Shown: positions 1 through 64,000 of the stretch, piece after piece | Layout: every line of letters starts with the position of its first letter | How positions within the stretch are numbered: position 1 is the stretch's first letter | NCBI GenBank assembly: GCA_043718225.1 | Contig: JAYSWD010000022.1 | Coordinates: 327 to 64,326 of the forward strand | Direction: 5' to 3' | Origin: Candidatus Omnitrophota bacterium | GTDB taxonomy: Bacteria > Omnitrophota > Omnitrophia > Omnitrophales > Aquincolibacteriaceae | DNA length: 64,000 bases | Notes under the pieces: generated by a model | Databases searched by the model: none | What the model saw: only the letters and a program-made list of their open reading frames with translations | Told to the model about the DNA's origin: nothing | Program-made: the position numbers and the translations under genes

Positions 1-2
1 CT

Positions 3-1454
3 TATTTCGATGTATTTTGGACCGGGCGCATTATTTTCCAGCGCGCATTGGCCGCGATTTACCTGACCGCTTTCATTTCCGTCCTGAATCAATTTCCCGC
101 GCTGCTCGGAGAAAAAGGGCTTTTGCCCGCCGCCGAATTTATCCGCCAGGTTCCTTTCAAAAGCGCGCCCAGCCTTTTTTATCTGGGATATTCCGACCGT
201 TTTTTTACGGTGCTTGCCTGGCTTGGAATTTTAGTCTCATTCGTTTTAATCCTCGGGCTTCTTGAAAAAATGCCGTGGTGGATTTCCACTGTGGCCTGGC
301 TCTCGCTTTGGGTGTTTTATCTTTCGATTGTGAATGTGGGCCAGACCTTTTTCAGTTTCGGCTGGGAATCTATGCTCGTGGAAGCCGGTTTTTTCGCCGC
401 TTTTTTAACATCGCCGCGCATGGCCGCGTCTTTAATTCCGGTTTTAATTCTGCGCTGGATGCTTTTTAGAGTTGAGCTCGGCGCGGGATTGATTAAATTA
501 CGCAGCGACGAATGCTGGCGGAATTTAACCTGCCTCTATTATCATTATGAAACCCAGCCGCTACCGAATCCGCTCAGCTGGTTTTTCCATCAGTTTCCGA
601 ATTGGTTTCAGCGCTTCAGCGTTTTTTTCAGTCATTGTGTGCAAATCATCGTGCCGTTCGGGCTGTTCGCGCCGAAGCGAATCGCCGCGGTTTCGGGCGC
701 GCTGATTATTCTTCATCAGCTTATTTTAATCGTAAGCGGCAACTATTCCTGGCTCAATTGGCTGACGGTGGTTTTAGGTTTGACGGCGCTCGGTGATTCC
801 GTGTGGTCGCTCATTTTTCCTTCGCCAAACGCGGAACCGGGGCGTTCGATTTTTTATTTAGGCACGGTTTACACGTTGGCAGCGGTGACTTTGGTTTTGA
901 GCATTCAGCCCACGCTTAACTTTTTTTCCCGCAACCAATTAATGAATTACAACTACAATCCGCTGCATCTTGTGGGCAGTTATGGCGCCTTCGGAAGCGT
1001 GACCAAGGAGCGGTATGAAATTGTGATCGAGGGAACAGCGGATCAGGTTTTAACGCCGGGCACGCAATGGAAAGAATATGCGTTTAAAGCCAAGCCGGGT
1101 GATATTCACCGCCGGCCGCCGCAAATTGCACCCTACCATTTACGCCTGGATTGGCTGATGTGGTTTTTGCCTTTTTCGGTGCGCATGACACCGGACGGGC
1201 GCCTGGAACATCCTCACGAACTTTGGTTTTTAAGATTTATGCTGAGGCTACTCGAAGCCGACGCGCCGACATTGAAGTTATTGAAGTCATCGCCTTTTCA
1301 AAATAATCCGCCGCAGCATCTGCGCGCGCTATTTTACCGGTATCAATTTACGGATGCATCCGAAAGAAAAGAAACGGGCGCTTGGTGGAAGCGCAAGCTC
1401 GTGGGAGAATATTTGCCGCCCGTCGCGTTGAATCAATTGGAGCGCTTTAGATGA
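3..1454 (+). CDS. Lipase maturation factor (LMF1/DUF1222)-family polytopic membrane protein, 5'-truncated by the window edge
   Basis: The track ORF 48..1454 starts at an internal TTG, and the same frame stays open back to nt 3. FGWESMLVEAGFF and CLYYHYETQPLPNP resemble the conserved WxxLLLExGF and YHYETQ blocks of LMF proteins. Many hydrophobic helices. Confidence 0.7.
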   Translation, partial: YFDVFWTGRIIFQRALAAIYLTAFISVLNQFPALLGEKGLLPAAEFIRQVPFKSAPSLFYLGYSDRFFTVLAWLGILVSFVLILGLLEKMPWWISTVAWLSLWVFYLSIVNVGQTFFSFGWESMLVEAGFFAAFLTSPRMAASLIPVLILRWMLFRVELGAGLIKLRSDECWRNLTCLYYHYETQPLPNPLSWFFHQFPNWFQRFSVFFSHCVQIIVPFGLFAPKRIAAVSGALIILHQLILIVSGNYSWLNWLTVVLGLTALGDSVWSLIFPSPNAEPGRSIFYLGTVYTLAAVTLVLSIQPTLNFFSRNQLMNYNYNPLHLVGSYGAFGSVTKERYEIVIEGTADQVLTPGTQWKEYAFKAKPGDIHRRPPQIAPYHLRLDWLMWFLPFSVRMTPDGRLEHPHELWFLRFMLRLLEADAPTLKLLKSSPFQNNPPQHLRALFYRYQFTDASERKETGAWWKRKLVGEYLPPVALNQLERFR

Positions 1455-1816
1455 TCAAAGATATTCCAATCATGCTTTTTGACGGCGACTGCGGGTTTTG
1501 CCGCAGATGGATTGAGAAGTGGCGGAAGGCAACCGCGCCGCGCGTGGCGTATGAGCCTTATCAGAAAGAACTGATGAATTATCCGCAGTTAAGCGAAGCG
1601 CAATGCCGCGAAGCGGTTCAATTGATCATGCCGGATGGAACAGTTTTATCCGGCGCCAAAGCGGTGTTAAAAGCGCTTCAAATCGGCGGAAAAGACGAAG
1701 GTTTATTCTGGAGCTATGAGCATGTCCCTCTTTTTGCGCCCGCAGCGGAATGGTGCTATCGACTTGTGGCGCATAACCGCACTTTCTTTTCGAATTTATT
1801 GCCGCCGAAATCTTGA
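1451..1816 (+). CDS. DCC-family (DUF393) thiol-disulfide oxidoreductase
   Basis: N-terminal FDGDCGFCRRW (DGxCxxC) motif and ~120 aa size. 4-nt ATGA overlap with the upstream LMF-like gene. Confidence 0.75.
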   Translation: MIKDIPIMLFDGDCGFCRRWIEKWRKATAPRVAYEPYQKELMNYPQLSEAQCREAVQLIMPDGTVLSGAKAVLKALQIGGKDEGLFWSYEHVPLFAPAAEWCYRLVAHNRTFFSNLLPPKS

Positions 1817-1861
1817 ACGAAACATTGCCGACAAAAATATTTTTAGCGAAACTTCGCGCAT
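1812..1861 (+). repeat. Left copy of a ~50-nt direct repeat flanking the giant gene
   Basis: cttgaacgaaacattgccgacaaaaatatttttagcgaaacttcgcgcat matches 24348..24397 at 45/50 positions by my count (offset 22,536 nt). It starts at the DCC gene's stop codon and ends at ATA where the right copy has the ATG of the S9 peptidase. Confidence 0.9.
1813..1841 (+). promoter_or_regulatory. Candidate sigma70-like promoter inside the left repeat (TTGAAC-N17-AATATT)
   Basis: Both hexamers and the spacing are conserved in both repeat copies. The -10 matches consensus at only 4/6. About 290 nt upstream of the giant ORF's start. Confidence 0.3.
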
Positions 1862-2128
1862 AGAAAACGCAACAACAAGAAAAAAACGAATCCATTCATA
1901 AAAGGCGCGGTAGTAGACATGCCGCGGCTGTTGTCCTTTTCGTCCCTCTCAGCCCCCCTGTTAGCTCGTTTTGCATTTGATTTTTTTAATCTAGGCTCAA
2001 TCATAATGCTAGTAATTTCATCTTTTTGACAGTCCGCTTTAGTTTGTCCTCGTAGTTATTTTTTGGGTTATGTGGAAAAATAGCCGACCCTATGTTACTT
2101 TTCATTATCATTTACAAATTTTGAAATT

Positions 2129-2224
2129 ATGAATACAAAAACACCATTTTATAAAGGAATTTCTGCATTTACGGTAGCCGCCGTGTGCTTGACGCAGATT
2201 TTCTTCGAGCAGCCCGCTCTGGCG
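2129..2224 (+). other. Predicted signal peptide of the giant protein
   Basis: MNTKTPFYKGISAFTVAAVCLTQIFFEQPALA|Q has a basic N-region, a hydrophobic core and an A-L-A cleavage-type motif. Confidence 0.6.
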
Positions 2225-5200
2225 CAAATGCCGGAAACGCCGCGCGCTTTAAAAGCTGCCGCGGCGTTTCAAATCGAAATTCCTCCCGAGCTCGGAAGAA
2301 TCGAAACCATTACTTCCGGAACCGGTCCCGTTTTCATCCACATCCAGGAAGCGCACGGGGATTATGAGTCGCAGAAGAAAATCGAAGCCTTACTGCATTA
2401 TCTAAAAAAACAGTACGGCGTGAAGCTTGTTCTGGTTGAAGGCAGCGCCGCGCAGCTTCATCCGGAGATTTTGAATTTTTTCCCCGCTGATCCCGCTGCG
2501 ACAAATAAAGTCTTGGACGCATTGGCGCGCGAGGCCTGGGCCAAGGGCACCGAAAGTTTTCTCGTGTCCGATAAAGAAACCGCGGCCTACGGTATCGAAA
2601 CATTCGGAAGCTATTTAAAAAACGCACGGCAATTTCAAACAATTTTAGGGCGCCGTAATGAAACGGCAGATTTTATCGATGCGCTGCAGTCGCGCATGCA
2701 GCAGCTCGCGTCGGTTTTACTTAATAAAAATTTGCGGTCTTTTCTCAGGCGCCGGCAGAGTTATGATGAAAAAGAACTGCCGCTTGCGGAATGGGTAGAG
2801 GCCTTGAAAGGCGAAGCCCGCAAAACTCTGAAAATTGACTTAACCGATCCGCTTTATCAGCTCGATTGGCCGATGTTTTTAAGGCTTTCCAAGCTCCAGG
2901 AATTCGAGACGGCGCTGGATTTTAAATCACTGCCGGCTGAGCGGCGCCGCTTTTTAAAATCTATCCGCCGGTTTTGCCCGGGCCTTATCTATCAAAAAAT
3001 TGAAGCGCTATTATCTTTGCCGCTTTCGCGCAACAATCTCTCCGACCCCGAAACCGGCATGCTGATTGAAAGCATGGTTTCCTATTTACCTGCAAATTTT
3101 AATTATGCTGCTTACCCGAACCTGAACCGTTTTATCGGACATTTGATCATGCAAAGCGAATTAAAAGGCGCCTTGCTTGCGGCTGAGATTGAAAAATTAG
3201 CGGCGCAGACTGCCGAGGCTTTGACGGAAAATCCGGTGGAAAAAGAGTTTCTGGATTTAGCCGCGGATTACCGTGCGATCCGTAAAATTTTTGATTTGGA
3301 ATTGAGTACGGAAGATTACGAGAATTTTTCGTCCGCGGAAGCCAGAGAACGGTTATTACCGTCGCACTTGCATCAACGGCTGAGCTCTTTTGAAAAAACG
3401 AACAGGGGCGAATCACTTGCTGCCATGGATGCAATGTTTACGCAAATCATGGAATTTTATGCGGGCGCCAAAAACCGTGACGGCCAAATGGCAGGACATA
3501 TTCTTGAACGCATGCGGCAAACTGGCGAAACCAAAGCGGTTATTCTGACCGGCGGGTTCCATTCGAAAGGTTTGGGAGATTTTTTGCGCGCGCACAACGC
3601 GAATTACGCTTTAATCAGCCCGGTGATTGAAGGGTTAGCGCACCGTGATGAATATTTTAAAACGTTTCTGGAAACCAGTTTTGATTCCGCCGGTCATTCC
3701 GCGGTGATGCGCCCCTGGCTTGCCGATTATAAAAATTTTCCGTGGTCTCCGGTTTTTGATCAGGCCCGCGCTGCGGCTGTAAACCGCTTTAAGCCGGAAA
3801 ATACAATTCTGCAAACAAGGGCCGGCGTGCATGAGCCGGATTTGACAGAAAAAGAGACCCGACACCGGACTGCGCCCGCACTGCCGGAATCGTTTTATGA
3901 CTTTGCCCCCGGCGGCCCGATTGCTTTTGTCGCTCGGTCTGAAATGCGTTTTTTAAACAACGGAATCTTCATATCAGCCGGAATATTTTTCAGCCGGTTG
4001 GCGCGACCTTTCGTCGAATTTATAAAATGGTATGGTGCGTGTCTACGGGAAACTCCAAGTCTGAGCCAGGTTGCCGACGAAGAATGGATCCGCTGGTGGA
4101 AAGAGGCGCCCACGGAAGAAGTTGCCAGAAAGATGGAACAAACGCTGAGAAAAGGAGAAAAGCTTTTTTCAAGATTCAAAACGAGGATCGACTCGTTGGG
4201 AAACCGCGGCACGCGGGGTTACGAAAGACGGCGTGAAGACGCGCAAACGGTTTTGTTTGATGAAATTCTTCCGGTTCTCCGGCACCAAGATTTTATTTTG
4301 GATATTTTAAAAAATCGCCGCGCCCAAAATGACGGCTGGGGTGCAACGATAGCAGCATTTGATAGTTTATTCCAAGAGGCGCGCAAAAAATATTACGGCT
4401 ACGAATCTCTTATAGGGCGATCTTTGCCGCTGCCGCAAAGACTCGCGGGACAACTGCCGGTCTCGGTTACTCATGATTTGAAAGTAGCCTTAGAAGAAGC
4501 GCGGCAACTTTTTTCAAAACTAAAAAAATTCGGCACATGGTTTAAATGGCTGCAAAAATCCGATAAAGAATTCTTTATCGGTAAAATTGTTCCGGCTTTT
4601 CTGGATCTAAAGACCATTGCGGAACTTTTGGAAGAACGCGGTCTTCAACATGGCGGCTTAACCGGTGCCATCGCCGAGTTTTCCCCTTTATATGAAAAGG
4701 CGCGCGCAAGAACCGGCGTTGATTTTTCTCAAGCATATGCCGCGTCAAACAAAAAATATGAAGAGTTATATGCGAGAGAAAAAGCAAAGTTCGGAGTTCC
4801 CACTACACTCCAGGAATTTATCCCTCGCCGCCAAGAAAAGAGCCCGTGGTTGGAAAAAATCGAAGCGGCCTTATCCAGAATACCTGTCAAAAGCCCGCCG
4901 GAGGATACGTCCGTGCCGCCCAAGTCGCCCCCTGTCGAGACCCCAAAAAGCGATGGAGGAGGAAACTATTATTTGATTCGAATACTGCAGCGCGCTATTG
5001 ATCAAGATATGGAAGCGGCTCGGAAATTGGACGGTCGCGAAGAAGCTTCAGTCACAAAGGAAACCCTATTTGCTCAAATCAAAAAGAATTTGGAAAAACT
5101 GAATGAAGCTTTACAAGGTCTTCGCGTAGAAGCGGCCCAAAATTCCGCTCGAGCATCCACTCAAACTGTCTCTCAGCGCGTGCAACAGGTTTACCGGAAC

Positions 5201-8200
5201 AATCAGCGCGCTTATCTGTTGGAAAGTTCCGATGCAGCAAGGCTCGTTCTAAAGCTGGAGCGCGCCAGAATCGAATATCAAAACAGGTTAGATGCCCTGC
5301 CGAGCAGAGCAATTTCCGCAAAGAAAGCCCTGCTGGCCACAATCGAAGAAATTGTAAAAATGAAGAATATAGCATCCCAACTTCGCGCGTATGAGGCCCA
5401 AAATTCCGCGCCGGATACCAATGGCGTGCTGCGGCTTGCGGCGGAAATAAATGACCGGCGTTCCCAGCGCAGCAACCCTGGCAAGGCAGCAAGACGCAGG
5501 CAGAAGTATCTCTCGGAACGCACACGCATTGAGGCTCTGGCTGCTCCACCCATCATTGGCGCGATACCAGATAAGCAACTTTTACAGCTTGCCCGCGAGC
5601 ATGAGGCTAACCGGCTAAAAGAACTATCTAACGAGTTGGAGCGCATCCGCCGGCAGCAAAAATTAGCGAGAGATTTGGAGCAAGGCGCGAATATGTCTCA
5701 AGATTCCGCCGGCATAAAGTACCAAGATACCCTCGCTTTACGGCGGTCTTATGCTGAAGACTGGGCGCGGAGACCTTACACGAGCGAACCTTCTTGGCGG
5801 TTTGTTGATGGTTGGGCGCAAAAGGATGGCACGGAAGAAAGTCCCCCCAGACAGTCAGAGGATGAGGACTCAGGGTCTTATGCAGGAAAATCTTACTGGC
5901 AGCGGCAGTATGGTGAACGCGACCGCGCAATCGAGGATTATCTCAACCGAGCGCAAATGACTTTTGAAGCGCTTCAGAAGCGCCGGGGTTTACTGAATCA
6001 TCGAAGAATAGTTGCGCAGAACACACGGGAAAAAATAGAAGGAAAACTGAGGCAAGCCGAATTTTCGCTTCGCCTTGTCAGCGTGCGCCGGAATTTGGCC
6101 GCAGCCTTTTTGGATGACGGAGATGTGGACTCAGCCGCGCATGAATGGAAAGCGGCGGACGCGGCGTTGAGACACATGGGAGGGCAGCAAACCGAGCTGA
6201 GCATAGAGGTCGAACGACATCAAAGAGTTATGGACACCAGACAAAAACTGTTACGCGCAGGGCTTGAATGGGCTGAAAAGGATGCAGGCGAGCTCACAGC
6301 CATCGGCCGGCCGCTTTTTTCCGGAGAAGAAAGAGAACCGGCAATGGCTGGAGCACTCGCCCGGCTCAATCGAATGCTGCCGGGGGATGAAAAAAAAGAA
6401 ACAAAAATGCGCCGGTTGTTTAATAAACTTTTGCGGCTGTCTCATGCGGCACAGCCTTTAACCCAATCCAAACGCGAGATTTCAAAGCTTCTAAAGGCAC
6501 TTAAGCACAAGCAAAGTCTCAAGGCGCTGGCGGATCATCAAAGCTATTTGGCGGCCCTCTTAGCGCAAACTTCTGAACTTGATTTTTCTTTGTACGCCGA
6601 AGCGAAAGAACTAGCCGAAAAGTTGCGGAAATTTGCCGACAGAACCGCGGCATGGGACGAGGCTATACCCGAAAGTGTGGGACCGGCCTATGATTTGGGC
6701 CAGAAGCTGGCGGCCTTTACTATTAAGTTAAGACAAGCCTTTGAAAAATGGATAGAAGAAGAAAGCCCGCACAGCGAATGGATGGATGGCCAAGTCCGTG
6801 CAATGAACGGCCGTGTTCATGATGCACGGGAAATAATTGATGCCGTCACGGACGGTGAAAGGACGCTGCGGGAAAAAATCGAAATGGCCGGAAGTTTACA
6901 AAGCAGCGTAATGAGCGCCGCGCTTGAGGTTCAGACGCTGCGGAGCCAATGGACGGCGATTGCAAACGGACAGGCGGCTGAAATAGGCAAGAAGGACGGT
7001 TCGCAAGCGGCGCATGCGCTTTTGCAGAAAGCGGAAACAGCGCTGCGAATAAAATTAGAAAAAGCCCGCCAAGCCGCTGCCGGATTTGATCAACTCGGCG
7101 TTCCTAAAAATGAAAGGGTATTAGCGGCCCTGCGGCAAATCAAAAAAGACAATGAAACTGCGGAACGCATCTTGGCATCCGCGCGAGTGCAAGTCATCAA
7201 TCAGGAAGCGGAGCTGCTTTTGGCGCGTATTCCGGAGCCCGCGGCCTTGGCAGATTTATATCATAAAAATCCAGCGGCCGTATTGGCGCGCCTGGAAGAA
7301 GCGGATGCCGCAATAGCCTTTTTGGCGCTGCTGGAACCTCAAGCGCGAGTTGCGGATCAAAACTTAATCGCCGGCTATCAAAATATTACATATGTGCCAA
7401 GTGATGTCCTTTGCAATGTGGATCGCCTCCATAACGATGCGCAGCAAAGGAGAGCACAGGGTCAAATCGTTCTGGATCTTTTGAAAACTGCAACCCGATT
7501 GCATGTACGGGCTGTCATGATAACTCACTTGCCGGCCGGTGTTGCTTCTGTTCCGGAAATCAAAAGTCTTGAAAAATTACGTGGCGGCCTTGAATCCATC
7601 GGAAGCGAATTGGCCGAGCGGGGAATGATCAATCATCCGGCGGTTGCCGGCGCTATAAAAGCGGTTCAAACCGGCATTGCCGCGCGGCAGGCCTTCCTTA
7701 GAGCCCGGGCGGAAAAAGAAAAAGAGTGGCAGGATGTACGCAAACACGCGGCGCTGCTTTATAAAAATATGTTGGATAACAGAAGGCAGGTTCATGGAGT
7801 TGCGGCAATTGTCGCGGTTTTAGATTCGGCACCCGGCTCTTTAAGGGGAATGTTCGCGCAATCAAAAGATGCGTTAGTCCGTTTACGCGGGTTGGCGCTG
7901 GCAGCCCACCGCTTGAATGGCCGGCTGATCAAATTAGAAATGACAGATGAAACCGCGCTTGCCGGTATTTTAGATGAAGTGCGGCAAGCCGCTGATCCAG
8001 CAGACCGGCAAATCCAGCGGGCGCGCCGGGCCGTGGAACTTTTAACTCAAGCCAAAACCGTTTCGGAGCAGGCCGCGGTACTTTCTGAAAGTATGCCGTC
8101 ACCTTTGGCTGTCGCCGCACTTTTCAACCGGCAAGGTGAAAAAGCTTTTGCTGTTGTGCGCCGCATGGTGCAGGAACAGGAAAGTCAATTCGAACAATTA

Positions 8201-11200
8201 CAACATCGATTGGATAACCTGCAACAAAAAATCGAAGCCGAAATGTTTAAAAAAGAAAACCTGGTTGATGAAGCGCTGCAGAGAGAGCAAAAGAAAACAG
8301 CAGCGGCAAAAGATCGCCTTGTCGCCGCCGGGCGGGAGGTTGAAGCGGCCATCGATGTCATTTCAAGCATAACGCAGGCCGCTGTCCGGACCGAGATACT
8401 TTTCCGGCAGTTGCGCACGCTAAATCCGAAGCGAATCGACGGGTTTTTTAAGCAGGGCGGTTTTAAGTTGGTGGCGGACCAAATGCGCCAACGCGAACAA
8501 AATTTCAAACGCGATTATCGGAAAGCATTACAAGAACATCATATCGCCGAAGCCCTTCAAGATGCCCGGCGGTGGGGAATTCTGGAAATTCCGGCGCTAG
8601 CCGCCCCATTCAAACTCATCGATGCGGCGCCGGCAAGGTTTGCAGCCTTTGTGTCGCCTTTGCTGGACCGTGCCGCGCGCCGCCAAACCGCTTCTGATCT
8701 TTTGGATGAGGCGCGGCGATACAAACAGACGGTTCTTGCACTGACGGAACAGGAAAAAATTAGAGATGAATATTTGCAGCAAGGCGGTAGCGCGGGCGCC
8801 CATTCTTTGGTTCAGGAAGCACGCGACATTCTTACGGATCAAATCAAAACCCGCGCGCAGCGTGCCCGGGAAGCTTTAGCTCCAGATGCCGATTTACAGC
8901 CGGAAGTTGCGCGCGAATTCGAACAAATTATAAATTCGGCCAACCAAGCCATCGAAGACGCCGGAAATCAAATTTCAAAAAGCGAAGCAGACAGCCGCCA
9001 GGCCGCTCAAGAAGCCGCGACGAAAACGAAAAACTTGCGCTTGCAAATTACGGCACAATTAGGCCGGGCAGGTGATTTGTTTGCGGAAATTGACAGAGCT
9101 TTTTTAAAGCCGGGCGGAAGTTTGAACGCTTGGGAGCTCATTACGCGCGCGCGTGTGGCTGCGGAAAGAATGTCAGTCCATTTGACAAGGATTCGCGTCG
9201 AAGCCTCAAGACTTCCCGAAAAAACCACAACGCTTCAAAGCTTGATGCAAGCCGAAAAAAACCGGCGCGCAATTCGATATTTATTGCAAGCGGCGGCGAA
9301 GCATCTGCTTGAGTTAGAAGAAAAAAGCCGGTTTGCCGCCTTGACAGCCGCTCTTCAGGCTTCTGTCAGACAGCAGGTCATTGAAAGGATATTTGCCGAA
9401 GGCGGTCAACAATTTGGCTTTTTAAAGCGTATTTATCTCGAGTCCGGCAGCTCTCAAGCGCGCGAATTGCTTGAAAAAGCGCAAGCATTGGCGGGGCCGA
9501 ATAGGGCGAATGAATTACCGCGCGGCAGTACGGGGTTCAGGGCGGATTTCACCGTCGCCGCCGAAGAAGAAAACCGTTTCCCGAAAGTTAAACGCCAGGG
9601 CCACGAGGCCGCCATTCAAGAAAACTGGCAGGTGGCAAGCGTGCTATTACAGCAGGCCGCCCGCGAGGTGGAAAGACTCAAACAACAAAGCCGTGCAGAA
9701 TCTGTTCAAGCGGCTTCATCTTCGGGTAAGCTGCATGACGAAATTGAAGCCGCTTTGGGTGATCCGACTCAGCCGTTAATTCATATCCGTGACATTTACC
9801 TTAAGCAAGGTGCCGCCGCCGCGCGGAATACGGTTCGGGAACTGGAAATAAAAGCGCATGGTTTTATTCCTTTGGGCGTGACGGCTGTGACTGCGGCGCG
9901 CCGGCTGCCGGAACAAACCGTGCTGGATAACCGCCGCAAAATCGCAAATGACCGTCTCGCTATCCGGCAGCAAATCCGCGAGGCGCGGCGCATGATCGCT
10001 GTGATGGAAAATCAAAGTGTCCAAGTTTCCGCAAGAACCGAGCAAGCCGCGGAATATTTGGCGAAACGGATTCAAAGCGATTTGAAACGGGTGATTTCGC
10101 ATTATTTGGATGAGACAAAAGGAGCGGCAGTTGCGGAAAGCGATATCGCAGCTGCGGAAAAATCCGCCGAAAATTTTAACAGGCTGCTTGGGACGGCGCA
10201 AATGGCATGGGAGCAATTGCAATATGCATACGGCGAAATATTCGTATGGTTCGATTTACAAAAAATCAAACAACATCAAGCAGCGGTGCGTCAAGCGCTG
10301 ACGGATGCGAGACAGGCGCTTGAAAATACGAAAAACGCCAGCCGTGTCATTGCTTTTCTGGCCGACCAAGATGCTTCAAGGCTTTATGCGCTATCAATCC
10401 CAAGTTTCGGTGATAAAAGCGATCAATTTGCGCATGTACGCCGCATTTTCTTCAGCGAAGGCAGTGCCGCTGCACATGAACATGTCCGCCGAATTCAAAT
10501 AGCCTCCGAAGCATTCGATGGTTACGTCACTGACAGCGAACGCGAAAAAAACCGGCTGCCCGAACAGTTAATAATTGATCAACACAATCGAGTTGCGGCT
10601 TATCGAACCAGGGTTGCGGCACAATCCCGCATAGCTTTCAATTTGATCGAAAGTTTTGAAGCCACAGTTGAACAGCAGGCAGCCGCTGCGGGCGTCGAAT
10701 CTGCTGCGGCGCTGCGCAGGTTGAATCAAACGCTGATAACGGTGCAGGATATTATCGATCAACAAGGGCCTTTGGCGCAGGCGCAAAATGCGGTCAAACA
10801 AGCGCGCGAACAACTTGCCATCATCCTCGACCAGCAGCAAAGAATCGTGGATTTAGCAGGCATTTTTAATTCAGAGCGCGTGCTCGCAGCGAACGGCCAA
10901 GCAGCTCAAAATGCAATCAATGCGAATTCTGCCATCGCTAATGCAGAAGGGAGGATTGCGAAAGAAATCTGGAGCATTCATTTGCAATCATCTCAAGACA
11001 TGGCTGCGGCCGAGCAGATTGCGGGTGAAATTAAGCAGGAGGTCGAGGGCCAGTCAGTCGCGGTTTATTTTTCTCAAGGAAGCGCCGCCGCGGGCGGCCG
11101 GGTTGCGGAAGGCGAAAAACGGGCAGCAGATATCGAATTGCTTGAAAGCAATGCCGCCAGACGTTTACGGCGGCTCGATGACGATACTACGCGCACGTAT

Positions 11201-14200
11201 GACGGCCGGATCAGAAAGGCACGAGAGGATTTAGCCGCTCTTTTCGCAAACGAACGCGCGCAAATTGAACGATTGCGCGCGCAAAGCGCCGCTTCAGCCG
11301 AAGATGCGCAGCAAGCGGCCCAAACCATTTTCAATGCCGCGGCCAATGCGCTTGAACATCTTGGCGGTTCTTTTAGCCGTGGAAAGGCAGACGTTGTGCT
11401 CGCCGTTTTACGTGAAATAAAGATGAAGGTGCTGGCCGGTCATTTGGCAAACGCCGAGCGGGCGGGGCATGAGCTTGATCGTCCCAATTTGCCGCAAATC
11501 ATCGCGATTCAAAATCTTCAAAACCAGCTGGATGCGTTGCTTGAGGGCGGTCAGTCGGCTTTGACTTTATGGAAATTGATCCAACGGATTACTTTGACCG
11601 CGAACAATCTTTTGCGGACGGGAGATCGAACTACTGCCGTACTAAGCGCTGCCGCGTGGTTACGTTTTGAGACATTTAAATTGGAAGCCGACGCAATCAA
11701 CGCACAAGTGCGTAGCCCGACCGCCGCGCAGGTGCTGCCCCATTACATTCAAACCGGGACACAGCTGTTGGTAATTATGCAGCAAGACGCGCAGCGTCTC
11801 GCCGACAATCGGGATTTAGACCAATATGAAGGACTCTTTCGCGGCTTTGCTGCCGCTATTTCGGGCTGGAGCAGTTTTTGGCGTGTTCATCAAATGCGGC
11901 AAATCGTGGTGCAACTTGAGAATGGCCGGACATGGTTGACCGAATTGTTAAACGCTTCGGAGGCTGCTTTCGGAGACCGGCAATTAGCGTCCAATTTCGC
12001 GCAAAGAAGGGATGCACTGCGGGAAAAAATCGAAAACCGTTTGAGAGCGGTAAACCGATGGCTTAAGTTTTTGGCGCTGTTTATGCCAAAAAGAGAAGCG
12101 CAATTCCCAGTTATTTTGAAAAAGCGACCAGTCTCAATTGCCGAAGATATAAATCAAACAATTCCGCAGCCGGCTGAACTAGTAACCCCATTCGTGCCTG
12201 CCGCCGCAGCCGGAAATAAAGATGAATTCATAGCTTCGCCGGCAACACTGGCTGGAGTCATCGGCGATGATGCTCTGCCGGTGGCTTCCTCGCCTGCGCG
12301 GGCATCAGCGCCGGTAGCGAAAAGTTCACCAACTTTACGGCACCCAGATTGGCGCGTGTTGAGCGGAATTGCCGCAGCGGTAGCTGTTGTTGCCGCTGTA
12401 TGGCTGATCCCTTCGCTTCAGCACAGAAGTAAAGATATCAAAGCACCGTCCGCGGTTTTGACGGCAACGTCAGAAACTCAAAATCCGGAAGCAAATGCTA
12501 CAAACGAGAACAATCCCCGTATGGGCATTCGATTCACACAGACAGCACCGCAACCAGCGCAATCACCGGCCGCTGAGCCTGCAGGTTTTGCTGCAAGCAA
12601 TACTGTTGCGTCCAATGCCGCCGATCGACAAACCGGCAGTGCAGTTGCCGGCAAAACCGGTGAGGAAAATTCGTTTAGCATCGGAAGATTTTGGATCAAT
12701 ATTTTTTGGAAACTTGGCGTGCTACTTATTATTGTTGGAGCCGCATCCTTATTAAGATTGAGGCGCGCAAAGCCGCAAACGGCGAAGCGTGTTGTCTCTG
12801 GCACGGCAGCGATTCAACCGCCAGCAGATTCAGGCTTAACTAAAGCCGGAACGATTGCGGAGGCCGCGAATATTTTTCCTCAATTGCCCGTTAAAGCGTC
12901 AAAGACTGCACCTGCGATAGGGGAACCACAGTCGAACCCCGTAGCGAAGAAGAACGCGCCGCTTTTATTGACGGCAGGAGCGGGTGGAATAACGGGCGCG
13001 GTAGAAAATACTTCCGATGCTTGGATGCAAATTTTTGAGCAACAGGTTCTACCGCTTATTCTTTCTGGCAATAATTCCGCGCCTTTACTTTTAATGCCGG
13101 GTGCGTCAAATGAGGCATCGGCAGCATTGGGATTTGCGCTTAATACCGGTTTCCAAGGTTCTTCAACGTTTACACATGGTCATGTCCCGCAAAATAATCC
13201 GCTACAAAACCGCACCGCGGATAATTCAGGAGATATCTTGGCGCAACAAATTGACGCGTTTTTGAGAGCCGGCAGAAAAGAGCCGAGTCAATCAAACGCC
13301 CCTGAAAGTTTTTGGCCGCAAGCCATCCAATTTTTGTCAGGTAAACCAGCCGCTTCGCCATCTGATCCGATGTTTTTAACCGAACGGCCAGCGCCTCTTT
13401 TACTTACAGCGGGTCCTATCGGGAGGATAGCTGAGACAGTTATCACCGTTCAAGCCGAACGGTTTAATCAAAATTGGGAAGAAGTGGAAAAATGGCAGAT
13501 GCGACAGCCAAAACCGGAATCGATTGAAGCAGAAACGGAAACAACCGGTTTTTCCGAAGCGGACATTTTTAACAACATGAAGCCGAGTCGTTTGGCTTGG
13601 CAGAAAAAATCAAAACCGCGGACCAGAATCGTGCCTGGCGAAATGCCCGAACAACCGTTTGAACATATCAGCAGACAGGCACAAACCGGTGTCGGAGGAA
13701 TTTCATCTGCCGCCGCTACCGGTTTAAGCGCAGCTTTAGTTACGGACACGGCTTCGGAACAGGACATAACCGGTGAAACGGCAGTAAGCCCACGTACCCA
13801 TTGGCGGGACAATCATTCTAGGACAATCACGAATGCCGAAAAAAAAGATCATGTTAAATTAACGCATAAAGATTGGCGCGCTGCCAAAAAAGTATTGCGC
13901 CAACCGGTTGTGGGGCTGGTAGACACTGAGCGTCAAATAATCGAGCAAACAATACATCGAGAGCTTGCGGCAGCCGCGAAAGCGCAAGACGCCGTTACGG
14001 CGCAGAAAGCTATCAGCACGGCGCTGGCGTTGGTACCGGCCGTATCCGCTCATTTATGGCCCGTTATTATGATGGAATTAAACCGGGCCGATGCGGCGGT
14101 GTCGAAACGTTTCGGAACACCGTTGATGCTTACTGACCGCGAACGCCAAGTCGCAACGGACGAAAACGTTGCAAGCACGGTAGTTGAACAGCCTGGTTCA

Positions 14201-17200
14201 ATGGATGAGCAATTAAAGGACACAGCGGCAGAGGAAATCAAATTACAGCCGGTCAGAATAGCTGTTTCGGAAGAAGCCGAACCCGCCAAAACGGCGCGGC
14301 CTAAAATTATCCTTACAGGTTCAATTGCAGCGCTGCTTCCGCCGGTAGTCTCTGCTGCAACGGGAAAAAGGCCTAAAAAAGCGCAATTGCGGAAAGGTAA
14401 ATCCACCGCACCTAAAATGCAAACTGCCGGCGCACGCGTAGCAGTGACGGAAATGCCGGGGGTAGACTCAGCGGTGCCGATTATTACAGCCGGTCCTGTA
14501 GCTCCCACGGCAATTATTTTGGAAAGCGATTTATTTACAGCTCAGCCGGCAGACGATGAATCCAACGAGGTCGGTATTTTTGCAGAAATAAAAGCCCAGA
14601 GGCTTATTGCGACAAGAAGATTAATGCTTAATGACCTAAGCGTTTCGCCCGCAGTGCGCGCTCAGGCAGCAACCCAAATTCCTGCCGCCGCCTTTGCCAG
14701 GGATACACTTTTACCCAAACTTTTGGAAAGACTTATTGAGCAATTGCTGCCTGATTCTGGCGAACGTTTGCTGCTTGAGAATAGACAGCGGGAAGCGCGC
14801 GCGCTAGCGGCTGATCCGGCCGAATTAGACGTTCAAAGCGAAGATGCCGTTGCACCTGTCAAAACCAAGCGGCCTAAATTTATTCTCACAGGTTCAATCG
14901 CCGCATTGCTTCCACGGTCCGTGCGCGTTACAACCGACGCGACACCCGCGAGCGAACAGACAGTCGAATTTTTTACAGAAAATTCCGTCTCCGATGCCGT
15001 TCAGCCGGTTGCAGTTACATCTGATCTTGATGTCCAATTACCCCAGGCCGGCGCAACAGCTGCAGAAATTGCGACGGTTGTGCCGCCTTCGGTTTCCAAC
15101 CCGGAATTTATTTTGGCCGGACCCATTGCGGTTCCTTCATTGAAACTATCGGCGCATAATTTTTATTTTGTTCCCGTCGGCTTCTATGATTTGGGAACAA
15201 GATTAGCTGCGGCCGCCACCGGCGGAGTCATTGCCGGAACCGCCGTCGTTATGGAGGAGAAAGGATCTTCAACCGAAAAACCTGCCGATTCAAAAAAGCC
15301 TTTTGTTTTATCGCCTAATGATTTGGAACAAGATTTGTTTACATCGCCGACGAGAGATAATGAATATCAATTTGCTCAATCTGCCGATTTCTTGGGTGCC
15401 TTGGTCCGCAAAGGAATGCCTTCTAATCTTGTGCGGGGGAATTTTAGTGCTGCACCGAATTCGCCGGCGGGAGAGGATGAATCCGCTCAAACCGGTGGAA
15501 CAGACAGAGTGATTGTCTATCCGGACATGCACGCAGCAGCCGCGCAAACAGAAGAATCGCCCGAGACTGCAGGTTTGGATGCTGAACAGGAAGATGGCGG
15601 CAAAGCTGCGGTAAGTCCCGTTCCTGCTGCCGCAGCGCAAAAAGGCCGCGGCCGAAAATGGATTTTGCCCGCAAGCATCGCCGCCGGGCTGACACTGGCC
15701 GCCGGCCTGGCTGTTTGGAGTTTTATTTTACCGGCGCGGGTTCCCACTCTCGCTAAAGTTACTCAATCCACAGAGGAAAGCGATGAAGACAAAAAACTTG
15801 TGGAAATGATTAACGGTCAAATTCCAAAAATTTCAGCTGCTGTTAAAGACTTGCAAGCCAATTTCGTTGAATTGGATACACAAATATCAAAAGGTAAAAA
15901 AACGATAGGCCAAATTGAAAAACTCACGGAACAAGTGCAAGCCGAGCTGGCTCGGCTGGAAAAAATGCCGGACAAAATCAAAACTAACGAATGGAAAGCA
16001 CAGCTGAAGAGCAAGTTTGGCCTTTTAGAGAGGCGTCAAGAAGACCTCACGCAGAATGTTAATGTTTCAGAAACCCAACTGGCAGCGCTAAAGAAACAGC
16101 GTGATGCTTGGAATATACAAATCGAAATGTTCAAAACAATCATCGAAATGAAACCCGGAGACCGGCCAAGGGCTTTACAGCAATTGCAATTTGCTTATCT
16201 CAATTTACAGCGCGCGCGCGATTTTCACGATCGACAGCCCAGGTATTTGCCGGCTACTTTCAGTCCCGAGTCAAACCAGAGTAGCAATTCGCCGAATGAG
16301 AAGTTTGAAAAACTTTTAGGGGAATTTAAAGAATTAAAAATTGCGCTGGGCAAAGCTGAAGAAGTTCGCAAAAAAGCGTTGCAGGACATGCTGGAAAGAA
16401 ATCAGCGGGCCTTAGAGAACCTCGCGCAATCCGGAGAAGCGGCTCAGGGGGCAATTATTGAAACGGAAATATATTTGGCCAGCCTGAAGCAAATCAGTTT
16501 TTCCAAGCCACTAGCATTGTGGACATCTTCTACTACAGTAACGGATCCGGCGGCTCATGAAAAAATAAATATCGCACCTGAAAACCCGGAAGTTAATATC
16601 GCAACTCATCCGCCGGTGCTTGATATGCCGCCGACAAATCTTTCCGAACCTTTAAAGCCGAGCGTAGCGTCCGCGCCTTTGCCCGAAACGACAGCTTTGC
16701 CGGAAATGGGTGGAGAAGAACAATTGATGCTTCAAGCTTTGCCCCCGGCACAGCCGGCATCGACGGCGCCTTTTGCTTCCGGCACAGGAGTTGATTTGCA
16801 TGGGCCAACTAACGTGGATGCTGAACTGGCAAAACCCGCAGTTGCTCTATCAATGCCATCTTCCACGGTTGCGGCTCCGTCCGCCGCGCCGGCTGCTGCC
16901 TTGGAAACCCAATCTGCTTCGCCATCCGCACAAACCGATTCATCGGCCGCAGTCAATTCCGGCGGACAAACTAATACCGGCCGCGGGATACCTGTCGTGC
17001 CGGTTGCCGTGACGATAGCTCCACTAGCTCCATTTTTAATCAGCGGCACGCTTTGGGGGATAATGGGAGCATTGGCAGTTCTGATGCTTGCTTTCAGCGG
17101 ATGGCTTTTATTGCGCTTGCGTCCAAAAACTGTTTCTGCCGTTCCTTCGTCCGTTGCGGCTCCATCCGCCGCGCCGGGGGTAGGCTGGCGCTTTTCTTGG

Positions 17201-20200
17201 TTTAGAAAATCCGCGCCTAAACCGTTACAGCCCGCGCCAACAGCGGTGCCGCCAAAGACGGGAATAGCAGCACCGGGGCCCGCTCGAACAGCGCCTGCAA
17301 CTAAGAAAACCAGTGCGTTGCCGGCAAAACTAAATACTGCACCGCCTGCTTCTGCGGTTCTGCCCGTCAAAAAGGCTAAAACAGGTGCCGATGTGAAAAA
17401 TCCAATTCCGACTCCTACACCGGGAGCTTCGACGACAAATATTGTGTCCCCGCCATCAGCAGCTTCTTTGGGTCCGCCGGAAAGGCAGACTGCCGCAGCG
17501 GCCGGTCATTCAGAGACTTCTCCGCCGCCGGGAAAATCCGCTGATGCAAAAAATACAGATGATTCACCGCCGATACCGGTCGTGCCTTCTGGCGCGAAAG
17601 AAAAAGCCTCTGCTGTACCTGCAATTGCAGTACCCATTCCGGTAGTTTTGCCTGATGTAGCCGCAACGAGTCATGCCGCAGAAGAAAAGCCTGCGAATGC
17701 CGGCACGAATGCTTCGCATCCAGCTGAAACACACGCTTTAAAACCGGCTTCGGCTGATTCAATTTTGTCTCCGGTGCGTTTTAGACTACCCCGGTGGGTT
17801 ACGCCCGTTGCAGCGGCCGCGGGAATTGTTGCCGGATTATTTTTATTACACAAAACGCATCAAGAAAAATCGGGGGCCGGATCCAAAACCGCAATGACAT
17901 TGCCGGCAAAAGATTCCACGCCTGAAACAGAGGTGCAACTTCGCGACGATTCGCTTCCTGCAAATGTGGCCTCACCGGCGCCTGCTGCAACTGGTAATCA
18001 AAACTTGGCGGCAACACCGCAGCCGCCAACCATGGTTTTGGCCGAAGTGAATCTCAATGATTTGACGCTACGACCGGTGCCTGTATCGCCAATAACTTTT
18101 ACTTTCGGTTCAGCACGTCCCACGGCGGATATGACAAATATATTCGCACCCGCGCCTAAAATGTCGCCGTTCGATTTTTCCGAACCTTTTGTACCGGCGG
18201 CGCTAGCTTTGAATTTGCCTGATACAACGAACCTTCATTTGCCGGAAATAAGTTTTGATCATTTAACTCCGTACACTACGCCTTTATCGCCAATGCCCTT
18301 TGCTTTTGATGTGGCACGTCCCGCGGCGGACATGACAAATATATTCGCTTCCGCGCCTGAAATGTTGCCGCTCGACTTCTTCGCACCTTCTGCGACGACT
18401 GCGTTAGCTCTGAATTTGCCTGACACAACAAATTTGAATTTACCGAAAGTTAATTTCGATGATTTGACCTTGCGACCGGTGCCTGTATTGCCAATAACAT
18501 TTACTCTCGGCTTGGCACGTCCCGCTGCGGATATGACAAATATATTCGCTCCCGTGCCTGAAATGTTGCCGCTTGACTTCTTCGCACCTTCTGCGACGAC
18601 TGCGTTAACTCTGAATTTGCCTGACACAACAAATTTGAATTTGCCGAAAGTGAATCTCGATGATTTAAACCCTTTGCTGAAACCAACGGATGCTGGTTTG
18701 CCGGGAGTCGTTTTTCCGTCTGAGACTATGTTGAGCTCGACGCAACCGCAAGCAACACCCGGTGTTGTTCCGGAAACACCGGGTGTTGCAGGTTTAGAAG
18801 TTGCGTCTGCCCTTGTGCTTAATTCACCTACCGTGCCGCAACCTGAAAGCATGATAACGTTAACGGTGCCCGAAATGTCGCGATTTGCTTTTTCTGCCGA
18901 ACGGATTGAATTGGGTCTGACACCCGTGCCTTTGCTCAAGTTAACGGATGCTGGTTTGCCGAGGGAAGTGAATCCTCCTGACAACTTAACGTCGGGCGCT
19001 GCACCGGCTAGTGCTGTAAAAGTGAAACCGCCTTTCAGGGCGACGGTGTCTGTATTGCCGGTCCCAGTTGCGATAAAATTCGCATTAACGCCGCCGGGGC
19101 AAAGGTCCGAAAATTTACCGGCTGCTCCCGATTCCCAAATCACTAGTGCCCAAACAGAAAAAAAGAACGCTTCGCATGCGGCAGTATCGCAGTCACCCCA
19201 GGAAAGGGGGGGCTCTACGGTCGTTGCAACCCCAAAAGAAAGCAATCAGTCCGCGGAAGCAGAAGCAACAAAAGTGCAGAAGCCGGCTGTGACAGTTAAA
19301 GCAGCGGACAAATCCGTAATCGCTGAAAAAGTAAAATCGCCTGCCGGAGGCAAAACAGAAAAATCAAAAACGCAGGGTCAAGCTAAAGCGGGAAAAAACG
19401 CTCAGCCAAAAATAGAAATCAAAAGAGCGCTGCTCACACGTGCTTTGCAAGAAAACAGCCAAGGCTTGGATGTCTTTGCCGCGGAAGCAGCTTTGCAGGC
19501 ATTAAATCCGGCCAACACCCGGCTTATAGGTGAGGCCGATGGTGATTTTGATGGACGTTTGGCACGTGCCTCGGATACTTTCGCGCATAATTGGAATCTT
19601 GAGCATCCGGGGCAACCGCGTTTGATTTTAAACGGCCGCATTGAACCACAAAAGTTTGCCAGGATATGGGAAAGTTTGACGCCGCAGCAAGTGCATGCTT
19701 TGCAAGCAAAAGTTGATAATCAAAATTATGATCATGTAAAAGGCGGCGAAGCAGTGAAACAGGCGCGGGCGGCGCACAATAAAATCGCCAAGACGGAATC
19801 AATGCCCGCAGCCAAAATGATTGCGGCGGTTTCAACGGTTGGGGATATTACGAATACCGGACACGCTGAAGAGATGTTTGCCGCAAGCGGTGATGATACG
19901 AATACTGCGAAAAAATCATTGCAAACGGAACCCGACTCGAAAGAAACGGCAAGCACGCCTTCTGCATCTCAGGTTCCCGCACCGTCTACCGTTGTGAAAA
20001 CTGATCCGGTTTCGCCGCCCGCTGCAGCTTCCGCTGTGGGAGTTCAAAAAGAAGCAACGCCAGCTAAAGTTGCCGCAGGTCCGATTGCACCAAAACCCAC
20101 ATTGACCCAGCCGGTGCAGCATACGCTTCCCAAGGTGGGTGAAAAAGTAATTACGGCGGCAAAACCAGGGGTTTCGCAGCATGTCACCGGAAAAACGGCG

Positions 20201-23200
20201 AAAGCGAGTTCGTCGCCGCAGAAAATTTTACAGGCGCGGCTGACGCGTACTATTAATCCCGGCGATAAAGGACTCGATGTTTATAGCATTCAAGCATTTT
20301 TTTATACGCAAAGCGATTTTTACCGGAACTTAGTGGGTAAGCCGACGGGCAAAGCCGATCAACAGTTCAAGAAGACGGTTCTCACCTGGAAAACAAATTG
20401 GAACCGCACCAATCTTCGTCCCGGCAAAAAACCGCTGGAGATGACTCCTTCTCTTGATCAAGCAACTTACGCGACAATCCGCAGAAGTTTGGATGATACA
20501 CAAGTTTATAAAATGAACCAGCTGTATGCGCGTGAAAATTGGAAAGCGATTCCGGGCGGTATGCATGTTATCCGTGCCTTGAAAAAAAGGAATCAAGAAA
20601 AAGCACATACTGTAAGCTCTGCCGTGAAATTGGCGGCCGATTCAACAGTCGGGGATATTACGAATACCGGAAACGATGAAGTATTGTTTGCCGCAAGCGA
20701 CGACGATGTGAACTCTCAGGAAGAGACCGTGCAAACGGCGACCGATTTGGATGAGCCAGTATTCATAGCTCAAAATACCGTTTCAGTCGAGTTAACACCG
20801 GCTGCTGATTTGCCTGTTGCGCCGGAAGCGCCGATTGTTATGGATGCACCTGGCCATTCAACGGCAGCTGCGGCGCTATCTGCGCCTGCCCTTGCGTTTA
20901 ATTTACAGACCGTGCCGCAATCTGAAAGCACGGTCAAGTTACCGGTGGCCAAAAAGCCGCAGTTGGCTTTTTCTGCCGCGCCAGTAGAACCGGGCCTGTC
21001 GCCAACGGATGTTGGTTTGCCAAAGGGAGTGAATAATCCACCTGACAACTCAGCGTCGGGCGCTGCACCGTCAATGCCATCAGCCCCGGCGACACAAGAA
21101 GTTCCCACGCCTGCGCCAGCGATTGACAGCACGCCTTCGACACCTGAAATGCCCGCTGCTGCGCCATCAGCGACAATTACGCCGTCACCTAATTTTGCAC
21201 CGCTAGTTGTAAGCACGCCTTCTGTGCCTAAAACACCGGCGGTTGTGACGTCTATCACGCCAACAGCACCGGCACCGGCAGCTAAAAGTCTTGCTCCCGT
21301 ACTTCAACCGCCGGCAAACGAAATGTCGCCAACAAATACTCCGGCCGGCACGGCAGTCGATTCCGGCATCGGGCAATTCCAAACTCTTTTGCCGGAAGCG
21401 TCACGGGATCAAGCGGTTTCCGGAAATTTAACGGAGGCGCATCCCATTCCCAGAAATATGCCGCAAGTTCTCGATTCCGACCACGAGACCACGCCACATG
21501 AACTTGCGGCGCCGACCGCAAATCAGCCGCGGCCGGATATCGCGGCGGCCTATGTGCCGAAAGAAGAAAAAGCGCATGTTCAGGCAGCGACCGCGATGAC
21601 CAATGCAATTAACGAGTTAATTGCTAAAGGAGAACTCCCCTTGATGGCAAGCAATGGTTCGGGGGGGCAGCGCATGTCGCCGTCTGCCCGTCGGCACCTT
21701 GGCGACTTGCTGAAAGATTCACGGCGGGTTAAGGGCGATAAAAAATCTCCGAGTAATAAACCTAAAGCAGATAGTAAATCTGCAGATAATAAAAAAGCGA
21801 ATAATAAATCTAAGGCAAAAACGGTCAAAGTAGAAAAAAAGACAACGATTGTCACAAAGAATAAAGTTGGAAAGAATAAAACCGCAAATAATGGCATCAA
21901 AGATTATTCCCTGGTTACTCCCAACATGCGCGGCGCTCTTTTGGAGCATGTCCCGTTTCCGCCACAGTATTTCAAGCGCACAGTGGGCGGCACCCGCATT
22001 AATGCATCGCGCGACGGCGGAAAACGGGTTCATAACGGCCGTGACGGAGTTATGCCCATCGGCGTCCCGCTGTTTGCATCATTAAAAAATCCGTGGATAC
22101 GCTATGCGGGAACCATGGGTGGATACGGAAATATAGTTATCATTCGTGGTTGGGGTTTGGATGGTAAATTACGTGATTTTCCTCGTGGGCATGTCGGTAA
22201 AATGAAATTTTTAACGAATAATCAATTCGTTCCTTTTGCCCGGGCTCAACATGTCAAATCCAGTACGGTCGTAGCCTATTCTGGAAGATCAGGTATTAAA
22301 AATGACGCACCGCATACGCATGACGAATCATGGCTCGTAAAAGGCGGAGTGAACGGCGAAGGATGGCGTCTCGGATCAACCGGGCGTGATTTCCGCCTAG
22401 AGAACATTGATTGGATTTATGAAAATGCCGTGGATTGGAATGGCAAAGGTGGGTATGCTTCCAATAGTTTAGAAGCAAAAAAAGAAACAATAGGCCGCGG
22501 TTTTAGAAATGCGGGAATAGTTGGAATAGCTGCCGCCGGATTTATTGCCACGGCTCCGGCCGAAAAAAATGCTGCGAAAAATGTCAATTCGCGGGCGCCG
22601 GCGACGGATATTCTCGATCAAGCGCTGGCAGCTGCCGGTCTATCGATCCCAAGTTCTTCCCAAGCAGCGCCTGCCCGTGCGGCAAAAATTATTGCAGGTT
22701 TGAATGTGCGCGATTTGACGGCACATATTCCTTTTATTGCGCCTGTCCCCGATGCGCGTGGTTTCGGGATTAATCCCGCAAGCCCGCCCGCATTTCATCC
22801 CGCCAACTCTAAAGAAGAAGTGTCTTATAAAATTGCGCTCAAAGTAAATGCCGGATTGGCCATGCAAGCATTGCAAGATGCCTTGCGACAGAACAATTTA
22901 ACTTGGCCGAGACCGGGAACTCCTGAACGCAAGGCTCTTGTAAAAATATTCCTTCAAATGCCGCAGGAGGCGAAACCGGTTAGCCAGCAAAGCTCATTCG
23001 CGCAAGCCGATGCCGAGCAACGCCGGCGAGTGGCAACCCAAATTTTCTCCGCTTTGAAGTCCGCAAGCTCTTCACAGGCCTCAAGCACAAATTTGTGGCC
23101 CGCGTTAGCAAGGCTTAACAATTTGCCCGAAACCGCTGTTTTCAAGCCGCACAAAGCCGGTCTTTCCAAGACAAGTGTTTTCAAAGGTAAAAAGACTATC

Positions 23201-24283
23201 GCTGGTAAAAAGAATCTTGCAAAAAAGCTATCGGAAAAAAAACACGGCAAGCCAATCAAGGAGAATATTCGATCAAAACCCAAGGTAGCTTCTTCACTCA
23301 CGGCACGTCGTTCAGAATTCCGTGCCGCACCGGCATTGATAGATGAAATCATTTCTGGATCGGGGGACATTGTCAGGCGTGTTTATTTAGGCGGATTGAT
23401 TTTACTCGAGCATCTTAAAAAATTGAATGCCCGCGCCGATGCGCCTGCGTTGCTCCGTGCATTGCGGCTGAATTTAGGACTGGCGCTTCCCGAAGCTTTG
23501 GCTTCCGTCGATCGCAAGAATATTGTCGGTGATACGTACCGCGATAAAAATGCGCAGCCGCGTATTTCGTCGGCCGCTCTCGACCGGCTGATAAAAAGGG
23601 CAGAATTTTCTGGAATTTCGGGCGGACAATTTATATTTGATGACCGTCATACCGAGCAGTTTAAGAAAAATCCCGCGGCGTTGTTTAATCTGCTGGCCGT
23701 GCTCCGGCATTTGCAAAGTTTGGGCAGGGTTAAGCCCGCCGTGACTTTTGTTGGGAACCGCCGCGAGTTTTTTGATTCTTTGCGGAAAATTTTTCAAAAC
23801 CGGAACGGATTAAGCGCCGTTGAGAAACAGGAAATGGCAGGTCTTTTGCCGGAACCCGGCGCCGAAGCCGCGACGCCTTTCGGAAATTTGATCGCTTTCA
23901 TTGATGAAAAGGATTTGACCGCGTATTTGGATGCCGCCGCTAAAACCGAAGGCGTTGTTTTCTTGCATAGTTTGAATTCCGCGCCACCGATACCGGGAAT
24001 CGCGAATTTTTATCTGGAACCGGGCGCGCATTCATCAGCCGATTTAGCCGTGTTGCTAAGCGGCGTGGCCGTGGGCGGTCTTGCCGCTGCGGCGCATATC
24101 CGCGGCCTGAAAGAGCTCGAAAAAATACGCAAAGAACTGACGGGCCCCGTATTGGACAACCTTTTTCCGCGCGCCGCAATCGAATTCAAAAGCGGCGGGT
24201 TCCGTTTCGTTAATTTTGAAGATTACTTGTTGGCTCTTTTATTGGAAAATAGCGCTGCTGGCTTTTTTGAGCGCAGCGTTTAA
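2129..24283 (+). CDS. Giant (7,384 aa) secreted/membrane-threaded multi-domain protein with peptidoglycan-binding-like modules and an M23 metallopeptidase domain
   Basis: Stop-free frame of 22,155 nt. The N-terminus looks like a signal peptide. Domain-level evidence is listed in the sub-features below. All opposite-strand ORFs inside it are short shadows. Confidence 0.85.
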   Translation: MNTKTPFYKGISAFTVAAVCLTQIFFEQPALAQMPETPRALKAAAAFQIEIPPELGRIETITSGTGPVFIHIQEAHGDYESQKKIEALLHYLKKQYGVKLVLVEGSAAQLHPEILNFFPADPAATNKVLDALAREAWAKGTESFLVSDKETAAYGIETFGSYLKNARQFQTILGRRNETADFIDALQSRMQQLASVLLNKNLRSFLRRRQSYDEKELPLAEWVEALKGEARKTLKIDLTDPLYQLDWPMFLRLSKLQEFETALDFKSLPAERRRFLKSIRRFCPGLIYQKIEALLSLPLSRNNLSDPETGMLIESMVSYLPANFNYAAYPNLNRFIGHLIMQSELKGALLAAEIEKLAAQTAEALTENPVEKEFLDLAADYRAIRKIFDLELSTEDYENFSSAEARERLLPSHLHQRLSSFEKTNRGESLAAMDAMFTQIMEFYAGAKNRDGQMAGHILERMRQTGETKAVILTGGFHSKGLGDFLRAHNANYALISPVIEGLAHRDEYFKTFLETSFDSAGHSAVMRPWLADYKNFPWSPVFDQARAAAVNRFKPENTILQTRAGVHEPDLTEKETRHRTAPALPESFYDFAPGGPIAFVARSEMRFLNNGIFISAGIFFSRLARPFVEFIKWYGACLRETPSLSQVADEEWIRWWKEAPTEEVARKMEQTLRKGEKLFSRFKTRIDSLGNRGTRGYERRREDAQTVLFDEILPVLRHQDFILDILKNRRAQNDGWGATIAAFDSLFQEARKKYYGYESLIGRSLPLPQRLAGQLPVSVTHDLKVALEEARQLFSKLKKFGTWFKWLQKSDKEFFIGKIVPAFLDLKTIAELLEERGLQHGGLTGAIAEFSPLYEKARARTGVDFSQAYAASNKKYEELYAREKAKFGVPTTLQEFIPRRQEKSPWLEKIEAALSRIPVKSPPEDTSVPPKSPPVETPKSDGGGNYYLIRILQRAIDQDMEAARKLDGREEASVTKETLFAQIKKNLEKLNEALQGLRVEAAQNSARASTQTVSQRVQQVYRNNQRAYLLESSDAARLVLKLERARIEYQNRLDALPSRAISAKKALLATIEEIVKMKNIASQLRAYEAQNSAPDTNGVLRLAAEINDRRSQRSNPGKAARRRQKYLSERTRIEALAAPPIIGAIPDKQLLQLAREHEANRLKELSNELERIRRQQKLARDLEQGANMSQDSAGIKYQDTLALRRSYAEDWARRPYTSEPSWRFVDGWAQKDGTEESPPRQSEDEDSGSYAGKSYWQRQYGERDRAIEDYLNRAQMTFEALQKRRGLLNHRRIVAQNTREKIEGKLRQAEFSLRLVSVRRNLAAAFLDDGDVDSAAHEWKAADAALRHMGGQQTELSIEVERHQRVMDTRQKLLRAGLEWAEKDAGELTAIGRPLFSGEEREPAMAGALARLNRMLPGDEKKETKMRRLFNKLLRLSHAAQPLTQSKREISKLLKALKHKQSLKALADHQSYLAALLAQTSELDFSLYAEAKELAEKLRKFADRTAAWDEAIPESVGPAYDLGQKLAAFTIKLRQAFEKWIEEESPHSEWMDGQVRAMNGRVHDAREIIDAVTDGERTLREKIEMAGSLQSSVMSAALEVQTLRSQWTAIANGQAAEIGKKDGSQAAHALLQKAETALRIKLEKARQAAAGFDQLGVPKNERVLAALRQIKKDNETAERILASARVQVINQEAELLLARIPEPAALADLYHKNPAAVLARLEEADAAIAFLALLEPQARVADQNLIAGYQNITYVPSDVLCNVDRLHNDAQQRRAQGQIVLDLLKTATRLHVRAVMITHLPAGVASVPEIKSLEKLRGGLESIGSELAERGMINHPAVAGAIKAVQTGIAARQAFLRARAEKEKEWQDVRKHAALLYKNMLDNRRQVHGVAAIVAVLDSAPGSLRGMFAQSKDALVRLRGLALAAHRLNGRLIKLEMTDETALAGILDEVRQAADPADRQIQRARRAVELLTQAKTVSEQAAVLSESMPSPLAVAALFNRQGEKAFAVVRRMVQEQESQFEQLQHRLDNLQQKIEAEMFKKENLVDEALQREQKKTAAAKDRLVAAGREVEAAIDVISSITQAAVRTEILFRQLRTLNPKRIDGFFKQGGFKLVADQMRQREQNFKRDYRKALQEHHIAEALQDARRWGILEIPALAAPFKLIDAAPARFAAFVSPLLDRAARRQTASDLLDEARRYKQTVLALTEQEKIRDEYLQQGGSAGAHSLVQEARDILTDQIKTRAQRAREALAPDADLQPEVAREFEQIINSANQAIEDAGNQISKSEADSRQAAQEAATKTKNLRLQITAQLGRAGDLFAEIDRAFLKPGGSLNAWELITRARVAAERMSVHLTRIRVEASRLPEKTTTLQSLMQAEKNRRAIRYLLQAAAKHLLELEEKSRFAALTAALQASVRQQVIERIFAEGGQQFGFLKRIYLESGSSQARELLEKAQALAGPNRANELPRGSTGFRADFTVAAEEENRFPKVKRQGHEAAIQENWQVASVLLQQAAREVERLKQQSRAESVQAASSSGKLHDEIEAALGDPTQPLIHIRDIYLKQGAAAARNTVRELEIKAHGFIPLGVTAVTAARRLPEQTVLDNRRKIANDRLAIRQQIREARRMIAVMENQSVQVSARTEQAAEYLAKRIQSDLKRVISHYLDETKGAAVAESDIAAAEKSAENFNRLLGTAQMAWEQLQYAYGEIFVWFDLQKIKQHQAAVRQALTDARQALENTKNASRVIAFLADQDASRLYALSIPSFGDKSDQFAHVRRIFFSEGSAAAHEHVRRIQIASEAFDGYVTDSEREKNRLPEQLIIDQHNRVAAYRTRVAAQSRIAFNLIESFEATVEQQAAAAGVESAAALRRLNQTLITVQDIIDQQGPLAQAQNAVKQAREQLAIILDQQQRIVDLAGIFNSERVLAANGQAAQNAINANSAIANAEGRIAKEIWSIHLQSSQDMAAAEQIAGEIKQEVEGQSVAVYFSQGSAAAGGRVAEGEKRAADIELLESNAARRLRRLDDDTTRTYDGRIRKAREDLAALFANERAQIERLRAQSAASAEDAQQAAQTIFNAAANALEHLGGSFSRGKADVVLAVLREIKMKVLAGHLANAERAGHELDRPNLPQIIAIQNLQNQLDALLEGGQSALTLWKLIQRITLTANNLLRTGDRTTAVLSAAAWLRFETFKLEADAINAQVRSPTAAQVLPHYIQTGTQLLVIMQQDAQRLADNRDLDQYEGLFRGFAAAISGWSSFWRVHQMRQIVVQLENGRTWLTELLNASEAAFGDRQLASNFAQRRDALREKIENRLRAVNRWLKFLALFMPKREAQFPVILKKRPVSIAEDINQTIPQPAELVTPFVPAAAAGNKDEFIASPATLAGVIGDDALPVASSPARASAPVAKSSPTLRHPDWRVLSGIAAAVAVVAAVWLIPSLQHRSKDIKAPSAVLTATSETQNPEANATNENNPRMGIRFTQTAPQPAQSPAAEPAGFAASNTVASNAADRQTGSAVAGKTGEENSFSIGRFWINIFWKLGVLLIIVGAASLLRLRRAKPQTAKRVVSGTAAIQPPADSGLTKAGTIAEAANIFPQLPVKASKTAPAIGEPQSNPVAKKNAPLLLTAGAGGITGAVENTSDAWMQIFEQQVLPLILSGNNSAPLLLMPGASNEASAALGFALNTGFQGSSTFTHGHVPQNNPLQNRTADNSGDILAQQIDAFLRAGRKEPSQSNAPESFWPQAIQFLSGKPAASPSDPMFLTERPAPLLLTAGPIGRIAETVITVQAERFNQNWEEVEKWQMRQPKPESIEAETETTGFSEADIFNNMKPSRLAWQKKSKPRTRIVPGEMPEQPFEHISRQAQTGVGGISSAAATGLSAALVTDTASEQDITGETAVSPRTHWRDNHSRTITNAEKKDHVKLTHKDWRAAKKVLRQPVVGLVDTERQIIEQTIHRELAAAAKAQDAVTAQKAISTALALVPAVSAHLWPVIMMELNRADAAVSKRFGTPLMLTDRERQVATDENVASTVVEQPGSMDEQLKDTAAEEIKLQPVRIAVSEEAEPAKTARPKIILTGSIAALLPPVVSAATGKRPKKAQLRKGKSTAPKMQTAGARVAVTEMPGVDSAVPIITAGPVAPTAIILESDLFTAQPADDESNEVGIFAEIKAQRLIATRRLMLNDLSVSPAVRAQAATQIPAAAFARDTLLPKLLERLIEQLLPDSGERLLLENRQREARALAADPAELDVQSEDAVAPVKTKRPKFILTGSIAALLPRSVRVTTDATPASEQTVEFFTENSVSDAVQPVAVTSDLDVQLPQAGATAAEIATVVPPSVSNPEFILAGPIAVPSLKLSAHNFYFVPVGFYDLGTRLAAAATGGVIAGTAVVMEEKGSSTEKPADSKKPFVLSPNDLEQDLFTSPTRDNEYQFAQSADFLGALVRKGMPSNLVRGNFSAAPNSPAGEDESAQTGGTDRVIVYPDMHAAAAQTEESPETAGLDAEQEDGGKAAVSPVPAAAAQKGRGRKWILPASIAAGLTLAAGLAVWSFILPARVPTLAKVTQSTEESDEDKKLVEMINGQIPKISAAVKDLQANFVELDTQISKGKKTIGQIEKLTEQVQAELARLEKMPDKIKTNEWKAQLKSKFGLLERRQEDLTQNVNVSETQLAALKKQRDAWNIQIEMFKTIIEMKPGDRPRALQQLQFAYLNLQRARDFHDRQPRYLPATFSPESNQSSNSPNEKFEKLLGEFKELKIALGKAEEVRKKALQDMLERNQRALENLAQSGEAAQGAIIETEIYLASLKQISFSKPLALWTSSTTVTDPAAHEKINIAPENPEVNIATHPPVLDMPPTNLSEPLKPSVASAPLPETTALPEMGGEEQLMLQALPPAQPASTAPFASGTGVDLHGPTNVDAELAKPAVALSMPSSTVAAPSAAPAAALETQSASPSAQTDSSAAVNSGGQTNTGRGIPVVPVAVTIAPLAPFLISGTLWGIMGALAVLMLAFSGWLLLRLRPKTVSAVPSSVAAPSAAPGVGWRFSWFRKSAPKPLQPAPTAVPPKTGIAAPGPARTAPATKKTSALPAKLNTAPPASAVLPVKKAKTGADVKNPIPTPTPGASTTNIVSPPSAASLGPPERQTAAAAGHSETSPPPGKSADAKNTDDSPPIPVVPSGAKEKASAVPAIAVPIPVVLPDVAATSHAAEEKPANAGTNASHPAETHALKPASADSILSPVRFRLPRWVTPVAAAAGIVAGLFLLHKTHQEKSGAGSKTAMTLPAKDSTPETEVQLRDDSLPANVASPAPAATGNQNLAATPQPPTMVLAEVNLNDLTLRPVPVSPITFTFGSARPTADMTNIFAPAPKMSPFDFSEPFVPAALALNLPDTTNLHLPEISFDHLTPYTTPLSPMPFAFDVARPAADMTNIFASAPEMLPLDFFAPSATTALALNLPDTTNLNLPKVNFDDLTLRPVPVLPITFTLGLARPAADMTNIFAPVPEMLPLDFFAPSATTALTLNLPDTTNLNLPKVNLDDLNPLLKPTDAGLPGVVFPSETMLSSTQPQATPGVVPETPGVAGLEVASALVLNSPTVPQPESMITLTVPEMSRFAFSAERIELGLTPVPLLKLTDAGLPREVNPPDNLTSGAAPASAVKVKPPFRATVSVLPVPVAIKFALTPPGQRSENLPAAPDSQITSAQTEKKNASHAAVSQSPQERGGSTVVATPKESNQSAEAEATKVQKPAVTVKAADKSVIAEKVKSPAGGKTEKSKTQGQAKAGKNAQPKIEIKRALLTRALQENSQGLDVFAAEAALQALNPANTRLIGEADGDFDGRLARASDTFAHNWNLEHPGQPRLILNGRIEPQKFARIWESLTPQQVHALQAKVDNQNYDHVKGGEAVKQARAAHNKIAKTESMPAAKMIAAVSTVGDITNTGHAEEMFAASGDDTNTAKKSLQTEPDSKETASTPSASQVPAPSTVVKTDPVSPPAAASAVGVQKEATPAKVAAGPIAPKPTLTQPVQHTLPKVGEKVITAAKPGVSQHVTGKTAKASSSPQKILQARLTRTINPGDKGLDVYSIQAFFYTQSDFYRNLVGKPTGKADQQFKKTVLTWKTNWNRTNLRPGKKPLEMTPSLDQATYATIRRSLDDTQVYKMNQLYARENWKAIPGGMHVIRALKKRNQEKAHTVSSAVKLAADSTVGDITNTGNDEVLFAASDDDVNSQEETVQTATDLDEPVFIAQNTVSVELTPAADLPVAPEAPIVMDAPGHSTAAAALSAPALAFNLQTVPQSESTVKLPVAKKPQLAFSAAPVEPGLSPTDVGLPKGVNNPPDNSASGAAPSMPSAPATQEVPTPAPAIDSTPSTPEMPAAAPSATITPSPNFAPLVVSTPSVPKTPAVVTSITPTAPAPAAKSLAPVLQPPANEMSPTNTPAGTAVDSGIGQFQTLLPEASRDQAVSGNLTEAHPIPRNMPQVLDSDHETTPHELAAPTANQPRPDIAAAYVPKEEKAHVQAATAMTNAINELIAKGELPLMASNGSGGQRMSPSARRHLGDLLKDSRRVKGDKKSPSNKPKADSKSADNKKANNKSKAKTVKVEKKTTIVTKNKVGKNKTANNGIKDYSLVTPNMRGALLEHVPFPPQYFKRTVGGTRINASRDGGKRVHNGRDGVMPIGVPLFASLKNPWIRYAGTMGGYGNIVIIRGWGLDGKLRDFPRGHVGKMKFLTNNQFVPFARAQHVKSSTVVAYSGRSGIKNDAPHTHDESWLVKGGVNGEGWRLGSTGRDFRLENIDWIYENAVDWNGKGGYASNSLEAKKETIGRGFRNAGIVGIAAAGFIATAPAEKNAAKNVNSRAPATDILDQALAAAGLSIPSSSQAAPARAAKIIAGLNVRDLTAHIPFIAPVPDARGFGINPASPPAFHPANSKEEVSYKIALKVNAGLAMQALQDALRQNNLTWPRPGTPERKALVKIFLQMPQEAKPVSQQSSFAQADAEQRRRVATQIFSALKSASSSQASSTNLWPALARLNNLPETAVFKPHKAGLSKTSVFKGKKTIAGKKNLAKKLSEKKHGKPIKENIRSKPKVASSLTARRSEFRAAPALIDEIISGSGDIVRRVYLGGLILLEHLKKLNARADAPALLRALRLNLGLALPEALASVDRKNIVGDTYRDKNAQPRISSAALDRLIKRAEFSGISGGQFIFDDRHTEQFKKNPAALFNLLAVLRHLQSLGRVKPAVTFVGNRREFFDSLRKIFQNRNGLSAVEKQEMAGLLPEPGAEAATPFGNLIAFIDEKDLTAYLDAAAKTEGVVFLHSLNSAPPIPGIANFYLEPGAHSSADLAVLLSGVAVGGLAAAAHIRGLKELEKIRKELTGPVLDNLFPRAAIEFKSGGFRFVNFEDYLLALLLENSAAGFFERSV
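2300..3700 (+). other. N-terminal globular region with a Tiki/ChaN/TraB-like motif pattern (tentative)
   Basis: PVFIHIQEAHGDYESQKKIEALLHYLKKQYGVKLVLVEG near the start and AVILTGGFHSKGL near the end. This resembles the GExH ... E ... GxxH layout of that superfamily. Assigned from memory only, with no alignment run. Confidence 0.25.
4161..4715 (+). repeat. Two divergent ~80-90-aa internal repeats
   Basis: KLFSRFK...FDEILPVLRHQDFILDILKNRRAQNDGWGATIAAFDSLFQEARKKY versus QLFSKLK...FIGKIVPAFLDLKTIAELLEERGLQHGGLTGAIAEFSPLYEKARART. Confidence 0.5.
7850..11410 (+). repeat. Array of at least 11 divergent ~110-aa helical repeats (spectrin-like periodicity)
   Basis: The anchor motif (two hydrophobics, x3, G, x3, A) recurs at nt 7850 MFAQSKDA, 8120 LFNRQGEKA, 8444 FFKQGGFKL, 8771 YLQQGGSAG, 9101 FLKPGGSLN, 9434 YLESGSSQA, 9797 YLKQGAAAA, 10103 YLDETKGAA, 10448 FFSEGSAAA, 10751 IIDQQGPLA, 11066 YFSQGSAAA and 11369 SFSRGKADV. 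Spacing is 270-363 nt. Alternate units also share an RLPE(Q/K) motif. Confidence 0.65.
12356..12418 (+). other. Internal transmembrane helix A of the giant protein
   Basis: VLSGIAAAVAVVAAVWLIPSL, flanked by R and HRSK (about aa 3410-3430). Confidence 0.6.
12689..12754 (+). other. Internal transmembrane helix B
   Basis: FWINIFWKLGVLLIIVGAASLL followed by RLRRAK (about aa 3521-3542). Confidence 0.6.
12956..15150 (+). repeat. Seven dispersed copies of a short P-(hydrophobic)2-3-L-T/M-(A)-G-P/S-I-A motif
   Basis: APLLLTAGAGGITG (12956), APLLLMPGASNE (13072), APLLLTAGPIGRIA (13387), RPKIILTGSIAALLP (14288), VPIITAGPVAPTA (14465), RPKFILTGSIAALLP (14862), PEFILAGPIAVPS (15098). Copies 4 and 6 share about 20 aa. 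Confidence 0.55.
15659..15730 (+). other. Internal transmembrane helix C
   Basis: WILPASIAAGLTLAAGLAVWSFIL, preceded by KGRGRK (about aa 4511-4534). Confidence 0.6.
15790..16495 (+). other. Coiled-coil segment
   Basis: K/E/Q/L-rich heptad-like sequence, for example KISAAVKDLQANFVELDTQISKGKKTIGQIEKLTEQVQAELARLEK and FEKLLGEFKELKIALGKAEEVRKKALQDMLERNQRALENL. Confidence 0.55.
16988..17115 (+). other. 42-residue hydrophobic block (one long or two hairpin transmembrane helices)
   Basis: IPVVPVAVTIAPLAPFLISGTLWGIMGALAVLMLAFSGWLLL followed by RLRPK. Confidence 0.55.
17795..17848 (+). other. Internal transmembrane helix F
   Basis: WVTPVAAAAGIVAGLFLL, preceded by RLPR and followed by HKTHQEK. Confidence 0.5.
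18047..18680 (+). repeat. In-frame tandem repeat, 3.3 copies of 201 nt (67 aa)
   Basis: Units start at 18047, 18248 and 18449, with a partial unit from 18650. The consensus is VNxDDLTLRPVPVxPITFTxGxARPAADMTNIFAPxPEMLPLDFFAPSATTALxLNLPDTTNLNLPK. Units 2 and 3 differ at 7 of 134 nt in their 3' two-thirds by my count. Confidence 0.9.
19424..19700 (+). other. Peptidoglycan-binding-domain-like module A
   Basis: LTRALQENSQGLDVFAAEAALQALNPANTRLIGEADGDFDGRLARASDTFAHNWNL... fits the G-x-D/V ... LQ ... (A)DG-x-F(G/D) ... pattern of PG_binding_1-type domains. Judged by eye. Confidence 0.45.
20224..20490 (+). other. Peptidoglycan-binding-domain-like module B (paralogue of A)
   Basis: LQARLTRTINPGDKGLDVYSIQAFFYTQSDFYRNLVGKPTGKADQQFKKTVLTWKTNWN. 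Both modules are followed ~130 aa later by a near-identical STVGDITNTG(H/N)xE..FAAS.DD block (19832.. and 20638..). Confidence 0.4.
21723..21900 (+). other. Lys/Asn-rich low-complexity tract
   Basis: RRVKGDKKSPSNKPKADSKSADNKKANNKSKAKTVKVEKKTTIVTKNKVGKNKTANNG, immediately N-terminal of the M23 core. Confidence 0.8.
21903..22340 (+). other. Peptidase M23 (LytM/lysostaphin-type) catalytic domain
   Basis: HNGRD (HxxxD, 22031..22045), GGYGNIVIIRG, and GRSGIKNDAPHTHDE (HxH at 22313..22321), in canonical order and spacing. Confidence 0.75.
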
Positions 24284-24347
24284 TTTTTGAACATCATCGC
24301 GCTCGGTGCGGCCGGAGTTTATCATACCCCTTTCCTGCTGTCCAAAG

Positions 24348-24397
24348 CTTGAACGAAACATCGCCGGCAAAAATATTTTCAGCTAAACTACGCGCAT
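24348..24397 (+). repeat. Right copy of the direct repeat flanking the giant gene
   Basis: cttgaacgaaacatcgccggcaaaaatattttcagctaaactacgcgcat. It retains a TGA at 24350..24352, homologous to the DCC stop codon, and runs into the S9 peptidase ATG (24396). Confidence 0.9.
24349..24377 (+). promoter_or_regulatory. Candidate promoter in the right repeat (TTGAAC-N17-AATATT)
   Basis: Same hexamers as the left copy, lying ~20 nt upstream of the S9 peptidase ATG. Confidence 0.3.
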
Positions 24398-26303
24398 GAA
24401 ACATCCTGAGCTTCTCCTGCTTTTTTTCGGCGCGGCTTTGCTTTTCGCGGCGGCTTGCGTTTTTACCGCTCCCGTGAAACTTATTCCTCGTACGCTGCTT
24501 TTCGGTAATCCTCAAAAAGCACAGCCGCAAATTTCCCCCGACGGCGCGCAAATTGCTTATTTGGCGCCGCGGGACGGCGTTTTGAATATTTGGCTGCGTA
24601 GTGTGAAAGGCGGCGATGACCGTGTTGTGACAAATGAAAAGGGGCGCGGCATTTCCAATTATTTTTGGGCGCCGGACAATAAAAGCGTTTTATTTTTGCA
24701 GGATAAGGACGGCAACGAAGATACGCATCTTTATTCGGTTGATTTACAATCGGGAACAAAACGTGATTTAACGCCTTTTGAGGATGTGAGGGTCCAGGTC
24801 ATCGCTTCCAATAAAAATTTTCCGGATACGTTATTGATCGCGATGAACCGTGATAATAAAAAAGTCTATGACGCTTACCGCCTGAAATGGCGAACAGGCG
24901 AGCTGGAACTTGCCGCGAAAAACGACGGCAGTATCGCGCAATGGATTTCCGATGCAAATTTAAAAGTTCGCGGGGCTTTGATCGCGAACCAGGATGCGGG
25001 TTATACAGTTATGGTTCGCGATTCAGAGAACACGGAGTGGAGAAAAGCCGCGGAATGGGGCTTTGAAGATAGTTTTGGGTGCCATGTAATCGGTTTTTCA
25101 AAGGACGGAAATTCGCTTTACTTGGTTGATTCCCGCGAGGCAGCGACGGGCAGGCTCGTTAAACTGGATCTCGCAAGCGGAAAGAAAGAAGTGATCGCCG
25201 AAGACCCTACCTATGACGTGGTAAATGTTTTGATGCATCCCGACACTTACCAAATCCAAATGGTTTCGTGGATTAAAGCAAAAGAAGAATGGCGTGTGCT
25301 GGATGAGTCTATCCGGAGCGACATAGACAAAATCACAAACCTTCATGGACAGAATTTTTCGATCACAAACCGCGATGATGCCGATCGGAATTGGGTTTTA
25401 CGCGTTTCGTCGGACCGCGCGCCCGTGGCGTATTTTCTTTACCGCCGCGAAATCGGAACAAGCGATTTTCTTTTTGAACATCAGCCAGAACTTAAAAAAT
25501 ACAAACTAGCAGAAATGAAACCCATTTCGTTTCAGGCGCGTGACGGACTCACTTTACATGGATATTTAACGGTGCCGGTTGGGTCGAAGGCCCGGAGGCA
25601 TAAGATGATACTGAAGGTGCATGGCGGGCCGTGGAATCGTGATGTGTGGGGTTATGACGCGCGCGTGCAATGGCTCGCGAATCGCGGGTACGCCTGTTTG
25701 CAAATTAACTTTAGAGGATCCACCTCTTACGGAAAGAATTTTTTGAATGCCGGTAATAAAGAATGGGGCGGAAAAATGCAAAACGATTTAACCGATGCGG
25801 TTGAATGGGCTATTCGCGAAGGCGTTGCCGATCCTAAGCGTGTGGCGATTTTCGGCGGTTCATACGGCGGGTACGCGGCCTTGGCGGGAGCGGTATTTAC
25901 ACCGGATTTATTCAAAGCGGCAATTGCGGTGGTGGGCCCAAGCAATTTAATTTCTTTTATCAAAACCACGCCGGCGTACTGGTCAACCGAATTAACCAAC
26001 ATTTACAGGCGTGTGGGAGATCCGGAAAAAGACGAAGCTTTTCTAAAATCCCGCTCGCCGCTCTTTAAAGCGGATCAAATTCGAATCCCACTTTTAATCG
26101 CGCAGGGCGCGAATGATCCGCGTGTGAAAAAAGCGGAATCCGATCAAATCGTCGCGGCATTAAAACAGCATGGAATCGAACATGAATATTTGCTCTTTGA
26201 CAATGAAGGCCATGGTTTTTCCAGGCCTGAAAACCAGCTTCAATTTTATAAAACTGCCGAAATTTTTTTAGCGCGCCATCTTGGAGGGCGCCTCGAATCC
26301 TAA
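24396..26303 (+). CDS. S9 family serine peptidase (prolyl oligopeptidase/dipeptidyl aminopeptidase-like), secreted
   Basis: N-terminal signal/anchor, a beta-propeller-like N-half, a C-terminal alpha/beta hydrolase with GGSYGGY (GxSxGG) nucleophile motif, then QGANDPRV and EGHGF. Confidence 0.85.
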   Translation: MKHPELLLLFFGAALLFAAACVFTAPVKLIPRTLLFGNPQKAQPQISPDGAQIAYLAPRDGVLNIWLRSVKGGDDRVVTNEKGRGISNYFWAPDNKSVLFLQDKDGNEDTHLYSVDLQSGTKRDLTPFEDVRVQVIASNKNFPDTLLIAMNRDNKKVYDAYRLKWRTGELELAAKNDGSIAQWISDANLKVRGALIANQDAGYTVMVRDSENTEWRKAAEWGFEDSFGCHVIGFSKDGNSLYLVDSREAATGRLVKLDLASGKKEVIAEDPTYDVVNVLMHPDTYQIQMVSWIKAKEEWRVLDESIRSDIDKITNLHGQNFSITNRDDADRNWVLRVSSDRAPVAYFLYRREIGTSDFLFEHQPELKKYKLAEMKPISFQARDGLTLHGYLTVPVGSKARRHKMILKVHGGPWNRDVWGYDARVQWLANRGYACLQINFRGSTSYGKNFLNAGNKEWGGKMQNDLTDAVEWAIREGVADPKRVAIFGGSYGGYAALAGAVFTPDLFKAAIAVVGPSNLISFIKTTPAYWSTELTNIYRRVGDPEKDEAFLKSRSPLFKADQIRIPLLIAQGANDPRVKKAESDQIVAALKQHGIEHEYLLFDNEGHGFSRPENQLQFYKTAEIFLARHLGGRLES

Positions 26304-26334
26304 CCCCATCCCACATCCCGGAAGTGGGATGGGG
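26304..26334 (+). terminator. 11-bp GC-rich hairpin after the S9 peptidase gene (no U-tract)
   Basis: ccccatcccac-atcccggaa-gtgggatgggg, directly after the stop codon. Confidence 0.4.
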
Positions 26335-26432
26335 TCATGGGGCTGGCTGTTAGTGGGTTTGACAGAAGCGCTTTCCGGCTTTAACCTGTTGCTTGCGTCA
26401 TTATCTAATTCCGTTAATTTTAGGGGGCTTTT

Positions 26433-27137
26433 ATGAAAAAGATTCTATTCGGGCTGTTTCTCACAGTAGTTGTCGCCGTTGTCGTGCTTTTTTTAGCAAG
26501 CAATGTCGTTTTGGCAGCAATTTTAAGCAGCGCGATCGGCGCGCCCGTTAAAGTCGGACGCGTCAGTTTGGGCCTTTCAGGCGCCGGAATCTATGACTTG
26601 GTTATTAATAACCCGAAGGGATTTCAAGAAAAAAGATTGGCTTCGATTCCGGAAGCATCAGTGGCCTATGATCTCGAAGCCTTTTTTAAAGGAAAGGTTC
26701 ATTTAAAACGAATCAAAATCGTCATGGATGAGGTCACGATCGAAAGAAACGGCGAGGGCAAATTCAATTTAATGGAAATTAAAGCCATGAAAAAGCCGCA
26801 GCAGGACCCGAAAGGAACAAAAGCGCCCGTGCCGCCGGCCGAACAGGAAAAAAAGGCGAAGCTGCCGCCTTTGCAAATCGATGAAATCGTTTTGGATCTT
26901 GATAAGGCGCGCTTTGCGAATGAAGGCACCGTCAAAGAATTTTCATTGGGAGTAAAAAATGAAACTTTCCACAACGTAACTTATGTGCCGACGTTGATCC
27001 GCGAAATTGTTTTTTTTATTTTAAAGAAAGTCGGCATGTCCGCTTTTCCCGCTAATCTTGACGCGCTTCTGAAAGGTTCGGGCGGACAAGTAGGCACAAT
27101 GGTAAACAAGTGGCTGGGTAAGCTGACTCAGGCATAA
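26433..27137 (+). CDS. N-terminally membrane-anchored hypothetical protein
   Basis: RBS-like tagggggc upstream. One TM helix (ILFGLFLTVVVAVVVLFLASNVVLAAIL). No motif recognised; there is a faint AsmA-N-like feel only. Confidence 0.6.
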   Translation: MKKILFGLFLTVVVAVVVLFLASNVVLAAILSSAIGAPVKVGRVSLGLSGAGIYDLVINNPKGFQEKRLASIPEASVAYDLEAFFKGKVHLKRIKIVMDEVTIERNGEGKFNLMEIKAMKKPQQDPKGTKAPVPPAEQEKKAKLPPLQIDEIVLDLDKARFANEGTVKEFSLGVKNETFHNVTYVPTLIREIVFFILKKVGMSAFPANLDALLKGSGGQVGTMVNKWLGKLTQA

Positions 27138-27166
27138 GATTTTGTTTTAAGTTTCGCTGTTAATTT

Positions 27167-28624
27167 ATGATGAAAGTTTTGCGACGGGTCGTTTTTTTTC
27201 TGTTTCTTGCCATTTTTCTCGCTGGAACTCCAAAAATTATTTTTTATGCTTTGGGTTACAGCTATCGCGGCGGAACCGAAAAGGGCCTGGTGCAAACCGG
27301 GCTGGTTTATTTATCCACGACTCCTCCCGGTGCCACGGTTTATGTGGGTGGGCGCCGCTACCGAGAACCCACACCGGCGATTATCCGCGACCTTCTTCCC
27401 GGTAATTATCCCGTTCGATTGGTTTTAAAAGACCATGAAATTTGGGCCAAAACAATTCCGGTGGAAGCCGCTAAGGCTTCCGTTCTCGGTAAAATTCTGG
27501 TTCAACCCAAAAAACCGGACTGGCGTATCCGCGTTTCCGGCCGATTTGAAAACTTAATACCCATTCCTGAAACTAATTACATTTTACTTAAAGATTCAAA
27601 AAAGGCCGGAACGATTCAAATTTATGACCGTAGGGACGAAAAAACCAGGCCGCTTTTTCTGGAAAATGGCGGCCGGGATTTCCAGATATCCGAGATATAC
27701 AGCGTCTCCGGAAGTGAACGCATCTTAATTGAGGCTGACGCCCAAAAAACGAAAAAATGGGCGTGGATTGATTTGGATAAAGAAGACCGGCCGCAAACGG
27801 GATGGGAAGAAATTTTTCCGTTTAAGCCAAAAAATATAGTTTGGTCCGCTAAAGATCCGCATTATCTTTTTGCGTTCAGCGATGGGTATTTAGGCCGGTT
27901 TGATACGGAAAAAAAGAGCTTTGTTCTTTTCCCTGAAAAAATCCGAGGATATGGAATGGATGACCGAAAACTTTTCCTTCTAACCAGAGAAAATAACTTT
28001 GTGAGCACTGACTTTTTGGATAAAAATCGCAAGCCTCTTTTACGCGATCAAAAGCCGCTTCAAGGTTTGGCAGAGCAAAAAGGTTTTTTTGAAATACATC
28101 ATCTTGCCGATGACAGCGCATTGTTTTTGGGCGACAAAGGACAATTGATCGCCGATCAACGTTCTGATCCTCTCGTTGAAAAGGGCGTGCGAGGTTTTCA
28201 TTTTGATAAAAAACACCGCAAAGTTTTGATTTGGACTGAAAATGCCATCGGAACAATAAGTTTTGCAAGAGAAAAAAAAGAACAGAACGGCGGCCGGCCC
28301 CAAAAAGTCGAATGGCTGTTAACCCAGGCCGGAAGTATTTTAAAAGCTTTTTGGGCGCATGACGGCTCGTATATTATTTTCCAGGACCAGAGCAAAGTGT
28401 TCCTCCTGGAGCTAGAGACTTTTGGCGCGCCCGCTCTCTATGAATTGCTTGAGACCAAAGGAGAAAGCCCTGTGTTTTATACCGATGATTCGGGGGAATT
28501 ATTTTATCTTGATAAAAACACGGGGAATTTAATGTCGCTTGAAGTGGTCCCGAAGTGGAAAGTTTTGGAAGTGCCCTTTTCCATTTTGAAAGAAAAGGAA
28601 AGAGAAGGCAAGGCGGCCGCATGA
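27167..28624 (+). CDS. PEGA-domain membrane-anchored protein
   Basis: TM helix followed by STTPPGATVYVGGRRYREPTPAIIRDLLPGNYPVRLVLKDHEIW (PEGA-type motif). The long C-terminal region is of unknown fold. Confidence 0.65.
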   Translation: MMKVLRRVVFFLFLAIFLAGTPKIIFYALGYSYRGGTEKGLVQTGLVYLSTTPPGATVYVGGRRYREPTPAIIRDLLPGNYPVRLVLKDHEIWAKTIPVEAAKASVLGKILVQPKKPDWRIRVSGRFENLIPIPETNYILLKDSKKAGTIQIYDRRDEKTRPLFLENGGRDFQISEIYSVSGSERILIEADAQKTKKWAWIDLDKEDRPQTGWEEIFPFKPKNIVWSAKDPHYLFAFSDGYLGRFDTEKKSFVLFPEKIRGYGMDDRKLFLLTRENNFVSTDFLDKNRKPLLRDQKPLQGLAEQKGFFEIHHLADDSALFLGDKGQLIADQRSDPLVEKGVRGFHFDKKHRKVLIWTENAIGTISFAREKKEQNGGRPQKVEWLLTQAGSILKAFWAHDGSYIIFQDQSKVFLLELETFGAPALYELLETKGESPVFYTDDSGELFYLDKNTGNLMSLEVVPKWKVLEVPFSILKEKEREGKAAA

Positions 28625-30252
28625 TCGATTTCAAATTTTCGCGCCAGGGCCTGGTGGGATCGGAAAAAAGGCTGGAAAGATTTTTTGAAATTCTGCCCGG
28701 TTTTACAAGCTGGAGCATTTTGACCGGGCTCTTAATGCTTACATTTTTTCAGCCCGTAGCCGCGGCCTTAATCATTATCGTTTTTAATTTCTACTGGCTG
28801 CTCCGCCTTTTTTACCTCACGCTGTTTTTGATGATTGCTTTTTTGAGGTTATCTTTGGAAGAGCAGACAAATTGGCTGCAGCGTGTTAAAAAAATCGACG
28901 ACCTCCGGCATTTGAATACGTTTGATCAACCCGGCGCCGAAGGTTGGAAAGCTCGGATTTCCGACTTGTTTTTGCAGAAAGAAATGGAGAATTTAAAAAA
29001 ATCAAATTCTTTTCCGCCGCTTTCCGCTGATATTTATCACCTTGTGATTGTGCCCGCGTTTAAAGAAACGCTGGAAGTGCTCGAGCCAGGAGTAAAAAGC
29101 TACGCTGAGGGAAGTTTCCCCGCGCGGCAAATTTTGATTGTTTTGGCGGTAGAAGGGCGGGCGAATGACGAAGTCAAAAAAGCGGCCGAAGATCTTCGCT
29201 TGAAATACAGTGCGGTTTTTTTTGATTTTCTGGTCGTCATTCATCCCGATGGGCTGGAAGGCGAAGCGCGGGTTAAAGGCGCGAATGCCACTTTTGCCGC
29301 GAAACAGGCGCGAAAGCACTTAGAAGAGCGGCGCGTTCCGGTTGAAAATGTGATCGTGTCTTGTTTTGACGCGGATACCGTCGTGAGCCCGAATTATTTT
29401 TCATGTTTGACCTATTGCTTTATGGCTTGTCCGGAAAGAGAACGCGCCAGCTTTCAGCCCATTCCCGTTTATCACAATAATATTTGGGAAGTCCCCGGCT
29501 TCGCGAGAATTCTGGAAATGGGAGCGTCTTTTTTTCAGCTCACCGAAGCGACGCATCCTGATCGTCTTGTGACATTTTCAAGCCACAGCATGAGTTTTAA
29601 AGCGCTTGTTGATGTCGGTTATTGGCCCGTTGATATGGTTTCGGATGATTCAGCAATTTTCTGGAAGGCCTTCATTCATTATGAAGGCGATTACCGCGCC
29701 ATTCCGATGTATGTCACGCTTTCGATGGATGTGGTCGATGCCGGTGGATGGTGGCAAACGTCGGTCAATGTTTATAAGCAAAAAAGGCGTTGGGCGTGGG
29801 GTGTTGAAAATTTTCCGATCGTGATGCGCGGTTTTTTAAAGCCGAGCAAAATCCCGGTTTTTGAGCGCATCCGCCACAGTTTTAAACTTTTTGAAGGCCA
29901 TATCGCCTGGTCAACATGGCCGCTTCTTTTGGGAATTATCGGCTGGCTCCCGGTTTTTTTCGCGGCGCAGGAATTTTCCGATTCCGTGCTTTATTATACG
30001 GCGCCAAGAATTTCGTCCGTTATTTTCAATCTGGCTTCGATATCCCTTTTGACGACAATTTTTTTAAGCCTCTCGCTTTTGCCTAAAAAGAAAATCAAAC
30101 ATTCATTTTTAAGGCACTGTCTGCACGCTTTGGAGTGGCTCGCGATTCCGGTCGTGGCGATTCTTTTCAGCGCTTTGCCGGCACTCGATGCGCAGACCCG
30201 CTTGATGCTCGGGAAGTATATGGAATTTTGGGTGACAGACAAAAGACGCTAG
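28621..30252 (+). CDS. Family-2 glycosyltransferase, membrane-integrated processive synthase type
   Basis: The ATG at 28621 overlaps the upstream stop (ATGA). VIVPAFKE, FDADT (DxD), SDDSA and QKRRWAWG (QxxRW) are flanked by N- and C-terminal TM helices. Confidence 0.75.
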   Translation: MIDFKFSRQGLVGSEKRLERFFEILPGFTSWSILTGLLMLTFFQPVAAALIIIVFNFYWLLRLFYLTLFLMIAFLRLSLEEQTNWLQRVKKIDDLRHLNTFDQPGAEGWKARISDLFLQKEMENLKKSNSFPPLSADIYHLVIVPAFKETLEVLEPGVKSYAEGSFPARQILIVLAVEGRANDEVKKAAEDLRLKYSAVFFDFLVVIHPDGLEGEARVKGANATFAAKQARKHLEERRVPVENVIVSCFDADTVVSPNYFSCLTYCFMACPERERASFQPIPVYHNNIWEVPGFARILEMGASFFQLTEATHPDRLVTFSSHSMSFKALVDVGYWPVDMVSDDSAIFWKAFIHYEGDYRAIPMYVTLSMDVVDAGGWWQTSVNVYKQKRRWAWGVENFPIVMRGFLKPSKIPVFERIRHSFKLFEGHIAWSTWPLLLGIIGWLPVFFAAQEFSDSVLYYTAPRISSVIFNLASISLLTTIFLSLSLLPKKKIKHSFLRHCLHALEWLAIPVVAILFSALPALDAQTRLMLGKYMEFWVTDKRR

Positions 30253-30267
30253 CGTCTTTTGTCTGTC
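30234..30267. repeat. Perfect 34-nt palindrome spanning the GT2 stop codon
   Basis: GACAGACAAAAGACGCTAGCGTCTTTTGTCTGTC is its own reverse complement. The TAG stop lies at its centre. Confidence 0.95.
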
Positions 30268-30292
30268 ATCCTCGCGCAGGCGGGGATCCAGT
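30265..30292 (+). repeat. Half copy of the GTCATCC-hairpin-GGATC REP-like element
   Basis: gtcatcctcgcgcaggcggggatccagt has the same ends and hairpin design as 52188..52215 and the minus strand of 43515..43553. Confidence 0.7.
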
Positions 30293-30380
30293 TCGCCGGC
30301 CGTAATTTTTTTGCTCTGCTATGCGCGTAATCGTTAATTTCGCTCTGTGCTGTGCGCAACCGCGGATACAATATCTACAA

Positions 30381-32324
30381 ATGAAGCGATTCTACTTTTT
30401 TATTTTGGCCGTTTTTTCTCTCTGTCCACTGTCAGAAGCGGCGACGGTTAAGCAGGCGCATACGGAAGTTGAGCTGATCGCGGATGTGGATACCGTGAAT
30501 CCCGGTTCTGCGTTTCGCGCCGGTGTTTTTTTCCGTATGGACCCGGAATGGCATATTTATTGGAAAAACCCCGGCGATTCCGGCATGACACCCGCAATTG
30601 AGTGGCAGCTTCCTTATGGTGTTTCCGCCGCCGGATTAGAATGGCCTGTCCCGGTTAAAATTGATTTGCCGCCGCTTTCAAGTTACGGCTATGAAGGTGA
30701 AGTTCTGCTTGCGGCGCCGTTTCGGGTTTTGGCTGAACGGCATGTTTCGGAAACAATCAATTTAAAAGCTAAAGTGGAATGGCTCGCATGCAAGGTGGAA
30801 TGCATTCCCGGCAATGCGGAATTAACGCTAGAGCTTCCCGCCGGGGGCACACCCCAGCCCGGGAAAAACATTCGATTGTTCACGGAAACACGCGCAAAAC
30901 TGCCGCTTCAGCAAACCGAGTGGCAGGCGCATGCCGCGCTTTCAGGCAAAAATATTCTCATTCGCATCCACCGGCCGCCTGCTTCTCAGCAAAGTTTTTC
31001 CGGACTTTATTTTTTTTCTGAAAATTCAGAATTGATTCAACATGCGGCTCCTCAGGGTTTTAAGAAAACAGCGCAGGGGTATGAGCTCAAAATCTTGATG
31101 GCCGTGACCCAGCCTCAAGCTTTGAACCGCCTGCGCGGCGTTTTAGTTTCATCCGAAGGTTGGCGAGGCAAAAACTCCGAAAAAGGCTGGGAAATTGATA
31201 TTCCGCTTGAGGCTCAGTTTGTCTCGGGAGCTTCTTCGCTTGGCGTTATGACAGCTGTTTTTTTCGCGTTTCTCGGCGGGCTTATTTTAAATCTGATGCC
31301 GTGTGTTTTGCCCGTGCTGTCGCTTAAAATTTTGGGATTCGTCCATGATGCGGATGAAAATCCAAAACGTGTTTTTACGCATGGACTTGTGTTTACAGCG
31401 GGAGTTTTGATTTCATTTTGGGTGTTGGCCGGAACGTTGATTATTTTACAGATGGCCGGCAATCAAATTGGCTGGGGATTTCAGCTGCAGTCGCCGTTTT
31501 TCGTCGGAGTTTTGAGCGTTGGTTTTTTTATTTTCGCGCTTAATCTTTTCGGATTGTTTGAAATCGGAGTTTCATTGACCGCCGCGGGACAATCTTGGCT
31601 TAGCCGCGGGGGATTAGCCGGTTCTTTCGCGAGCGGTGTCTTGGCGGTTTTGGTCGCGACGCCCTGCACGGCGCCTTTTATGGGCGCGGCACTGGGTTTT
31701 GCGTTATCACAACCGGCCTGGATCGCGCTGGCGGTTTTTACCGCGCTTGGATTAGGTTTGGCCGCGCCTTATTTACTGCTTTGCGCGAACCCGCGCTGGC
31801 TCAAATTTATTCCCAAGCCGGGCAAGTGGATGGTTAACCTCAAAAAATTTCTTGGTGTTTTACTTTTACTGACGTCTTTTTGGCTGTTTTGGGTTTTAAG
31901 TATTCAAACCGGTTTGCAGCAGCGTTTTTTTGAAGCGGTGGATGCAGGCGAAGACAAACATATGAATTGGAAACCTTACACAGAAGGGACATTGGCTGAA
32001 TTGCGCGAGCAGGGAAAGCCGGTATTTATTGATTTTACGGCGGCCTGGTGTTTAACCTGCCAGGTCAATGAGCGCGTTGCATTGGAGCGTAAAGAAATCG
32101 TGCGTTCTTTTAGAAAAGCGGGGATTACCGCGTTGAAAGCTGATTGGACCAATCGTGATCAAAATATTACCCGGGCATTGGCTGCTTATAACCGTAACAG
32201 CATCCCTTTTTACGTACTTTATCCTGGAAACGGCAAAGCGCCCATTATCCTTCCGGAAATTTTGACACCCGCGATCGTAAAAAAAGCCCTGCAAGATGCG
32301 GGGTTGCAAAACCCCAAAGATTGA
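30381..32324 (+). CDS. DsbD/ScsB-family thiol:disulfide interchange protein (protein-disulfide reductase)
   Basis: Signal peptide from the ATG at 30381. N-terminal HIYWKNPGDSG domain, a CcdA/DsbD TM core (NLMPCVLPVLSLKI ... ATPCTAPFMG) and a C-terminal thioredoxin fold with WCLTC. Confidence 0.8.
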   Translation: MKRFYFFILAVFSLCPLSEAATVKQAHTEVELIADVDTVNPGSAFRAGVFFRMDPEWHIYWKNPGDSGMTPAIEWQLPYGVSAAGLEWPVPVKIDLPPLSSYGYEGEVLLAAPFRVLAERHVSETINLKAKVEWLACKVECIPGNAELTLELPAGGTPQPGKNIRLFTETRAKLPLQQTEWQAHAALSGKNILIRIHRPPASQQSFSGLYFFSENSELIQHAAPQGFKKTAQGYELKILMAVTQPQALNRLRGVLVSSEGWRGKNSEKGWEIDIPLEAQFVSGASSLGVMTAVFFAFLGGLILNLMPCVLPVLSLKILGFVHDADENPKRVFTHGLVFTAGVLISFWVLAGTLIILQMAGNQIGWGFQLQSPFFVGVLSVGFFIFALNLFGLFEIGVSLTAAGQSWLSRGGLAGSFASGVLAVLVATPCTAPFMGAALGFALSQPAWIALAVFTALGLGLAAPYLLLCANPRWLKFIPKPGKWMVNLKKFLGVLLLLTSFWLFWVLSIQTGLQQRFFEAVDAGEDKHMNWKPYTEGTLAELREQGKPVFIDFTAAWCLTCQVNERVALERKEIVRSFRKAGITALKADWTNRDQNITRALAAYNRNSIPFYVLYPGNGKAPIILPEILTPAIVKKALQDAGLQNPKD

Positions 32325-32370
32325 ATAAGATAGCTTCTCCTGCGTCGAAGAAGCTAACAAGGAGTTTCCT

Positions 32371-32985
32371 ATGAAAAACAGATTTGCACTTATTTTGCCT
32401 TTGTTCGTATTGTTTTTAGCCGCAGCGGCTTTACCGCTGCATGCCGAAGTGGAAACGGGCGCAGCCGCACCTGATTTTTCTTTGACCGGCGTTGACGGTA
32501 AAACGCATTCTTTATCCGATTTCAAAGGCAAATTTGTCGTGCTGGAATGGGTCAATCACGGTTGTCCGTTTGTGGTAAAGCATTATGAAGGCGGTAACAT
32601 GCAAAACCTTCAAACCGCTTATACCGGTAAAGATGTTGTTTGGCTTTCAATCAATTCTTCAGCGGCCGGCAAAGAAGGCAGCATGACGCCTGAAGAATGG
32701 AAAAAAACACTCGCTGAAAAGAAATCCGCCGCGACGGCAACTTTGCTTGATCCGAACGGAATGGTCGGAAAATCTTATGGCGCCAAAACTACGCCGCATA
32801 TGTATATTATCAATCCGGAAGGCGTGTTGATTTATCAGGGCGCGATTGACAGTATTAAAAGCGCGGATGCCGAAGATGTGGCCAAGGCTCAAAATTATGT
32901 CAGCTCGGCTTTGGATGAAGCGTTGGCCGGCAAGCCGGTAACAACGGCAACGACAAAGTCTTACGGATGTTCAGTTAAATACTAA
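32371..32985 (+). CDS. Secreted thioredoxin-fold redoxin (AhpC/TSA-like)
   Basis: Signal peptide. FKGKFVVLEWVNHGCPFVVKHY is a redoxin-type active-site region. RBS aaggag upstream. Confidence 0.65.
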   Translation: MKNRFALILPLFVLFLAAAALPLHAEVETGAAAPDFSLTGVDGKTHSLSDFKGKFVVLEWVNHGCPFVVKHYEGGNMQNLQTAYTGKDVVWLSINSSAAGKEGSMTPEEWKKTLAEKKSAATATLLDPNGMVGKSYGAKTTPHMYIINPEGVLIYQGAIDSIKSADAEDVAKAQNYVSSALDEALAGKPVTTATTKSYGCSVKY

Positions 32986-33045
32986 AAGTTATTGCTTTGC
33001 GTCTGCATGTGCAGGCTTAGAGCAATAGTATTACAGGGGGATTGA

Positions 33046-33321
33046 ATGAAGAAGTTATCTGCGGTTTTTTTGGCTGCTTTTTTTGCGGCTTCCATGTTTG
33101 CAACCGGCACAGCGTATGCTGAGTCAGCTTGCAATGAAACTGCTTTGGATAAAGCTTGGGATTGGGCGACAACACTCGGAAAATCCGGCTTAGACAAAGA
33201 AACCAAGCTAGCGCAGAATAAAACCGAACGCGCTCAAAAATGCGCTGAAAAAATCGCAAAACAGGCGCAAAAAGACGCCGGTAAGGCGATTGACGGAATG
33301 CAGAAAAAGCTCGGGCTATAA
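33046..33321 (+). CDS. Small secreted Lys/Ala-rich hypothetical protein
   Basis: Signal peptide MKKLSAVFLAAFFAASMFATGTAYA, with RBS-like gggg upstream. Followed by a terminator. Confidence 0.55.
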   Translation: MKKLSAVFLAAFFAASMFATGTAYAESACNETALDKAWDWATTLGKSGLDKETKLAQNKTERAQKCAEKIAKQAQKDAGKAIDGMQKKLGL

Positions 33322-33399
33322 CAGTCTCTTTTCCTCTGCGGCTATGCCGCAACAGATAATAAATTTTATTTCTCTGGGTCGTTGACCCAACCGGAAAAA

Positions 33400-33436
33400 G
33401 GCCGCGGGATAAATCCCCGCGGCCTTTTTGTTTTTT
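33400..33436 (+). terminator. Rho-independent terminator
   Basis: GGCCGCGGG-ataaatc-CCCGCGGCC followed by TTTTTGTTTTTT. Confidence 0.8.
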
Positions 33437-33452
33437 AATGTAGAATCTCGCC

Positions 33453-33926
33453 ATGAATTTATTAAACGAAGATGCCTTGAACTTTCTTGAAAAGCGCGAA
33501 TTCGTTTATTTAGCCACATCCGATAAAGATGGCCATCCTTATGTGGCGCCTAAATTCCTTATCCATTTGAATGATGACCATATTTATTTGGCCGATTTTG
33601 TTTTTGGGCGCACGATTCAAAATTTAAAACTGCGTTCGCATGCGTCGCTCTCCGTCATCAATATGGACAGTCTCGTCGGATATCAAATCAACGGAACAGC
33701 CCAAGTATTCGAAGACGGCGAAGAATATCACAAAGCTTTGCCGCAAATCGAAAAACGGAAAATGTATTTTTCCGTGGAAAGAATCGTGGAAGGCGTGCGA
33801 GCGGGTAAGAAACACGCGCATTTTGAAGCGGCGTTTCCGTCGCGGTTAGCCGTGATTAAATTTACGATGAAAGAAGTGATTCATATCGCCCCGGACGGCC
33901 GCTTGGACAAGCTGAGCGGCAACTAA
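33453..33926 (+). CDS. Pyridoxamine 5'-phosphate oxidase-like FMN-binding split-barrel protein
   Basis: LEKREFVYLATSDKDGHPYVAPKF and ~157 aa size are typical of the family. Confidence 0.6.
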   Translation: MNLLNEDALNFLEKREFVYLATSDKDGHPYVAPKFLIHLNDDHIYLADFVFGRTIQNLKLRSHASLSVINMDSLVGYQINGTAQVFEDGEEYHKALPQIEKRKMYFSVERIVEGVRAGKKHAHFEAAFPSRLAVIKFTMKEVIHIAPDGRLDKLSGN

Positions 33927-33967
33927 GCTCTTGTCCCTTTACCGCTAAAACGCTAATATTTCCGCCA

Positions 33968-35188
33968 ATGAAACATTTAAGCGACGCTGAAAAATGGAAA
34001 CTGCTGCAGCAGACCAATGAATCGAAAGCGCAGGGCGCAACGCTTGACCAGGACGTGACCCATAATTTGGGCGTTGCCTACATGACCGAAACCGTCCAGC
34101 AGCTCTCCTCGGATTCCGCGGCTGATTTATTAAGAAGTTTGCCCGTTGATTTCGCTTCTAAAATTTTAACCGCGTTGCCCAACAGCCGCGCGCGGGATTT
34201 GCGGGAAATTTTAAGTTATCCCGAAAACTCTTCCGGCGCGATTATGGCCAAAGAATTTTTAGCCATTTCAGCCTGCACGCGCGTCAATGAAGCCATTGAA
34301 CTGTTGCAGAAAATTCCCAATGACCGCAAAGGGCGCGTGCCTTACGTTTACATTCTCGATAAGGAGAACCGGCTGGATGGGGTTGTTTCGATTAAAGATT
34401 TGGTTTTTAACACCCCGGATACGCCGCTGAACACGATTGCCGCGCGGCCCGCGCTTTCAGTCTCTGTGCACGCAAAACAGGAAGAAGCCGCCCGGTTGAT
34501 ACGGGAACAAAATCATCTGGCTATTCCGGTGGTTGATGCTACCGGAAGAATGACGGGCATTATTTCTGCGAACAATGTTTTGCAGGTTATGCAGGACCAG
34601 GCAGACCAGGACATCGCCAAAATGGTGGGTACGGATGCCGAGGAAATGACTTCCCATTCGCCGCTGAGGATTTTGCATCTGCGCCTTCCCTGGCTTTTAT
34701 TCAGTGTTGCCAGCGGCCTTTTTTGCGCGTTTATTTCCGAAGTTTTTCAGCATCATATGGCTGAGGTCGCCGTATTGTTTATTTTTGTGCCGGTGATTCT
34801 CGGAATTTCCGAGAGCACCGGTATTCAAGGCGCGACGATCGTCGTCCGCAGCCTCAGTATGCGCGCCATGTCACTTAACGAACTCTTCAGGCTCATGGGC
34901 CGCGAAATTTTGGTCGGCATCATGATCGGGATTATTTGCGGAATTATTGTGGGCATCGTGACCTCCTTTTGGCAGGGAAATCACGCGCTCGGAATTGCGA
35001 TCGCGGTTTCGATGAATGTGGCCGTTCTTATTTCGGCCATGATCGGGCTTGTACTGCCGGTTATTTTTAAAACACTTAAGATGGATCCCGCCGTTGCTTC
35101 GGGGCCGCTCGTGCTCGCGTTATGCGATATACAGACATTGGGCGTTTATTTTTTCTTGGCCGGAAAAATTCTTCAATCCGCGCAATGA
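33968..35188 (+). CDS. mgtE: Magnesium transporter MgtE
   Basis: MgtE N-domain (AADLLRSLPVDFASKILTALP), a CBS pair, and a C-terminal five-helix TM domain with the DxxGxxxF-like ending. Confidence 0.85.
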   Translation: MKHLSDAEKWKLLQQTNESKAQGATLDQDVTHNLGVAYMTETVQQLSSDSAADLLRSLPVDFASKILTALPNSRARDLREILSYPENSSGAIMAKEFLAISACTRVNEAIELLQKIPNDRKGRVPYVYILDKENRLDGVVSIKDLVFNTPDTPLNTIAARPALSVSVHAKQEEAARLIREQNHLAIPVVDATGRMTGIISANNVLQVMQDQADQDIAKMVGTDAEEMTSHSPLRILHLRLPWLLFSVASGLFCAFISEVFQHHMAEVAVLFIFVPVILGISESTGIQGATIVVRSLSMRAMSLNELFRLMGREILVGIMIGIICGIIVGIVTSFWQGNHALGIAIAVSMNVAVLISAMIGLVLPVIFKTLKMDPAVASGPLVLALCDIQTLGVYFFLAGKILQSAQ

Positions 35189-35230
35189 CAGCGATTTTTT
35201 GATGTTGAAAAATAAACCAAAGGGAATATT

Positions 35231-35461
35231 TTGGAAGAAACAGCCGAGCATATAGAAGGCCGCGACTTTTGGAAGAAATGCAATATTTGTAAAAAAGAAA
35301 TTTTATTCAACGCGGCCTATTATCTTTGCTCCGTTAGCACCTGCCGCAGTAAACGCATGGGCATGACTTTTTGTTCTGCGGCTTGTTACGATGTTCATCT
35401 CGGCTATGTTCCGCACCGGTCTTCTTATTGCGAAGAAGAAAAGTCTCCTGCTAAAGCGTAG
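35231..35461 (+). CDS. Small Cys/His-rich putative zinc-finger protein
   Basis: CNIC-x13-CSVSTC-x10-CSAAC-x3-H-x5-H spacing. The start is non-ATG (TTG) and no clear RBS is seen. Confidence 0.35.
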   Translation: MEETAEHIEGRDFWKKCNICKKEILFNAAYYLCSVSTCRSKRMGMTFCSAACYDVHLGYVPHRSSYCEEEKSPAKA

Positions 35462-35478
35462 AAACAAGTTTGGTATGA

Positions 35479-35558
35479 GCTTATAAAACAATTCTAACTT
35501 ACTCAAACAGTTGTGTCCTTTGGCACAAAACTCGTAAGTTCGAATTATTTTTATAAGC
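35479..35558 (+). other. Nested three-helix stem-loop (possible terminator or small RNA)
   Basis: GCTTATAAAA/TTTTATAAGC (35479-88 / 35549-58), AACTTAC/GTAAGTT (35496-502 / 35534-40), TTGTG/CACAA (35511-15 / 35524-28). Confidence 0.4.
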
Positions 35559-36022
35559 CTTCTCCGCTATCTGGGTGTGGGGCAATAAACAGAGAAACAA
35601 GGCTTCGTGTGCAAAGGCGATAGAGATGCAGCCTTGATCTTTTCAGCCTTAGCCCTCAAGGCTATCTAAGTAGTTTCCTATGATGCTTTTTTTCATTCCT
35701 GTTTAAACCGGAATGAAAAAAGACAAAAATGGAAAGCTTGGCTGCTGAGGTTGGGGCCGGGTGTGTGGCAGATATAATTCAATGAGCCTTCGATCGATTG
35801 AGAGTTCAAAGCCTAGCTTTTCTCATTATATCCACAACCCGCAGGTTAAGTTTATGACAGAAAAGGTTAATTCTTGTGCCGCGAGTTCCGCAGCCGAAGG
35901 CGAGGACTGTTTGAGCGGAGCAAGAATTTAGCCTTTGATGTTTGATTTCGAATGCAATACAACAGGATTATTTCTTTCGGTTCGTGATATGATATTTTCA
36001 TAAAATTCACCAAGGAGAAATT

Positions 36023-36178
36023 TTGAAGCCGAATTATCAGGGCAATAAGAAAAGAAAAGAAGAAGACCGCCGTAAAAAGCAGGAAGCCAAACGGCTTAAA
36101 CGCTTGAATAAAGGCGACAAAGAAGTTCCTCAGCTCGAAACAGACAGCGGCAGCAGCGTGGCTCCTCCGACCAACTAG
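36023..36178 (+). CDS. Possible 51-aa Lys/Arg-rich small protein
   Basis: aaggagaaatttTTG provides an RBS and start. The product is LKPNYQGNKKRKEEDRRKKQEAKRLKRLNKGDKEVPQLETDSGSSVAPPTN. It is below the ORF-track cutoff. Confidence 0.3.
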   Translation: MKPNYQGNKKRKEEDRRKKQEAKRLKRLNKGDKEVPQLETDSGSSVAPPTN

Positions 36179-36182
36179 CGTT

Positions 36183-37298
36183 CTACGCCCTCAGTTCAAG
36201 CAGGGTAATTTCAGCGCGGACACCCAGTCGTAATGCAGGCCCCCAAAAACCGGTCCCTTGATTCACGTAAACTAGCATGCGGTGATGGCGGTTCAGGCCC
36301 TTGTGGTAAGGGTTAAACAGGCCGACCAGTAGATTAAACGGAAAAAACTGCCCTCCGTGGGTATGCCCCGAAAGCATCAGGTCAAATCCCGCTTTTTCCG
36401 CCGCGAAACAGTTTTTAGGCTGATGGGCGAGCAAGATTTTATAGGCGCTGCCGGACCTTTCCTTGTTGCATGCTCTAACCGCATCGGGAACGTGAGAAGC
36501 CATAAAACGCGGACCGTCAGGGTCGGTAACTCCTCCAAGCCACAGCTTACCGTTTTGAAGAAGCAAACCATCATTTAAAAGCGGGTGAGCACCATAGAAT
36601 TTAAGTACCCGAATCCATTTTTCAGCGTTCCAATAATATTCATGATTTCCGGTCACATAAAAAACACCACTTTTGGTTTTTAGCTTTTCAAGCGGCGCGA
36701 GGACTGAACCGAAAAGCTCCGCATCACTATCCCCGATATCTCCGGTGAGGACAGTAATATCCGCATCAAGCCCGCAGGCCATTTCGACGACCCGCTTAAT
36801 ATATTTTTTACCGATAAGTGGGCCGGCATGTAAGTCGCTGATTTGCACAATCTTAAAACTGTTTAAATCCGCATGCGCGGCAGGCAGCGGAATTTGTACC
36901 CTGCGGATAAGCGGGCCGGCAAAAGCTACGTAAATGCCGCCGAAATTGATGCCGAGCGCGGTTACGAAAAAAATAAAAGAAAGCGGCTTTTCATAGCCGG
37001 CCACACCGGGGATAAAAAGCAAAAAGTCTTTAATGACGGCGGCGCAGAATAAATGCACAAAAAGCCCGATGAAAAAGAAAGCGCCGAATACACCGGCCGC
37101 ATGTTGCTTTGGATTGCGCATGCCAGCTAAAAAAATAAGCTCAAGCGCATAGGTAATTACGAAAAACATCATGCCCGTTTTACGAATCGCCGCCGGCGGA
37201 TCCATTCGCAAAATAAGCTCGGACCAGACAACGGACCAAATTATGGCAAGCAGCAAAGCCGCGGCACCCAGAAAAATCAATTGGCGTTTTGACGGCAC
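36183..37298 (-). CDS. Membrane-anchored calcineurin-like metallophosphoesterase (YaeI-like)
   Basis: Four N-terminal TM helices followed by SDLHAG, GDIGD, GNHEY and SGHTHGGQ motifs. Confidence 0.85.
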   Translation of the reverse strand: MPSKRQLIFLGAAALLLAIIWSVVWSELILRMDPPAAIRKTGMMFFVITYALELIFLAGMRNPKQHAAGVFGAFFFIGLFVHLFCAAVIKDFLLFIPGVAGYEKPLSFIFFVTALGINFGGIYVAFAGPLIRRVQIPLPAAHADLNSFKIVQISDLHAGPLIGKKYIKRVVEMACGLDADITVLTGDIGDSDAELFGSVLAPLEKLKTKSGVFYVTGNHEYYWNAEKWIRVLKFYGAHPLLNDGLLLQNGKLWLGGVTDPDGPRFMASHVPDAVRACNKERSGSAYKILLAHQPKNCFAAEKAGFDLMLSGHTHGGQFFPFNLLVGLFNPYHKGLNRHHRMLVYVNQGTGFWGPALRLGVRAEITLLELRA

Positions 37299-37472
37299 AA
37301 AATAATCCTTTGGTTTGAATCGCTTACTTTAATAGTACCTGAATTTTTAGCGCTTGATACATTTGAAACAACTAAAAAAAGCATCAAGGGCTAAATAAAT
37401 AACAATTGATTATCTCGGGCTATTGAAAACAAAGGTCAAATAAGCGACTCTTTAGGTTGGCTCTTTGATTCA

Positions 37473-38591
37473 GTGATTCGCCATGCCCTTTATGACTCGA
37501 GGTGCACTATCAGTAAAGTAAGCGAGATATCCTATGTCAATTATTTGGCATCGGCCAGTGAAGCGATTTTAAAATATATTGAGAGTGAACAATTTATTAA
37601 TTGGGCTCTCAGTGCTCTTTTTGAACATCTTAAACCCTCGCACGTGTCCGTGGCTTTATATGATTCAGGTTGTGATTCATTTCTCATAAAACATTCAATC
37701 GGCGCGAACCAGTTTCCCGTTAAATTTGTACGCTTGCACCGTACAAGCGCGATAGTCGAATGGTTTGCGGGACAGCCCCGCACTGAAACGGTTACGACGA
37801 TTCTTCCGGAAAAACCGCTACCTCAACACATCCCTGAAAGAATCATCGCCGATTTAAAGCGGCATTGCAGCGCAGCCTGCGCGCATATCCGTTCGCGAAA
37901 TAATCTGGGGGGATATTTGCTGGTAGGTAAGTCCCCATCGGCGCCTTACACCGAACGCGACCAGGTTTATTTTCAAACCGTTGCCAATGACATTGCCGTT
38001 GAGATTGAAAAACAACATTATTATCAAACAGCCAATACCGACGCATTAACGAAACTTTTAAACCGCCAGTCGCTGCCGGACAAATTAGAACGGCTTGCGC
38101 GGCAGGCTCTTGAAAAAGGAAAAATGTTCGCTTTGTGCATGATTGATTTGGATAATTTTAAAAAAATAAATGATTTGCACGGACATTTGGCGGGTGATGA
38201 AGTTTTGCGCAGAGCCGCGGAAGCTTTGCGCAAGGGAATCCGTCATGCGGATTTGGCATTCCGTTACGGCGGAGAGGAATTTCTGATTGTTTTTGGGCTT
38301 AGTCCCCGGCAAAGTTCACCGCTCTACACAACTGCACGGTTCCGGCTTTTTGCGATAAAAGCGGCGGAACGCCTGCGTTTAAAACTGGCCCGCTGTAAAG
38401 TTCAATACAGTCAGCATCAACTGCAAGTTACCGGAAGCATCGGAATGGCATTTTTTGAACCGGCCAGCCCTCAATCCGCTGAACTGTTGATCGATGAAGC
38501 AGACAGGGCGGTATATATTTCGAAAAATTCGGGCAAGAATAGAGTCACAGTTTATACGGACAGTAAAGAGGCCGCAACTTTTGCGACATAA
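37473..38591 (+). CDS. Diguanylate cyclase (GAF-like N-domain plus GGDEF)
   Basis: DALTKLLNR, DLDNFKKINDLHGHLAGD and RYGGEEF, with an RHAD I-site 5 aa upstream. GTG start. Confidence 0.8.
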   Translation: MIRHALYDSRCTISKVSEISYVNYLASASEAILKYIESEQFINWALSALFEHLKPSHVSVALYDSGCDSFLIKHSIGANQFPVKFVRLHRTSAIVEWFAGQPRTETVTTILPEKPLPQHIPERIIADLKRHCSAACAHIRSRNNLGGYLLVGKSPSAPYTERDQVYFQTVANDIAVEIEKQHYYQTANTDALTKLLNRQSLPDKLERLARQALEKGKMFALCMIDLDNFKKINDLHGHLAGDEVLRRAAEALRKGIRHADLAFRYGGEEFLIVFGLSPRQSSPLYTTARFRLFAIKAAERLRLKLARCKVQYSQHQLQVTGSIGMAFFEPASPQSAELLIDEADRAVYISKNSGKNRVTVYTDSKEAATFAT

Positions 38592-38625
38592 AAAAGCCGG
38601 ACCTTTTACAGTCCGGCTTACTTTT
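38590..38625. terminator. Bidirectional rho-independent terminator between convergent genes
   Basis: AGCCGGAC-cttttaca-GTCCGGCT, flanked by AAAAAA on one side and TACTTTT on the other. Confidence 0.75.
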
Positions 38626-38706
38626 ACGATTTTCGCCGCGACATCTATTATTATTAGCACTGCTCGATAAAACTCGCAGTGTAATCGCGCGATTTAATCC
38701 TATTGC

Positions 38707-40341
38707 TTAGCTCAGAGATTCTTCGTCGTACGAAGGAGTGTCCGCGCCCTTTTCGCCCTTTTTAGGCTCTGCTTTTTTTTCGATAATCGCACATTCGGTC
38801 GTCAGGATTAATCCCGCCACGCTCGCGGCATTTTCAAGCGCCGTACGAACGACTTTGGCTGGGTCAATCACGCCGTTTGCGATCAGGTCTTCATGTTCGC
38901 CTGTCGCCGCGTTAAAACCGAAGGAACCTTTGCCTTCGAGAATTTTCTTCACGACAACCGAACCGTCAAAACCCGCGTTTTCCGCGATTTTGCGGGCCGG
39001 TGCTTCAAGCGCACGGCGCACAATGTCAACGCCGGTGGCTTCATCGCCCGTAGCCTCAACATTTTTAAGCGAAGCGATAGAACGCAGCAACGCCACTCCG
39101 CCGCCTGCCACAATACCTTCCGCAATCGCGGCGCGTGTGGCATGCAAAGCATCATCCATGCGCGCTTTCTTTTCTTTCATTTCAATTTCAGTGGCCGCTC
39201 CCACTTTAATGACGGCGACACCGCTTGAAAGTTTTGCTAATCTTTCTTGAAGCTTTTCACGGTCATAGTCGGAATCGGTTTTAGCGATTTGGCCTTTAAT
39301 GTGTTCACAGCGCGCCAGAATGTCTTTTTTCGCGCCGGCTCCGCCGATAATCGTCGTATTGTCTTTATCCACAACCACGCGTTCTGCGCAGCCGAGGTCT
39401 TCAATTTTGACGTTTTCGAGCTTAATACCGAGATCCTCAGATATGAAACGGCCTTTTGTCAGCGCCGCGAGATCTTCAAGCTGCGCTTTACGTCTGTCGC
39501 CAAAACCCGGAGCTTTGATCGTGCAAACTTGGAGCGTACCGCGGATTTTATTTACGACCAAAGTCGCTAAGGCTTCGCCTTCGACTTCTTCGGAAATAAT
39601 AAGTAACGGACGTCCGGATTGAGCCACGGCTTCAAGCACGGGAATCATTTCTTTGATTGAAGAAATCTTTTTCTCACAAATCAAAATATAAGGGTCCTTG
39701 AGCACGGCTTCCATGCGGTCGGCATCGGTGACGAAATAAGGCGAGAGATAGCCGCGATCAAATTGCATACCTTCGACTAAATCCACTTCGGTTTTAAAGC
39801 CTTTGGCTTCTTCAACCGTGATCACGCCGTCTTTACCGACTTTTTCAAGAGCGTCAGCGAGTAATTGGCCGATTGAAGCGTCTCCGTTCGCGCTGATGGT
39901 CGCAACCGCTTTCCAATCGTCTTTGCCGCTGACTTTCTTTGAAAGCCCTTTGATTGATTCAACCACGGCTTTAACCGCTTTATCAATTCCGCGCTTGAGA
40001 GCCGTCGGATTGGCGCCCGCAGTGACATTCTTCAAGCCTTCGCTGACAATGCATTGAGCGAGGACGGTGGCGGTTGTTGTCCCGTCGCCGGCTTCGTCAT
40101 TTGTTTTTTCGGAAACTTCGCGAACCATTTGGGCGCCCATATTTTCATAGGGGTCCTTGAGTTCGATTTCCTTAGCAACCGTAACGCCGTCTTTTGTAAT
40201 AATCGGCGCGCCGAACTTGCGGTCAATTACGACATTGCGGCCGCGGGGCCCCAGAGTTATACCGACCGTTTTGGCGAGGATATCCACGCCACGCTTAATT
40301 TTCTGCCGCGCTTCTTCCGAGAATGTTACTTGTTTAGCCAT
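38707..40341 (-). CDS. groEL: Chaperonin GroEL, copy without a GGM tail
   Basis: Full-length Cpn60 ([21 protein letters not shown]). The C-terminus is [23 protein letters not shown] instead of Gly-Met repeats. Confidence 0.95.
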
Positions 40342-40436
40342 GCTGTTTCCTTTGGCCTCTGCGGTTATACCGCAACCGGCACTTTAATTTGCCCTATCGC
40401 CATGCGGTTGGGCCGCACAGGCACAGAGCTTAAATG

Positions 40437-40730
40437 TTATTGCGCTTCGCAGATTGCGAGGATGTCGTTTTCGGACAAGATTTTGTGTTTCTTGCCTTCG
40501 ATTAAAATTTCATCGCCGGCATATTTTCCAAAAATAACGCGGTCGCCTTTTTTAACCTGAGGCTCTTGAACCTTGCCGGAATCAAGCGTTTTGCCCGGGC
40601 CGACTGAAACAACTTTGCCTTCGGTTTTTTCTTCCTTGGCATTGTCCGGAAGAATAATCCCGCCGCGGGTCTTTTCTTCGGATTCAAGAACTTCAACGAG
40701 AACGCGATCACTTAAAGGTTTAATTTTCAT
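40437..40730 (-). CDS. groES: Co-chaperonin GroES
   Basis: MKIKPLSDRVLVE...GGIILPD...GKVVSVGPG. RBS AGGAGA upstream. Confidence 0.95.
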   Translation of the reverse strand: MKIKPLSDRVLVEVLESEEKTRGGIILPDNAKEEKTEGKVVSVGPGKTLDSGKVQEPQVKKGDRVIFGKYAGDEILIEGKKHKILSENDILAICEAQ

Positions 40731-40813
40731 TTTATTTTTCTCCTAGTTATTTCTTAAAAGTTCATTTTGTTTCGGTGGTTGGACTGTGAAACAAGTCCAG
40801 AACCAAAACTTAT

Positions 40814-42490
<1,677 letters not shown>

Positions 42491-42537
42491 TTAATTTATC
42501 TCCTTGAGATTCATTTTAGTTGAAAGTTAATAGTGCG

Positions 42538-42564
42538 TTAGCAGTCGCTGAGAGCGAGTGCCAG
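42538..42564. promoter_or_regulatory. CIRCE-like inverted repeat (HrcA operator)
   Basis: TTAGCAGTC-N9-GAGTGCCAG versus the consensus TTAGCACTC-N9-GAGTGCTAA (8/9 and 7/9). Located between the candidate -10 and the groEL start. Confidence 0.65.
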
Positions 42565-42572
42565 GGGGGCAT

Positions 42573-42600
42573 ATTGTAGCCTAGAAAACCCCTATTGCAA
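42573..42600 (-). promoter_or_regulatory. Candidate sigma70 promoter of groEL (TTGCAA-N16-TACAAT)
   Basis: Read on the minus strand. The -10 lies 8 nt upstream of the CIRCE-like element. Confidence 0.55.
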
Positions 42601-42708
42601 TTAGTTCTTAATCAATTCGCGTGCCAATCGCCTGCAGAGGGGATAGAACAAATTGGAATATAAGAATGAGTCAATTTGGCGCAGTGCAGGCTAGAAAGGA
42701 AACAGAGT

Positions 42709-43482
42709 TTAGGCTGATATTTGGTTCTGGTAAAGCTTGAGAATCGACTCAAGCGTATGGGCAGGATTGATTTCGGCTTTTGAGTGAATGATCTTTCCGA
42801 TAAAAGAGGAAAAGCCGCCGGTAATGATCACATGCGGCTTTTTCTTAAATTCCTTGGATAGTTTGGCAATCAGGCCGTCTGTCATGGCGGCATAAGCCTG
42901 AATGACACCGTGCTGTATACAATCTTCCGTATTGCGGCCATAAGGCAGCCCGCTCTCGGTTTTAAGATTGAAAACCTTTGGTAATAAAGCTGTCCGGTCA
43001 AGCAGGGAAAGCAGGGAAGTTTCCGGTCCGGGAATGATAAGCCCCCCCAGGAAAACACCCTTTTCATCAATTAAGTCACAGGTAATTGCTGTCCCAAAAT
43101 CAAACACAATACAAGGCAGTTTTTTTGATTGAATCGCGCCATAAGCGTCAATTTTACGGTCTATTCCCAGTTTTTTGTCATTTTCATAGAAATTTTTAAT
43201 TGGAACCTTAATATCTTTTCCTATTTCCAGAATATTACTGATTCCACGGGCATAAAGCTCGGAAAGAACTTTTTCTGTATTTTTTGGGACTACGGAAGCA
43301 ATAAGCACTATATTTTTGTATTGCGCGCCCTTTTTTGAACAAATTTTGATTTTTTCTGGGATTTCGTTTAGAGAGACGGATTCGACCTTATTTAAGCTGC
43401 CGCCTATGGCGAACCCGTAAGTCGCGTTCGTGTTTCCGATATCAACCAGATGTAATACTTCAGAAAATTGGGATTTTTTCAT
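42709..43482 (-). CDS. coaX: Type III pantothenate kinase
   Basis: LVDIGNTNATYG, LGIDRKIDAYGA and VIITGG motifs. ~257 aa. Confidence 0.85.
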   Translation of the reverse strand: MKKSQFSEVLHLVDIGNTNATYGFAIGGSLNKVESVSLNEIPEKIKICSKKGAQYKNIVLIASVVPKNTEKVLSELYARGISNILEIGKDIKVPIKNFYENDKKLGIDRKIDAYGAIQSKKLPCIVFDFGTAITCDLIDEKGVFLGGLIIPGPETSLLSLLDRTALLPKVFNLKTESGLPYGRNTEDCIQHGVIQAYAAMTDGLIAKLSKEFKKKPHVIITGGFSSFIGKIIHSKAEINPAHTLESILKLYQNQISA

Positions 43483-43485
43483 TTT

Positions 43486-44127
43486 TCATTCCCGCGCAAG
43501 CGGGAATCCTAGTTTAGATCCCGGATCACGTCCTTTGGACTTGTCCGGGATGACTGAAAGATATTGTTTTATTTGTTTTTGGAACTCAGTCAAGATTTTA
43601 TCTAAAACCTCGGCCAGGTCATAGGCTTCTGTTTTATTTTTGCTCCGGGCTTCGTCCGACTGCGAAACCATTTTCATAGAAACAGCCTCAGGAAGCAAGG
43701 TTTCCTCGGAACTGTTAACATTCAAACCCATTCCCACAACCACATACTCCAGCTTTTCGCCCTTTGAGCTCGACTCGGTCAGAATACCGCATATTTTTTT
43801 TCCATTCACCAGCACATCGTTGGGTTTTTTAATTTCACATGGAATTAGATAGCTTGTCAAAACTTCGACCACAGCCTGACAAGCGGTTTGGGTCAAAGTA
43901 GAAGCTTCGGATGGTTTGATGGCGGGCTGAAAATAAATCGAGAACAATAGATTTTCACCCGGTTTTGATAGCCATTTGCGTCCGAATTGGCCGCGCCCTT
44001 CCGTTTGGTGTTCGGCGGCCAGCACGAACATTTTTTTATTTTGTTTGCGCGCGAGCTCTAAAACAGCGGAATTAGTCGAACCGGTTTCGGCAACCCATTC
44101 AATCGGAAAAGAATGCATTTTAAACAA
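43486..44127 (-). CDS. birA: Biotin-[acetyl-CoA-carboxylase] ligase with an atypical, repeat-derived C-terminus
   Basis: GRGQFGRKW and KKPNDVLVNGKKICGILTE motifs. The last ~23 aa (SVIPDKSKGRDPGSKLGFPLARE) are the translation of the REP-like element. I do not see the usual C-terminal SH3-like domain. Confidence 0.75.
   Translation of the reverse strand: MFKMHSFPIEWVAETGSTNSAVLELARKQNKKMFVLAAEHQTEGRGQFGRKWLSKPGENLLFSIYFQPAIKPSEASTLTQTACQAVVEVLTSYLIPCEIKKPNDVLVNGKKICGILTESSSKGEKLEYVVVGMGLNVNSSEETLLPEAVSMKMVSQSDEARSKNKTEAYDLAEVLDKILTEFQKQIKQYLSVIPDKSKGRDPGSKLGFPLARE
43487..43553 (-). repeat. Full two-hairpin REP/MITE-like element, embedded in the 3' end of the birA reading frame
   Basis: On the minus strand, gtcatcc[cggacaagtccaaaggacgtgatccg]ggatctaaactaggattcccgc[ttgc]gcgggaatg aligns module-for-module with 52188..52242. 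Confidence 0.8.
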
Positions 44128-45325
44128 TGATGCGCGGAAGGTAGTACTGAAGCGCGGTTATAATTTCATACGGAATCGTTCCGGCCCAATTCGCGACTTC
44201 ATTCGCGGTGATGCAATCGCCTGTGTCTTCGCCGATCAGCGTCGCGATTTCGCCAGGCTTAACATGCTGGTTGCCGAAATTAACGGTCATGTAATCCATG
44301 GAAATTCTGCCTGCCAAAGGAAAGCGTTTTCCCTGAAAAAGAATTTGCGCTTTTTCCCAGGCGGAATAGGAATATCCCTGCGAATAACCAATCGGCAAAA
44401 TGCCGATTGTAGCCGGATCTTTCGCGGTAAATTTTCGGCCATAGCCCGCGGTGGCGCCGGGCGAAAGACGCTTCACATGCACTATTTTTGCTTTCAGAGA
44501 AAGCACAGGTTTCAGGTTAGCTGCTATCGGTGGTTGGGGCGAATGCCTAGAACCTAAAGATAGATTTGCCTCCGGCGCAGAGTCTGGTAATTTTTTTTCT
44601 GCGCTTTCAGCGCAACCATGAATGCCATACAGCGCGAGGCCGGGGCGGATAAGATTTGTGCAATCGGGCTTGAGTGAAAAACATGCCGCGCTATTTTGCA
44701 AATGTTTGAAACGGATAAAGATATTTTTAGCCTCAAGCGCGCGAACCAACAAATCAAAATCGCGGGTTTGCCGGTCACGGAATGGATCCGCGATTTCAGC
44801 CGCGGGAAAATGCGAATAAATGCCTTCGATTTCAAGCCCGGCCATTTTTGAAATTCTCTCGATATCGGCTACAGCACGGTCGAGAGGAATGCCCATGCGC
44901 CCCATGCCGGTATCAACCTTGATATGGATTTTTGCGGTTTTGCCGAAGCTTTGAGCGACGCTCGCGATATCTTCCGCTTCGGTTAAGCTGGAAACGCTGA
45001 GCGTTATGCCTTCGAGCAGAACGGCGCCGATATCGTTGGGAAAAAGGCGGCCAAATAAAAAAATGCGGGATTGGAGGTTCAGCTCTTTCAATTCAAGCGC
45101 TTCTTTAATGGAAGACACACCGAGATAAAGCACGTGCCCGTCGAGCGCGCGCGCGACTTGATGCAGGCCATGGCCGTAGCCGTTAGCCTTAATGACCGCC
45201 ATGACTTCATTCTTCACTCCCGCCGAAGCGCGAATAACGCTGAGATTTTCAAGCAGGCGGTCAGCCTTCAGTTCGATCCACACATTTGACATGAGGGCCT
45301 GATTTTTCTCGGAAAGAGATGTCAT
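44120..45325 (-). CDS. alr: Alanine racemase
   Basis: AVIKANGYGHG PLP-lysine motif, and a C-terminal beta domain with GYGR and PYEIIT. Confidence 0.9.
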   Translation of the reverse strand: MTSLSEKNQALMSNVWIELKADRLLENLSVIRASAGVKNEVMAVIKANGYGHGLHQVARALDGHVLYLGVSSIKEALELKELNLQSRIFLFGRLFPNDIGAVLLEGITLSVSSLTEAEDIASVAQSFGKTAKIHIKVDTGMGRMGIPLDRAVADIERISKMAGLEIEGIYSHFPAAEIADPFRDRQTRDFDLLVRALEAKNIFIRFKHLQNSAACFSLKPDCTNLIRPGLALYGIHGCAESAEKKLPDSAPEANLSLGSRHSPQPPIAANLKPVLSLKAKIVHVKRLSPGATAGYGRKFTAKDPATIGILPIGYSQGYSYSAWEKAQILFQGKRFPLAGRISMDYMTVNFGNQHVKPGEIATLIGEDTGDCITANEVANWAGTIPYEIITALQYYLPRIIV

Positions 45326-46020
45326 AATTTTAATTCGGCTTTGCGCTCTTCGGGTTCGGATTGCCTTAAATAAAACGGCAGAAAATCATCCGAGGATACC
45401 AGTTTTTTAACCGTTTCGGGCCGGTTTTTATAAATGTGAATTAGCGAAGACGCACGGGGATACCACAGCTCTTCGGGAGCGATGCAAAATTTTTTTTCCG
45501 CTGCATTTTCAAAAAGAGCTTGATAGCGCTTTAATGCATCGCCCGTAATCAGAGAACTGGCCGGAATGCTTTGTATGGCTTGGTTCATTTCAACCGCCTG
45601 AGATTCCGAACTGGGAAACCAGCTGCCGTTTTTATTTTCAAAATTTTTTATGTAAAATTTGGAGCGGAAAGCATCCAGGCAAATCGCCAGATTTTTTTCT
45701 TTGACGGCCGGAATTCGTTCCGCAAGCGCATTCAGTGAATCGCAGGAAAAGCAGGGCGTTGGACCGGCCGCGATCAAGCCTTTTAATGTGGCGAAGCCGA
45801 TTCTTAATCCCGTGAAAGATCCTGGCCCGCGATTCAGAATAAAACAATCGACTTGATTTATTGTGATTTGGCTTTTGCGCAGGAGTTCATCCGCAAAGGG
45901 GAGCAGATTTTCCATGTGTTCCCAGGAACCGAAATGAGTTTTTTCCTGAATAGCGGTGTTGTTGGTTTGCAGCGCAACGCTGAGTACGGGTCCCGAAGTG
46001 TCAAATGCGAGGATATTCAT
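45322..46020 (-). CDS. tsaB: tRNA N6-threonylcarbamoyladenosine synthesis protein TsaB
   Basis: MNILAFDTSGPVLSVAL ... NRGPGSFTGLRIG. I prefer the ATG at 46020 over the track's TTG at 46062. Confidence 0.8.
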   Translation of the reverse strand: MNILAFDTSGPVLSVALQTNNTAIQEKTHFGSWEHMENLLPFADELLRKSQITINQVDCFILNRGPGSFTGLRIGFATLKGLIAAGPTPCFSCDSLNALAERIPAVKEKNLAICLDAFRSKFYIKNFENKNGSWFPSSESQAVEMNQAIQSIPASSLITGDALKRYQALFENAAEKKFCIAPEELWYPRASSLIHIYKNRPETVKKLVSSDDFLPFYLRQSEPEERKAELKL

Positions 46021-46266
46021 ATTAAGGTTGAGAATTCTAGGGGAGTCCCGAAGGAAGGTCAATTCGAAGCCTGCGGGTAAAGGATCATAGAGTAAGCCAG
46101 AAATCTTAATAATGCCTATTTTATGGGTTTATATAGTAAAAAAAAGCTGTATTTTTTGAGTTATGCTCCATTTGAATATCAAATTTAGCAATTGTGTGGG
46201 ATTTTGTAATTGAGCAAATTAAGTCAGATTAAGCGGGTTATTTTTTATACATGATAAGATAGTCTT

Positions 46267-47304
46267 ATGAAAGACACGGATTGCTGCCCTCTTCCGGAAG
46301 AAAAAAAACACACAAACCCGGCTTGTTTGATCGGAACGACGCTGGGCTTTGTTTTAACTTTAATTCTGACGCCGCATTTTTTCTGGACACAAAAGTTCGG
46401 CCATGTTTTATGGGAAAATACCGGAATGATGTTCGTGCCTATTTTGATCGGACTGTCCCTGGGCGGCATTATTGACGATTTGATTCCGGCAAGTTATGTT
46501 TCGTCCGTTCTTTCCCGTCCCAAGAAACGGGTTTTGATTTATTCCGTCACGTTGGGATTTTTAATGAGCGCATGCAGCCACGGCATGCTTGCGCTTGCGA
46601 TGGAACTCAACCGTAAAGGGGCTTCCAAAGCCGCGGTGATTAGTTTTTTGCTGGCCAGTCCCTGGGCCAATTTACCGATCACCATTCTTTTGTTTGGTTT
46701 TTTCGGTGCGCGCGCCTTTCTTATCGTATTTTCCGCCGTGTTGATTGCCTTGCTAACCGGCTTTCTTTTTCAGCGGCTGGAAAAAACAGGCTGGCTTAAA
46801 CCTAATCCGCACACACAAATTTTTGAAAAACCGATTCAAATCGGAGCTGATTTGCGCGCGCGCTGGAAGGGGCAAGTTTGGACAGGAGGACTTGTTCTGA
46901 AACATGCGCGCGCAATCGGAGCAGGCGCTTTAAGTCTTGCCGACATGGTTTTGCCGTGGATGTATTTGGGGTTATTGCTTGCGGCCGCGGCCGCCGCGTA
47001 TGTTCCGGAACATTTTTTTCACCGCTTTTTCGGACCTGATTTCTTAGGACTGCTTTCGAGCTTGGGGGCTGCGACTGTGATAGAAGTTTGCTCGGAAGGG
47101 ACCGCGCCTCTGGCATTTGAGCTTTATAAACAAACCCACGCTTTCGGCAATATTTTTGTTTTTTTGATGGCGGGAGTGGTAACTGACTTTACAGAAATCA
47201 GCTTAGTGTGGAAAAATATGGGGCATCGTTCCGCGCTTGCGATGATTTTTTGCGCGTTACCGATGGTGGTTTTTCTGGGTTGGATTTTCAACCAGTTTAA
47301 TTGA
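46267..47304 (+). CDS. Predicted permease (UPF0718/ArsP_1-like)
   Basis: Eight or more TM helices with paired Cys-containing motifs ACSHG and VCSEGTAPL. The family assignment is from memory. Confidence 0.5.
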   Translation: MKDTDCCPLPEEKKHTNPACLIGTTLGFVLTLILTPHFFWTQKFGHVLWENTGMMFVPILIGLSLGGIIDDLIPASYVSSVLSRPKKRVLIYSVTLGFLMSACSHGMLALAMELNRKGASKAAVISFLLASPWANLPITILLFGFFGARAFLIVFSAVLIALLTGFLFQRLEKTGWLKPNPHTQIFEKPIQIGADLRARWKGQVWTGGLVLKHARAIGAGALSLADMVLPWMYLGLLLAAAAAAYVPEHFFHRFFGPDFLGLLSSLGAATVIEVCSEGTAPLAFELYKQTHAFGNIFVFLMAGVVTDFTEISLVWKNMGHRSALAMIFCALPMVVFLGWIFNQFN

Positions 47305-47310
47305 AGCTCT

Positions 47311-47338
47311 GCGCCTTCGCCTGCCGGCAGGCGGGCGC
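47311..47338. repeat. GC-rich palindromic hairpin after the permease gene
   Basis: The perfect 16-nt palindrome CGCCTGCCGGCAGGCG (47318..47333) is extended by GCGCC/GGCGC arms. The CTGCCGGCAG core recurs at 62623..62632. Confidence 0.8.
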
Positions 47339-47366
47339 GACAGCAGAACAAGAATAAAGGGGAATT

Positions 47367-47804
47367 ATGGGTTTTGTATCACGACCTATTTTTCATATAG
47401 CTTTTCCGGTTAAAAGTGTCGAGTCGACGCTTATTTTTTACCGCGATCAGCTTGGGCTTCGAATTGACCTGATTGAGCGCGATCGCTGCATCATTGATTT
47501 TTTTGGGCATCAAGCCGTCGCGCATGTTTCGGAAAAAGATGTGCCGCCGCGTGTTTCGCTTTATCCGCGGCATTTCGGAGTTATTTTAGACGATGAAAGA
47601 AAATTTGATGAATTTCACCAGCGTCTGCAAAGAATAAGCATGCCTTTTTTTGAACGCTTATTCGTAAGGTTTGAAGGCACGCCCAGAGAACACAAAACAT
47701 TTTTTCTCAAAGATCCGTCAAATAATTTGATTGAGTTCAAATGGTACCGCGATCCCGGGTTAATTTTTGCGTCTCACCCTGACACTCCGCCGCTGTCTCG
47801 TTAA
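47367..47804 (+). CDS. VOC (glyoxalase/bleomycin-resistance/dioxygenase) family protein
   Basis: FHIAFPVKSVESTLIFYRDQLGL opening and ~145 aa size. Confidence 0.6.
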   Translation: MGFVSRPIFHIAFPVKSVESTLIFYRDQLGLRIDLIERDRCIIDFFGHQAVAHVSEKDVPPRVSLYPRHFGVILDDERKFDEFHQRLQRISMPFFERLFVRFEGTPREHKTFFLKDPSNNLIEFKWYRDPGLIFASHPDTPPLSR

Positions 47805-47845
47805 GGCCTCTGAGTCTTTGACTCAACCGGCATAAGCAACAATAT

Positions 47846-48214
47846 TTAGGGGCTGATTAAAAGAGTGTGGATTTTTTTGAGAAGGTCCTGCGCATCGTAG
47901 GGTTTAATAACAAAGGCATCCGCGTCATATTCACGGACTGTTCTTTTTACCGCGACGCCGGCGTCAGCGGTAGAAAAAATAACGGGCATTTCTTTTAGGG
48001 CCGGGTTATTGCGGAAACAGCTGAGAACATCATAGCCATTCATGTCCGGGAGTTTAATGTCGAGAATGGCGAGATCCGGTTTTTCGTGTTTGACCGCTTC
48101 CAAAGCTTCATTCCCCGTATGGCAAGCCATAACGGCATAGCCATTTTTTGCAAGCCGTAGGGTCAGTAATTTTATCGTGTCGGGCTCGTCATCCACGATC
48201 AGAATTTTTTTCAT
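47846..48214 (-). CDS. Stand-alone response regulator receiver protein
   Basis: MKKILIVDDEPD ... DLAILDIKLPDMNG ... FSTA ... KP. The ATG at 48214 overlaps the kinase stop (ATGA). Confidence 0.85.
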   Translation of the reverse strand: MKKILIVDDEPDTIKLLTLRLAKNGYAVMACHTGNEALEAVKHEKPDLAILDIKLPDMNGYDVLSCFRNNPALKEMPVIFSTADAGVAVKRTVREYDADAFVIKPYDAQDLLKKIHTLLISP

Positions 48215-49749
48215 AAGGACTGAGTGTGTTTGAGCGGAAGAAGAATAAAAAAGGCGCTGCCAAGCGGCTTTTTGCTTTCGGCCCATATTTCGCCCTGATG
48301 CTGGACGATAATTTTTTTTGAGATGGCGAGGCCAAGGCCGGTGCCTTGAGGAAACATTTTTCTCGCGGCATCGGTTTGGCTGAATTCAGAGAATATTTTT
48401 TTGGCTTCTTCGTTCGAAAAGCCAATGCCTGTATCTAAAACGGAAACTTTCGCGTTTTCTCCCTGACGTTCGGAGGCGATTGTGATAGTGCCTTTTTCTG
48501 TAAATTTAACCGCGTTGTGAATCAGATTGGTCAGAACCTGAATGATTTTATCGCTGTCAACTTCCACGAGAAGCGGCCCCCTAGAGAGATTTAAGTTGAG
48601 AGAGATATTCTTTTTTTGCGCGGCGGTTTTTTCAATTTCCGCGACTCCTCGCACAAGCTCATTCAGATTTTTTTTCTCAAACTCCAGGTCGATGATGCCG
48701 GCTTCTGTTTTTTGAAAGTCCAAGACGTTATTAATCAGCCGGGTCAGCCGGTCGATGCATTGTTTGGCGGTTTCAAGAACGTCCCGCTGTTCTGCGCTCA
48801 CCGCGCCGGTTAACCCTTCCAAAACCACACTGATGCTTTCTTTGACCGTATGTAGCGGCGTGCGCAGTTCATGCGAAACCATAGAGATCATTTCGGATTT
48901 AATTTTAAGCGCGTGTTTGTGATGCTGTTCGGTTATATCCAGGCATGTGCCGGTCAGGCTTACGGCGGTGTCGTGATTGTTGCGGTCAATAATACAGCGG
49001 ACGGCGATTTTCCTTTCGGTTTTATCCGGCAGGAGCACGGTATATTCATCGTTATATTCGGAAGCTTTTTTAAGCGCGGCAAGAACCGCGCTGTTAATAC
49101 GCTCGCGGTCTTTAGGGTGAAGGCAATTAAGAAATATTGCGTAATTGACAAGCCCTCCGGCAGAAGGCGGAACCCCGAACAGACGAAACATGTTATCGTC
49201 CCAGCAAATGATATCTTCCTTAACTTGCCAGGACCAAACGCCGATGCCTGAAACTTTTAAGGCCAGATGCAATTGCTTTTCGCTTTCAACAAGACGTACA
49301 GCAGACTCTTTTTTTTCGGTAATGTCTTCTGAAATTCCAAGCAGAAAGGCCGGTTTGCCCCGGAGGTCGAAAAGTGTCGATTTTTTAGTATGTAAAAGCC
49401 GCAGCCCTTTTTGGCGGGTTTGAATCGGTTCTTCGGGAATATCGAGAACTTTGCGGCTCTTTAAAACCTCCCGGTCTTTTTGTATAAAAAAATCGGCTTC
49501 GTCTTTGGGAAAAAAATCGTAATCGTTTTTTCCGAGCAGGTCTTTTTGAGAATATCCCAGCAGTTTTTGTCCGGCTTTATTGAAGCGGACAAAGCGTAGC
49601 TCTTTGGCCTCTTTTAAAAAAACCATGTTCGGAATGGTTTCTATGATCGAGTTGAGAAAAGCGATCTCCTGACGGAGCTCCGTCAGTTTCGCGGATGCTT
49701 TTTTCGAAATGACCCTATTTTTGGAAGATGCATGTTTAGTCTTTCTCAT
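48211..49749 (-). CDS. PAS-domain sensor histidine kinase
   Basis: Two PAS-like segments, the H-box SHELRTPLH, the N-box NLIHNAVKFT, and G-boxes DTGIGF and GTGLGLAI. Confidence 0.9.
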   Translation of the reverse strand: MRKTKHASSKNRVISKKASAKLTELRQEIAFLNSIIETIPNMVFLKEAKELRFVRFNKAGQKLLGYSQKDLLGKNDYDFFPKDEADFFIQKDREVLKSRKVLDIPEEPIQTRQKGLRLLHTKKSTLFDLRGKPAFLLGISEDITEKKESAVRLVESEKQLHLALKVSGIGVWSWQVKEDIICWDDNMFRLFGVPPSAGGLVNYAIFLNCLHPKDRERINSAVLAALKKASEYNDEYTVLLPDKTERKIAVRCIIDRNNHDTAVSLTGTCLDITEQHHKHALKIKSEMISMVSHELRTPLHTVKESISVVLEGLTGAVSAEQRDVLETAKQCIDRLTRLINNVLDFQKTEAGIIDLEFEKKNLNELVRGVAEIEKTAAQKKNISLNLNLSRGPLLVEVDSDKIIQVLTNLIHNAVKFTEKGTITIASERQGENAKVSVLDTGIGFSNEEAKKIFSEFSQTDAARKMFPQGTGLGLAISKKIIVQHQGEIWAESKKPLGSAFFILLPLKHTQSL

Positions 49750-49758
49750 TTCTAAATG

Positions 49759-51432
49759 TCAGGCGGGCATGCTCAGATAATAACCTTGGCCGAATTGCAC
49801 GCCAAGGCGGAGCAGGGTTTCGAGATCTTCGCGCGTTTCAATGCCCTCCGCAATCACCGTGGCTTTGAGGTCTTCGGCGATTTTCAGAATGCGGCATAAT
49901 GTTTTCTGCAAAGCGGGATTGTAAGAAATCCCCATGATGCATTTCTTGTCTATTTTGAGAATATCGGGCTCGATGGAGAAAAGATTTTCAAGGGAAGTAT
50001 TTCCGAAACCAACATCATCCATGGCGACTTTGACCCCCGCACGCTTTAAAAGACGAATGGCTTCCATGAGATGAGAAGAGTCGCACAGGATTTGCTGCTC
50101 GCTGATTTCAACGCAATAATGGGATGAGCCGGAAAACTTTTCAATCAGTTTCGCGGGAGGAATATCCATAATTGTGGAAGGCAGAAGGTTAATGTGCCGG
50201 CCCGCCGCTGCCGGAACTGACTGAGAAGCCGCGACGCAGGTGTTGAAACAATGGTGGTCAACCAAAGTAATCATATTGTTTTCCAGCGCGGCTTTTAAAA
50301 AATCATCCGGCATATTAAAAGAAGAATGGTGCAGGCGCGTTAAAAATTCGAAACCGATAACCGAGCTGTCACGCAAATCGTGAATCGGCTGTTTGACCGC
50401 GAAAAAATTTTCGCCCCGGCGCAGCGCCGAAAGATAATCCGGCATTTGAGTCGACCTGTGCGCTCTTCCCGGAAAAGTTTCACTGTGTTCATAAAAGACC
50501 TGATTTTTCCCCTGGTTTTTACTTTCCATCAAAAGCGGGTCGGTGAGGCCCAGAATTTCGTCTACAGAAATAATCTGAAGTGAAACCGGTGTCAGCCCGA
50601 TGCTGACGGTAATGCGGATTTTCTTGCAATCTGAAATATGGAGCCGCATATTGGAGATTGAGAGGCGCAGGCGTTCCGCTAATTTGACGCCTTCTTCTAG
50701 TTCCGTTTCCGGTAAAAGCAGCACAAACTCATCGCCGCCGATACGCCCAATATAATCCGAGATGCGAATCGAATCTTTGATTTTTTTCGCGACTTCCTTG
50801 ATGACAATATCGCCGCAAGGATGACCCAGCGTGTCATTGACACGTTTGAAGTCGTCAATATCCATGACGATGGCAATCAGCGAAGTTCCTTTCCTTTCCG
50901 CGGAATGAATTTCACGGGTCAGAATTTGCTGCAATCCTCGGCGGTTATAAACATCCGTCAACGGGTCAAGCACCGCGTATTTTTCAAGCTGGGCATTCAC
51001 TTGACGTAATTTTCCCGTGACGACGCTCAGTTTTTTCCTGATTGAATGGCGGTCGATCGCGTGTTGGATAATGCGCACAAGCATTTTAGGGGGAGTTTCG
51101 CCTTTAACAATGTAGTCCTGAGCTCCTTTTCGTACCGCATCCACAGCGAGCTGATCATTATCAAGCCCCGTCATAATCACAACCGGGGCTTGTGTTCCTG
51201 CTGCAAGAATTTGTGTCATTGCTTGAATTCCTTTGGCGTCCGGCAGCATTAAATCGAGGAGGATCAAATCAAAGGTTTGAATTGTAAAAAGTTCCAGGGC
51301 ACTTTTTAAAGAGGAAGTCGTGTGAACTTCAAAGCGGGGTTTATCATTGTGAGTGAGGCGGAACCGGGTAACTTTTGCGAATTCTACATCGTCGTCAATC
51401 AACAGAATTTTATATTGGGCTGTTGGAACCAT
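49759..51432 (-). CDS. Response regulator with GGDEF and EAL domains
   Basis: REC (ILLIDDD ... LLDLMLPD), GGDEF (RIGGDEF with an RISD I-site), and EAL (VEISEQ, DDVGFGNTSL, LKIDKK, AEGIET, QGYY). Confidence 0.9.
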   Translation of the reverse strand: MVPTAQYKILLIDDDVEFAKVTRFRLTHNDKPRFEVHTTSSLKSALELFTIQTFDLILLDLMLPDAKGIQAMTQILAAGTQAPVVIMTGLDNDQLAVDAVRKGAQDYIVKGETPPKMLVRIIQHAIDRHSIRKKLSVVTGKLRQVNAQLEKYAVLDPLTDVYNRRGLQQILTREIHSAERKGTSLIAIVMDIDDFKRVNDTLGHPCGDIVIKEVAKKIKDSIRISDYIGRIGGDEFVLLLPETELEEGVKLAERLRLSISNMRLHISDCKKIRITVSIGLTPVSLQIISVDEILGLTDPLLMESKNQGKNQVFYEHSETFPGRAHRSTQMPDYLSALRRGENFFAVKQPIHDLRDSSVIGFEFLTRLHHSSFNMPDDFLKAALENNMITLVDHHCFNTCVAASQSVPAAAGRHINLLPSTIMDIPPAKLIEKFSGSSHYCVEISEQQILCDSSHLMEAIRLLKRAGVKVAMDDVGFGNTSLENLFSIEPDILKIDKKCIMGISYNPALQKTLCRILKIAEDLKATVIAEGIETREDLETLLRLGVQFGQGYYLSMPA

Positions 51433-51735
51433 ACTTCCTTTAGCGCTAGGAATAATGAGACAAAAGCCGATACAGAAAGATTAAAGTTCTTTTAACTATT
51501 ATGCCTTATTTTTCTTATCAAATCAAACTGAGAATCATGAAAACAGCTATGTTGATATAAGTTATTATAAGACTCTATATTAAGCTACATAACCATAAAT
51601 AATGCAATTATATACAGTTATATGAATGTTATAAATTGATCGTTGATATTTATAGGACGTAGTATAAGGTTTTAATAGGGAACAATTTGCAGAAATGAAC
51701 AGCTTAAAGGGTTCACTGAACCCAGGGGGTAGAAA

Positions 51736-52047
51736 ATGAAAAAGGTAATAGCATTGGGACTGATGTTCGTGATGATTGCGGCAAGTCCCGGCTTTTGCGG
51801 CACGGTTGACCGCATCTTAGTGCAGGATCGCGTTGCTTCGGATATTCGTCCTGAGCGGGATGCCGGCAGATTGATTGGTTATACCAAAGACAATCTGTTT
51901 AAGGGCTTTGACATGCTGATGAAGCCGATGGCATCGGTCACAGATCCTCTGCGTAAATTTACGGGGAAGGTATTACATTTTCCCATCAAAGTCGTAAATA
52001 CGACGTGGGATTTTATGACCAAACCCATTCCCGGCTATAAAGCGTAA
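51736..52047 (+). CDS. Small secreted hypothetical protein
   Basis: RBS gggggt, signal peptide MKKVIALGLMFVMIAASPGFC, and a terminator downstream. Confidence 0.55.
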   Translation: MKKVIALGLMFVMIAASPGFCGTVDRILVQDRVASDIRPERDAGRLIGYTKDNLFKGFDMLMKPMASVTDPLRKFTGKVLHFPIKVVNTTWDFMTKPIPGYKA

Positions 52048-52065
52048 GATTTCGGGGATAAAAAA

Positions 52066-52100
52066 ACGGACGGGGAGCATCCCCGTCCGTTTTCTATTTT
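52066..52100 (+). terminator. Rho-independent terminator
   Basis: ACGGACGGGGA-gca-TCCCCGTCCGT followed by TTTTCTATTTT. A second hairpin, GCGCGGAGT-taa-ACTCCGCGC, follows at 52108..52128. Confidence 0.8.
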
Positions 52101-52149
52101 ATCTTTGGCGCGGAGTTAAACTCCGCGCGTTCCTTTTTAGGCGATAGTG

Positions 52150-52289
52150 CGTCATTGCGAGCGCAGCGAAGCAATCTGACACGAAGTGTCATCCTCGACT
52201 TGATCGGGGATCCAGTCTAGATTCCCGCCTTCGCGGGAATGACAAAAAGCGTCAGATTGCCACGGTCGCTTTGCTCCCTCGCAATGACG
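52150..52289. repeat. Composite 140-bp nested-palindrome element built of four GTCAT-type hairpin modules (MITE/REP-like)
   Basis: The outer arms cgtcattgcgag..gcaatctgac (52150-80) and gtcagattgc..ctcgcaatgacg (52251-89) are inverted copies. They enclose gtcatcc..ggatc (52188-215) and attcccgc-cttc-gcgggaatgac (52219-42). Confidence 0.85.
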
Positions 52290-52347
52290 AGTAACAGACT
52301 TTTGTCGCTAGTTCCGCGTCTCTAGTCTCTGTCTGTTATAATCCGAC

Positions 52348-53790
52348 ATGTCTCAATCCCTTTCTTACCAAAAACCCATTGCCATTGTTGATGTTGAAAC
52401 AACGGGCGGCAGCGCGGTCAACAACCGTTTAATTGAAATCGGGATCATTCGAATTGAAAACGGAGTCGAAGTGCGCCGGTTTCAAAGCTTAATTCAGCCC
52501 GGTCAATCGGTGCCTATTTTTGTCCAAAATCTTACCGGAATTTCCGATCACGATTTGAAGGGGGCGCCTGTTTTTAAAGATATTGCCGACGAAGTTGAGC
52601 TATGCCTCAAAGATGCTCTTTTTATCGGACACAATGTCCGCTTTGATTATGATTTTATAAGGCATGAATTCCGCCGGTTGGAACGGCGTTTTTTGGCCCC
52701 GACGCTTTGCAGTGCGCGGATGTCACGCGCTCTTTTCCCCGAACATAAAAGGCATAACCTGTCTGAAATTGTGGAACGCCACGGCCTTTCCGTTTCCAGC
52801 CGCCACCGCGCGCTTGATGACGCGCAGGCGGTTTGGGATTTTTTTAAAAAAAGTATCGAAACCTTGGGCGCGGTAAAATTTGACGATATTTTTGAAAAAC
52901 TTGTCGCGGGTCGTCCGCCTCAAACGAGAATTCCCGCCTCGCGCTTTCAAAATATATCAGAATCGGCCGGAGCCTATATTTTCCGCGACGCGCATGGCAC
53001 GGTTTTATATGTGGGAAAAAGCGGCAATTTGCGCGAACGCATTTTAGGGCATTTTTACGGCGACTTTGAAAATCCGAAAGAAGCACAGTTGCTTGAACAG
53101 GCGACGGACCTGGAATGGATTCCCGCGCCCGGTGAATTATCTGCTCTGTTTTTGGAAACCGAATTGGTTCAAAAGCTGAATCCGCTTCATTCGCGTAAAG
53201 CGCGTAAATCAATGGGAATGATTTGCGCGGCGAAATATATCAGCGCGGGCGGTTATCCGGCCGTAAATCTCAAACAGGAAAGTGAAATTCTCAATAAGAG
53301 CGATGTGCTGGCCTATTACCGGGGGTTCCGTGAAGCGAAAGAATCTTTAGGGTTGCTCGCGGACAAATTCAAACTTTGCCGTAAATTGCTGGGATTTGAA
53401 AAAGAAGGCGGCCCGTGTTCTGCTGTTCAGTATCAAAAATGCTCGGGCGCCTGTACCGGAGCCGAGCCGATTGAAGCTTATTCCGCAAGATTTTCGCGCG
53501 CCTTTCAGCAAGCAGGAACGGCTTCCTGGCCTTATCCTTCCGCGGTTTTGGTGGAGGAATACGATGACGAGCTTAAACGCGGCGAATCTTATGTAGTTCA
53601 TAATTGGCTTTTACTCGCGCGCATCAAGCATGAGGGCAAAACCCGCCAGGTTGAAAAATTGACGGATGGCTTTGACTGGGACCAACTCAAAATTTTGAAA
53701 CGTGTTATGCAAAGTGAAACCGCAAAAATCCGAAATATTGAAAAGCAAGAGGTGCAGTCTCTATTGAGCGGAACCGCGACTAAAAAGTGA
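52348..53790 (+). CDS. DnaQ-like 3'-5' exonuclease fused to a GIY-YIG (UvrC/Cho-like) nuclease domain
   Basis: Exo I VDVETTG, Exo II GHNVRFDYDF and Exo III HRALDDA, followed by GAYIFRDAHGTVLYVGKSGNLRERILGHF (GIY-YIG). Confidence 0.8.
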   Translation: MSQSLSYQKPIAIVDVETTGGSAVNNRLIEIGIIRIENGVEVRRFQSLIQPGQSVPIFVQNLTGISDHDLKGAPVFKDIADEVELCLKDALFIGHNVRFDYDFIRHEFRRLERRFLAPTLCSARMSRALFPEHKRHNLSEIVERHGLSVSSRHRALDDAQAVWDFFKKSIETLGAVKFDDIFEKLVAGRPPQTRIPASRFQNISESAGAYIFRDAHGTVLYVGKSGNLRERILGHFYGDFENPKEAQLLEQATDLEWIPAPGELSALFLETELVQKLNPLHSRKARKSMGMICAAKYISAGGYPAVNLKQESEILNKSDVLAYYRGFREAKESLGLLADKFKLCRKLLGFEKEGGPCSAVQYQKCSGACTGAEPIEAYSARFSRAFQQAGTASWPYPSAVLVEEYDDELKRGESYVVHNWLLLARIKHEGKTRQVEKLTDGFDWDQLKILKRVMQSETAKIRNIEKQEVQSLLSGTATKK

Positions 53791-53862
53791 AGCTTGAAGG
53801 AAATTTAGCCGTTATATAAAAGAGTTTTACAGCGTCAATTTCATTTCGCAAAGGGGGTTCGA

Positions 53863-54792
53863 ATGTCTTATTTTTATAAGCCCGTTCGTGCCCTTGTTTT
53901 TTTTGCGGCAACCGTAGCCGCGCTTTCCTTTTTTCTGCCTTCCGTTCGTGCCGAATCGGTTTCATTGCGTTCCGAAGACGCAAATTGGATTGCCAACATG
54001 ATTTTTCAGAACGAATGTCAAATGAAGAATGAGAATTTAATTTCGTGGAATGAAGGCGAAGATTTTTTATCGCTTGGGATAGGTCACTTTATTTGGTATC
54101 CCCGGGGTCGTTCCGACCGGTATCGCGAAAGTTTTCCGGAACTTATTCGTGACCTCCGGTCAGACGGGCTAATCATTCCCGGCGGATTGCTCGAAATGAT
54201 TCAAAATGGGCCGCCGTGGAAAACACGCGAAGAGTTTCTTTCCGCGCGCGCGGGGTCGAGCGCGCTTCAATTGCGCGAGTTTTTAAAAAAAACCATGAAC
54301 GGGCAGGCGCGGTTTATGATCCGTCGTTTTCAGCAGGCGCTGTTAAAAATGATCCGAACAACCCCGCCCGAACAACGCGTCCTGTTGACGGAAAAGATTT
54401 TTGAATTGACGCAGACACGCAACGGTTTATACGCGATGATCGATTACCTTAATTTTAAAGGCGACGGCCTTTCCCAGGCTGAACGATACCGCGAGCATGG
54501 CTGGGGCCTCTTTCAGGTTTTATATGAAATGAAGTGGCCGGTGGGAGCGCAGGGCGCGGAGGCAGAATTTGTCGCGGCTGCCAGGAAAGTCCTACGCCGG
54601 CGCGTTGACAACGCGCCGTCCGAAAGGCAGGAAGATCGTTGGATTAAGGGCTGGGAAAATCGTCTTGAGACTTATTCGGCTCCCTCGGATTCATTTAAGT
54701 TTTCACCCGCGGCCGCGAGTGGTATGCATCTCTCTGAAACCACCGAGCCGATTGAGATTTTAAGCCGCATTGATTTTACCGTTAAATCTTGA
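53863..54792 (+). CDS. Secreted hypothetical protein
   Basis: Signal peptide ...FFLPSVRA|ES. No family recognised with confidence. Confidence 0.6.
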   Translation: MSYFYKPVRALVFFAATVAALSFFLPSVRAESVSLRSEDANWIANMIFQNECQMKNENLISWNEGEDFLSLGIGHFIWYPRGRSDRYRESFPELIRDLRSDGLIIPGGLLEMIQNGPPWKTREEFLSARAGSSALQLREFLKKTMNGQARFMIRRFQQALLKMIRTTPPEQRVLLTEKIFELTQTRNGLYAMIDYLNFKGDGLSQAERYREHGWGLFQVLYEMKWPVGAQGAEAEFVAAARKVLRRRVDNAPSERQEDRWIKGWENRLETYSAPSDSFKFSPAAASGMHLSETTEPIEILSRIDFTVKS

Positions 54793-54855
54793 GTCTGCGT
54801 CCGCATTCCGCATATAATTCAGCCTGTCTTAATCGTCATCTATCAAGGAGTTCAT

Positions 54856-55662
54856 ATGAAAAAAGTTTCCATTTCCATGTGTTTGCTGGCCTGTGCTTTT
54901 CTTTCGGGCTGCGCAGAAATTCAATCAGGTGAAGTGGGCGTAAAGCGCTCGCTCGGAAAAATTTCCGAAACTCCTCTTAACGCGGGCTGGCATTTGTATA
55001 ATCCCCTGATTTCACAAATCGAAATTTGGGATATTAAAACACAAGAACTGAAAGAGCAGGCGCAAGTGCCTTCCTCGGAAGGTTTAATTTCCGCGCTGGA
55101 TGTTTCCGTCCTTTTTAATGTTCCGGCCGACCGCGCGGCGCAGGTTCGTAAAATGGTCGGGCCTTATTACCGTGACACAGTGCTTGAGCCGTACGTCCGC
55201 GAAGCGATCCGTAATGTAGTCAGCGGCTATGAAGTCAAAGCGCTTTACAGTGAAAAAGGCCGCGGCGAAATTACGACTAAAATTTTAAACCATTTGAAGG
55301 AAAAACTGGATCCTCGCGGCATTATTATTCAGGATGTTTTGCTACGCGATGTGAAATTGCCGCAAACTTTTTCAACTAGTATTGAAGCGAAGCTGCGGGC
55401 GGAACAGGAATCTTTGCAAAAAGAATTCGAACTTCAAAAAGCAAAGAAGGATGCTGAAATTGAAGTTGCCAGAGCACAAGGTGTCGCGCAATCAAACGAT
55501 GTTATCGCCGCCAGTTTGACGAGCAATTACCTTAAGTATCTCTGGGTAAAAGGTATGCAGTCGAGCCAGATGCAGGTTGTCTATGTTCCGACGGAAGCTA
55601 ATTTACCGATTCTCGAAGCCAAGCGCTGGGAATTAGCCGAAAAAGCAGCCAAAGCCGCTTAA
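54856..55662 (+). CDS. SPFH/Band-7 (prohibitin-family) lipoprotein
   Basis: Lipobox LSGC, RBS aaggag, an SPFH core, and a C-terminal coiled coil (EAKLRAEQESLQKEFELQKAKKDAEIE). Confidence 0.8.
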   Translation: MKKVSISMCLLACAFLSGCAEIQSGEVGVKRSLGKISETPLNAGWHLYNPLISQIEIWDIKTQELKEQAQVPSSEGLISALDVSVLFNVPADRAAQVRKMVGPYYRDTVLEPYVREAIRNVVSGYEVKALYSEKGRGEITTKILNHLKEKLDPRGIIIQDVLLRDVKLPQTFSTSIEAKLRAEQESLQKEFELQKAKKDAEIEVARAQGVAQSNDVIAASLTSNYLKYLWVKGMQSSQMQVVYVPTEANLPILEAKRWELAEKAAKAA

Positions 55663-55775
55663 ACGCATGCTTCCCGTTAGAAGCAATTGATTTATAGGCA
55701 TACATAAATAAGGGAACAGTAAGCGATGAATAAAAGTTTATTTTTTTCAGAGAGCTTCTAACGGATGCCTTCTAG

Positions 55776-56165
55776 ATGAAACTGAATTCTTTTCCTGAAA
55801 TCGAAGATTTTCGAAAGCTTCCGCATGAAGTGGTTGTCAAAGGCGCGGTATCAGAACCCGATCCCAAAAAGGGCGTCGAAGTGCGCGGAATTGTGATCAA
55901 TAATATCGGCCAGCCCATTAAAAATATCCGCGTGCAAGTCGTCGTGTTTGATGAATATCATCTGCCGCAAATGAGCACCAGTATTTCTCCGTCGCCGTCC
56001 AAATTGCAGCAGGGCGGCATTGCGAATTTCATTTTCGTGCTTGAAGACCTGGAAAAACCGGTTAAAGATTTATATCTGCATGCCAATTGGAGTTTCGACG
56101 CCGGCGAACCGGAAGAGGATGAAGAGGAAGATGCTGCTCCGGATTCGGAGTTGGGAACGAAATAA
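55776..56165 (+). CDS. Hypothetical protein with an acidic C-terminal tail
   Basis: ORF only, with a beta-rich core and an EPEEDEEEDAAPDSE tail. Confidence 0.45.
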   Translation: MKLNSFPEIEDFRKLPHEVVVKGAVSEPDPKKGVEVRGIVINNIGQPIKNIRVQVVVFDEYHLPQMSTSISPSPSKLQQGGIANFIFVLEDLEKPVKDLYLHANWSFDAGEPEEDEEEDAAPDSELGTK

Positions 56166-56328
56166 AAGCAAGTGCCTTATCTTGCTCAAACAACCGATGC
56201 TACGCTCGGAACTCGCAATCTAAGGCGCTTGTTTTATTTGAAGCAGCAAAAAGATTATGAGGCAGTAAACGGGGCTTCGCCTGTTATAGATTTTTGCTCG
56301 CCAGGCTCGCAATTAAATGAGGTTTTAA

Positions 56329-58284
56329 ATGACTCAGCCGCAAATTGAAGTTCTACTGAACGAAAAACGCGAATTTGTCCCTTCTGAAAAATTTAAATGC
56401 CGGGCGCTTGTGCGGGACGAAAAAATTTTTGAAACCGCCGCGCGCGATTCGGTCGCTTATTGGGAAAACTGGGCCAAAGAATTAACCTGGTTTCAAAAGT
56501 GGAGCCGTCCTTTGCGCTGGAGCCCGCCGCACGCCGAATGGTTTATCGGTGGAAAGATTAATGCCTGTTTTAATTGTGTAGACCGCTTTGTATTCGGCGC
56601 GCCCGGCATCGAACCTCAGAAAAATAAAACCGCGATTATTTGGGAGGGCGAACCCGGCGATACCCGCGCTCTGTCTTACGAAGACCTTTGGCGGGATGTC
56701 ACAAAATTCGCGAATGGGTTGCTCGCGCTTGGCGCAAGGCGCGGCGACCGCGTCGCGATATATATGCCTATGATTCCGGAAGCCGCGGTGGCAATGCTTG
56801 CCTGCGCGCGCATCGGCGCAATTCACAGTGTGGTTTTCGGAGGATTCAGTGCCGAATCTTTACGTGACCGGATTCAAGATCAAAAAGCAAGTTTTGTAAT
56901 TACCGCTGACGGCGGCTGGCGCCGCGGAAAAATAGTGGCGTTGAAAGCGGCGGTTGATGAGGCACTGACCGAAACCCCGACAGTGAAAAAAGTTGTGGTC
57001 TATAAGCGGACGGGCGACACGGTAACGATGCAGCCCAAGCGTGATGTGTGGTGGCATGATGTGGTTGAGGGACAAAGTACGGATTGTTCCGCCGCGTCGA
57101 TGGATTCCGAAGATTTGCTTTTCATTCTTTACACTTCCGGAACCACGGGAAAACCGAAAGGCATTGTGCATACCACCGGCGGTTACATGACCGGAGTTTA
57201 TGCGACCACAAAATGGGTGTTTGATTTAAAACCGGACGATATCTTTTGGTGCACGGCGGATGTGGGCTGGGTTACTGGGCATAGTTATTTAGTTTACGGC
57301 CCGCTTTCAAACGGCGCGACGATTTTGATGTATGAAGGCGCGCCGGATTTTCCCGATCAAGGCCGATTTTGGCAGTTGATTGAAAAGTATAAAGTTTCTA
57401 TTTTTTATACCGCGCCGACAGCCATCCGCGCGTTCATGAAATGGGGCAGCGATATTCCGGCCAAGTTTAATTTGTCATCGCTACGGCTTTTGGGGTCCGT
57501 GGGGGAACCGATTAATCCCGAAGCATGGATGTGGTATCACGAACATATCGGCCGCACAAATTGCCCGATAGTTGATACGTGGTGGCAGACGGAAACCGGT
57601 GCGATCATGATTACCACTTTGCCCGGCGCGATGAAAACCAAACCCGCCGCCGCGGGCAAAGCTTTTCCCGGAATTTCAGCAACAGTTTTGAATGAAGAAG
57701 GCGGTGAAGTTAAAGCAGGCGGCGGATATGCCGCGATTACGCAGCCCTGGCCGTCGATGCTGCGCACGATTTACGGTGACGATGCGCGTTATCGCGAAAC
57801 CTATTGGTCGAAGTGGAATGGTAAAGCTTACTTTGCGGGCGACGGCGCGCATCGTGACGAAGACGGATATTTTTGGTTTATGGGGCGGGTGGATGACGTG
57901 ATGAATGTGGCCGGCCACCGCATCGGCTCAATGGAAGTCGAAAGCGCGCTAGTGGATCATCCTTCTGTTGCGGAATCCGCGGTTGTCGGGAAACCGCATG
58001 ATATTAAAGGCCAGGCATTGGTCGCTTTCGTGACTTTAAAATCCGGTGTTCAAAGCAGCCCTGCGTTGCTTGCGGAATTGCGGGAGCACGTCGCTAAGAA
58101 AATCGGCGCGATCGCGCGTCCGGACGATATTATTTTTACCGCCGATCTTCCCAAAACCCGTTCGGGAAAAATCATGCGGCGGCTTTTACGCGATATCGCC
58201 GAAGGAAAAACCTTGGGTGATACGACGACGCTTGCCGATCCGGCGGTTGTTGCCTCGCTTAAAGAAAAATACAATGAAGAATAA
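56329..58284 (+). CDS. acs: Acetyl-coenzyme A synthetase
   Basis: [18 protein letters not shown] and the [11 protein letters not shown] catalytic-lysine motif. ~651 aa. Confidence 0.95.
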
Positions 58285-58426
58285 AAACACCGCTGAAAAA
58301 GTTCACCTGCTGCGTTGCAGGCGTCGCTTCTTTGTGCGGCGTATTGCCCCACACGCCTCCGCAGTCGCTTGCTTGCGCCTTGCATCTGAATCTTTTTGAG
58401 CGGGTTTTAAAAAACAGGGAGGCTCG

Positions 58427-59368
58427 GTGCGTTCGAAATTTTATTTAATACAATTTCTATTGGCTTTTGTTTTCTTGCTAACCTCATTGGGATTCGCTAG
58501 TGAAGCGAAAGATCATTTTGATCAGGCGAATGTTTTCCAGTCTTTAGGACAGCGTGAAAATGCGATTGCCGAATATGATAAGGCCATTCAATTAGACCCG
58601 ACTTTTGAAGAAGCTTACATGCGTCGGGGTTTTATCCATCAAGCGATGGGACACATTGAACAAGCCATCCAAGATGGTAAAAAAGCCCTTGAGTTGAATC
58701 CCAAGAATGCCACCGCTTACTACGTTATTTTTTTGGCTTATGCTCGCGTGCCAAACAGCGAGCTTGCAAAGCAGAATTTACTGAAAGCCTATGAGCTTGA
58801 TCCTGAAACGCCGGGAATTCACACCTCTTTAGCTGGTATTCTCGGCGAAGAAGGGAAGTATGAAGAGGCCATTGCGGAAATGTCAAAAGATATTCAATTG
58901 AACCCAAATGATGAAACGCCCTACTTGCTGCGAGGTCAATTCTATTTAAGGGTATCCAATTATGGTGCTGCCATTGCAGATCTATCTAAAGTCATTGATT
59001 TGAATGCACAGAGCGTGAATGCTTATAAGCTGCGTGCCGCCGGTTATGCCGGGCAAAAAAAATTCACCGAAGCATTCGCTGATTACAGCAAGCTCATTCA
59101 ACTGCAACCATCGGCTGAATATTATTCCAATCGTTCATTCGTGGACATCCAATTGGACCAATATCATGAAGCGCTTGCAGATGCAACCAAAGCAATCGAA
59201 ATGGATCCTAGCCGGGGAGATGCGTTTAATAATCGAGCCTTGGCTCGTTATATGCTTAAAAACTTTAAAGGCGCTTTGGATGACGTAGACCAGGCTCTTA
59301 AGCTAGGAGTTCAGCCTAATCCACAATTTATTGCCGCGCTCAAAAAAGATTCTGAACAAGACAATTAA
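58427..59368 (+). CDS. TPR-repeat protein, secreted or membrane-anchored
   Basis: GTG start after gggagg, an N-terminal hydrophobic helix, and about 8 TPR units (AxxxYxxAIxLxP pattern). Confidence 0.75.
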   Translation: MRSKFYLIQFLLAFVFLLTSLGFASEAKDHFDQANVFQSLGQRENAIAEYDKAIQLDPTFEEAYMRRGFIHQAMGHIEQAIQDGKKALELNPKNATAYYVIFLAYARVPNSELAKQNLLKAYELDPETPGIHTSLAGILGEEGKYEEAIAEMSKDIQLNPNDETPYLLRGQFYLRVSNYGAAIADLSKVIDLNAQSVNAYKLRAAGYAGQKKFTEAFADYSKLIQLQPSAEYYSNRSFVDIQLDQYHEALADATKAIEMDPSRGDAFNNRALARYMLKNFKGALDDVDQALKLGVQPNPQFIAALKKDSEQDN

Positions 59369-59388
59369 TTTTAACCTGAATAAAAAAA

Positions 59389-60654
59389 ATGAATAATAAA
59401 AAATTATTTGAAGCGGCAAAAAAAGTCATTCCCGGTGGAGTCAACTCTCCGGTGCGAGCGTTTAAAGCAGTGGGTGGGACGCCGATTTTTATCAAGCGCG
59501 CGAAAGGGCCTTATCTCTACGGTGAAAACGGAAAACGCTATCTTGATTTTGTCGGTTCCTGGGGACCGATGCTTTTTGGGCATGCGCCCAAAGGCCTCAT
59601 CCGAGCTATCTCCAAAAAAATCAAAGGCGGCACAAGTTTCGGGGCTCCCACAAAAGAAGAAACGCAGCTTGCTGAGGCGATCCGCGGGTGCTTTCCTTCA
59701 ATACAAAAGGTTCGCTTGACCAGCTCGGGAACCGAGGCGGTGATGAGCGCGGTACGTCTCGCACGCGGATATACAGGTCGCCCGCGCATTTTGAAAGTAG
59801 ACGGCGGCTACCATGGCCATGTAGACAGCCTTTTGATTCAAGCCGGTTCCGGCGCGGCCACGTTCGGTGTCCCGGACTCAAAAGGAATTCCTTTAAGCCT
59901 TTCGCATTTAAGTTTATCCATTCCATTCAATGATATTACCGCGCTTGAGCGCCTATTTAAAAAAGCTGGAAAAGAAATTGCGGCATTTGTGTTGGAACCG
60001 GTTCCGGGAAATATGGGCACAGTTCTTCCGAATGAAGGCTATTTAAAAGCCGCGCGTGAAATTACAAAAAGGTATGGCGCACTTTTAATTTTTGACGAAG
60101 TCATGACCGGTTTTCGAATCACGGACGGTGGAGCGCAAAAATTTTACGGCGTGAAGCCCGATTTAACCTGTCTCGGGAAAATTGTAGGGGGAGGTATGCC
60201 GCTTGCGGCTTTCGGCGGACGCGCTGAAATTATGAACATGTTGGCACCGCTTGGGCCGGTTTATCAGGCGGGGACTTTGGCGGGCAATCCCGCGGCGGTT
60301 TCAGCCGCGCTATGGATGCTGAATGAAATTAAAACAAAAAAGCCGCATGTTGTGCTGCACCGTCGCTGCGCGGAATTTTATTCGGGCTTGCACCGGTTTA
60401 TCCGCGCGAAGAAATTACCGGTTACTTTGAATCATATCGGCTCGATGTGGACTTTGTTTTTTACAAAAGGACCCGTGACCGATTATGTTTCCGCAAAAAA
60501 ATCAGATACCAAGGCTTTCGCGAAATTTTTCAATCGTTGTTTAGGATCAGTCTATCTGGCTCCAGCACAGTTTGAGGCCAACTTTATTTCCGCCGCGCAT
60601 ACAGACGCTCAACTTAAAAAAGCCTCCCAAGTCATCCAAAAAGCGCTTTCTTGA
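59389..60654 (+). CDS. hemL: Glutamate-1-semialdehyde 2,1-aminomutase
   Basis: IPGGVNSPVRAF, FDEVMTGFR and GKIVGGGMPLAAFGG (PLP lysine). Confidence 0.95.
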   Translation: MNNKKLFEAAKKVIPGGVNSPVRAFKAVGGTPIFIKRAKGPYLYGENGKRYLDFVGSWGPMLFGHAPKGLIRAISKKIKGGTSFGAPTKEETQLAEAIRGCFPSIQKVRLTSSGTEAVMSAVRLARGYTGRPRILKVDGGYHGHVDSLLIQAGSGAATFGVPDSKGIPLSLSHLSLSIPFNDITALERLFKKAGKEIAAFVLEPVPGNMGTVLPNEGYLKAAREITKRYGALLIFDEVMTGFRITDGGAQKFYGVKPDLTCLGKIVGGGMPLAAFGGRAEIMNMLAPLGPVYQAGTLAGNPAAVSAALWMLNEIKTKKPHVVLHRRCAEFYSGLHRFIRAKKLPVTLNHIGSMWTLFFTKGPVTDYVSAKKSDTKAFAKFFNRCLGSVYLAPAQFEANFISAAHTDAQLKKASQVIQKALS

Positions 60655-60770
60655 ACCGGATGTTTTAATTAAATTCATAGAGACGCCGATCTTATAGGGC
60701 ATAATTAAAGTGAATACCGGTAAATCTCAATGCGTCGTATAGGCATATGAAAACTAATTCTCCAGGAGGA

Positions 60771-61496
60771 ATGATGAATAAAAATTTTTGGATTTTGACG
60801 GCGATGGCAGTAGCGATTAATTTTAGCGGTGCGGCAGTCTATGCCGAAGAAAATAAGCAAGCAGACGGAAAGAGGGATCCCGCTTTTCGGTCGGAAAAGA
60901 TGAAGCAAAATCACCCGGAATTGTTTAAGAAAATTGACTCGAACTCAGACGGCACAATTGACAAAACTGAGCATGAAGCGGGAAAAGCCAAGCGCAAAGA
61001 AAATTTCGAAAAACGCATGGAAAATCATCCCGAAGTCAAAGCTAAATTAGATACGGACGGCAACGGAGAAGTTTCCAACGATGAGAAGAAAGCAGGCCGC
61101 GAAAAGATGCGTGAGCATCGTGAGGAAAGACGCGAAGAATTTTTAAAAAATCATCCCGAAGCGAAAGCGAAATTAGATGCCAATAGCGACGGAGAGGTCA
61201 GCAAGGATGAGTTTAAAGCAGGCCGTGAAGCGCGTCATGAAAAAATGATGGAAAAAAATCCCGAGCTTAAGGCCAAGCTGGATGCAGATTCTAACGGAAA
61301 CGTTTCTAAAGAAGAATGGAAAGGCGGCAAAGACGCCCGTAAAGAGTATCGCACAGAAAAGCAGAATAAATTTTTAGAAAACCATCCTGGGGCCAAAGAA
61401 CGCATGGACGCGAACAAGGACGGTAATGTCAACCGCGCAGAGCGTCATGCGGCACGGGAAGAACGTCAAGAAAAACGGCAGGCAAAGCGGGTTTAA
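60771..61496 (+). CDS. Secreted protein with five EF-hand-like calcium-binding repeats
   Basis: The ATG at 60771 follows aggagga. Loops are DSNSDGTIDKTE, DTDGNGEVSNDE, DANSDGEVSKDE, DADSNGNVSKEE and DANKDGNVNRAE, each preceded by NHPExKAKL. Confidence 0.8.
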   Translation: MMNKNFWILTAMAVAINFSGAAVYAEENKQADGKRDPAFRSEKMKQNHPELFKKIDSNSDGTIDKTEHEAGKAKRKENFEKRMENHPEVKAKLDTDGNGEVSNDEKKAGREKMREHREERREEFLKNHPEAKAKLDANSDGEVSKDEFKAGREARHEKMMEKNPELKAKLDADSNGNVSKEEWKGGKDARKEYRTEKQNKFLENHPGAKERMDANKDGNVNRAERHAAREERQEKRQAKRV

Positions 61497-61524
61497 AAAG
61501 TTCGTTTATAATTTAATAAGCTGG

Positions 61525-61560
61525 ACAAACCCCGCAGCAAATGCGGGGTTTGTTGTTTCT
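61525..61560 (+). terminator. Rho-independent terminator
   Basis: ACAAACCCCGCA-gcaaa-TGCGGGGTTTGT followed by TGTTTCT. Confidence 0.7.
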
Positions 61561-61569
61561 GCAAAATGA

Positions 61570-61989
61570 ATGAAGGCGTATATGAAGCAGTTAGTTTTAG
61601 GTTTGACGGCGGTGATGTGTTGCACCGGCGCTTTGTGGGCGCAGGGGCTGGAAGACTTTCAAGATTCAGAAGCTTTTAAGCATTATCTTAAACGCCCTAG
61701 AACGGAGCTTTCTAGGTTAATTTACTTGCTGGATCGTTTCAACGCCCCGGGCATTGAAATTAAGCTGGATGGAAATATTTACACCACTGACAAGGCTTTT
61801 CCTTACAGCAAAGGCTATCTCTCAAAAAACTACAAAAAAGAGCGGGCTGAAGACTGGATTCGCGCGCATTGCTACCGGTCCCGCGAAAAAAACGAGATTC
61901 TCTATATGCGGGTGGGAGAGGAAAGCTTTAAGCCGGTCCGTGATGTTTTAATCGAAGAGCTTGAACGTCTGAGGAGGATTGAAAAATAA
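61570..61989 (+). CDS. Secreted hypothetical protein, paralogue 1 (DUF5329-like, tentative)
   Basis: Signal peptide. SEAFKHYLKRPRTELSRLIYLLDRFNAPGIEIKLDGNIYT...HCYRS aligns along its length with the next gene. Confidence 0.6.
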   Translation: MKAYMKQLVLGLTAVMCCTGALWAQGLEDFQDSEAFKHYLKRPRTELSRLIYLLDRFNAPGIEIKLDGNIYTTDKAFPYSKGYLSKNYKKERAEDWIRAHCYRSREKNEILYMRVGEESFKPVRDVLIEELERLRRIEK

Positions 61990-62039
61990 ATTCGCTTTCG
62001 GTCTTGAATTTTGAAGCGATTTAATATAATTTCTACGCC

Positions 62040-62462
62040 GTGAAAAAGTTTTTTAGTGCCATTTTAGTAATCGGGTTAATCGCGACCAACGCTTACGCGG
62101 GGCTTCCGCCGATCAGCGAGTCCGAAGCCTTTGAACGTTATAAAAAGCGCATCAAAACCGAGCTTTCAAAATTGATTTTTCTGCTCGACCGTTTTAATTC
62201 GCCCGAGATGGAAATTAAAATCGACGGCAACACTTACCGTGCCGAGCAGGCATTTCCGTTCGCGAAAGCTTTTTTAGCCGTTTATTATAAAAAGGAAAAA
62301 GCAGAAGTTTGGATCCAAAAATACTGCTACCGTTCGCCCTTTTCAAACCAAGTTATGCTTGGCTGTATTAAGGACGAAAAATGTGTTCCCGGCCGCGACC
62401 TTTTACTCGAAGAGCTCAAAGCGCTCCGTTTAACCGAGCAAGCCATTAATTCCAAGCTCTGA
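62040..62462 (+). CDS. Secreted hypothetical protein, paralogue 2
   Basis: SEAFERYKKRIKTELSKLIFLLDRFNSPEMEIKIDGNTYR...YCYRS. Tandem duplicate of 61570..61989. Confidence 0.6.
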   Translation: MKKFFSAILVIGLIATNAYAGLPPISESEAFERYKKRIKTELSKLIFLLDRFNSPEMEIKIDGNTYRAEQAFPFAKAFLAVYYKKEKAEVWIQKYCYRSPFSNQVMLGCIKDEKCVPGRDLLLEELKALRLTEQAINSKL

Positions 62463-62685
62463 TCGCACCTTTCGGTTCTGTTCGCCGGGTCTCTCCCATG
62501 TTAAAATCTCAGCTCGCATTTCTTCGGTTTTCTTCGCGAATCGGCGTAGATCGGTGTGGATGCAAGGCATGCGAGCAAAGAACCCGAGGGAAGTTTCATG
62601 AGGCGAGTTATAAATAATCTGCCTGCCGGCAGACGCAAGGAGATATGCCGATGCAGCAGAAAATAGATAAGAATTGCGGGCTAAC

Positions 62686-64000
62686 ATGAATTCCTCTCCA
62701 CCGGTTATCGCAGGCCTTCCGCTTAAAAATATTTCCATTATCAGCTTTGAAAGCCGGCAGTCCGAGATTTTAAAACAAGCCCTTGAAAAGCATGGCGCGG
62801 CGGTTTTTTCGGCGCCTAGTGTCCAGGAAATTGCGTTCGAGCAAAATCCGGAAGCTTTTGCCTTCGCAGAAAAACTTCTTGCGGGAAAAATCGACATAGT
62901 TATTTTGATGACCGGCGTGGGAACGCGCTATTTAATGCAGGTGCTTGAAATGCGCTTTGACAAAATCGCGCTTGTGGCGGCCCTTAAAAAAATCACACTT
63001 TTGGCGCGCGGACCGAAACCGGTCCAGGCTTTGCGGGAATTGGGGTTGGCTTCCTCGATTACGGTCCCTGAACCTAATACCTGGCGCGAAATTCTCGAAG
63101 AGCTTGATCAAAATCCGCGCGGCCTGGATTTGGAAAACCGCACTGTCGCGATTCAGGAGCATGGTGAGGCAAGCGTCGAATTTATCGAGGCCTTAAAAAA
63201 ACGGGGGGCGAGCGTGACGCAAATTCCGGTTTACCGCTGGGCTTTGCCGGACAACCGCGAGCCGCTTGAAACCGGAATCCGTAAAATAATTGACGGCGAA
63301 ATAAAAGTCGCGGTCTTAACCAGCACGATTCAGATCCGGCATGCATTGAAAGTCGCTTCCGAGATGGGGGTTGAAAATGAATTCCGCGAAAAATTCAAAA
63401 ATCTTTTGATCGCCTCAATCGGCCCGACAACTTCCGAAACTTTACAGGAGCTCGGTTTTACTCCCGGATTTGAGCCGTCGCATCCTAAGATGGGAACGCT
63501 CGCGAAGGAACTTGCCGAACAAGCGCCGAAGCTGCTGGCTTTGAGAGCTACGAGCCACGAGCCACGCATCACGGATGAGCCAATTTGTTTAAACGTGGCC
63601 CGTGGCCCGTGGCCCGTGGAACAAAAAGCAGGATGCGCAAATAGTTTATTCCTAAAAGCATGTCGAAAGGAGTCTGTCGAGCGCACGCCTGTTTGGCTGA
63701 TGCGCCAGGCGGGTCGCTATCAAAAATCCTACCGCGAAATCCGGGGGCGATTTTCGTTTCTTGAGCTTTGTAAGAATAAAGAAATGGTCACGCAGGTTAC
63801 GTTGAACGCCGTGGAGGAACTAGGCGTGGACGCGGCGATTATTTTTTCCGACATTTTGGTGATTTTGGAGCCGATGGGTTTCGGATTGGATTATGTGGCG
63901 GGTGACGGCCCGGTCATTAACGCGGAAATTAAAGGCCTGGCATCGATCGAAAAAATTCCTGATTTTGACCCGGAAAGCGAACTGGCTTATGTCATGGACG
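62686..64000 (+). CDS. In-frame uroporphyrinogen-III synthase (HemD) / uroporphyrinogen decarboxylase (HemE) fusion, 3'-truncated by the window edge
   Basis: Absent from the ORF track because it has no stop in the window. I translated 438 codons without a stop. The HemD-like half includes VAVLTSTIQ and LIASIGPTTSETL. From ~63640 the sequence is HemE N-terminal: SLFLKACRKESVERTPVWLMRQAGRY. Confidence 0.75.
   Translation, partial: MNSSPPVIAGLPLKNISIISFESRQSEILKQALEKHGAAVFSAPSVQEIAFEQNPEAFAFAEKLLAGKIDIVILMTGVGTRYLMQVLEMRFDKIALVAALKKITLLARGPKPVQALRELGLASSITVPEPNTWREILEELDQNPRGLDLENRTVAIQEHGEASVEFIEALKKRGASVTQIPVYRWALPDNREPLETGIRKIIDGEIKVAVLTSTIQIRHALKVASEMGVENEFREKFKNLLIASIGPTTSETLQELGFTPGFEPSHPKMGTLAKELAEQAPKLLALRATSHEPRITDEPICLNVARGPWPVEQKAGCANSLFLKACRKESVERTPVWLMRQAGRYQKSYREIRGRFSFLELCKNKEMVTQVTLNAVEELGVDAAIIFSDILVILEPMGFGLDYVAGDGPVINAEIKGLASIEKIPDFDPESELAYVMD
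63550..63619 (+). repeat. Inverted heptamer micro-repeats at the HemD/HemE junction
   Basis: ACGAGCC x2.4 (63550-66) and CGTGGCC x3.7 (63594-619). The arms are near reverse complements (one mismatch per heptamer) around a ~27-nt loop. Confidence 0.85.

Follow-up and report, generated by a model that had tools for sequence, protein, structure and literature searches.

Spectrin repeats, found in spectrin, alpha-actinin, dystrophin and the plakins (PF00435), are cytoskeletal units of ~106 aa. In bacteria, a spectrin-type architecture without spectrin homology has a precedent in EzrA, a cytokinesis regulator built from a linear series of ~100-aa antiparallel triple-helical bundles (PMC4243239). 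The giant staphylococcal surface adhesins Ebh and Embp carry tens of diverged helical FG/F repeats (FIVAR-GA modules), which form strings of helix-sharing three-helix bundles and a rigid ligand-binding rod (PMC7587433; PDB 2DGJ, 6GV5, 6GV8). Giant proteins of the Omnitrophota have been proposed to function in attachment and in the breakdown of cell walls (bioRxiv 10.1101/2023.11.21.568195), and they commonly contain tandem-repeat scaffolds that trace back to ancient duplications (bioRxiv 10.64898/2026.06.07.730766).

The array described here lies in a single giant ORF (2129-24283 on the + strand, as are all features below; 7,384 aa from the ORF list and translation) within the window, that is, the whole 64,000-nucleotide stretch analysed. 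Its units of 101-121 residues are close in length to spectrin repeats and, like them, are highly degenerate in sequence from one to the next; in contrast to the cytoskeletal spectrins, the array is bacterial and predicted to be extracytoplasmic. EzrA differs in having five repeats, in being cytoplasmic and anchored by an N-terminal TM helix, and in binding FtsZ, whereas here eight to twelve units follow a signal peptide inside a 7,384-aa protein. Ebh/Embp is, by analogy, the closest functional analogue, but its units of 125 or 170 aa each hold two small bundles (~7 nm per repeat), as opposed to one larger predicted bundle per ~108 aa here, and the bacteria that make it are Gram-positive whereas this is probably an Omnitrophota protein.

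The first-pass annotation had proposed twelve degenerate anchors, each a hydrophobic pair followed by glycine and small residues, spaced by 270-363 nt. All twelve fall in frame 0 of the ORF, at aa 1908, 1998, 2106, 2215, 2325, 2436, 2557, 2659, 2774, 2875, 2980 and 3081, and the spacing is as proposed (90-121 aa). Ten of the twelve show the hydrophobic pair with Gly within 2-4 residues; the exceptions are the outermost two, at 1908 (MFAQSK), which has no Gly, and 3081 (SFSRGK), which lacks the first hydrophobic residue. A stricter motif, [FY][FL]xxG[GSA], defined post hoc with the data already seen, is found seven times in aa 1851-3150, spaced by 109-121 aa or double that, whereas 5,000 shuffles average 0.09 occurrences (maximum 2); the remaining ~6,100 residues contain it only once. 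A second motif was said to mark alternate units and does so: exact RLPE is found only at aa 2361, 2592 and 2809, in each case 36 aa past its anchor (2325, 2557 and 2774), and in the intervening units this column of the alignment holds degenerate forms (RFP in unit 2436, LAP in unit 2215). The same two-unit period is seen in the pairwise comparisons, where mean z is 4.4 for units two apart and 4.1 for units four apart, against 2.9 and 2.0 for units one and three apart.

Each unit was scored with a leave-one-out profile HMM against 300 composition-matched shuffles. Units 2215, 2325, 2436, 2557, 2659, 2774 and 2980 score above all 300 (z 5.9-20), so that the supported units span aa 2215-3080, whereas units 1908, 1998, 2106, 2875 and 3081 (z 0.6-3.1) are not significant singly. 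BLASTP against the self-masked protein aligns aa 2488-2617 with aa 2712-2834 (27% identity, E 1e-9) at an offset of about two units (~217 aa), and aa 2371-2486 with aa 2709-2812 (E 2e-4) about three units apart. We give a negligible probability to the periodicity having arisen by chance from helical sequence that is Ala-rich and of low complexity: the ungapped lag autocorrelation is weak and barely exceeds shuffles (the best lag, 217, reaches z 4.8, where the shuffles reach at most 4.6), the leave-one-out comparison gives no support for five units and the strict motif is post hoc, but seven units beat every shuffle with profiles built without them, units two apart are matched by BLASTP, and the motif excess comes with near-constant spacing. 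For the core seven to eight units the chance explanation is largely refuted. The proposed array of twelve thus stands as seven to eight solid consecutive core units, and the outer four show motif resemblance only. No tandem repeat is detectable at the DNA level in 7850-11410, in agreement with the earlier judgement that the repeats are too divergent to be recent DNA duplications, and the duplications are therefore old.

The core begins with unit 2215 (aa 2215-2324; 8771-9100; 15.5 bits, z 7.8 in the leave-one-out comparison, as for the values that follow) and unit 2325 of the RLPE class (aa 2325-2435; 9101-9433; 26.2 bits, z 11.0; RLPE at 9209-9220). Unit 2436 (aa 2436-2556; 9434-9796; z 7.1) has an insertion of ~12 aa in the short helix in the unit alignment, with its RFP at the loop column. 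The strongest is unit 2557, also of the RLPE class (aa 2557-2658; 9797-10102; 39.2 bits, z 20.1; RLPE at 9902-9913), which is followed by unit 2659 (aa 2659-2773; 10103-10447; z 5.9) and by the third RLPE-class unit, 2774 (aa 2774-2874; 10448-10750; z 8.2; RLPE at 10553-10564), which belongs to the E 1e-9 BLASTP alignment and resembles unit 2557 at a pairwise z of 10.5. The divergent stretch aa 2875-2979 (10751-11065; z 0.6, not significant alone) is flanked by supported units; its place in the series, its 105-aa length and its IIDQQGP anchor are the grounds for counting it as a unit. Unit 2980 (aa 2980-3080; 11066-11368; z 7.0) has a degenerate RLPE, RRLDDD, and a pairwise z of 6.7 to unit 2557. 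Upstream, the three putative outer units anchored at 1908, 1998 and 2106 (7850-8770; z 3.1, 2.3 and 0.6) do not exceed shuffles; FFKQGG at aa 2106 satisfies the strict motif, and unit 1998 reaches a pairwise z of 4.0 with unit 2325. Downstream, a putative last unit (aa 3081-3185; 11369-11683; z 2.5, not significant) follows the SFSRGK anchor and reads LDRPNLPQ where the RLPE loop falls. The region 8771-11368 is best read as a tandem array of eight units of 101-121 residues from ancient duplication, with a two-unit period beneath, and perhaps of twelve (7850-11683).

The helical character suggested at first reading is borne out, with DSSP assigning 90% helix to a two-unit AlphaFold model and 88% to a four-unit model. 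Conserved hydrophobic columns in the unit alignment recur with a 3.6-residue period along the full length of the long helix, and the composition (A 17%, P 1.9%, ~44% apolar residues) means that this is not a charged single helix. In the models each unit consists of a short helix of 29-37 aa and a long helix of 53-75 aa, roughly twice the short one, joined by two short turns of 3-5 residues, and this alternation is the same in both models. In the two-unit model (pLDDT 67.6, pTM 0.42, from a 6-row pseudo-alignment of the protein's own repeats), the helices of unit 2557 cover residues 5-33 and 39-104 (aa 2561-2589 and 2595-2660), and those of unit 2659 residues 109-145 and 151-203. As in spectrin, one helix of ~30 and one of ~60 residues between turns imply head-to-tail three-helix bundles that share helices.

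A Foldseek search of the PDB with the two-unit model placed plectin spectrin repeats 7-8 on top, followed by erythroid spectrin repeats 16-17, Entamoeba spectrin repeats and other plakin fragments, with ranks 1, 2, 8, 12, 19, 30, 41 and 43 all being spectrin or plakin repeat pairs aligned over ~190-220 columns; none of the matches is significant (E at least 0.17, TM-scores ~0.4, rmsd ~10 Å over two units). Single three-helix bundles of ~100 residues superpose at an rmsd of ~3 Å, with TM ~0.72-0.75 normalised to the target. The same non-significant matches include the coiled-coil or hairpin proteins HlyD, an SMC fragment and F-BAR, and the four-unit model (pLDDT 44.7, pTM 0.22) shows long helices without confident packing and is too poor to show a rod. 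These features would suit a different arrangement, in which the helices pair into long hairpins, or assemble between molecules into a dimeric or trimeric coiled-coil fibre, instead of folding into discrete intramolecular bundles, and in which the Gly and Pro motifs serve as hinges or stutters. We think this improbable, since regular helices of ~30 and ~60 residues with 3-5-residue turns suit folding back better than a continuous coiled coil, the top two-unit matches are spectrin pairs, and single bundles superpose at ~3 Å. The term 'spectrin-like' used in the first-pass annotation holds for architecture, with no more than moderate confidence. Membership of the spectrin family is unsupported: the Pfam Spectrin profile (PF00435) has no match here even at E <= 10, the units have no conserved Trp, and the conserved elements are instead the two turn motifs.

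Searches of 1.84 billion representative proteins, 5.8 billion protein clusters, PDB sequences and metagenome contigs returned no homologue of the repeats but the protein itself, an identical copy of which is present once, as a singleton cluster, in a 15-billion-protein collection. The Pfam families FIVAR, GA and DUF1542 have no match, EzrA is absent from both the sequence and the fold matches, and keyword searches of the two Omnitrophota preprints found no helical-bundle array of this kind. The array most likely represents a sequence family that is new, in an architecture that is not.

Each unit contributes a short helix of ~30 residues and a long helix of ~55-70 residues, with conserved motifs in both connecting turns. 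We read the first turn, [YF][LF]xxG(S/A)AA, as capping the long helix at its C-terminus, turning at Gly and N-capping the short helix, and in the second, R(L/F)P(E/K), Pro would open the long helix. If the helices pack compactly, a three-helix bundle would arise from the latter half of a long helix, the short helix that comes next and the initial half of the long helix after it. Successive bundles would then have a long helix in common, as in the rods of spectrin and the plakins. Gly is a standard C-cap and Ser a standard N-cap, Pro-Glu is typical where a helix begins, and capping alone would account for the conserved turn residues. The repeats could also be read as, first of all, a multivalent binding surface, with the rod shape secondary and each unit showing the same turn motifs (YLxxGSAAA, RLPE) to a ligand repeated on the envelope of a host or prey; this overlaps in structure with the spacer favoured below and differs from it in function. 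The reading takes the Ebh/Embp adhesins as its model, since the helical-bundle repeats of Embp both form a rod and bind ligand (PMC7587433), and it fits the attachment role proposed for Omnitrophota giant proteins (10.1101/2023.11.21.568195). It also fits the unit alignment, in which the most conserved residues lie at the turns and not in the core alone, but the units are otherwise only 18-27% identical, which leaves few exposed positions conserved enough for a common site, and no ligand or partner is indicated. On balance we consider it unlikely.

The remainder of the protein bears on where the array would lie. A probable Sec signal peptide (aa 1-33; 2129-2227), read by eye from the translation, has the layout MNTKTPFYK / hydrophobic core GISAFTVAAVCLTQIFF / ALA-Q, and the N-terminus of one homologue (P0002) is similar. 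It is followed by an N-terminal domain (2228-3727) with a weak ChaN/Tiki-like match (Pfam Cofac_haem_bdg, E 1.6e-3, below the curated cut-off). A Kyte-Doolittle scan finds no strongly hydrophobic segment between the signal peptide and aa 3410-3428 (12356-12412; 19-residue window mean 2.35), a probable membrane anchor judged from its hydropathy and the first such segment 3' of the repeats; several more lie downstream. Near the C-terminus is a divergent M23-type metallopeptidase domain (aa 6634-6733; 22028-22327; Pfam Peptidase_M23 at E 9.5e-4, scoring 19.8 bits where the cut-off is 28.7 and spanning positions 2-86 of the 96 in the profile), for which M23 peptidases are the best PDB sequence matches, with HNGRD aligned to the HxxxD motif and an HTH (HxH) motif visible in the translation. 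Because it sits between the signal peptide with the ChaN/Tiki-like domain and the first hydrophobic anchor, the array is predicted to be outside the cytoplasm.

By analogy with spectrin, the array was suggested to span about 60 nm, which would fall to ~40 nm if only the eight well-supported units are counted. At 40-60 nm or more, a rod would be longer than a Gram-negative periplasm is usually said to be wide, and a perpendicular spacer of this length would therefore have either to traverse the outer membrane or to run along its surface. Alternatively, the array might run parallel to the membrane and serve as an envelope scaffold, two-dimensional or arc-shaped, in the manner of the spectrin skeleton or EzrA, instead of projecting as a stalk. 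The excess length and the further hydrophobic segments downstream would suit such an arrangement, as does the bending of the spectrin-like bundles of EzrA into an arc beside the membrane (PMC4243239), but nothing points to sites in the repeats that bind a membrane or a partner, and the N-terminal end is left without an anchor after removal of the signal peptide; we regard this arrangement as very unlikely.

The N-terminal domain connects the protein to a wider group. A protein search found three homologues and GTDB genomes contain 222 relatives, of which the 80 listed (best identity 44%) come from Candidatus Omnitrophota/Omnitrophica or 'uncultured bacterium' MAGs, most being the start of ORFs that run off the 10-kb flank. 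The family is the head of very long ORFs in Omnitrophota MAGs; its members carry TIM, GT1/GT4 and aldose epimerase enzyme domains, and none of them has the array repeat. The very long Omnitrophota proteins ('Archaeovorins', Dockerin-type and tandem-repeat scaffolds; bioRxiv 10.1101/2023.11.21.568195; 10.64898/2026.06.07.730766) share with this one a signal peptide and TM segments, internal repeats from old duplications and a cell-wall hydrolase-type domain; they differ in size, at least 30,000 aa for the giants described against 7,384 aa here, and the SecA, HEAT, TPR, dockerin and TSP3 domains were not detected in this protein by domain profile search. We give somewhat better than an even chance to the array being an exported, semi-rigid, spectrin-like spacer of serial three-helix bundles, roughly 40-60 nm in length, which would keep the N-terminal domain at a distance from the rest of a giant envelope protein, the part that carries the M23 peptidase and would be anchored in the membrane.

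The interval 7850-11410 lies entirely within a single open reading frame of 7,384 aa (window 2129-24283, + strand), with no ORF of at least 150 aa on the opposite strand across it; tRNA genes and Rfam matches are absent from the window. The first-pass annotation had read this interval as 12 helical, spectrin-like repeats of about 110 aa. All 12 of its anchors are in frame in the giant protein, at aa 1908, 1998, 2106, 2215, 2325, 2436, 2557, 2659, 2774, 2875, 2980 and 3081, and we name the units after these positions. The degenerate anchor pattern itself holds for ten of the 12, which carry a hydrophobic pair and then Gly within 2-4 residues; the anchors at 1908 and 3081 fit it poorly. The stricter form [FY][FL]xxG[GSA] occurs seven times in aa 1851-3150 (0.09 expected from 5,000 shuffles) and once in the rest of the protein, with spacings of 109, 110, 111, 121, 217 and 206 aa. 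Because this motif was defined post hoc, with the data already seen, an independent leave-one-out test was run in which a profile HMM was built from eleven units and the left-out unit was scored alongside 300 shuffled versions of its sequence. Units 2215, 2325, 2436, 2557, 2659, 2774 and 2980 scored above every shuffle (z 5.9-20.1); units 1908, 1998, 2106, 2875 and 3081 failed to beat all of theirs (z 0.6-3.1). A core of seven units is solid. Unit 2875 lies between supported units and is counted as an eighth, and the four outer units are plausible but unproven. Chance periodicity is largely excluded for the core. The ungapped autocorrelation is marginal (best lag 217, z 4.8; highest shuffle z 4.6), as expected for core units that vary in length between 101 and 121 aa; across all 12 the lengths are 90-121 aa.

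Self-alignment, proposed at the outset as a check, recovered the repeats. BLASTP against the protein with the query segment masked out returned two matches: aa 2488-2617 with 2712-2834 (27% identity, E 1e-9, offset ~217-224 aa) and aa 2371-2486 with 2709-2812 (E 2e-4, offset of about three units). Pairwise local alignment reached z 10.5, for units 2557 and 2774, and the mean pairwise z was 4.4 for units two apart and 4.1 for units four apart, against 2.9 for neighbours and 2.0 for units three apart. The second motif reported for alternate units is likewise present, with exact RLPE confined to aa 2361, 2592 and 2809, in each case 36 aa past an anchor, and degenerate forms (RFP, LAP) in the same column of the intervening units in an alignment of eight units. 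A two-unit super-period is present and the duplications are old. The view that the units are too divergent for recent DNA duplication is upheld by the absence of any DNA-level tandem repeat in the interval, whose sole DNA echo is formed by the RLPE codons, 651 nt apart (family D16).

The repeat region is composed of 17% Ala, ~10% Leu, 9.5% Arg, 8.8% Gln and 8.2% Glu, with 1.9% Pro and 0.6% Trp. In the eight-unit alignment the conserved large hydrophobic columns have their strongest period at 3.6 residues, and this continues along the whole second half of the unit. Structure prediction with AlphaFold used a pseudo-alignment of six non-overlapping two-unit segments (A2) because there are no homologues to align. 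The resulting two-unit model (aa 2557-2773; pLDDT 67.6, pTM 0.42) is 90% helix. Its helices span model residues 5-33, 39-104, 109-145, 151-203 and 207-216, so that each unit consists of a short helix of ~30-37 residues and a long helix of ~53-66 residues, with turns at the two conserved motifs. A four-unit model (aa 2290-2735), built from a 3-row alignment (A4), repeats the short/long alternation and is 88% helical; its packing is unreliable (pLDDT 44.7, pTM 0.22), and it was used for secondary structure alone and left out of the fold comparison. The helical character claimed for the units is thus reproduced in both models (88-90% helix) and in the 3.6-residue hydrophobic period. We take [YF][LF]xxG(S/A)AA to be the hydrophobic end of the long helix followed by a Gly C-cap turn and a Ser N-cap, and R(L/F)P(E/K) to be a Pro-Glu helix start; as helix-capping signals, these motifs would account for the turns being conserved more strongly than the rest of the unit. 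A charged single alpha-helix was rejected, as ~44% of residues are apolar and the hydrophobic period is 3.6 residues, and so was a HEAT/TPR-type solenoid, whose units are 34-47 aa long and for which there were no Pfam matches.

Helices of ~30 and ~60 residues alternating with short turns have one obvious compact solution, a string of three-helix bundles. In each bundle the short helix would pack with halves of the two long helices that flank it, the second half of the preceding one and the first half of the following one. Adjoining bundles would share a long helix, which is the connectivity of a spectrin-type rod. A Foldseek search of the PDB with the two-unit model gave no significant match; plectin spectrin repeats 7-8 (5j1g) ranked first (E 0.17, probability 0.96, TM 0.43), and erythroid alpha-spectrin repeats 16-17, Entamoeba spectrin repeats and other plakin fragments followed at lower ranks, with ~190-220 columns aligned. 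Single three-helix bundles of ~100 residues superpose at ~3 Å, with TM ~0.72-0.75 normalised to the target. A less likely packing for the same helices is an intermolecular coiled coil or hairpin fibre; the superposition of single bundles speaks for the three-helix bundle string.

Sequence searches returned no relatives of the repeat. Pfam gave no family at E <= 0.01 for the whole giant protein, and six two-unit pieces yielded scattered noise, with Spectrin absent even at E <= 10; NCBIfam had no match for the repeat region. An exhaustive phmmer search of the 1,200-aa region against 1.84 billion representative proteins found only the protein itself (P0001, an NCBI-derived singleton). Word-indexed searches of 5.8 billion clusters with the sequence and the eight-unit profile gave no match, PDB sequences gave no significant match (and no spectrin with the eight-unit profile), and a scan of JGI metagenome contigs found no relative. 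As judged by these searches, the repeat array is not related by sequence to known families.

Units of 101-121 aa in the core agree with the ~106-residue tandem units of Spectrin (PF00435), but there is no significant profile match. Spectrin has a heptad-type hydrophobic pattern and a (near-)conserved helix A Trp; the eight-unit alignment has the 3.6-residue period but no conserved Trp column. A less likely reading of the array is a multivalent binding scaffold like Embp (PMC7587433). The Ebh/Embp FG repeat is a 125-126-aa unit of two small three-helix bundles (FIVAR and GA modules), whereas the present units are 101-121 aa with only two turns each, and Pfam detects no FIVAR, GA or DUF1542. EzrA has an N-terminal TM anchor and cytoplasmic repeats, unlike the array here, which lies between a signal-peptide-like N-terminus and the first hydrophobic segment, and neither Pfam nor PDB sequences give a match to EzrA. 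The Archaeovorin and Dockerin-type giants (West-Roberts et al. 2023) have at least 30,000 aa, with SecA DEAD-like, HEAT/TPR, GT or dockerin/TSP3 domains; the present protein has 7,384 aa and none of those Pfam families was detected in it. Keyword searches of two preprints on Omnitrophota giant proteins (bioRxiv 10.1101/2023.11.21.568195 and 10.64898/2026.06.07.730766) found no comparable helical-bundle array. The array would work like spectrin and plakin rods, EzrA or Ebh/Embp strings, yet it falls outside each of these by sequence, and it is best described as a new, so far single-member sequence family that would build a known architecture in an unusual setting.

The domain that opens the giant ORF (window 2228-3727, + strand, residues ~10-530) has a weak Pfam match to the ChaN/Tiki superfamily (E 1.6e-3, below the cut-off) and, in contrast to the repeat, many relatives. 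In GTDB genomes 222 were confirmed by tblastn, with a best identity of 44% and often several copies per genome; the 80 listed of these 222 are from Candidatus Omnitrophota/Omnitrophica MAGs or 'uncultured bacterium' MAGs. At most relative loci the domain opens an ORF of >3,800 aa that leaves the 10-kb flank, and the giant ORF, which likewise begins with a homologous ~500-aa domain, conforms to this arrangement. Three of the relative ORFs contain triosephosphate isomerase (TIM), GT1/GT4 glycosyltransferase or aldose epimerase domains, and at loci L001 and L002 the domain stands alone as a ~500-616-aa protein. The repeat HMM found no match in the ORFs of 82 relative loci (best E 0.5), and in 46 long relative ORFs the repeat motif has no periodic spacing and the composition is ordinary. 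From the distribution of the N-terminal domain the window probably belongs to an Omnitrophota genome, and, with the repeat missing from these ORFs, the array is probably a lineage-specific insertion or expansion within a family of very long envelope proteins. The last ~240 aa of the giant ORF (window 23504-24229, aa 7126-7367) resemble the last ~240 aa of ORF 4345-13314 at another relative locus, L028 (E 3e-10), which suggests a C-terminal module conserved in part of the family.

The N-terminus of the giant ORF resembles a Sec signal peptide when read from the translation, and a hydropathy scan places the first strongly hydrophobic segment after the array at aa 3410-3428 (+ strand), with several more downstream. 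The array sits between the signal-peptide-like N-terminus with its N-domain and this first putative membrane anchor, a position from which it is predicted that the repeats should lie outside the cytoplasm. We infer the spacer role, the rod shape and the topology: the array would form a semi-rigid spacer of serial three-helix bundles that would hold the N-domain away from the anchored, peptidase-bearing remainder of the protein. If each unit adds ~4.5-5 nm, half the length of a long helix, the spacer would measure ~40 nm with the eight supported units and ~60 nm with all twelve. The width of the Gram-negative periplasm, as generally quoted, is too small for a perpendicular rod of 40-60 nm. A rod of this length would therefore have to extend to the cell surface or run parallel to the membrane. 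A membrane-parallel scaffold of the spectrin or EzrA kind (PMC4243239) is a rival reading and an unlikely one.

The peptidase assignment refers to a divergent M23 metallopeptidase domain at window 22028-22327 (aa 6634-6733, + strand), which covers nearly the full Pfam profile (E 9.5e-4, 19.8 bits against a cut-off of 28.7). It contains HxxxD (HNGRD) and HxH (HTH) motifs and its best PDB sequence matches are M23 peptidases, which suggests a peptidoglycan-hydrolase module in the giant protein. Other repeats occur between the array and this domain. A segment with the motif (K/A)RPK(I/F)ILTGSIAALLP is repeated at window 14114-14386 and 14759-14959 (aa 3996-4086 and 4211-4277; 35-59% identity), and the related short motifs PLLLTAGxxG and EFILAGPIAVP recur over aa 3600-4340; these stretches are moderately hydrophobic and may be membrane-associated. 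A recent DNA tandem repeat at window 18041-18666 (aa ~5305-5513; 201-nt period, 3.1 copies, 79% match) encodes Pro-rich 67-aa units with 61-69% protein identity, in contrast to the ancient helical repeats. A ~190-aa domain is duplicated at window 19319-19888 and 20135-20698 (aa 5731-5920 and 6003-6190; 32% identity, E 1e-20), with Pfam giving no family even at E <= 10 for aa 5501-5900, around the first copy, and a shorter stretch is duplicated at aa 5564-5619 and 6257-6307. Directly upstream of the giant ORF, a gene at window 48-1454 (+ strand) encodes a protein that strongly matches the two lipase maturation factor domains, LMF1 and LMF1_C. The giant gene differs from many described Omnitrophota giants in that none of the genes seen beside it is type II secretion-like. 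Two adjacent, full-length Cpn60/GroEL-family genes lie in tandem at window 38707-40341 and 40847-42490 (- strand).

Upstream of the array, matches to the repeat are marginal. An HMM iterated from the seven solid units did not recruit the outer units, and it gave marginal matches at window ~6992-7213 and ~5876-6070 (aa 1622-1695 and 1250-1314, + strand), with first-pass E values of 0.0095 and 0.027 within this one protein, later scores being circular. This part of the protein also has an RIPE motif (aa 1700) and the sequence LYHKNPAAV (aa ~1711), which resembles an anchor; together with the two matches these may be eroded units. The spacing of Pro/Gly clusters over aa 600-3420 has no clear periodicity beyond the core. 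The stretch from aa ~640 to ~3330 is rich in Ala, Leu, Arg, Glu and Gln, and one could imagine, although we consider it improbable, that the detectable array is only what is best preserved of a much longer spectrin-like filament, of independent origin and outside the cytoplasm, that takes up the whole stretch. Such a filament, of ~25 bundles and >100 nm, would be a reach-and-tether device of an ultra-small Omnitrophota cell, holding a Tiki/ChaN-like head far from the cell on the same polypeptide as membrane anchors and an M23 cell-wall hydrolase. If so, a single protein would serve as the contact apparatus of a cell that depends on a host or prey.

The repeat is known from one protein of one metagenome-derived contig and has an inferred function, which limits its practical significance; it does provide a small 2-5-unit fragment, suited to expression, with which to test whether such proteins form long surface spacers. 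Giant proteins of Omnitrophota have been proposed to attach to host or prey cells and to degrade their cell walls (bioRxiv 10.1101/2023.11.21.568195). A second preprint describes tandem-repeat scaffolds of ancient duplication as common among them and ~15% of Omnitrophota long proteins as having no Pfam match (10.64898/2026.06.07.730766), and our analysis offers a structural reading for a piece of this unannotated 'dark matter'. In 2014 the string-of-three-helix-bundles design was described as one that apparently only spectrins and EzrA have (PMC4243239). Should the array have the predicted architecture, it would represent a further origin of the spectrin-type bundle string, with no sequence link to the others, and would place this design in an extracytoplasmic part of a giant envelope protein, in a phylum that is poorly known and probably host-dependent.

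What the first reader, a model, noticed from the sequence alone, without database searches (positions are those of the whole stretch)
12356..17848. Several transmembrane helices deep inside the giant protein, and a topology parity argument
Hydrophobic helices with flanking basic residues occur at about aa 3410, 3521, 4511, 4955-4995 (a 42-residue block) and 5223. Internal TM helices in a secreted giant protein are unusual. After signal-peptide cleavage the N-terminus is outside. If the 42-residue block were a single helix, the PG-binding and M23 domains would end up in the cytoplasm. They reach the wall only if that block is a helical hairpin (six crossings). On that reading the ~3,400-aa N-terminal rod and the C-terminal lytic module are both outside, tethered by a membrane-embedded middle with cytoplasmic loops, one of which is the 15.8-16.5 kb coiled coil. 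Alternatively, the protein may be cleaved into separately localised pieces.
Basis: inference. Interest (0 to 1): 0.55.

Follow-up and report, generated by a model that had tools for sequence, protein, structure and literature searches.

The report
Membrane anchors inside an Omnitrophota giant protein

Summary
The ORF at 2129-24283 (+) encodes one 7,384-aa protein. The five hydrophobic segments sit exactly where reported (aa 3410, 3521, 4512, 4953-4995, 5223). They are non-amphipathic, flanked by K/R and embedded in disordered linkers. They are more frequent than chance: 4 strong segments against 0.55 expected, and 0 of 300 local shuffles reach 4.

The 42-residue block is not uniform. Its first half has four prolines (dG about +5.5 kcal/mol); only 4975-4995 is a strong helix (dG -1.0). 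The hairpin model scores -2 on K+R flank bias. Models that also put the C-terminus outside without a hairpin score +5 to +9. Parity also changes with the hydrophobicity cut-off (5 segments or 8), so it cannot decide the topology.

The M23 domain is supported, with all five active-site residues present. The "PG-binding" domains are not supported by any test.

The N-terminal signal peptide plus ~520-aa head domain defines a large, almost entirely Omnitrophota family of giant proteins. About half of its members carry scattered internal TM helices, an architecture already published for this phylum.

Unexpected: the family is punctuated by a five-residue motif, R-[SA]-E-[LVMIF]-R (304 observed, 3.2 expected). 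In this protein it occurs twice, at the head/body and body/cap junctions. It is a candidate processing site.

The parts
2129..24283 (+). Single giant ORF, 7,384 aa, including the stop codon
   Evidence: An identical 7,384-aa protein is called as one gene in the public protein library (P0004).
2129..2224 (+). Sec-type signal peptide, aa 1-32 (n-region K4/K9, h-region 12-26, A-L-A|Q)
   Evidence: Read from the sequence. Equivalent N-termini occur in family members.
2240..3790 (+). Conserved 'head' domain (HIQEAH ... TGGFH), aa 38-554; distant Tiki/ChaN/erythromycin-esterase-like
   Evidence: 222 relatives in GTDB genomes, nearly all Omnitrophota. Invariant H34, Q36, H39, E67, E120, R215, E316, R413 and TGGFH. 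Pfam PF04187 is below its cut-off. AF2 pLDDT 75; the Foldseek top hit is EreC 6xcq, E 0.034.
3935..3949 (+). RSEMR punctuation motif (aa 603-607) at the head/body junction
   Evidence: It lies about 129 aa after TGGFH; the family median is 123.5.
4046..12118 (+). About 2,700-aa Ala/Leu/Arg/Glu/Gln-rich helical repeat 'rod' with no strong hydrophobic segment
   Evidence: Internal repeat 2484-2627 versus 2708-2844.
12356..12412 (+). TM1, aa 3410-3428 (VLSGIAAAVAVVAAVWLIP)
   Evidence: KD 2.35, dG +0.9. K+R flanks 3/3.
12689..12754 (+). TM2, aa 3521-3542, with an internal Lys; C-flank RLRRAKPQTAKR (+6)
14306..14362 (+). Weak hydrophobic segment, aa 4060-4078 (IILTGSIAALLPPVVSAAT), flanked by +3/+7; one copy of a repeated motif that also begins TM3
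   Evidence: KD 1.78, dG +4.3. Motif copies at aa 4058, 4249, 4325 and 4509.
15662..15730 (+). TM3, aa 4512-4534; N-flank QKGRGRK (+4), signal-anchor-like
15797..16498 (+). Coiled-coil-like stretch, aa 4557-4790, directly after TM3
   Evidence: Read from the sequence. Only weak coiled-coil Pfam matches.
16985..17047 (+). Pro-rich hydrophobic lead-in, aa 4953-4973 (4 Pro); the proposed first arm of the hairpin
   Evidence: dG about +5.5.
17051..17113 (+). TM4, aa 4975-4995 (LWGIMGALAVLMLAFSGWLLL); C-flank RLRPK (+3)
   Evidence: dG -1.0, the strongest segment.
17795..17851 (+). TM5, aa 5223-5241; N-flank VRFRLPR (+3); marginal hydrophobicity
   Evidence: KD 1.74, dG +3.6.
18038..18685 (+). Tandem ~67-aa Pro-rich repeats, aa 5304-5519
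   Evidence: Self-BLAST, 55-65% identity.
19085..20755 (+).
   Evidence: No family, structure or homologue match.
22025..22354 (+). Divergent M23 (LytM-type) peptidase domain, aa 6633-6742, with HxxxD, GH and HxH intact
   Evidence: Pfam E 0.005, below the cut-off. PDB 3slu/6muk E 0.02. P0010 E 6.6e-4 against the library. 38% identity over 112 aa.
23309..23323 (+). RSEFR punctuation motif (aa 7061-7065) at the body/cap junction
23324..24280 (+). Conserved C-terminal 'cap' domain, aa 7066-7384; contains the non-TM hydrophobic helix at aa 7306
   Evidence: Homologous to P0005-P0009 and to the C-terminus of L028.

Best explanation
The gene encodes a member of an Omnitrophota-specific family of modular giant envelope proteins. 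A Sec signal peptide and a conserved ~520-aa head start the protein, and a conserved ~320-aa cap ends it. Between them lies a lineage-specific 6,450-aa body with three parts: a ~2,700-aa helical repeat rod, a ~1,900-aa low-complexity region, and a wall-directed end that carries an M23 peptidase.

The five hydrophobic segments in the low-complexity region are genuine single-span TM helices. They staple the body into the producer's cytoplasmic membrane. The flanking charges make TM3 and TM5 signal-anchor-like (positive N-flank inside). They make TM2 and TM4 stop-transfer-like (positive C-flank inside). On that reading:
- The loop with the coiled coil (aa 4535-4952) is periplasmic.
- The basic Pro/Ala loop (aa 4996-5222) is cytoplasmic.
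- The whole C-terminal 2,100 aa, including M23, is periplasmic.

The 42-residue block is one helix (aa 4975-4995) preceded by a Pro-rich hydrophobic lead-in, not a hairpin. The remaining parity conflict lies on the N-terminal side: a signal peptide says the rod is outside, while TM1 plus TM2 give an odd count. The most likely resolution is that only one of TM1/TM2 truly spans the membrane.

Shown here: the segments, their statistics and charges, M23, and the family membership. Inferred: actual insertion and the sidedness of every loop.
For: - Segments and statistics.
- K+R bias of explicit topologies: TM2-TM5 alternating with the C-terminus outside scores +9, dropping TM2 instead scores +5, and the hairpin scores -2.
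- The first arm of the block has 4 Pro and dG about +5.5.
- M23 active-site residues are conserved, so the C-terminal end needs access to peptidoglycan.
- Family context: the head is found at 222 places, almost all in Omnitrophota MAGs. Most of these ORFs run past 3,800 aa.
- 24 of 45 members with a long visible tail have at least one strong hydrophobic segment: 59 observed against 20.9 expected.
- Published descriptions of SP+TM giant proteins report about 2% of residues in TM helices (10.64898/2026.06.07.730766; PMC10066038). This protein has about 1.3%.
Against: - No dedicated topology predictor could be run. The scales used are simple sums.
- TM1 is at least as hydrophobic as TM2, so there is no objective reason to drop either one.
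- TM5 is marginal (dG +3.6).
- No orthologue exists for testing conservation of the helices. The only full-length match in 15 billion proteins is the protein itself.
- Family members place cytoplasm-type domains directly behind the signal peptide and head without an intervening TM helix: REC and HAD in P0006; HATPase_c and PEP-utilizers_C in L044, which has no TM segment. Standard topology logic may therefore fail for this family. The published papers say the same.
Confidence: 0.55

Rival explanations
1. All five blocks span the membrane, the 42-residue block is a helical hairpin (six crossings), the rod and the lytic module are outside, and the coiled coil is in a cytoplasmic loop.
For: - It satisfies both the signal peptide (N outside) and M23 outside.
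- The block is long enough (43 aa), has no charged residue, and has S-G-T in the middle.
- Both of its outer flanks are basic (+1 and +3), as expected if both face the cytoplasm.
Against: - The first arm has 4 Pro and dG about +5.5. That is no better than the segments at aa 3964 and aa 4060, which the model ignores.
- K+R bias is -2, because the +6 flank of TM2 and the +4 flank of TM3 would face outward.
- S, G and T are weak turn formers in hairpin assays (my recollection of the Monne/von Heijne work; not checked here).
Confidence: 0.1
2. All five helices span once and the rod is cytoplasmic (N-in, C-out). Only the head is exported, which needs an unrecognised crossing or a cleavage at the head/body junction (RSEMR followed by FLNNGIFISAGIFFS).
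For: - It has the best charge bias together with the four-span model (+9).
- TM1, TM3 and TM5 all have basic residues right at their N-side, and TM2 and TM4 at their C-side.
- A short hydrophobic patch flanked by Arg follows the RSEMR motif.
- Family members carry cytoplasm-type domains after the head.
Against: - The junction patch has only about 12-15 hydrophobic residues, includes two Asn, and did not reach the KD 1.4 threshold.
- Other family members have no such patch, for example P0006.
- A cleavable signal peptide normally commits the following chain to export.
Confidence: 0.15
3. The protein is a processed polyprotein or a secreted effector. It is exported, cut at RSExR motifs (possibly by its own head domain), and its pieces act separately. 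The hydrophobic helices would then anchor or insert the body elsewhere, for example into a prey membrane.
For: - The RSExR motif is about 100-fold enriched in the family (304 observed, 3.2 expected). The constraint is at protein level.
- It lies at domain borders: around REC in P0006 and at the end of HATPase_c in L044. Median spacing is 292 aa.
- It is rare in ordinary neighbouring genes (6 in 155,095 aa).
- Stand-alone heads sit next to motif-rich ORFs (L001).
- The head weakly resembles a hydrolase superfamily.
- The literature suspects cleavage but knows no sites.
Against: - This protein has only two motifs, both outside the TM region. Cleavage at them leaves the five helices on one 6,450-aa piece and does not change its topology.
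- No cleavage has been shown.
- The head's similarity to hydrolases is below significance thresholds.
- Sec would treat TM1 as a stop-transfer signal, which argues against release of the body.
Confidence: 0.15
4. The segments are chance hydrophobic runs in Ala/Leu/Val-rich low-complexity sequence and are not membrane-embedded.
For: A global shuffle of the protein gives 1.8 segments with KD >= 1.9. TM5 and TM2 are only moderately hydrophobic on the biological scale.
Against: - A local shuffle of the region gives 0.55 against 4 observed, and 0 of 300 shuffles reach 4.
- Each segment is bracketed by K/R clusters and has a low hydrophobic moment.
- The 3,375-aa rod, of similar composition, has none.
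- The same feature recurs across the family.
Confidence: 0.05

Closest known systems
Omnitrophota giant ORFs with a signal peptide plus scattered TM helices (Seymour et al. 2023, PMC10066038; West-Roberts et al. 2023, 10.1101/2023.11.21.568195; Nielsen & Lui 2026, 10.64898/2026.06.07.730766)
   Same: - An ORF longer than 20 kb with an N-terminal signal peptide.
- Isolated TM helices spread through mostly unannotated sequence, about 1-2% of residues.
- A cell-wall-degrading domain.
- Poor conservation of the body.
- Head homologues lie almost exclusively in Omnitrophota MAGs.
   Different: - At 7.4 kaa it is below the >=10 kaa and >=30 kaa catalogues.
- Pfam found no SecA_DEAD, C39, S8, dockerin or TSP3 domains.
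- No type II secretion or PilZ genes lie next to it among the neighbours scanned.
- The head/cap/RSExR organisation found here is not mentioned in those papers.
Peptidase family M23 (LytM, EnvC/NlpD-type)
   Same: The HxxxD ... GH ... HxH signature and the GYGN core align with solved M23 structures and with P0010. A coiled coil lies upstream, as in EnvC-type proteins (my own knowledge).
   Different: It scores below Pfam's gathering threshold (17.3 versus 28.7 bits). It has an insertion between the GYGN core and the GH motif. It is embedded 6,600 aa into a giant protein.
MARTX toxins and viral polyproteins (giant precursors cut at short recurring sites by a built-in protease)
   Same: A very large modular precursor. 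A short recurring linear motif lies at module borders. A conserved candidate hydrolase domain is present in cis, or in trans in an operon.
   Different: - No cleavage has been demonstrated.
- The motif and the candidate enzyme are unrelated to the CPD or 3C-type proteases.
- It has an N-terminal Sec signal instead of a C-terminal type I secretion signal.
- This particular member has only two motifs.
Tiki / ChaN / erythromycin-esterase superfamily (head domain only)
   Same: There are weak Pfam PF04187 matches around the TGGFH motif in 5 of 40 heads. EreC and Bacillus cereus BcR135/136 are the best structural matches to the AF2 model. Invariant His/Glu residues resemble GxxH...E...GxxH motifs (the motif comparison is from memory).
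   Different: All scores are below significance (Pfam 19 bits versus a 27.7 cut-off; Foldseek E 0.034, TM-score about 0.2). There is a large helical insertion. A profile search against PDB sequences found nothing.

Membership tests
Omnitrophota giant SP+TM proteins | ORF longer than 20 kb encoding a single protein | tested here: met
   22,155 nt, 7,384 aa. Called as one gene in the public library.
Omnitrophota giant SP+TM proteins | Encoded in an Omnitrophota genome | tested here: inconclusive
   The window's own contig was not found in the genome collection. Head homologues (25-44% identity) occur at 222 places; among the 80 listed, every record that names a taxon is Omnitrophota/Omnitrophica and the rest are titled only 'uncultured bacterium'. 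No rRNA or tRNA in the window.
Omnitrophota giant SP+TM proteins | N-terminal signal peptide plus internal alpha-helical TM segments | tested here: met
   Met by hydrophobicity, charge and moment criteria. DeepTMHMM was not available.
Omnitrophota giant SP+TM proteins | SecA_DEAD, C39/S8 peptidase, or dockerin/TSP3 domains (Archaeovorin and Dockerin types of West-Roberts et al.) | tested here: not met
   Pfam on the whole protein and on ten pieces found none. It is therefore not a member of those two named subtypes.
Peptidase M23 | HxxxD and HxH zinc/catalytic motifs plus the intermediate catalytic His | tested here: met
   H6635, D6639, H6688, H6729 and H6731 align with P0010 and with 3slu/6muk.
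Peptidase M23 | Score above the Pfam PF01551 gathering threshold | tested here: not met
   17.3 bits versus 28.7; E 0.0054.
PG_binding_1 (peptidoglycan-binding domain) | Detectable sequence or fold similarity to PF01471 or to solved PG-binding domains | tested here: not met
   - No Pfam hit at E <= 1.
- No PDB hit with the single sequence or with the two-copy profile.
- No homologues.
- The AF2 model has pLDDT 50, and Foldseek gave no match with E <= 0.001.
Helical hairpin (two closely spaced TM helices with a tight turn) | Two arms, each hydrophobic enough to partition into the membrane | tested here: not met
   Arm 1 (aa 4953-4973) has dG about +5.5 and 4 Pro. Arm 2 has dG -1.0.
Helical hairpin (two closely spaced TM helices with a tight turn) | Overall topology consistent with the positive-inside rule | tested here: not met
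   K+R bias is -2 for the six-crossing model, against +5 to +9 for the alternatives.
Helical hairpin (two closely spaced TM helices with a tight turn) | Both ends experimentally on the same side of the membrane | not testable with these tools
   Needs reporter fusions or cysteine accessibility.
Tiki/ChaN/erythromycin-esterase superfamily (head) | Significant profile or fold match | tested here: inconclusive
   PF04187 at 19.3 bits versus 27.7, matched by 5 of 40 members. Foldseek EreC E 0.034, probability 0.84, TM-score 0.17-0.21. The PDB profile search was negative.
Autoprocessing polyprotein | Recurring short motif at module boundaries | tested here: met
   304 observed against 3.2 expected in the family. 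Motifs lie at Pfam-domain borders, and the first motif falls 58-199 aa after TGGFH in 40 of 71 members.
Autoprocessing polyprotein | Demonstrated cleavage at the motif by a cognate protease | not testable with these tools
   Needs proteomics or biochemistry.

The most novel reading that the evidence does not exclude
The head-bearing Omnitrophota giant proteins are polyproteins. The conserved, exported, erythromycin-esterase/Tiki-like head would be a processing hydrolase. It would cut at the R-[SA]-E-[LVMIF]-R motifs that punctuate the family about every 300 aa, releasing single-domain products.

In the window protein this would give three products: the head, a 6,450-aa membrane-stapled rod-plus-M23 body, and the cap. 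That would supply the cleavage points that the published giant-gene studies say are missing. It would also explain why whole-chain topology predictions for these proteins look paradoxical.
Probability: 0.25. Interest if true: 0.75.

Novelty: new member of a known kind. Interest (0 to 1): 0.35.

Why it matters
The TM helices themselves add one more example to a published pattern: giant Omnitrophota proteins threaded through the membrane.

The useful corrections are these:
- Parity counting on such proteins depends on the hydrophobicity threshold and should not be used to place domains.
- The charge pattern already puts the M23 module outside without invoking a hairpin.
- The 'PG-binding' label should be dropped.

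The follow-up has wider value. It defines a large giant-protein family by a conserved head and, in a subset, a conserved cap. It also found a short, strongly over-represented RSExR motif at module borders. If that motif is a processing site, giant Omnitrophota proteins could be split computationally into their real products for structure prediction and topology analysis. The question of whether they act as one chain or many would then become directly testable by proteomics.

Tried and rejected
- Whole-protein Pfam scans in two halves found nothing; only short pieces gave weak hits.
The search with aa 2400-7384 timed out.
- The C-terminal 825 aa gave no hit in the word-indexed search and no locus in GTDB genomes.
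- The exhaustive search of aa 6186-7384 returned the protein itself (P0004, 100% identical despite the printed 93%) and six weak partial matches. No orthologue is therefore available to test conservation of the helices.
- Looking up the neighbouring S9 peptidase to find the source contig failed.
- tblastn of the giant protein against all 82 loci held at that point found no similarity beyond aa 600.
- 'PG-binding' was tested by Pfam, PDB phmmer, a two-copy PDB profile, a homology search, AF2 and Foldseek. All were negative or meaningless.
- I first took the Tat-like N-terminus of P0005 (SRREVLK) as evidence that the cap domain is extracytoplasmic. I rejected this because P0005's reading frame is open to the 5' end of its 3.3-kb contig and is preceded by ARGEVR, so it may be an internal fragment.
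- Counting TM parity in other head+cap members (P0006, L028) gave threshold-dependent counts and was abandoned.
- NCBIfam has no model for the head, cap, M23 piece or TM region.
- A literature search for 'RSELR' returned only unrelated software names.

Full report
**What is there**

The window carries one uninterrupted ORF, 2129..24283 on the + strand, of 7,384 codons. An identical 7,384-aa protein is present as a single called gene in the public protein library. It is the only member of its cluster and comes from one NCBI contig of 64.6 kb. The finding's coordinates map exactly to aa 3410-5240.

**Checking the observation**

A Kyte-Doolittle scan and a Hessa-2005 scan, both with 19-residue windows, recover the reported segments:
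- aa 3410: KD 2.35, dG +0.9.
- aa 3521: KD about 2.0, dG +1.75.
- aa 4511-4516: KD about 1.9, dG +0.5.
- aa 4953: KD 2.03, but dG about +5.5 to +6.
- aa 4977: KD 2.14, dG -1.0.
- aa 5223: KD 1.74, dG +3.6.

All have high mean hydrophobicity and a very low helical moment. They sit in flanks made up 68-79% of Pro/Ser/Thr/Gly/Ala/charged residues. They are therefore isolated hydrophobic helices in disordered linkers, not the cores of globular domains. Each is bracketed by Lys/Arg.

The chance test gives the following:
- A global shuffle of this Ala/Leu-rich protein gives 1.8 segments with KD >= 1.9.
- A 200-aa local shuffle of aa 3380-5260 gives 0.55 against 4 observed. None of 300 shuffles reaches 4.
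- The 3,375-aa rod upstream has no such segment.

A further hydrophobic helix at aa 7306 lies inside a conserved globular C-terminal domain and aligns with its homologues, so it is not a TM helix.

**The 42-residue block**

The block is not uniform. Residues 4953-4973 (GIPVVPVAVTIAPLAPFLISG) contain four prolines and sum to about +5.5 kcal/mol. Residues 4975-4995 (LWGIMGALAVLMLAFSGWLLL) are the strongest TM candidate in the protein.

With a cut-off near +3.7 there are five helices. With a cut-off near +5.6 there are eight. Parity therefore flips with the threshold and cannot carry the argument.

**Topology from charges**

I enumerated topologies with K+R counted in the 15-residue flanks, in the manner of TopPred.

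| Model | K+R bias | C-terminus |
|---|---|---|
| Five single spans, N outside | -9 | inside |
| Four spans without TM1 | +9 | outside |
| Four spans without TM2 | +5 | outside |
| Six spans including aa 4060 | +5 | outside |
| Five spans with the rod cytoplasmic | +9 | outside |

The pattern behind these scores is simple:
- TM2 and TM4 carry their basic cluster on the C-side (RLRRAK..., RLRPK).
- TM3 and TM5 carry it on the N-side (QKGRGRK, VRFRLPR).
- TM1 is balanced (3/3).

The charges therefore already orient TM5 inside-to-outside and put the C-terminal 2,100 aa outside, with no hairpin needed. They put the basic Pro/Ala loop aa 4996-5222 (net +14) inside. The unresolved conflict is at the N-terminal side: a good signal peptide against an odd helix count. 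I think the likeliest answer is that only one of TM1/TM2 spans, but this is an inference.

M23 is real but divergent:
- Pfam E 0.005, below the gathering score.
- phmmer hits to the M23 structures 3slu and 6muk across the HxxxD...GYGN core.
- A library-wide hit to an ordinary M23 protein, P0010.
- A pairwise alignment of 38% identity over 112 aa in which H6635, D6639, H6688, H6729 and H6731 are conserved.

The 'PG-binding' domains are a duplicated ~280-aa orphan module. Every test on it failed: Pfam, PDB sequence and profile searches, homology search, AF2 with pLDDT 50 and Foldseek. I could only note a resemblance by eye, which is not evidence.

**Family context**

The first ~550 aa (signal peptide plus a domain with the motifs HIQEAH and TGGFH) have homologues:
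- Three were found in the word-indexed search, one named Candidatus Omnitrophica.
- 222 places were found in GTDB genomes. Among the 80 listed, every record that names a taxon is Omnitrophota/Omnitrophica; the rest are titled only 'uncultured bacterium'. There are often several copies per genome.

In most of these loci the ORF runs off the 10-kb flank, so it is at least 3,800 aa long. The tails are not homologous to the window's tail.

Among 45 members with at least 1,500 aa of visible tail, 24 have one or more strong hydrophobic segments: 59 observed against 20.9 expected. Internal TM helices are thus a recurrent feature of the family.

A subset (P0006, L028) also shares the window's C-terminal ~320-aa cap. 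P0005 and P0007-P0009 match the cap as well, but they are short or of uncertain N-terminus, so no head is seen in them.

The head gives an AF2 model with pLDDT 75. Its best PDB matches are erythromycin esterases (E 0.034, low TM-score). This agrees weakly with sub-threshold Pfam hits to the Tiki/ChaN family.

**What is already known**

- Seymour et al. 2023 (PMC10066038) describe giant ORFs over 20 kb in most Omnitrophota classes, with 'multiple predicted transmembrane helices'.
- West-Roberts et al. [quoted passage not shown]
- Nielsen & Lui 2026 classify 39% of 916 long proteins as SP+TM, with about 2% of residues in TM helices.

The window protein has 5 helices, about 1.3% of residues, and fits this architecture. 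It does not belong to the named Archaeovorin or Dockerin subtypes.

Family members also carry cytoplasm-type domains directly behind the signal peptide and head: REC and HAD in P0006, and HATPase_c and PEP-utilizers_C in L044, which has no TM segment. This is the same localisation paradox those papers report, and one more reason not to trust parity arguments here.

**An unexpected family feature**

While reading P0006 I noticed a recurring RSELR motif.
- Across the 82 head-bearing ORFs, R-[SA]-E-[LMFVI]-R occurs 304 times in 208,747 aa, against 3.2 expected from shuffles.
- All synonymous codons are used, so the constraint is on the protein.
- The flanks are nearly uninformative, and the median spacing is 292 aa.
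- The motif is rare in ordinary neighbouring genes: 6 in 155,095 aa.
- It lies at Pfam-domain borders.
- In 40 of 71 members the first copy falls 58-199 aa after TGGFH, which is the end of the head.
- Where the head is a separate gene (L001), the adjacent ORF carries five to six copies.

In the window the motif occurs only in the giant ORF. It occurs exactly twice, with about 0.1 expected from a composition estimate made by hand: RSEMR at aa 603 (head/body junction) and RSEFR at aa 7061 (body/cap junction). I found no mention of it in the papers I could search.

The motif is a candidate processing site. However, both copies lie outside the TM region, so cleavage there would not change the topology of the five-helix body.

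**Verdict**

- The TM interpretation is probably right.
- The hairpin is not supported.
- M23 is supported and PG-binding is not.
- The architecture is a new member of a known kind.
- The most interesting lead is the head/RSExR/cap organisation of the family, which needs proteomic or biochemical testing.

Noticed in passing
window 3935-3949 and 23309-23323; loci L003-L082, P0006: The five-residue motif R-[SA]-E-[LVMIF]-R punctuates head-bearing giant ORFs (304 observed, 3.2 expected; median spacing 292 aa; all synonymous codons used). It lies at domain borders. In the window protein it marks exactly the head/body and body/cap junctions. It is a candidate processing site, and I did not find it in the literature.
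   Followed up: partly
window 2240-3790; alignment A3: A conserved ~520-aa exported head domain (HIQEAH...TGGFH, with invariant His/Glu/Arg) occurs at 222 places in GTDB genomes, almost all Omnitrophota and often several per genome. It usually starts an ORF of more than 3,800 aa. It weakly resembles the erythromycin-esterase/Tiki/ChaN fold.
   Followed up: partly
window 23324-24280: A conserved ~320-aa C-terminal cap domain is shared with P0005-P0009 and L028. No Pfam or NCBIfam family matches it. It contains a hydrophobic helix (aa 7306) that mimics a TM segment.
   Followed up: partly
P0006 (2,924 aa); L044:9953-20014: Family members carry cytoplasm-type domains directly behind a signal peptide and head: REC and HAD in P0006, and HATPase_c, PEP-utilizers_C and UPF0489 in L044, which has no TM segment at all. 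This is a localisation paradox.
   Followed up: partly
window about 14300-15700 (aa 4058, 4249, 4325, 4509): A short hydrophobic motif, [RK]P[KE][IFW]IL[TAP][GA]SIAA..., recurs in the long loop before TM3. TM3 itself begins with a copy of it (KWILPASIAAGL...). A looser reading by eye suggests about four further, more degenerate copies from aa ~3611 (nt ~12960).
   Followed up: no
window 18038-18685: Three or so tandem ~67-aa Pro-rich repeats (55-65% identical) lie just after TM5. Their function is unknown.
   Followed up: no
L028 ORF, aa about 1680 and 1975: Two internal hydrophobic segments of a complete family member are preceded by twin-arginine-like motifs (ISRRQML, LTRRQVM), reminiscent of internal Tat signals.
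   Followed up: no
L001:228-4393: In one metagenomic relative the head is a separate 616-aa gene. Its stop overlaps the start of a downstream ORF rich in RAEVR motifs, so the head and a motif-bearing protein also occur as an operon.
   Followed up: partly
window 38707-40341 and 40847-42490 (- strand): Two adjacent GroEL/Cpn60 paralogues (544 and 547 aa).
   Followed up: no
window 37473-38591 (+), 48211-49749 (-), 49759-51432 (-): A cluster of signalling genes: a GGDEF protein, a PAS histidine kinase and a REC-GGDEF-EAL protein. A bacterial lipase-maturation-factor (LMF1) homologue lies just upstream of the giant gene at 48-1454.
   Followed up: no

Follow-up and report, generated by a model that had tools for sequence, protein, structure and literature searches.

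The window, a stretch of 64,000 nucleotides of the Candidatus Omnitrophota contig JAYSWD010000022.1, harbors a single giant open reading frame that houses all the features described here (Table 1). The identical protein of 7,384 residues is recorded only once at NCBI, and the whole sequence gave nothing in Pfam at E ≤ 0.1, being Pfam-dark apart from a sub-threshold M23 match. Its first residues resemble a Sec-type signal peptide, with a K-rich n-region, a hydrophobic core and the sequence ALA-Q. Gene neighbours in the window include groEL, alr, acsA and hemL, and envelope-related neighbours (DsbD, redoxin, PEGA, GT2, DUF748) are also found.

A previous reading of the sequence alone had placed a peptidase at the end of this protein, but about 650 residues (aa 6744-7384) follow it, comprising a second Lys-rich tract, an RSEFR motif and a conserved C-terminal domain. 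The lysine tract noticed directly ahead of the peptidase does exist there, but its lysine content, given as about 40%, was overestimated: 19 of the 59 residues are lysines, and the densest 50 residues contain 18 (36%).

Table 1. Features of the giant open reading frame, with nucleotide positions in the window.
Feature	Position	Strand	Residues	Basis or remark
Giant ORF	2129..24283	+	7,384 aa	Single ORF
Sec-type signal-peptide-like N-terminus	2129..2224	+	1-32	Sequence reading, hydropathy
Conserved N-terminal domain	2237..3700	+	37-524	Family alignment; invariant IHIQxAH, EG, TGGFH
RSEMR motif	3935..3949	+	603-607	Just past N-terminal domain
Transmembrane candidate H1	12356..12424	+	3410-3432	Kyte-Doolittle scan
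Transmembrane candidate H2	12689..12757	+	3521-3543	Hydropathy; followed by LRRAKPQTAKR
Transmembrane candidate H5	15662..15736	+	4512-4536	Hydropathy; preceded by QKGRGRK
Hydrophobic stretch H6 (45 aa)	16985..17119	+	4953-4997	Hydropathy; 1 or 2 spans
Last confident transmembrane candidate H7	17795..17854	+	5223-5242	Hydropathy
201-bp (67-aa) repeat, 3.1 tandem copies	18041..18666	+		In Pro/Ala/Ser/Thr-rich region
Module 1	19406..19960	+	5760-5944	N-terminal ~55 aa PG_binding_1-like; STVGDITNTG at end
Module 2	20216..20770	+	6030-6214	PG_binding_1-like pattern more degenerate
Pro/Ala/Ser/Thr-rich linker	20771..21718	+	6215-6530	P+A+S+T up to 67% per 100 aa
Lys-rich tract	21731..21907	+	6535-6593	Directly 5' of peptidase; 32% Lys
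Putative divergent M23 metallopeptidase core	22019..22357	+	6631-6743	Pfam, PDB, tblastn, hhalign, PHROG
Predicted M23 catalytic codons	22031, 22043, 22190, 22313, 22319	+	H6635, D6639, H6688, H6729, H6731	
Second Lys-rich tract	23135..23302	+	7003-7058	3' of M23 core
RSEFR motif	23309..23323	+	7061-7065	Just ahead of C-terminal domain
Conserved C-terminal domain	23324..24280	+	7066-7384 (about 320 aa)	Common to five other proteins

The M23-like core and the paralogous modules

The M23 core proposed by the sequence-only reading has PF01551 as its sole Pfam match (17.0 bits, E 0.0071, 85 of the 96 profile positions covered), but the score falls short of the gathering threshold of 28.7 bits. The three best matches of a PDB sequence search are all M23 peptidases (3slu, 6muk, 5kqb), aligned at the HxxxD/GGYGN block and the HxH block, and the PHROG matches belong to the "peptidase" and "metallo-endopeptidase" families. 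A tblastn search of the region against 50,697 phage records (2.3 Gb) gave 59 matches (best E 4e-4); among those listed, the annotated ones are mostly peptidases, endolysins or endopeptidases, and all four that were fetched score between 64 and 113 bits with PF01551. Comparison by hhalign with four phage M23 domains, chosen for their similarity to the query, reached a probability of 97.75% over 101 columns. HNGRD (nt 22031, aa 6635) and HTH(DE) (nt 22313, aa 6729) lie exactly where they had been reported, and the GGYGN strand is present (nt 22118, aa 6664). When aligned with the four Pfam-certified phage domains, H6635, D6639 and H6731, the predicted zinc ligands, as well as H6688 and H6729, the predicted catalytic residues, all occupy invariant columns. 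Because these five residues align, the core is unlike the degenerate EnvC/NlpD type, in agreement with the earlier proposal. Judged by these comparisons, the resemblance to M23 exceeds chance: aa 6631-6743 form an M23 (LytM/lysostaphin-type) domain that has diverged strongly but seems fit for catalysis.

A chance occurrence of the motifs, or an inactive LytM-type regulator like EnvC/NlpD, is disfavoured and seems to us very improbable. Such explanations could invoke the sub-threshold Pfam score and the single-sequence AlphaFold model of the region, whose pLDDT of 28 provides no fold evidence. They could also invoke the absence of any orthologue of the region among 1.84 billion representative proteins (E ≤ 1e-3), because of which purifying selection cannot be demonstrated; relatives of the M23 or module region were not found across the collections searched. 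However, three independent library searches and hhalign converge on M23, and the five residues in register here are missing from EnvC and NlpD.

The two modules are 33% identical across 179 aa (BLASTP E 3e-27) and, on this similarity, are true paralogues beyond chance. Their paralogy and their location about 2 kb upstream of the core had been recognized correctly, whereas their identity as PG_binding_1 domains is unproven. The full G-x-D-V / LQ / DG-x-F pattern, previously attributed to both, is restricted to module 1, module 2 presenting GLDV, IQ and TGKAD. Pfam gave no match to PF01471 even at E ≤ 10, and PDB, PHROG and tblastn searches brought no support for PG_binding_1. With a HMMER profile made from eight phage PG-binding domains, the modules scored 3.4 and 0.5 bits, less than an unrelated helical stretch. 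The hhalign result is suggestive, with a probability of 55.9% and a score of 27.1, compared with 9.8 ± 2.1 (maximum 18.1) for the shuffled null, module 1 being aligned over 51 columns in the G-x-D-V / LQ / DG-x-F register. The module region is helical by prediction, and an unrelated helix-rich stretch of the giant protein, taken as a single sequence, scores at least as high as the modules against PG_binding_1.

Terminal domains, membrane topology and possible role

By alignment, the giant protein is a member of an Omnitrophota family in which the N-terminal domain is conserved and the middle variable. Relatives of the N-terminal domain occur at 20 loci (tblastn E down to 2e-138), for the most part in Omnitrophota MAGs: 13 bear the label Candidatus Omnitrophota or Omnitrophica, and the other 7 are given as "uncultured bacterium". 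Weak matches to PF04187, all below threshold, were obtained for 5 of 15 members (best E 5e-4), and the domain is probably Tiki/TraB/ChaN-superfamily-like. The Tiki superfamily includes proteases (Tiki, TraB/PrgY).

Exactly two RSE[LMFIV]R motifs are found in the window protein, at the inner borders of both conserved terminal domains. Among 59,104 aa of family ORFs the motif was observed 57 times against 0.40 expected (about 140-fold), and the P0003 protein carries 7 further copies. Its Ser is spelled by each of the six Ser codons and its Arg by many different codons, and the motif is therefore to be regarded as a signal at the peptide level. In relatives, copies of it stand at a distance of 2-30 aa from the edges of entire enzymes (hexokinase, adenylate kinase, REC, URO-D, starch synthase, APH), a bracketing that suggests polyprotein-like processing. 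A precursor cut at these sites by the Tiki/ChaN-like N-terminal domain or by another protease would release the N-terminal domain, a huge middle piece (aa ~608-7060) including M23, and the C-terminal domain, so that M23 would act within a processed product and would not sit at the far end of an uncut 7,384-aa tether. This possibility would be compatible with an active M23 wall peptidase and rivals long-tether delivery only. The enrichment, codon diversity and positions of the motif argue for it, as do the Tiki-superfamily matches of the N-terminal domain members, but we hold it to be rather unlikely: these matches are all sub-threshold, cleavage is hypothetical and deduced from sequence, the M23 domain has no adjoining motif, and RSE[LMFIV]R may serve docking, sorting or modification instead. 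Moreover, the motif, like M23 and the conserved N-terminal domain, is unmentioned in two papers on Omnitrophota giant proteins (10.64898/2026.06.07.730766; 10.1101/2023.11.21.568195).

Topology was deduced from hydropathy and the positive-inside rule only. The modules, the Lys tract and the M23 core all lie 3' of H7, and the hydropathy scan detected no confident hydrophobic span from aa 5243 to the C-terminus. We infer that the approximately 2,140 residues past H7 (aa 5243 onwards) are located outside the cytoplasm, because the K/R counts around H2, H5 and H7 are consistent with an in-to-out orientation of H7, the remainder is span-free, a C-terminal-domain homologue of 416 aa (P0002) bears a Tat-type twin-arginine signal (SRREVLK), and envelope-related genes lie nearby. 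On the contrary, a simple count that starts at a cleaved signal peptide and passes five spans (H1, H2, H5, H6 counted once, and H7) would leave the C-terminal region in the cytoplasm, a result that flips if H6 is a hairpin or if the weak segment aa 609-629 is a span.

A cytoplasmic or non-wall role, with M23 as a protease for some other substrate or as a structural remnant, could build on this count and on the typically cytoplasmic enzymes found in the "cargo" position of relatives (TIM, hexokinase, glutamate dehydrogenase, adenylate kinase, REC). Membrane-anchored cytoplasmic domains are also predicted for most long Omnitrophota proteins (10.64898/2026.06.07.730766). We nevertheless regard such a role as improbable, given what the positive-inside rule indicates for H2, H5 and H7, the Tat signal of P0002, the wholly kept catalytic set, and the Pro/Ala/Ser/Thr-rich linkers and Lys tract typical of envelope proteins. 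The M23 peptidases known so far act almost always outside the cytoplasm.

We thus lean, with slightly better than even confidence, towards an M23 zinc endopeptidase module of an envelope protein with signal peptide and membrane spans, which would cleave cell-wall peptides. Flexible linkers would tether the M23 domain to the inner membrane, and it would lie outside the cytoplasm and cut peptide bonds in peptidoglycan cross-links, while the basic tract, which the sequence-only reading took for a possible binder of anionic polymers, and possibly both modules, would keep it on the wall. Its target may be the cell's own sacculus, which would mean local remodelling around a huge envelope protein, or, somewhat less probably, a host or prey cell wall, the remainder going to other substrates. 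Non-peptidoglycan substrates are possible for M23 enzymes such as LasA. The organism has peptidoglycan, since an alanine racemase is encoded in the window and Omnitrophota possess a complete synthesis pathway (10.64898/2026.06.07.730766). Delivery against the wall or sheath of another cell, as put forward by the sequence-only reading, would be reasonable given the Omnitrophota origin and the literature on giant proteins of predatory or episymbiotic Omnitrophota, passage of the outer membrane being hypothetical (10.64898/2026.06.07.730766; 10.1101/2023.11.21.568195).

Comparison with known systems

The window domain shares with LytM/lysostaphin-type M23 peptidases (PF01551, MEROPS M23) the HxxxD and HxH motifs, the extra catalytic His and GGYGN, in the same order and spacing, but is very diverged, with the insertions RGWGLDGKLRDFPRG and TNNQFVPFA and with HTHDE instead of HLHFE. 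Unlike these small secreted enzymes, it lies around residue ~6,630 in a multi-pass protein that is 7,384 aa long. The amidase activators EnvC and NlpD belong to the same M23/LytM fold family but have lost the zinc ligands, which the window domain keeps; EnvC pairs its LytM domain with long coiled coils. As for PG_binding_1 (PF01471, e.g., the N-terminal domain of the phiKZ endolysin KZ144), the elements G-x-D-V, LQ and DG-x-F follow one another as expected in module 1, but the modules measure about 180 aa instead of about 60-70 aa, module 2 lacks DG-x-F, and there is no signal at the HMMER level.

Omnitrophota giant genes have been implicated in cell-wall degradation (10.1101/2023.11.21.568195). 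Like the window protein, the very long Omnitrophota proteins described as "multi-enzyme metabolic cluster" combine an SP+TM topology with a sequence-unique middle (10.64898/2026.06.07.730766). Relatives of the window protein carry enzymes such as starch synthase, GT1, REC and hexokinase, of the sort that both papers report. However, the window protein is shorter than the 10-kAA cut-off of that 2026 catalogue and is devoid of SecA-DEAD, C39, S8 and dockerin domains.

The closest sequences found belong to phages: they are M23 lysins and virion-associated peptidases that match the window domain with 28-33% identity over 110-147 aa (best E 4e-4), represented in our PF01551-certified set by Rhodococcus phage Tonitrus gp51, Arthrobacter phage Sue2 endolysin, Phormidium phage Pf-WMP4 gp33 and Microcystis phage Ma-LMM01 gp095. 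In contrast to these, the window gene lies on a bacterial chromosome, the similarity is confined to the M23 core, and other phage-like features are absent. In Pf-WMP4 gp33, M23 is embedded in a large structural protein that brings the peptidase to the wall of another cell, and such phage structural proteins offer the nearest functional analogy to the delivery idea.

A candidate M23 peptidase domain

M23 peptidases carry an HxxxD motif, which provides two zinc ligands, and an HxH motif, which provides a catalytic histidine and the third zinc ligand. Both are present, as HNGRD and HTH, in the giant protein of 7,384 residues that a single ORF (window 2129-24283, + strand) encodes, and they lie exactly at the positions in the window where the sequence-only reading had placed them, with GGYGN between them (see table). 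In an alignment with four Pfam-certified phage M23 domains, the H and D of HNGRD (H6635, D6639) and the two histidines of HTH (H6729, H6731) fall in invariant columns. The additional catalytic histidine expected between both motifs is also invariant (H6688) and is presumably the equivalent of LytM His260. After LytM and lysostaphin, we take these five residues to be the three zinc ligands and two catalytic histidines of the family. Further invariant columns of this alignment include P6643, G6645, G6665, G6667 and E6733.

Profile searches pointed to the same family with a low score. PF01551 was the sole Pfam match of a 267-residue piece (E = 0.0071, profile positions 2-86 of 96), and its 17.0 bits missed the Pfam gathering threshold of 28.7 bits. 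When the giant protein was scanned as two halves, the C-terminal half (3,684 aa) had no Pfam match and the N-terminal half just two chance-level matches, with E about 0.06. Comparison of the M23 region with PDB sequences by phmmer returned three matches, all of them M23 proteins, whose alignments cover the HxxxD/GGYGN and HxH blocks, the HTH of the window being aligned to HLH of PDB 5kqb. Weak matches to 'peptidase' and 'metallo-endopeptidase' families were obtained in PHROGs.

The decisive line of evidence for the predicted M23 identity is the tblastn search of 50,697 phage records (2.3 Gb), which gave 59 matches to the M23 region (best E 4e-4); among those listed, the annotated ones are mostly named peptidase, endolysin or endopeptidase. 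Four of these phage targets all score 64-113 bits on PF01551, and hhalign of the window M23 domain versus their four-sequence profile reached 97.75% probability over 101 columns, the four having been picked by likeness to the query and their M23 status being independent of that choice. Relatives of the M23 part were recovered neither by word-indexed homologue searches (M23 plus C-terminal region, and M23 core alone), nor by searching all 1.84 billion representative proteins with HMMER, nor by a scan of genome contigs with the M23 plus C-terminal region as query. An AlphaFold2 single-sequence model of the M23 core had a pLDDT of 28.

Degenerate activators such as EnvC and NlpD are devoid of the zinc ligands and catalytic histidines of M23 enzymes. 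Whereas these LytM factors have lost the zinc ligands, the window domain has kept all of them, the full catalytic residue set being present in the phage alignment. At the level of sequence, the evidence thus supports the earlier proposal of an apparently active M23 peptidase, distinct from a degenerate EnvC/NlpD-type activator. Its placement of the peptidase at the end of the protein has to be corrected, as about 650 residues come after it.

Features of the giant protein, its surroundings in the window and selected relatives (residues are those of the protein concerned)
Feature	Residues (aa)	Window position (nt)	Strand	Remark
N-terminal domain	37-524	2237-3700		After signal peptide
RSE[LMFIV]R, first copy	603	3935-3949		After N-terminal domain
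Helical stretch	3160-3190	11606-11698		NLLRTGDRTTAVLSAAAWLRFETFKLEADAI
Membrane segment	3410-3432			Confident by hydropathy
Membrane segment H2	3521-3543			Confident by hydropathy
Hydrophobic motif, six copies	3611-4332	12959-15125		P-x-[LIF]-[IL]-L-[TAM]-[AGP]-G
Membrane segment H5	4512-4536			Confident by hydropathy
Membrane segment H6	4953-4997			Confident by hydropathy
Membrane segment H7	5223-5242			Confident by hydropathy
201-bp tandem repeat		18041-18666		3.1 copies, 79% matches
Module 1	5760-5944			Paralogue of module 2 by BLASTP
STVGDITNTG, module 1		19832-19861		C-terminal end of module
Module 2	6030-6214			Paralogue of module 1 by BLASTP
STVGDITNTG, module 2		20642-20671		C-terminal end of module
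Lys tract	6535-6593			Precedes M23 domain
HNGRD	6635-6639	22031	+	HxxxD motif; from sequence
GGYGN	6664	22118	+	From sequence
HTHDE	6729	22313	+	HxH motif at aa 6729-6731; from sequence
Second Lys-rich tract	7003-7058	23135-23302		Directly before RSEFR and C-terminal domain
RSE[LMFIV]R, second copy	7061	23309-23323		Before C-terminal domain
C-terminal domain	last 320	23324-24280
PEGA-domain and GT2 glycosyltransferase genes		27167-30252		Downstream of giant gene
groEL paralogue		38707-40341	-	Full-length
groEL paralogue		40847-42490	-	Full-length
L006 hexokinase	1120-1578			RSE[LMFIV]R at 1101 and 1587
L006 adenylate kinase	3163-3339			RSE[LMFIV]R at 3132 and 3424
L014 starch synthase	2537-2965			RSE[LMFIV]R at 2524 and 3054
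Receiver domains of P0003 and L010				Begin two residues past RSE[LMFIV]R

Paralogous modules and lysine-rich tracts

The two modules located ~2 kb upstream of the M23 domain proved to be genuine paralogues, as had been claimed (33% identity over 179 residues, BLASTP E 3e-27). Their possible resemblance to PG_binding_1 domains fared better in profile-profile comparison than at the HMMER level. When profiles were compared with each other by hhalign, the two-module profile aligned to a PG-binding profile with a score of 27.1 and a probability of 55.9% over 51 columns, exactly in the register proposed by the sequence-only reading, and 0 of 300 column shuffles reached this score (maximum 18.1). 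The PG-binding set (n = 8) consisted of the N-terminal sequence of KZ144 (100% identity to phiKZ-like phage records) and of seven of the diverse phage PG-binding domains that it retrieved. Conversely, neither module matched PF01471 in Pfam at E<=10, nothing relevant to them was found in the PDB, in PHROGs or by tblastn against phages, and a HMMER profile of the eight real phage PG-binding domains gave them 3.4 and 0.5 bits. As single sequences, the modules obtained hhalign scores of 16.9 and 14.3.

An unrelated helical stretch of the giant protein, at aa 3160-3190, scored 10.6 bits on the PG_binding_1 profile, above both modules, and 22.2 by hhalign; its PG_binding_1 score is probably due to chance and calibrates the weakness of the module signal. 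That the modules are PG_binding_1 domains is thus a possibility to which these profile comparisons lead us to give somewhat less than an even chance. A word-indexed homologue search with the two modules found no relatives, and a metagenome scan with their alignment gave no match. The AlphaFold2 model built on the two-sequence alignment is all-helical (pLDDT 41), and Foldseek with this low-confidence model retrieved no match at E<=0.001.

Conservation between the modules peaks outside the PG-binding-like part, in the decapeptide STVGDITNTG, which is identical in both copies. Of the 30 nucleotides that encode it, 28 are shared, among them 8 of the 10 third positions, and this identity may result from gene conversion or from constraint on a functional site.

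The tract preceding the M23 domain had been credited with ~40% Lys and actually holds 32%. Windows of 30 residues with at least 30% Lys occur at only two places in the whole giant protein, namely aa 6527-6594, which is this tract with a few more residues on either side, and the second tract located before the C-terminal domain, which mirrors the first one. A milder enrichment precedes each module (13-14% Lys in 100-aa windows from aa 5701 and aa 6001).

Terminal domains, variable middle and a recurrent pentapeptide

The N-terminus of the giant protein looks like a Sec signal peptide and is followed by a conserved domain of ~480 aa. Relatives of this domain with 25-45% identity (E down to 2e-138) are present at 20 loci in GTDB genomes, 13 of them labelled Candidatus Omnitrophota or Omnitrophica and seven belonging to 'uncultured bacterium' MAGs. 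Invariant residues comprise IHIQxAH, EG, two Glu, an Arg and TGGFH. Its weak Pfam matches all belong to the Tiki/ChaN/erythromycin-esterase superfamily (PF04187, DUF5694, Erythro_esteras), PF04187 being matched by 5 of 15 members with a best E of 5e-4. The Tiki/ChaN superfamily includes proteases. In seven related loci (L007, L010, L011, L012, L014, L015, L018), a paralogue of this domain of ~720-780 aa is encoded divergently, on the opposite strand, upstream of the giant ORF.

The C-terminal domain is shared with five other proteins among 1.84 billion representative proteins, and the relatives found in this HMMER search are confined to that domain. Its homologue P0002 (416 aa) bears a twin-arginine signal, and P0003 (2,924 aa) has both terminal domains in common with the window protein, the N-terminal domain being 33% identical. 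No Pfam family matches the C-terminal domain, and a metagenome scan with its alignment gave no match. When ten segments of the giant protein were compared by phmmer to every ORF encoded at the 20 related loci, only the N-terminal domain matched, and no relative of the M23 domain, of the modules or of the C-terminal domain was present within 10 kb in these loci, the ORFs of L004, L006, L010-L012, L014, L016 and L018 extending beyond this flank; the cell-wall module is therefore unique to the window protein within the collections searched.

Between the terminal domains, the middle of the family is variable. In L001, L006, L009, L014, L015 and L020, single ORFs headed by the N-terminal domain encode, behind a signal-peptide-like start, full-length and normally cytoplasmic enzymes. 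Among them are triosephosphate isomerase (253 bits), hexokinase, Glu/Leu (glutamate) dehydrogenase, adenylate kinase, UDP-glucose dehydrogenase, URO-D, starch synthase, a PAS-histidine kinase-receiver unit, histidine phosphatase and APH. The recognisable middle cargo of the window protein is limited to the sub-threshold M23 match.

The pentapeptide RSE[LMFIV]R is enriched ~140-fold in the 59,104 residues of family ORFs, with 57 occurrences observed versus 0.40 expected from composition. It is found exactly twice in the window protein, at the inner edges of both terminal domains, and in relatives a distance of 2-30 residues typically separates it from the borders of complete enzyme modules. Its flanks are unconserved. 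All six codons are used for its Ser, which argues for selection at the peptide level. A nucleotide signal made of a GGAG Shine-Dalgarno sequence and an NTG internal start was ruled out, Ser being encoded by TCN in 48 of the 57 occurrences, and the internal-start reading is also contradicted by the fourth codon, which is often no start codon. The peptide motif may represent polyprotein punctuation, i.e., a processing site, or a sorting or docking signal. Nothing relevant on the pentapeptides came up in the literature searched, and the Omnitrophota giant-protein papers mention neither this motif nor M23 (bioRxiv 10.64898/2026.06.07.730766; bioRxiv 10.1101/2023.11.21.568195).

Neither a tRNA nor an obvious mobile-element context was detected. 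The PEGA-domain and GT2 genes located downstream have counterparts directly upstream of the related giant ORF of L006 (6533-9670, GT2 678 bits), and this pair and the giant gene may form a conserved association. Two adjacent groEL paralogues are also encoded in the window, scoring 850 and 880 bits against GroEL models.

Topology, putative function and comparison with known giant proteins

Hydropathy delineated five confident membrane segments besides several weak hydrophobic ones, and the modules, the Lys tract and the M23 domain are all located beyond the last confident segment. Two repeated elements were also observed in the protein. A short hydrophobic motif present in six copies includes the instances APLLLTAG and RPKIILTGSIAALLP, and a 201-bp tandem unit encodes 67-aa repeats (…LNLPDTTNLNLPKVNFDDLTLRPVPV…ARPAADMTNIFAP…) just past the last membrane segment.

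We consider it rather probable that aa 5243-7384 are extracytoplasmic, a location favored by the Pro/Ala/Ser/Thr-rich and Lys-rich composition of the region, by the twin-arginine (Tat) signal that one homologue of the C-terminal domain carries, and by how H2, H5 and H7 fit the positive-inside rule. A naive count of spans from the signal peptide contradicts this location, unless H6 (45 residues) forms a hairpin or aa 609-629 constitute a span. On the basis of an outside location, the most likely mechanism would be that of a membrane-tethered M23 endopeptidase, predicted to cut peptidoglycan cross-links, in which affinity for the wall would come from the basic tract and perhaps from the two modules as well, and a flexible linker of about 1,000 residues would give the enzyme its reach.

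The Omnitrophota, which are uncultured and ultra-small, are regarded as predatory or episymbiotic bacteria, and most of their giant genes lack annotation. For such a putative predator or episymbiont, the wall of another cell would be a plausible target of the tethered endopeptidase. Such an attack would require passage of the outer membrane, which is hypothetical for the giant protein, and the cell's own sacculus is no less likely a target.

Taken separately, M23 peptidases and giant proteins of Omnitrophota are already known; what is new here is an orphan M23 domain with an active site that, judged from its sequence, appears intact, within a Pfam-dark member of a giant family headed by a Tiki-like domain. 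It would represent a concrete and assayable peptidoglycan-cutting activity inside an Omnitrophota giant. The corresponding piece of about 200 residues is expressible and bears on whether giants attack bacterial walls, and hence on the prey-range debate. It also indicates how far an M23 sequence may drift with its catalytic set kept, which would help to annotate 'Pfam-dark' giants.

The bracketing of complete enzymes by RSE[LMFIV]R may matter more than the M23 domain, as it would turn the open question of giant processing into a direct proteomics question. A bolder proposal, which we regard as unlikely, is that the giant belongs to a new class of Omnitrophota polyproteins, formed by a secreted Tiki/TraB/ChaN-like head and independent modules punctuated by RSE[LMFIV]R as a processing or sorting site. 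In the relatives, these modules would be whole housekeeping enzymes; in the window protein, the module would be an orphan M23 wall peptidase, a wall-cutting cargo that the system would set free or put in place, perhaps to attack a host cell.

Omnitrophota giants of the Archaeovorin/dockerin type exhibit SecA-DEAD-like, C39/S8 peptidase or dockerin domains and a size of >30,000 aa (West-Roberts et al., 2023). Assignment of the window protein to this type was ruled out, since the defining domains are absent by Pfam in both halves and its length is 7,384 aa. The 'multi-enzyme metabolic cluster' is another described class of Omnitrophota long proteins, and the enzyme cargo of the relatives fits this class (bioRxiv 10.64898/2026.06.07.730766).
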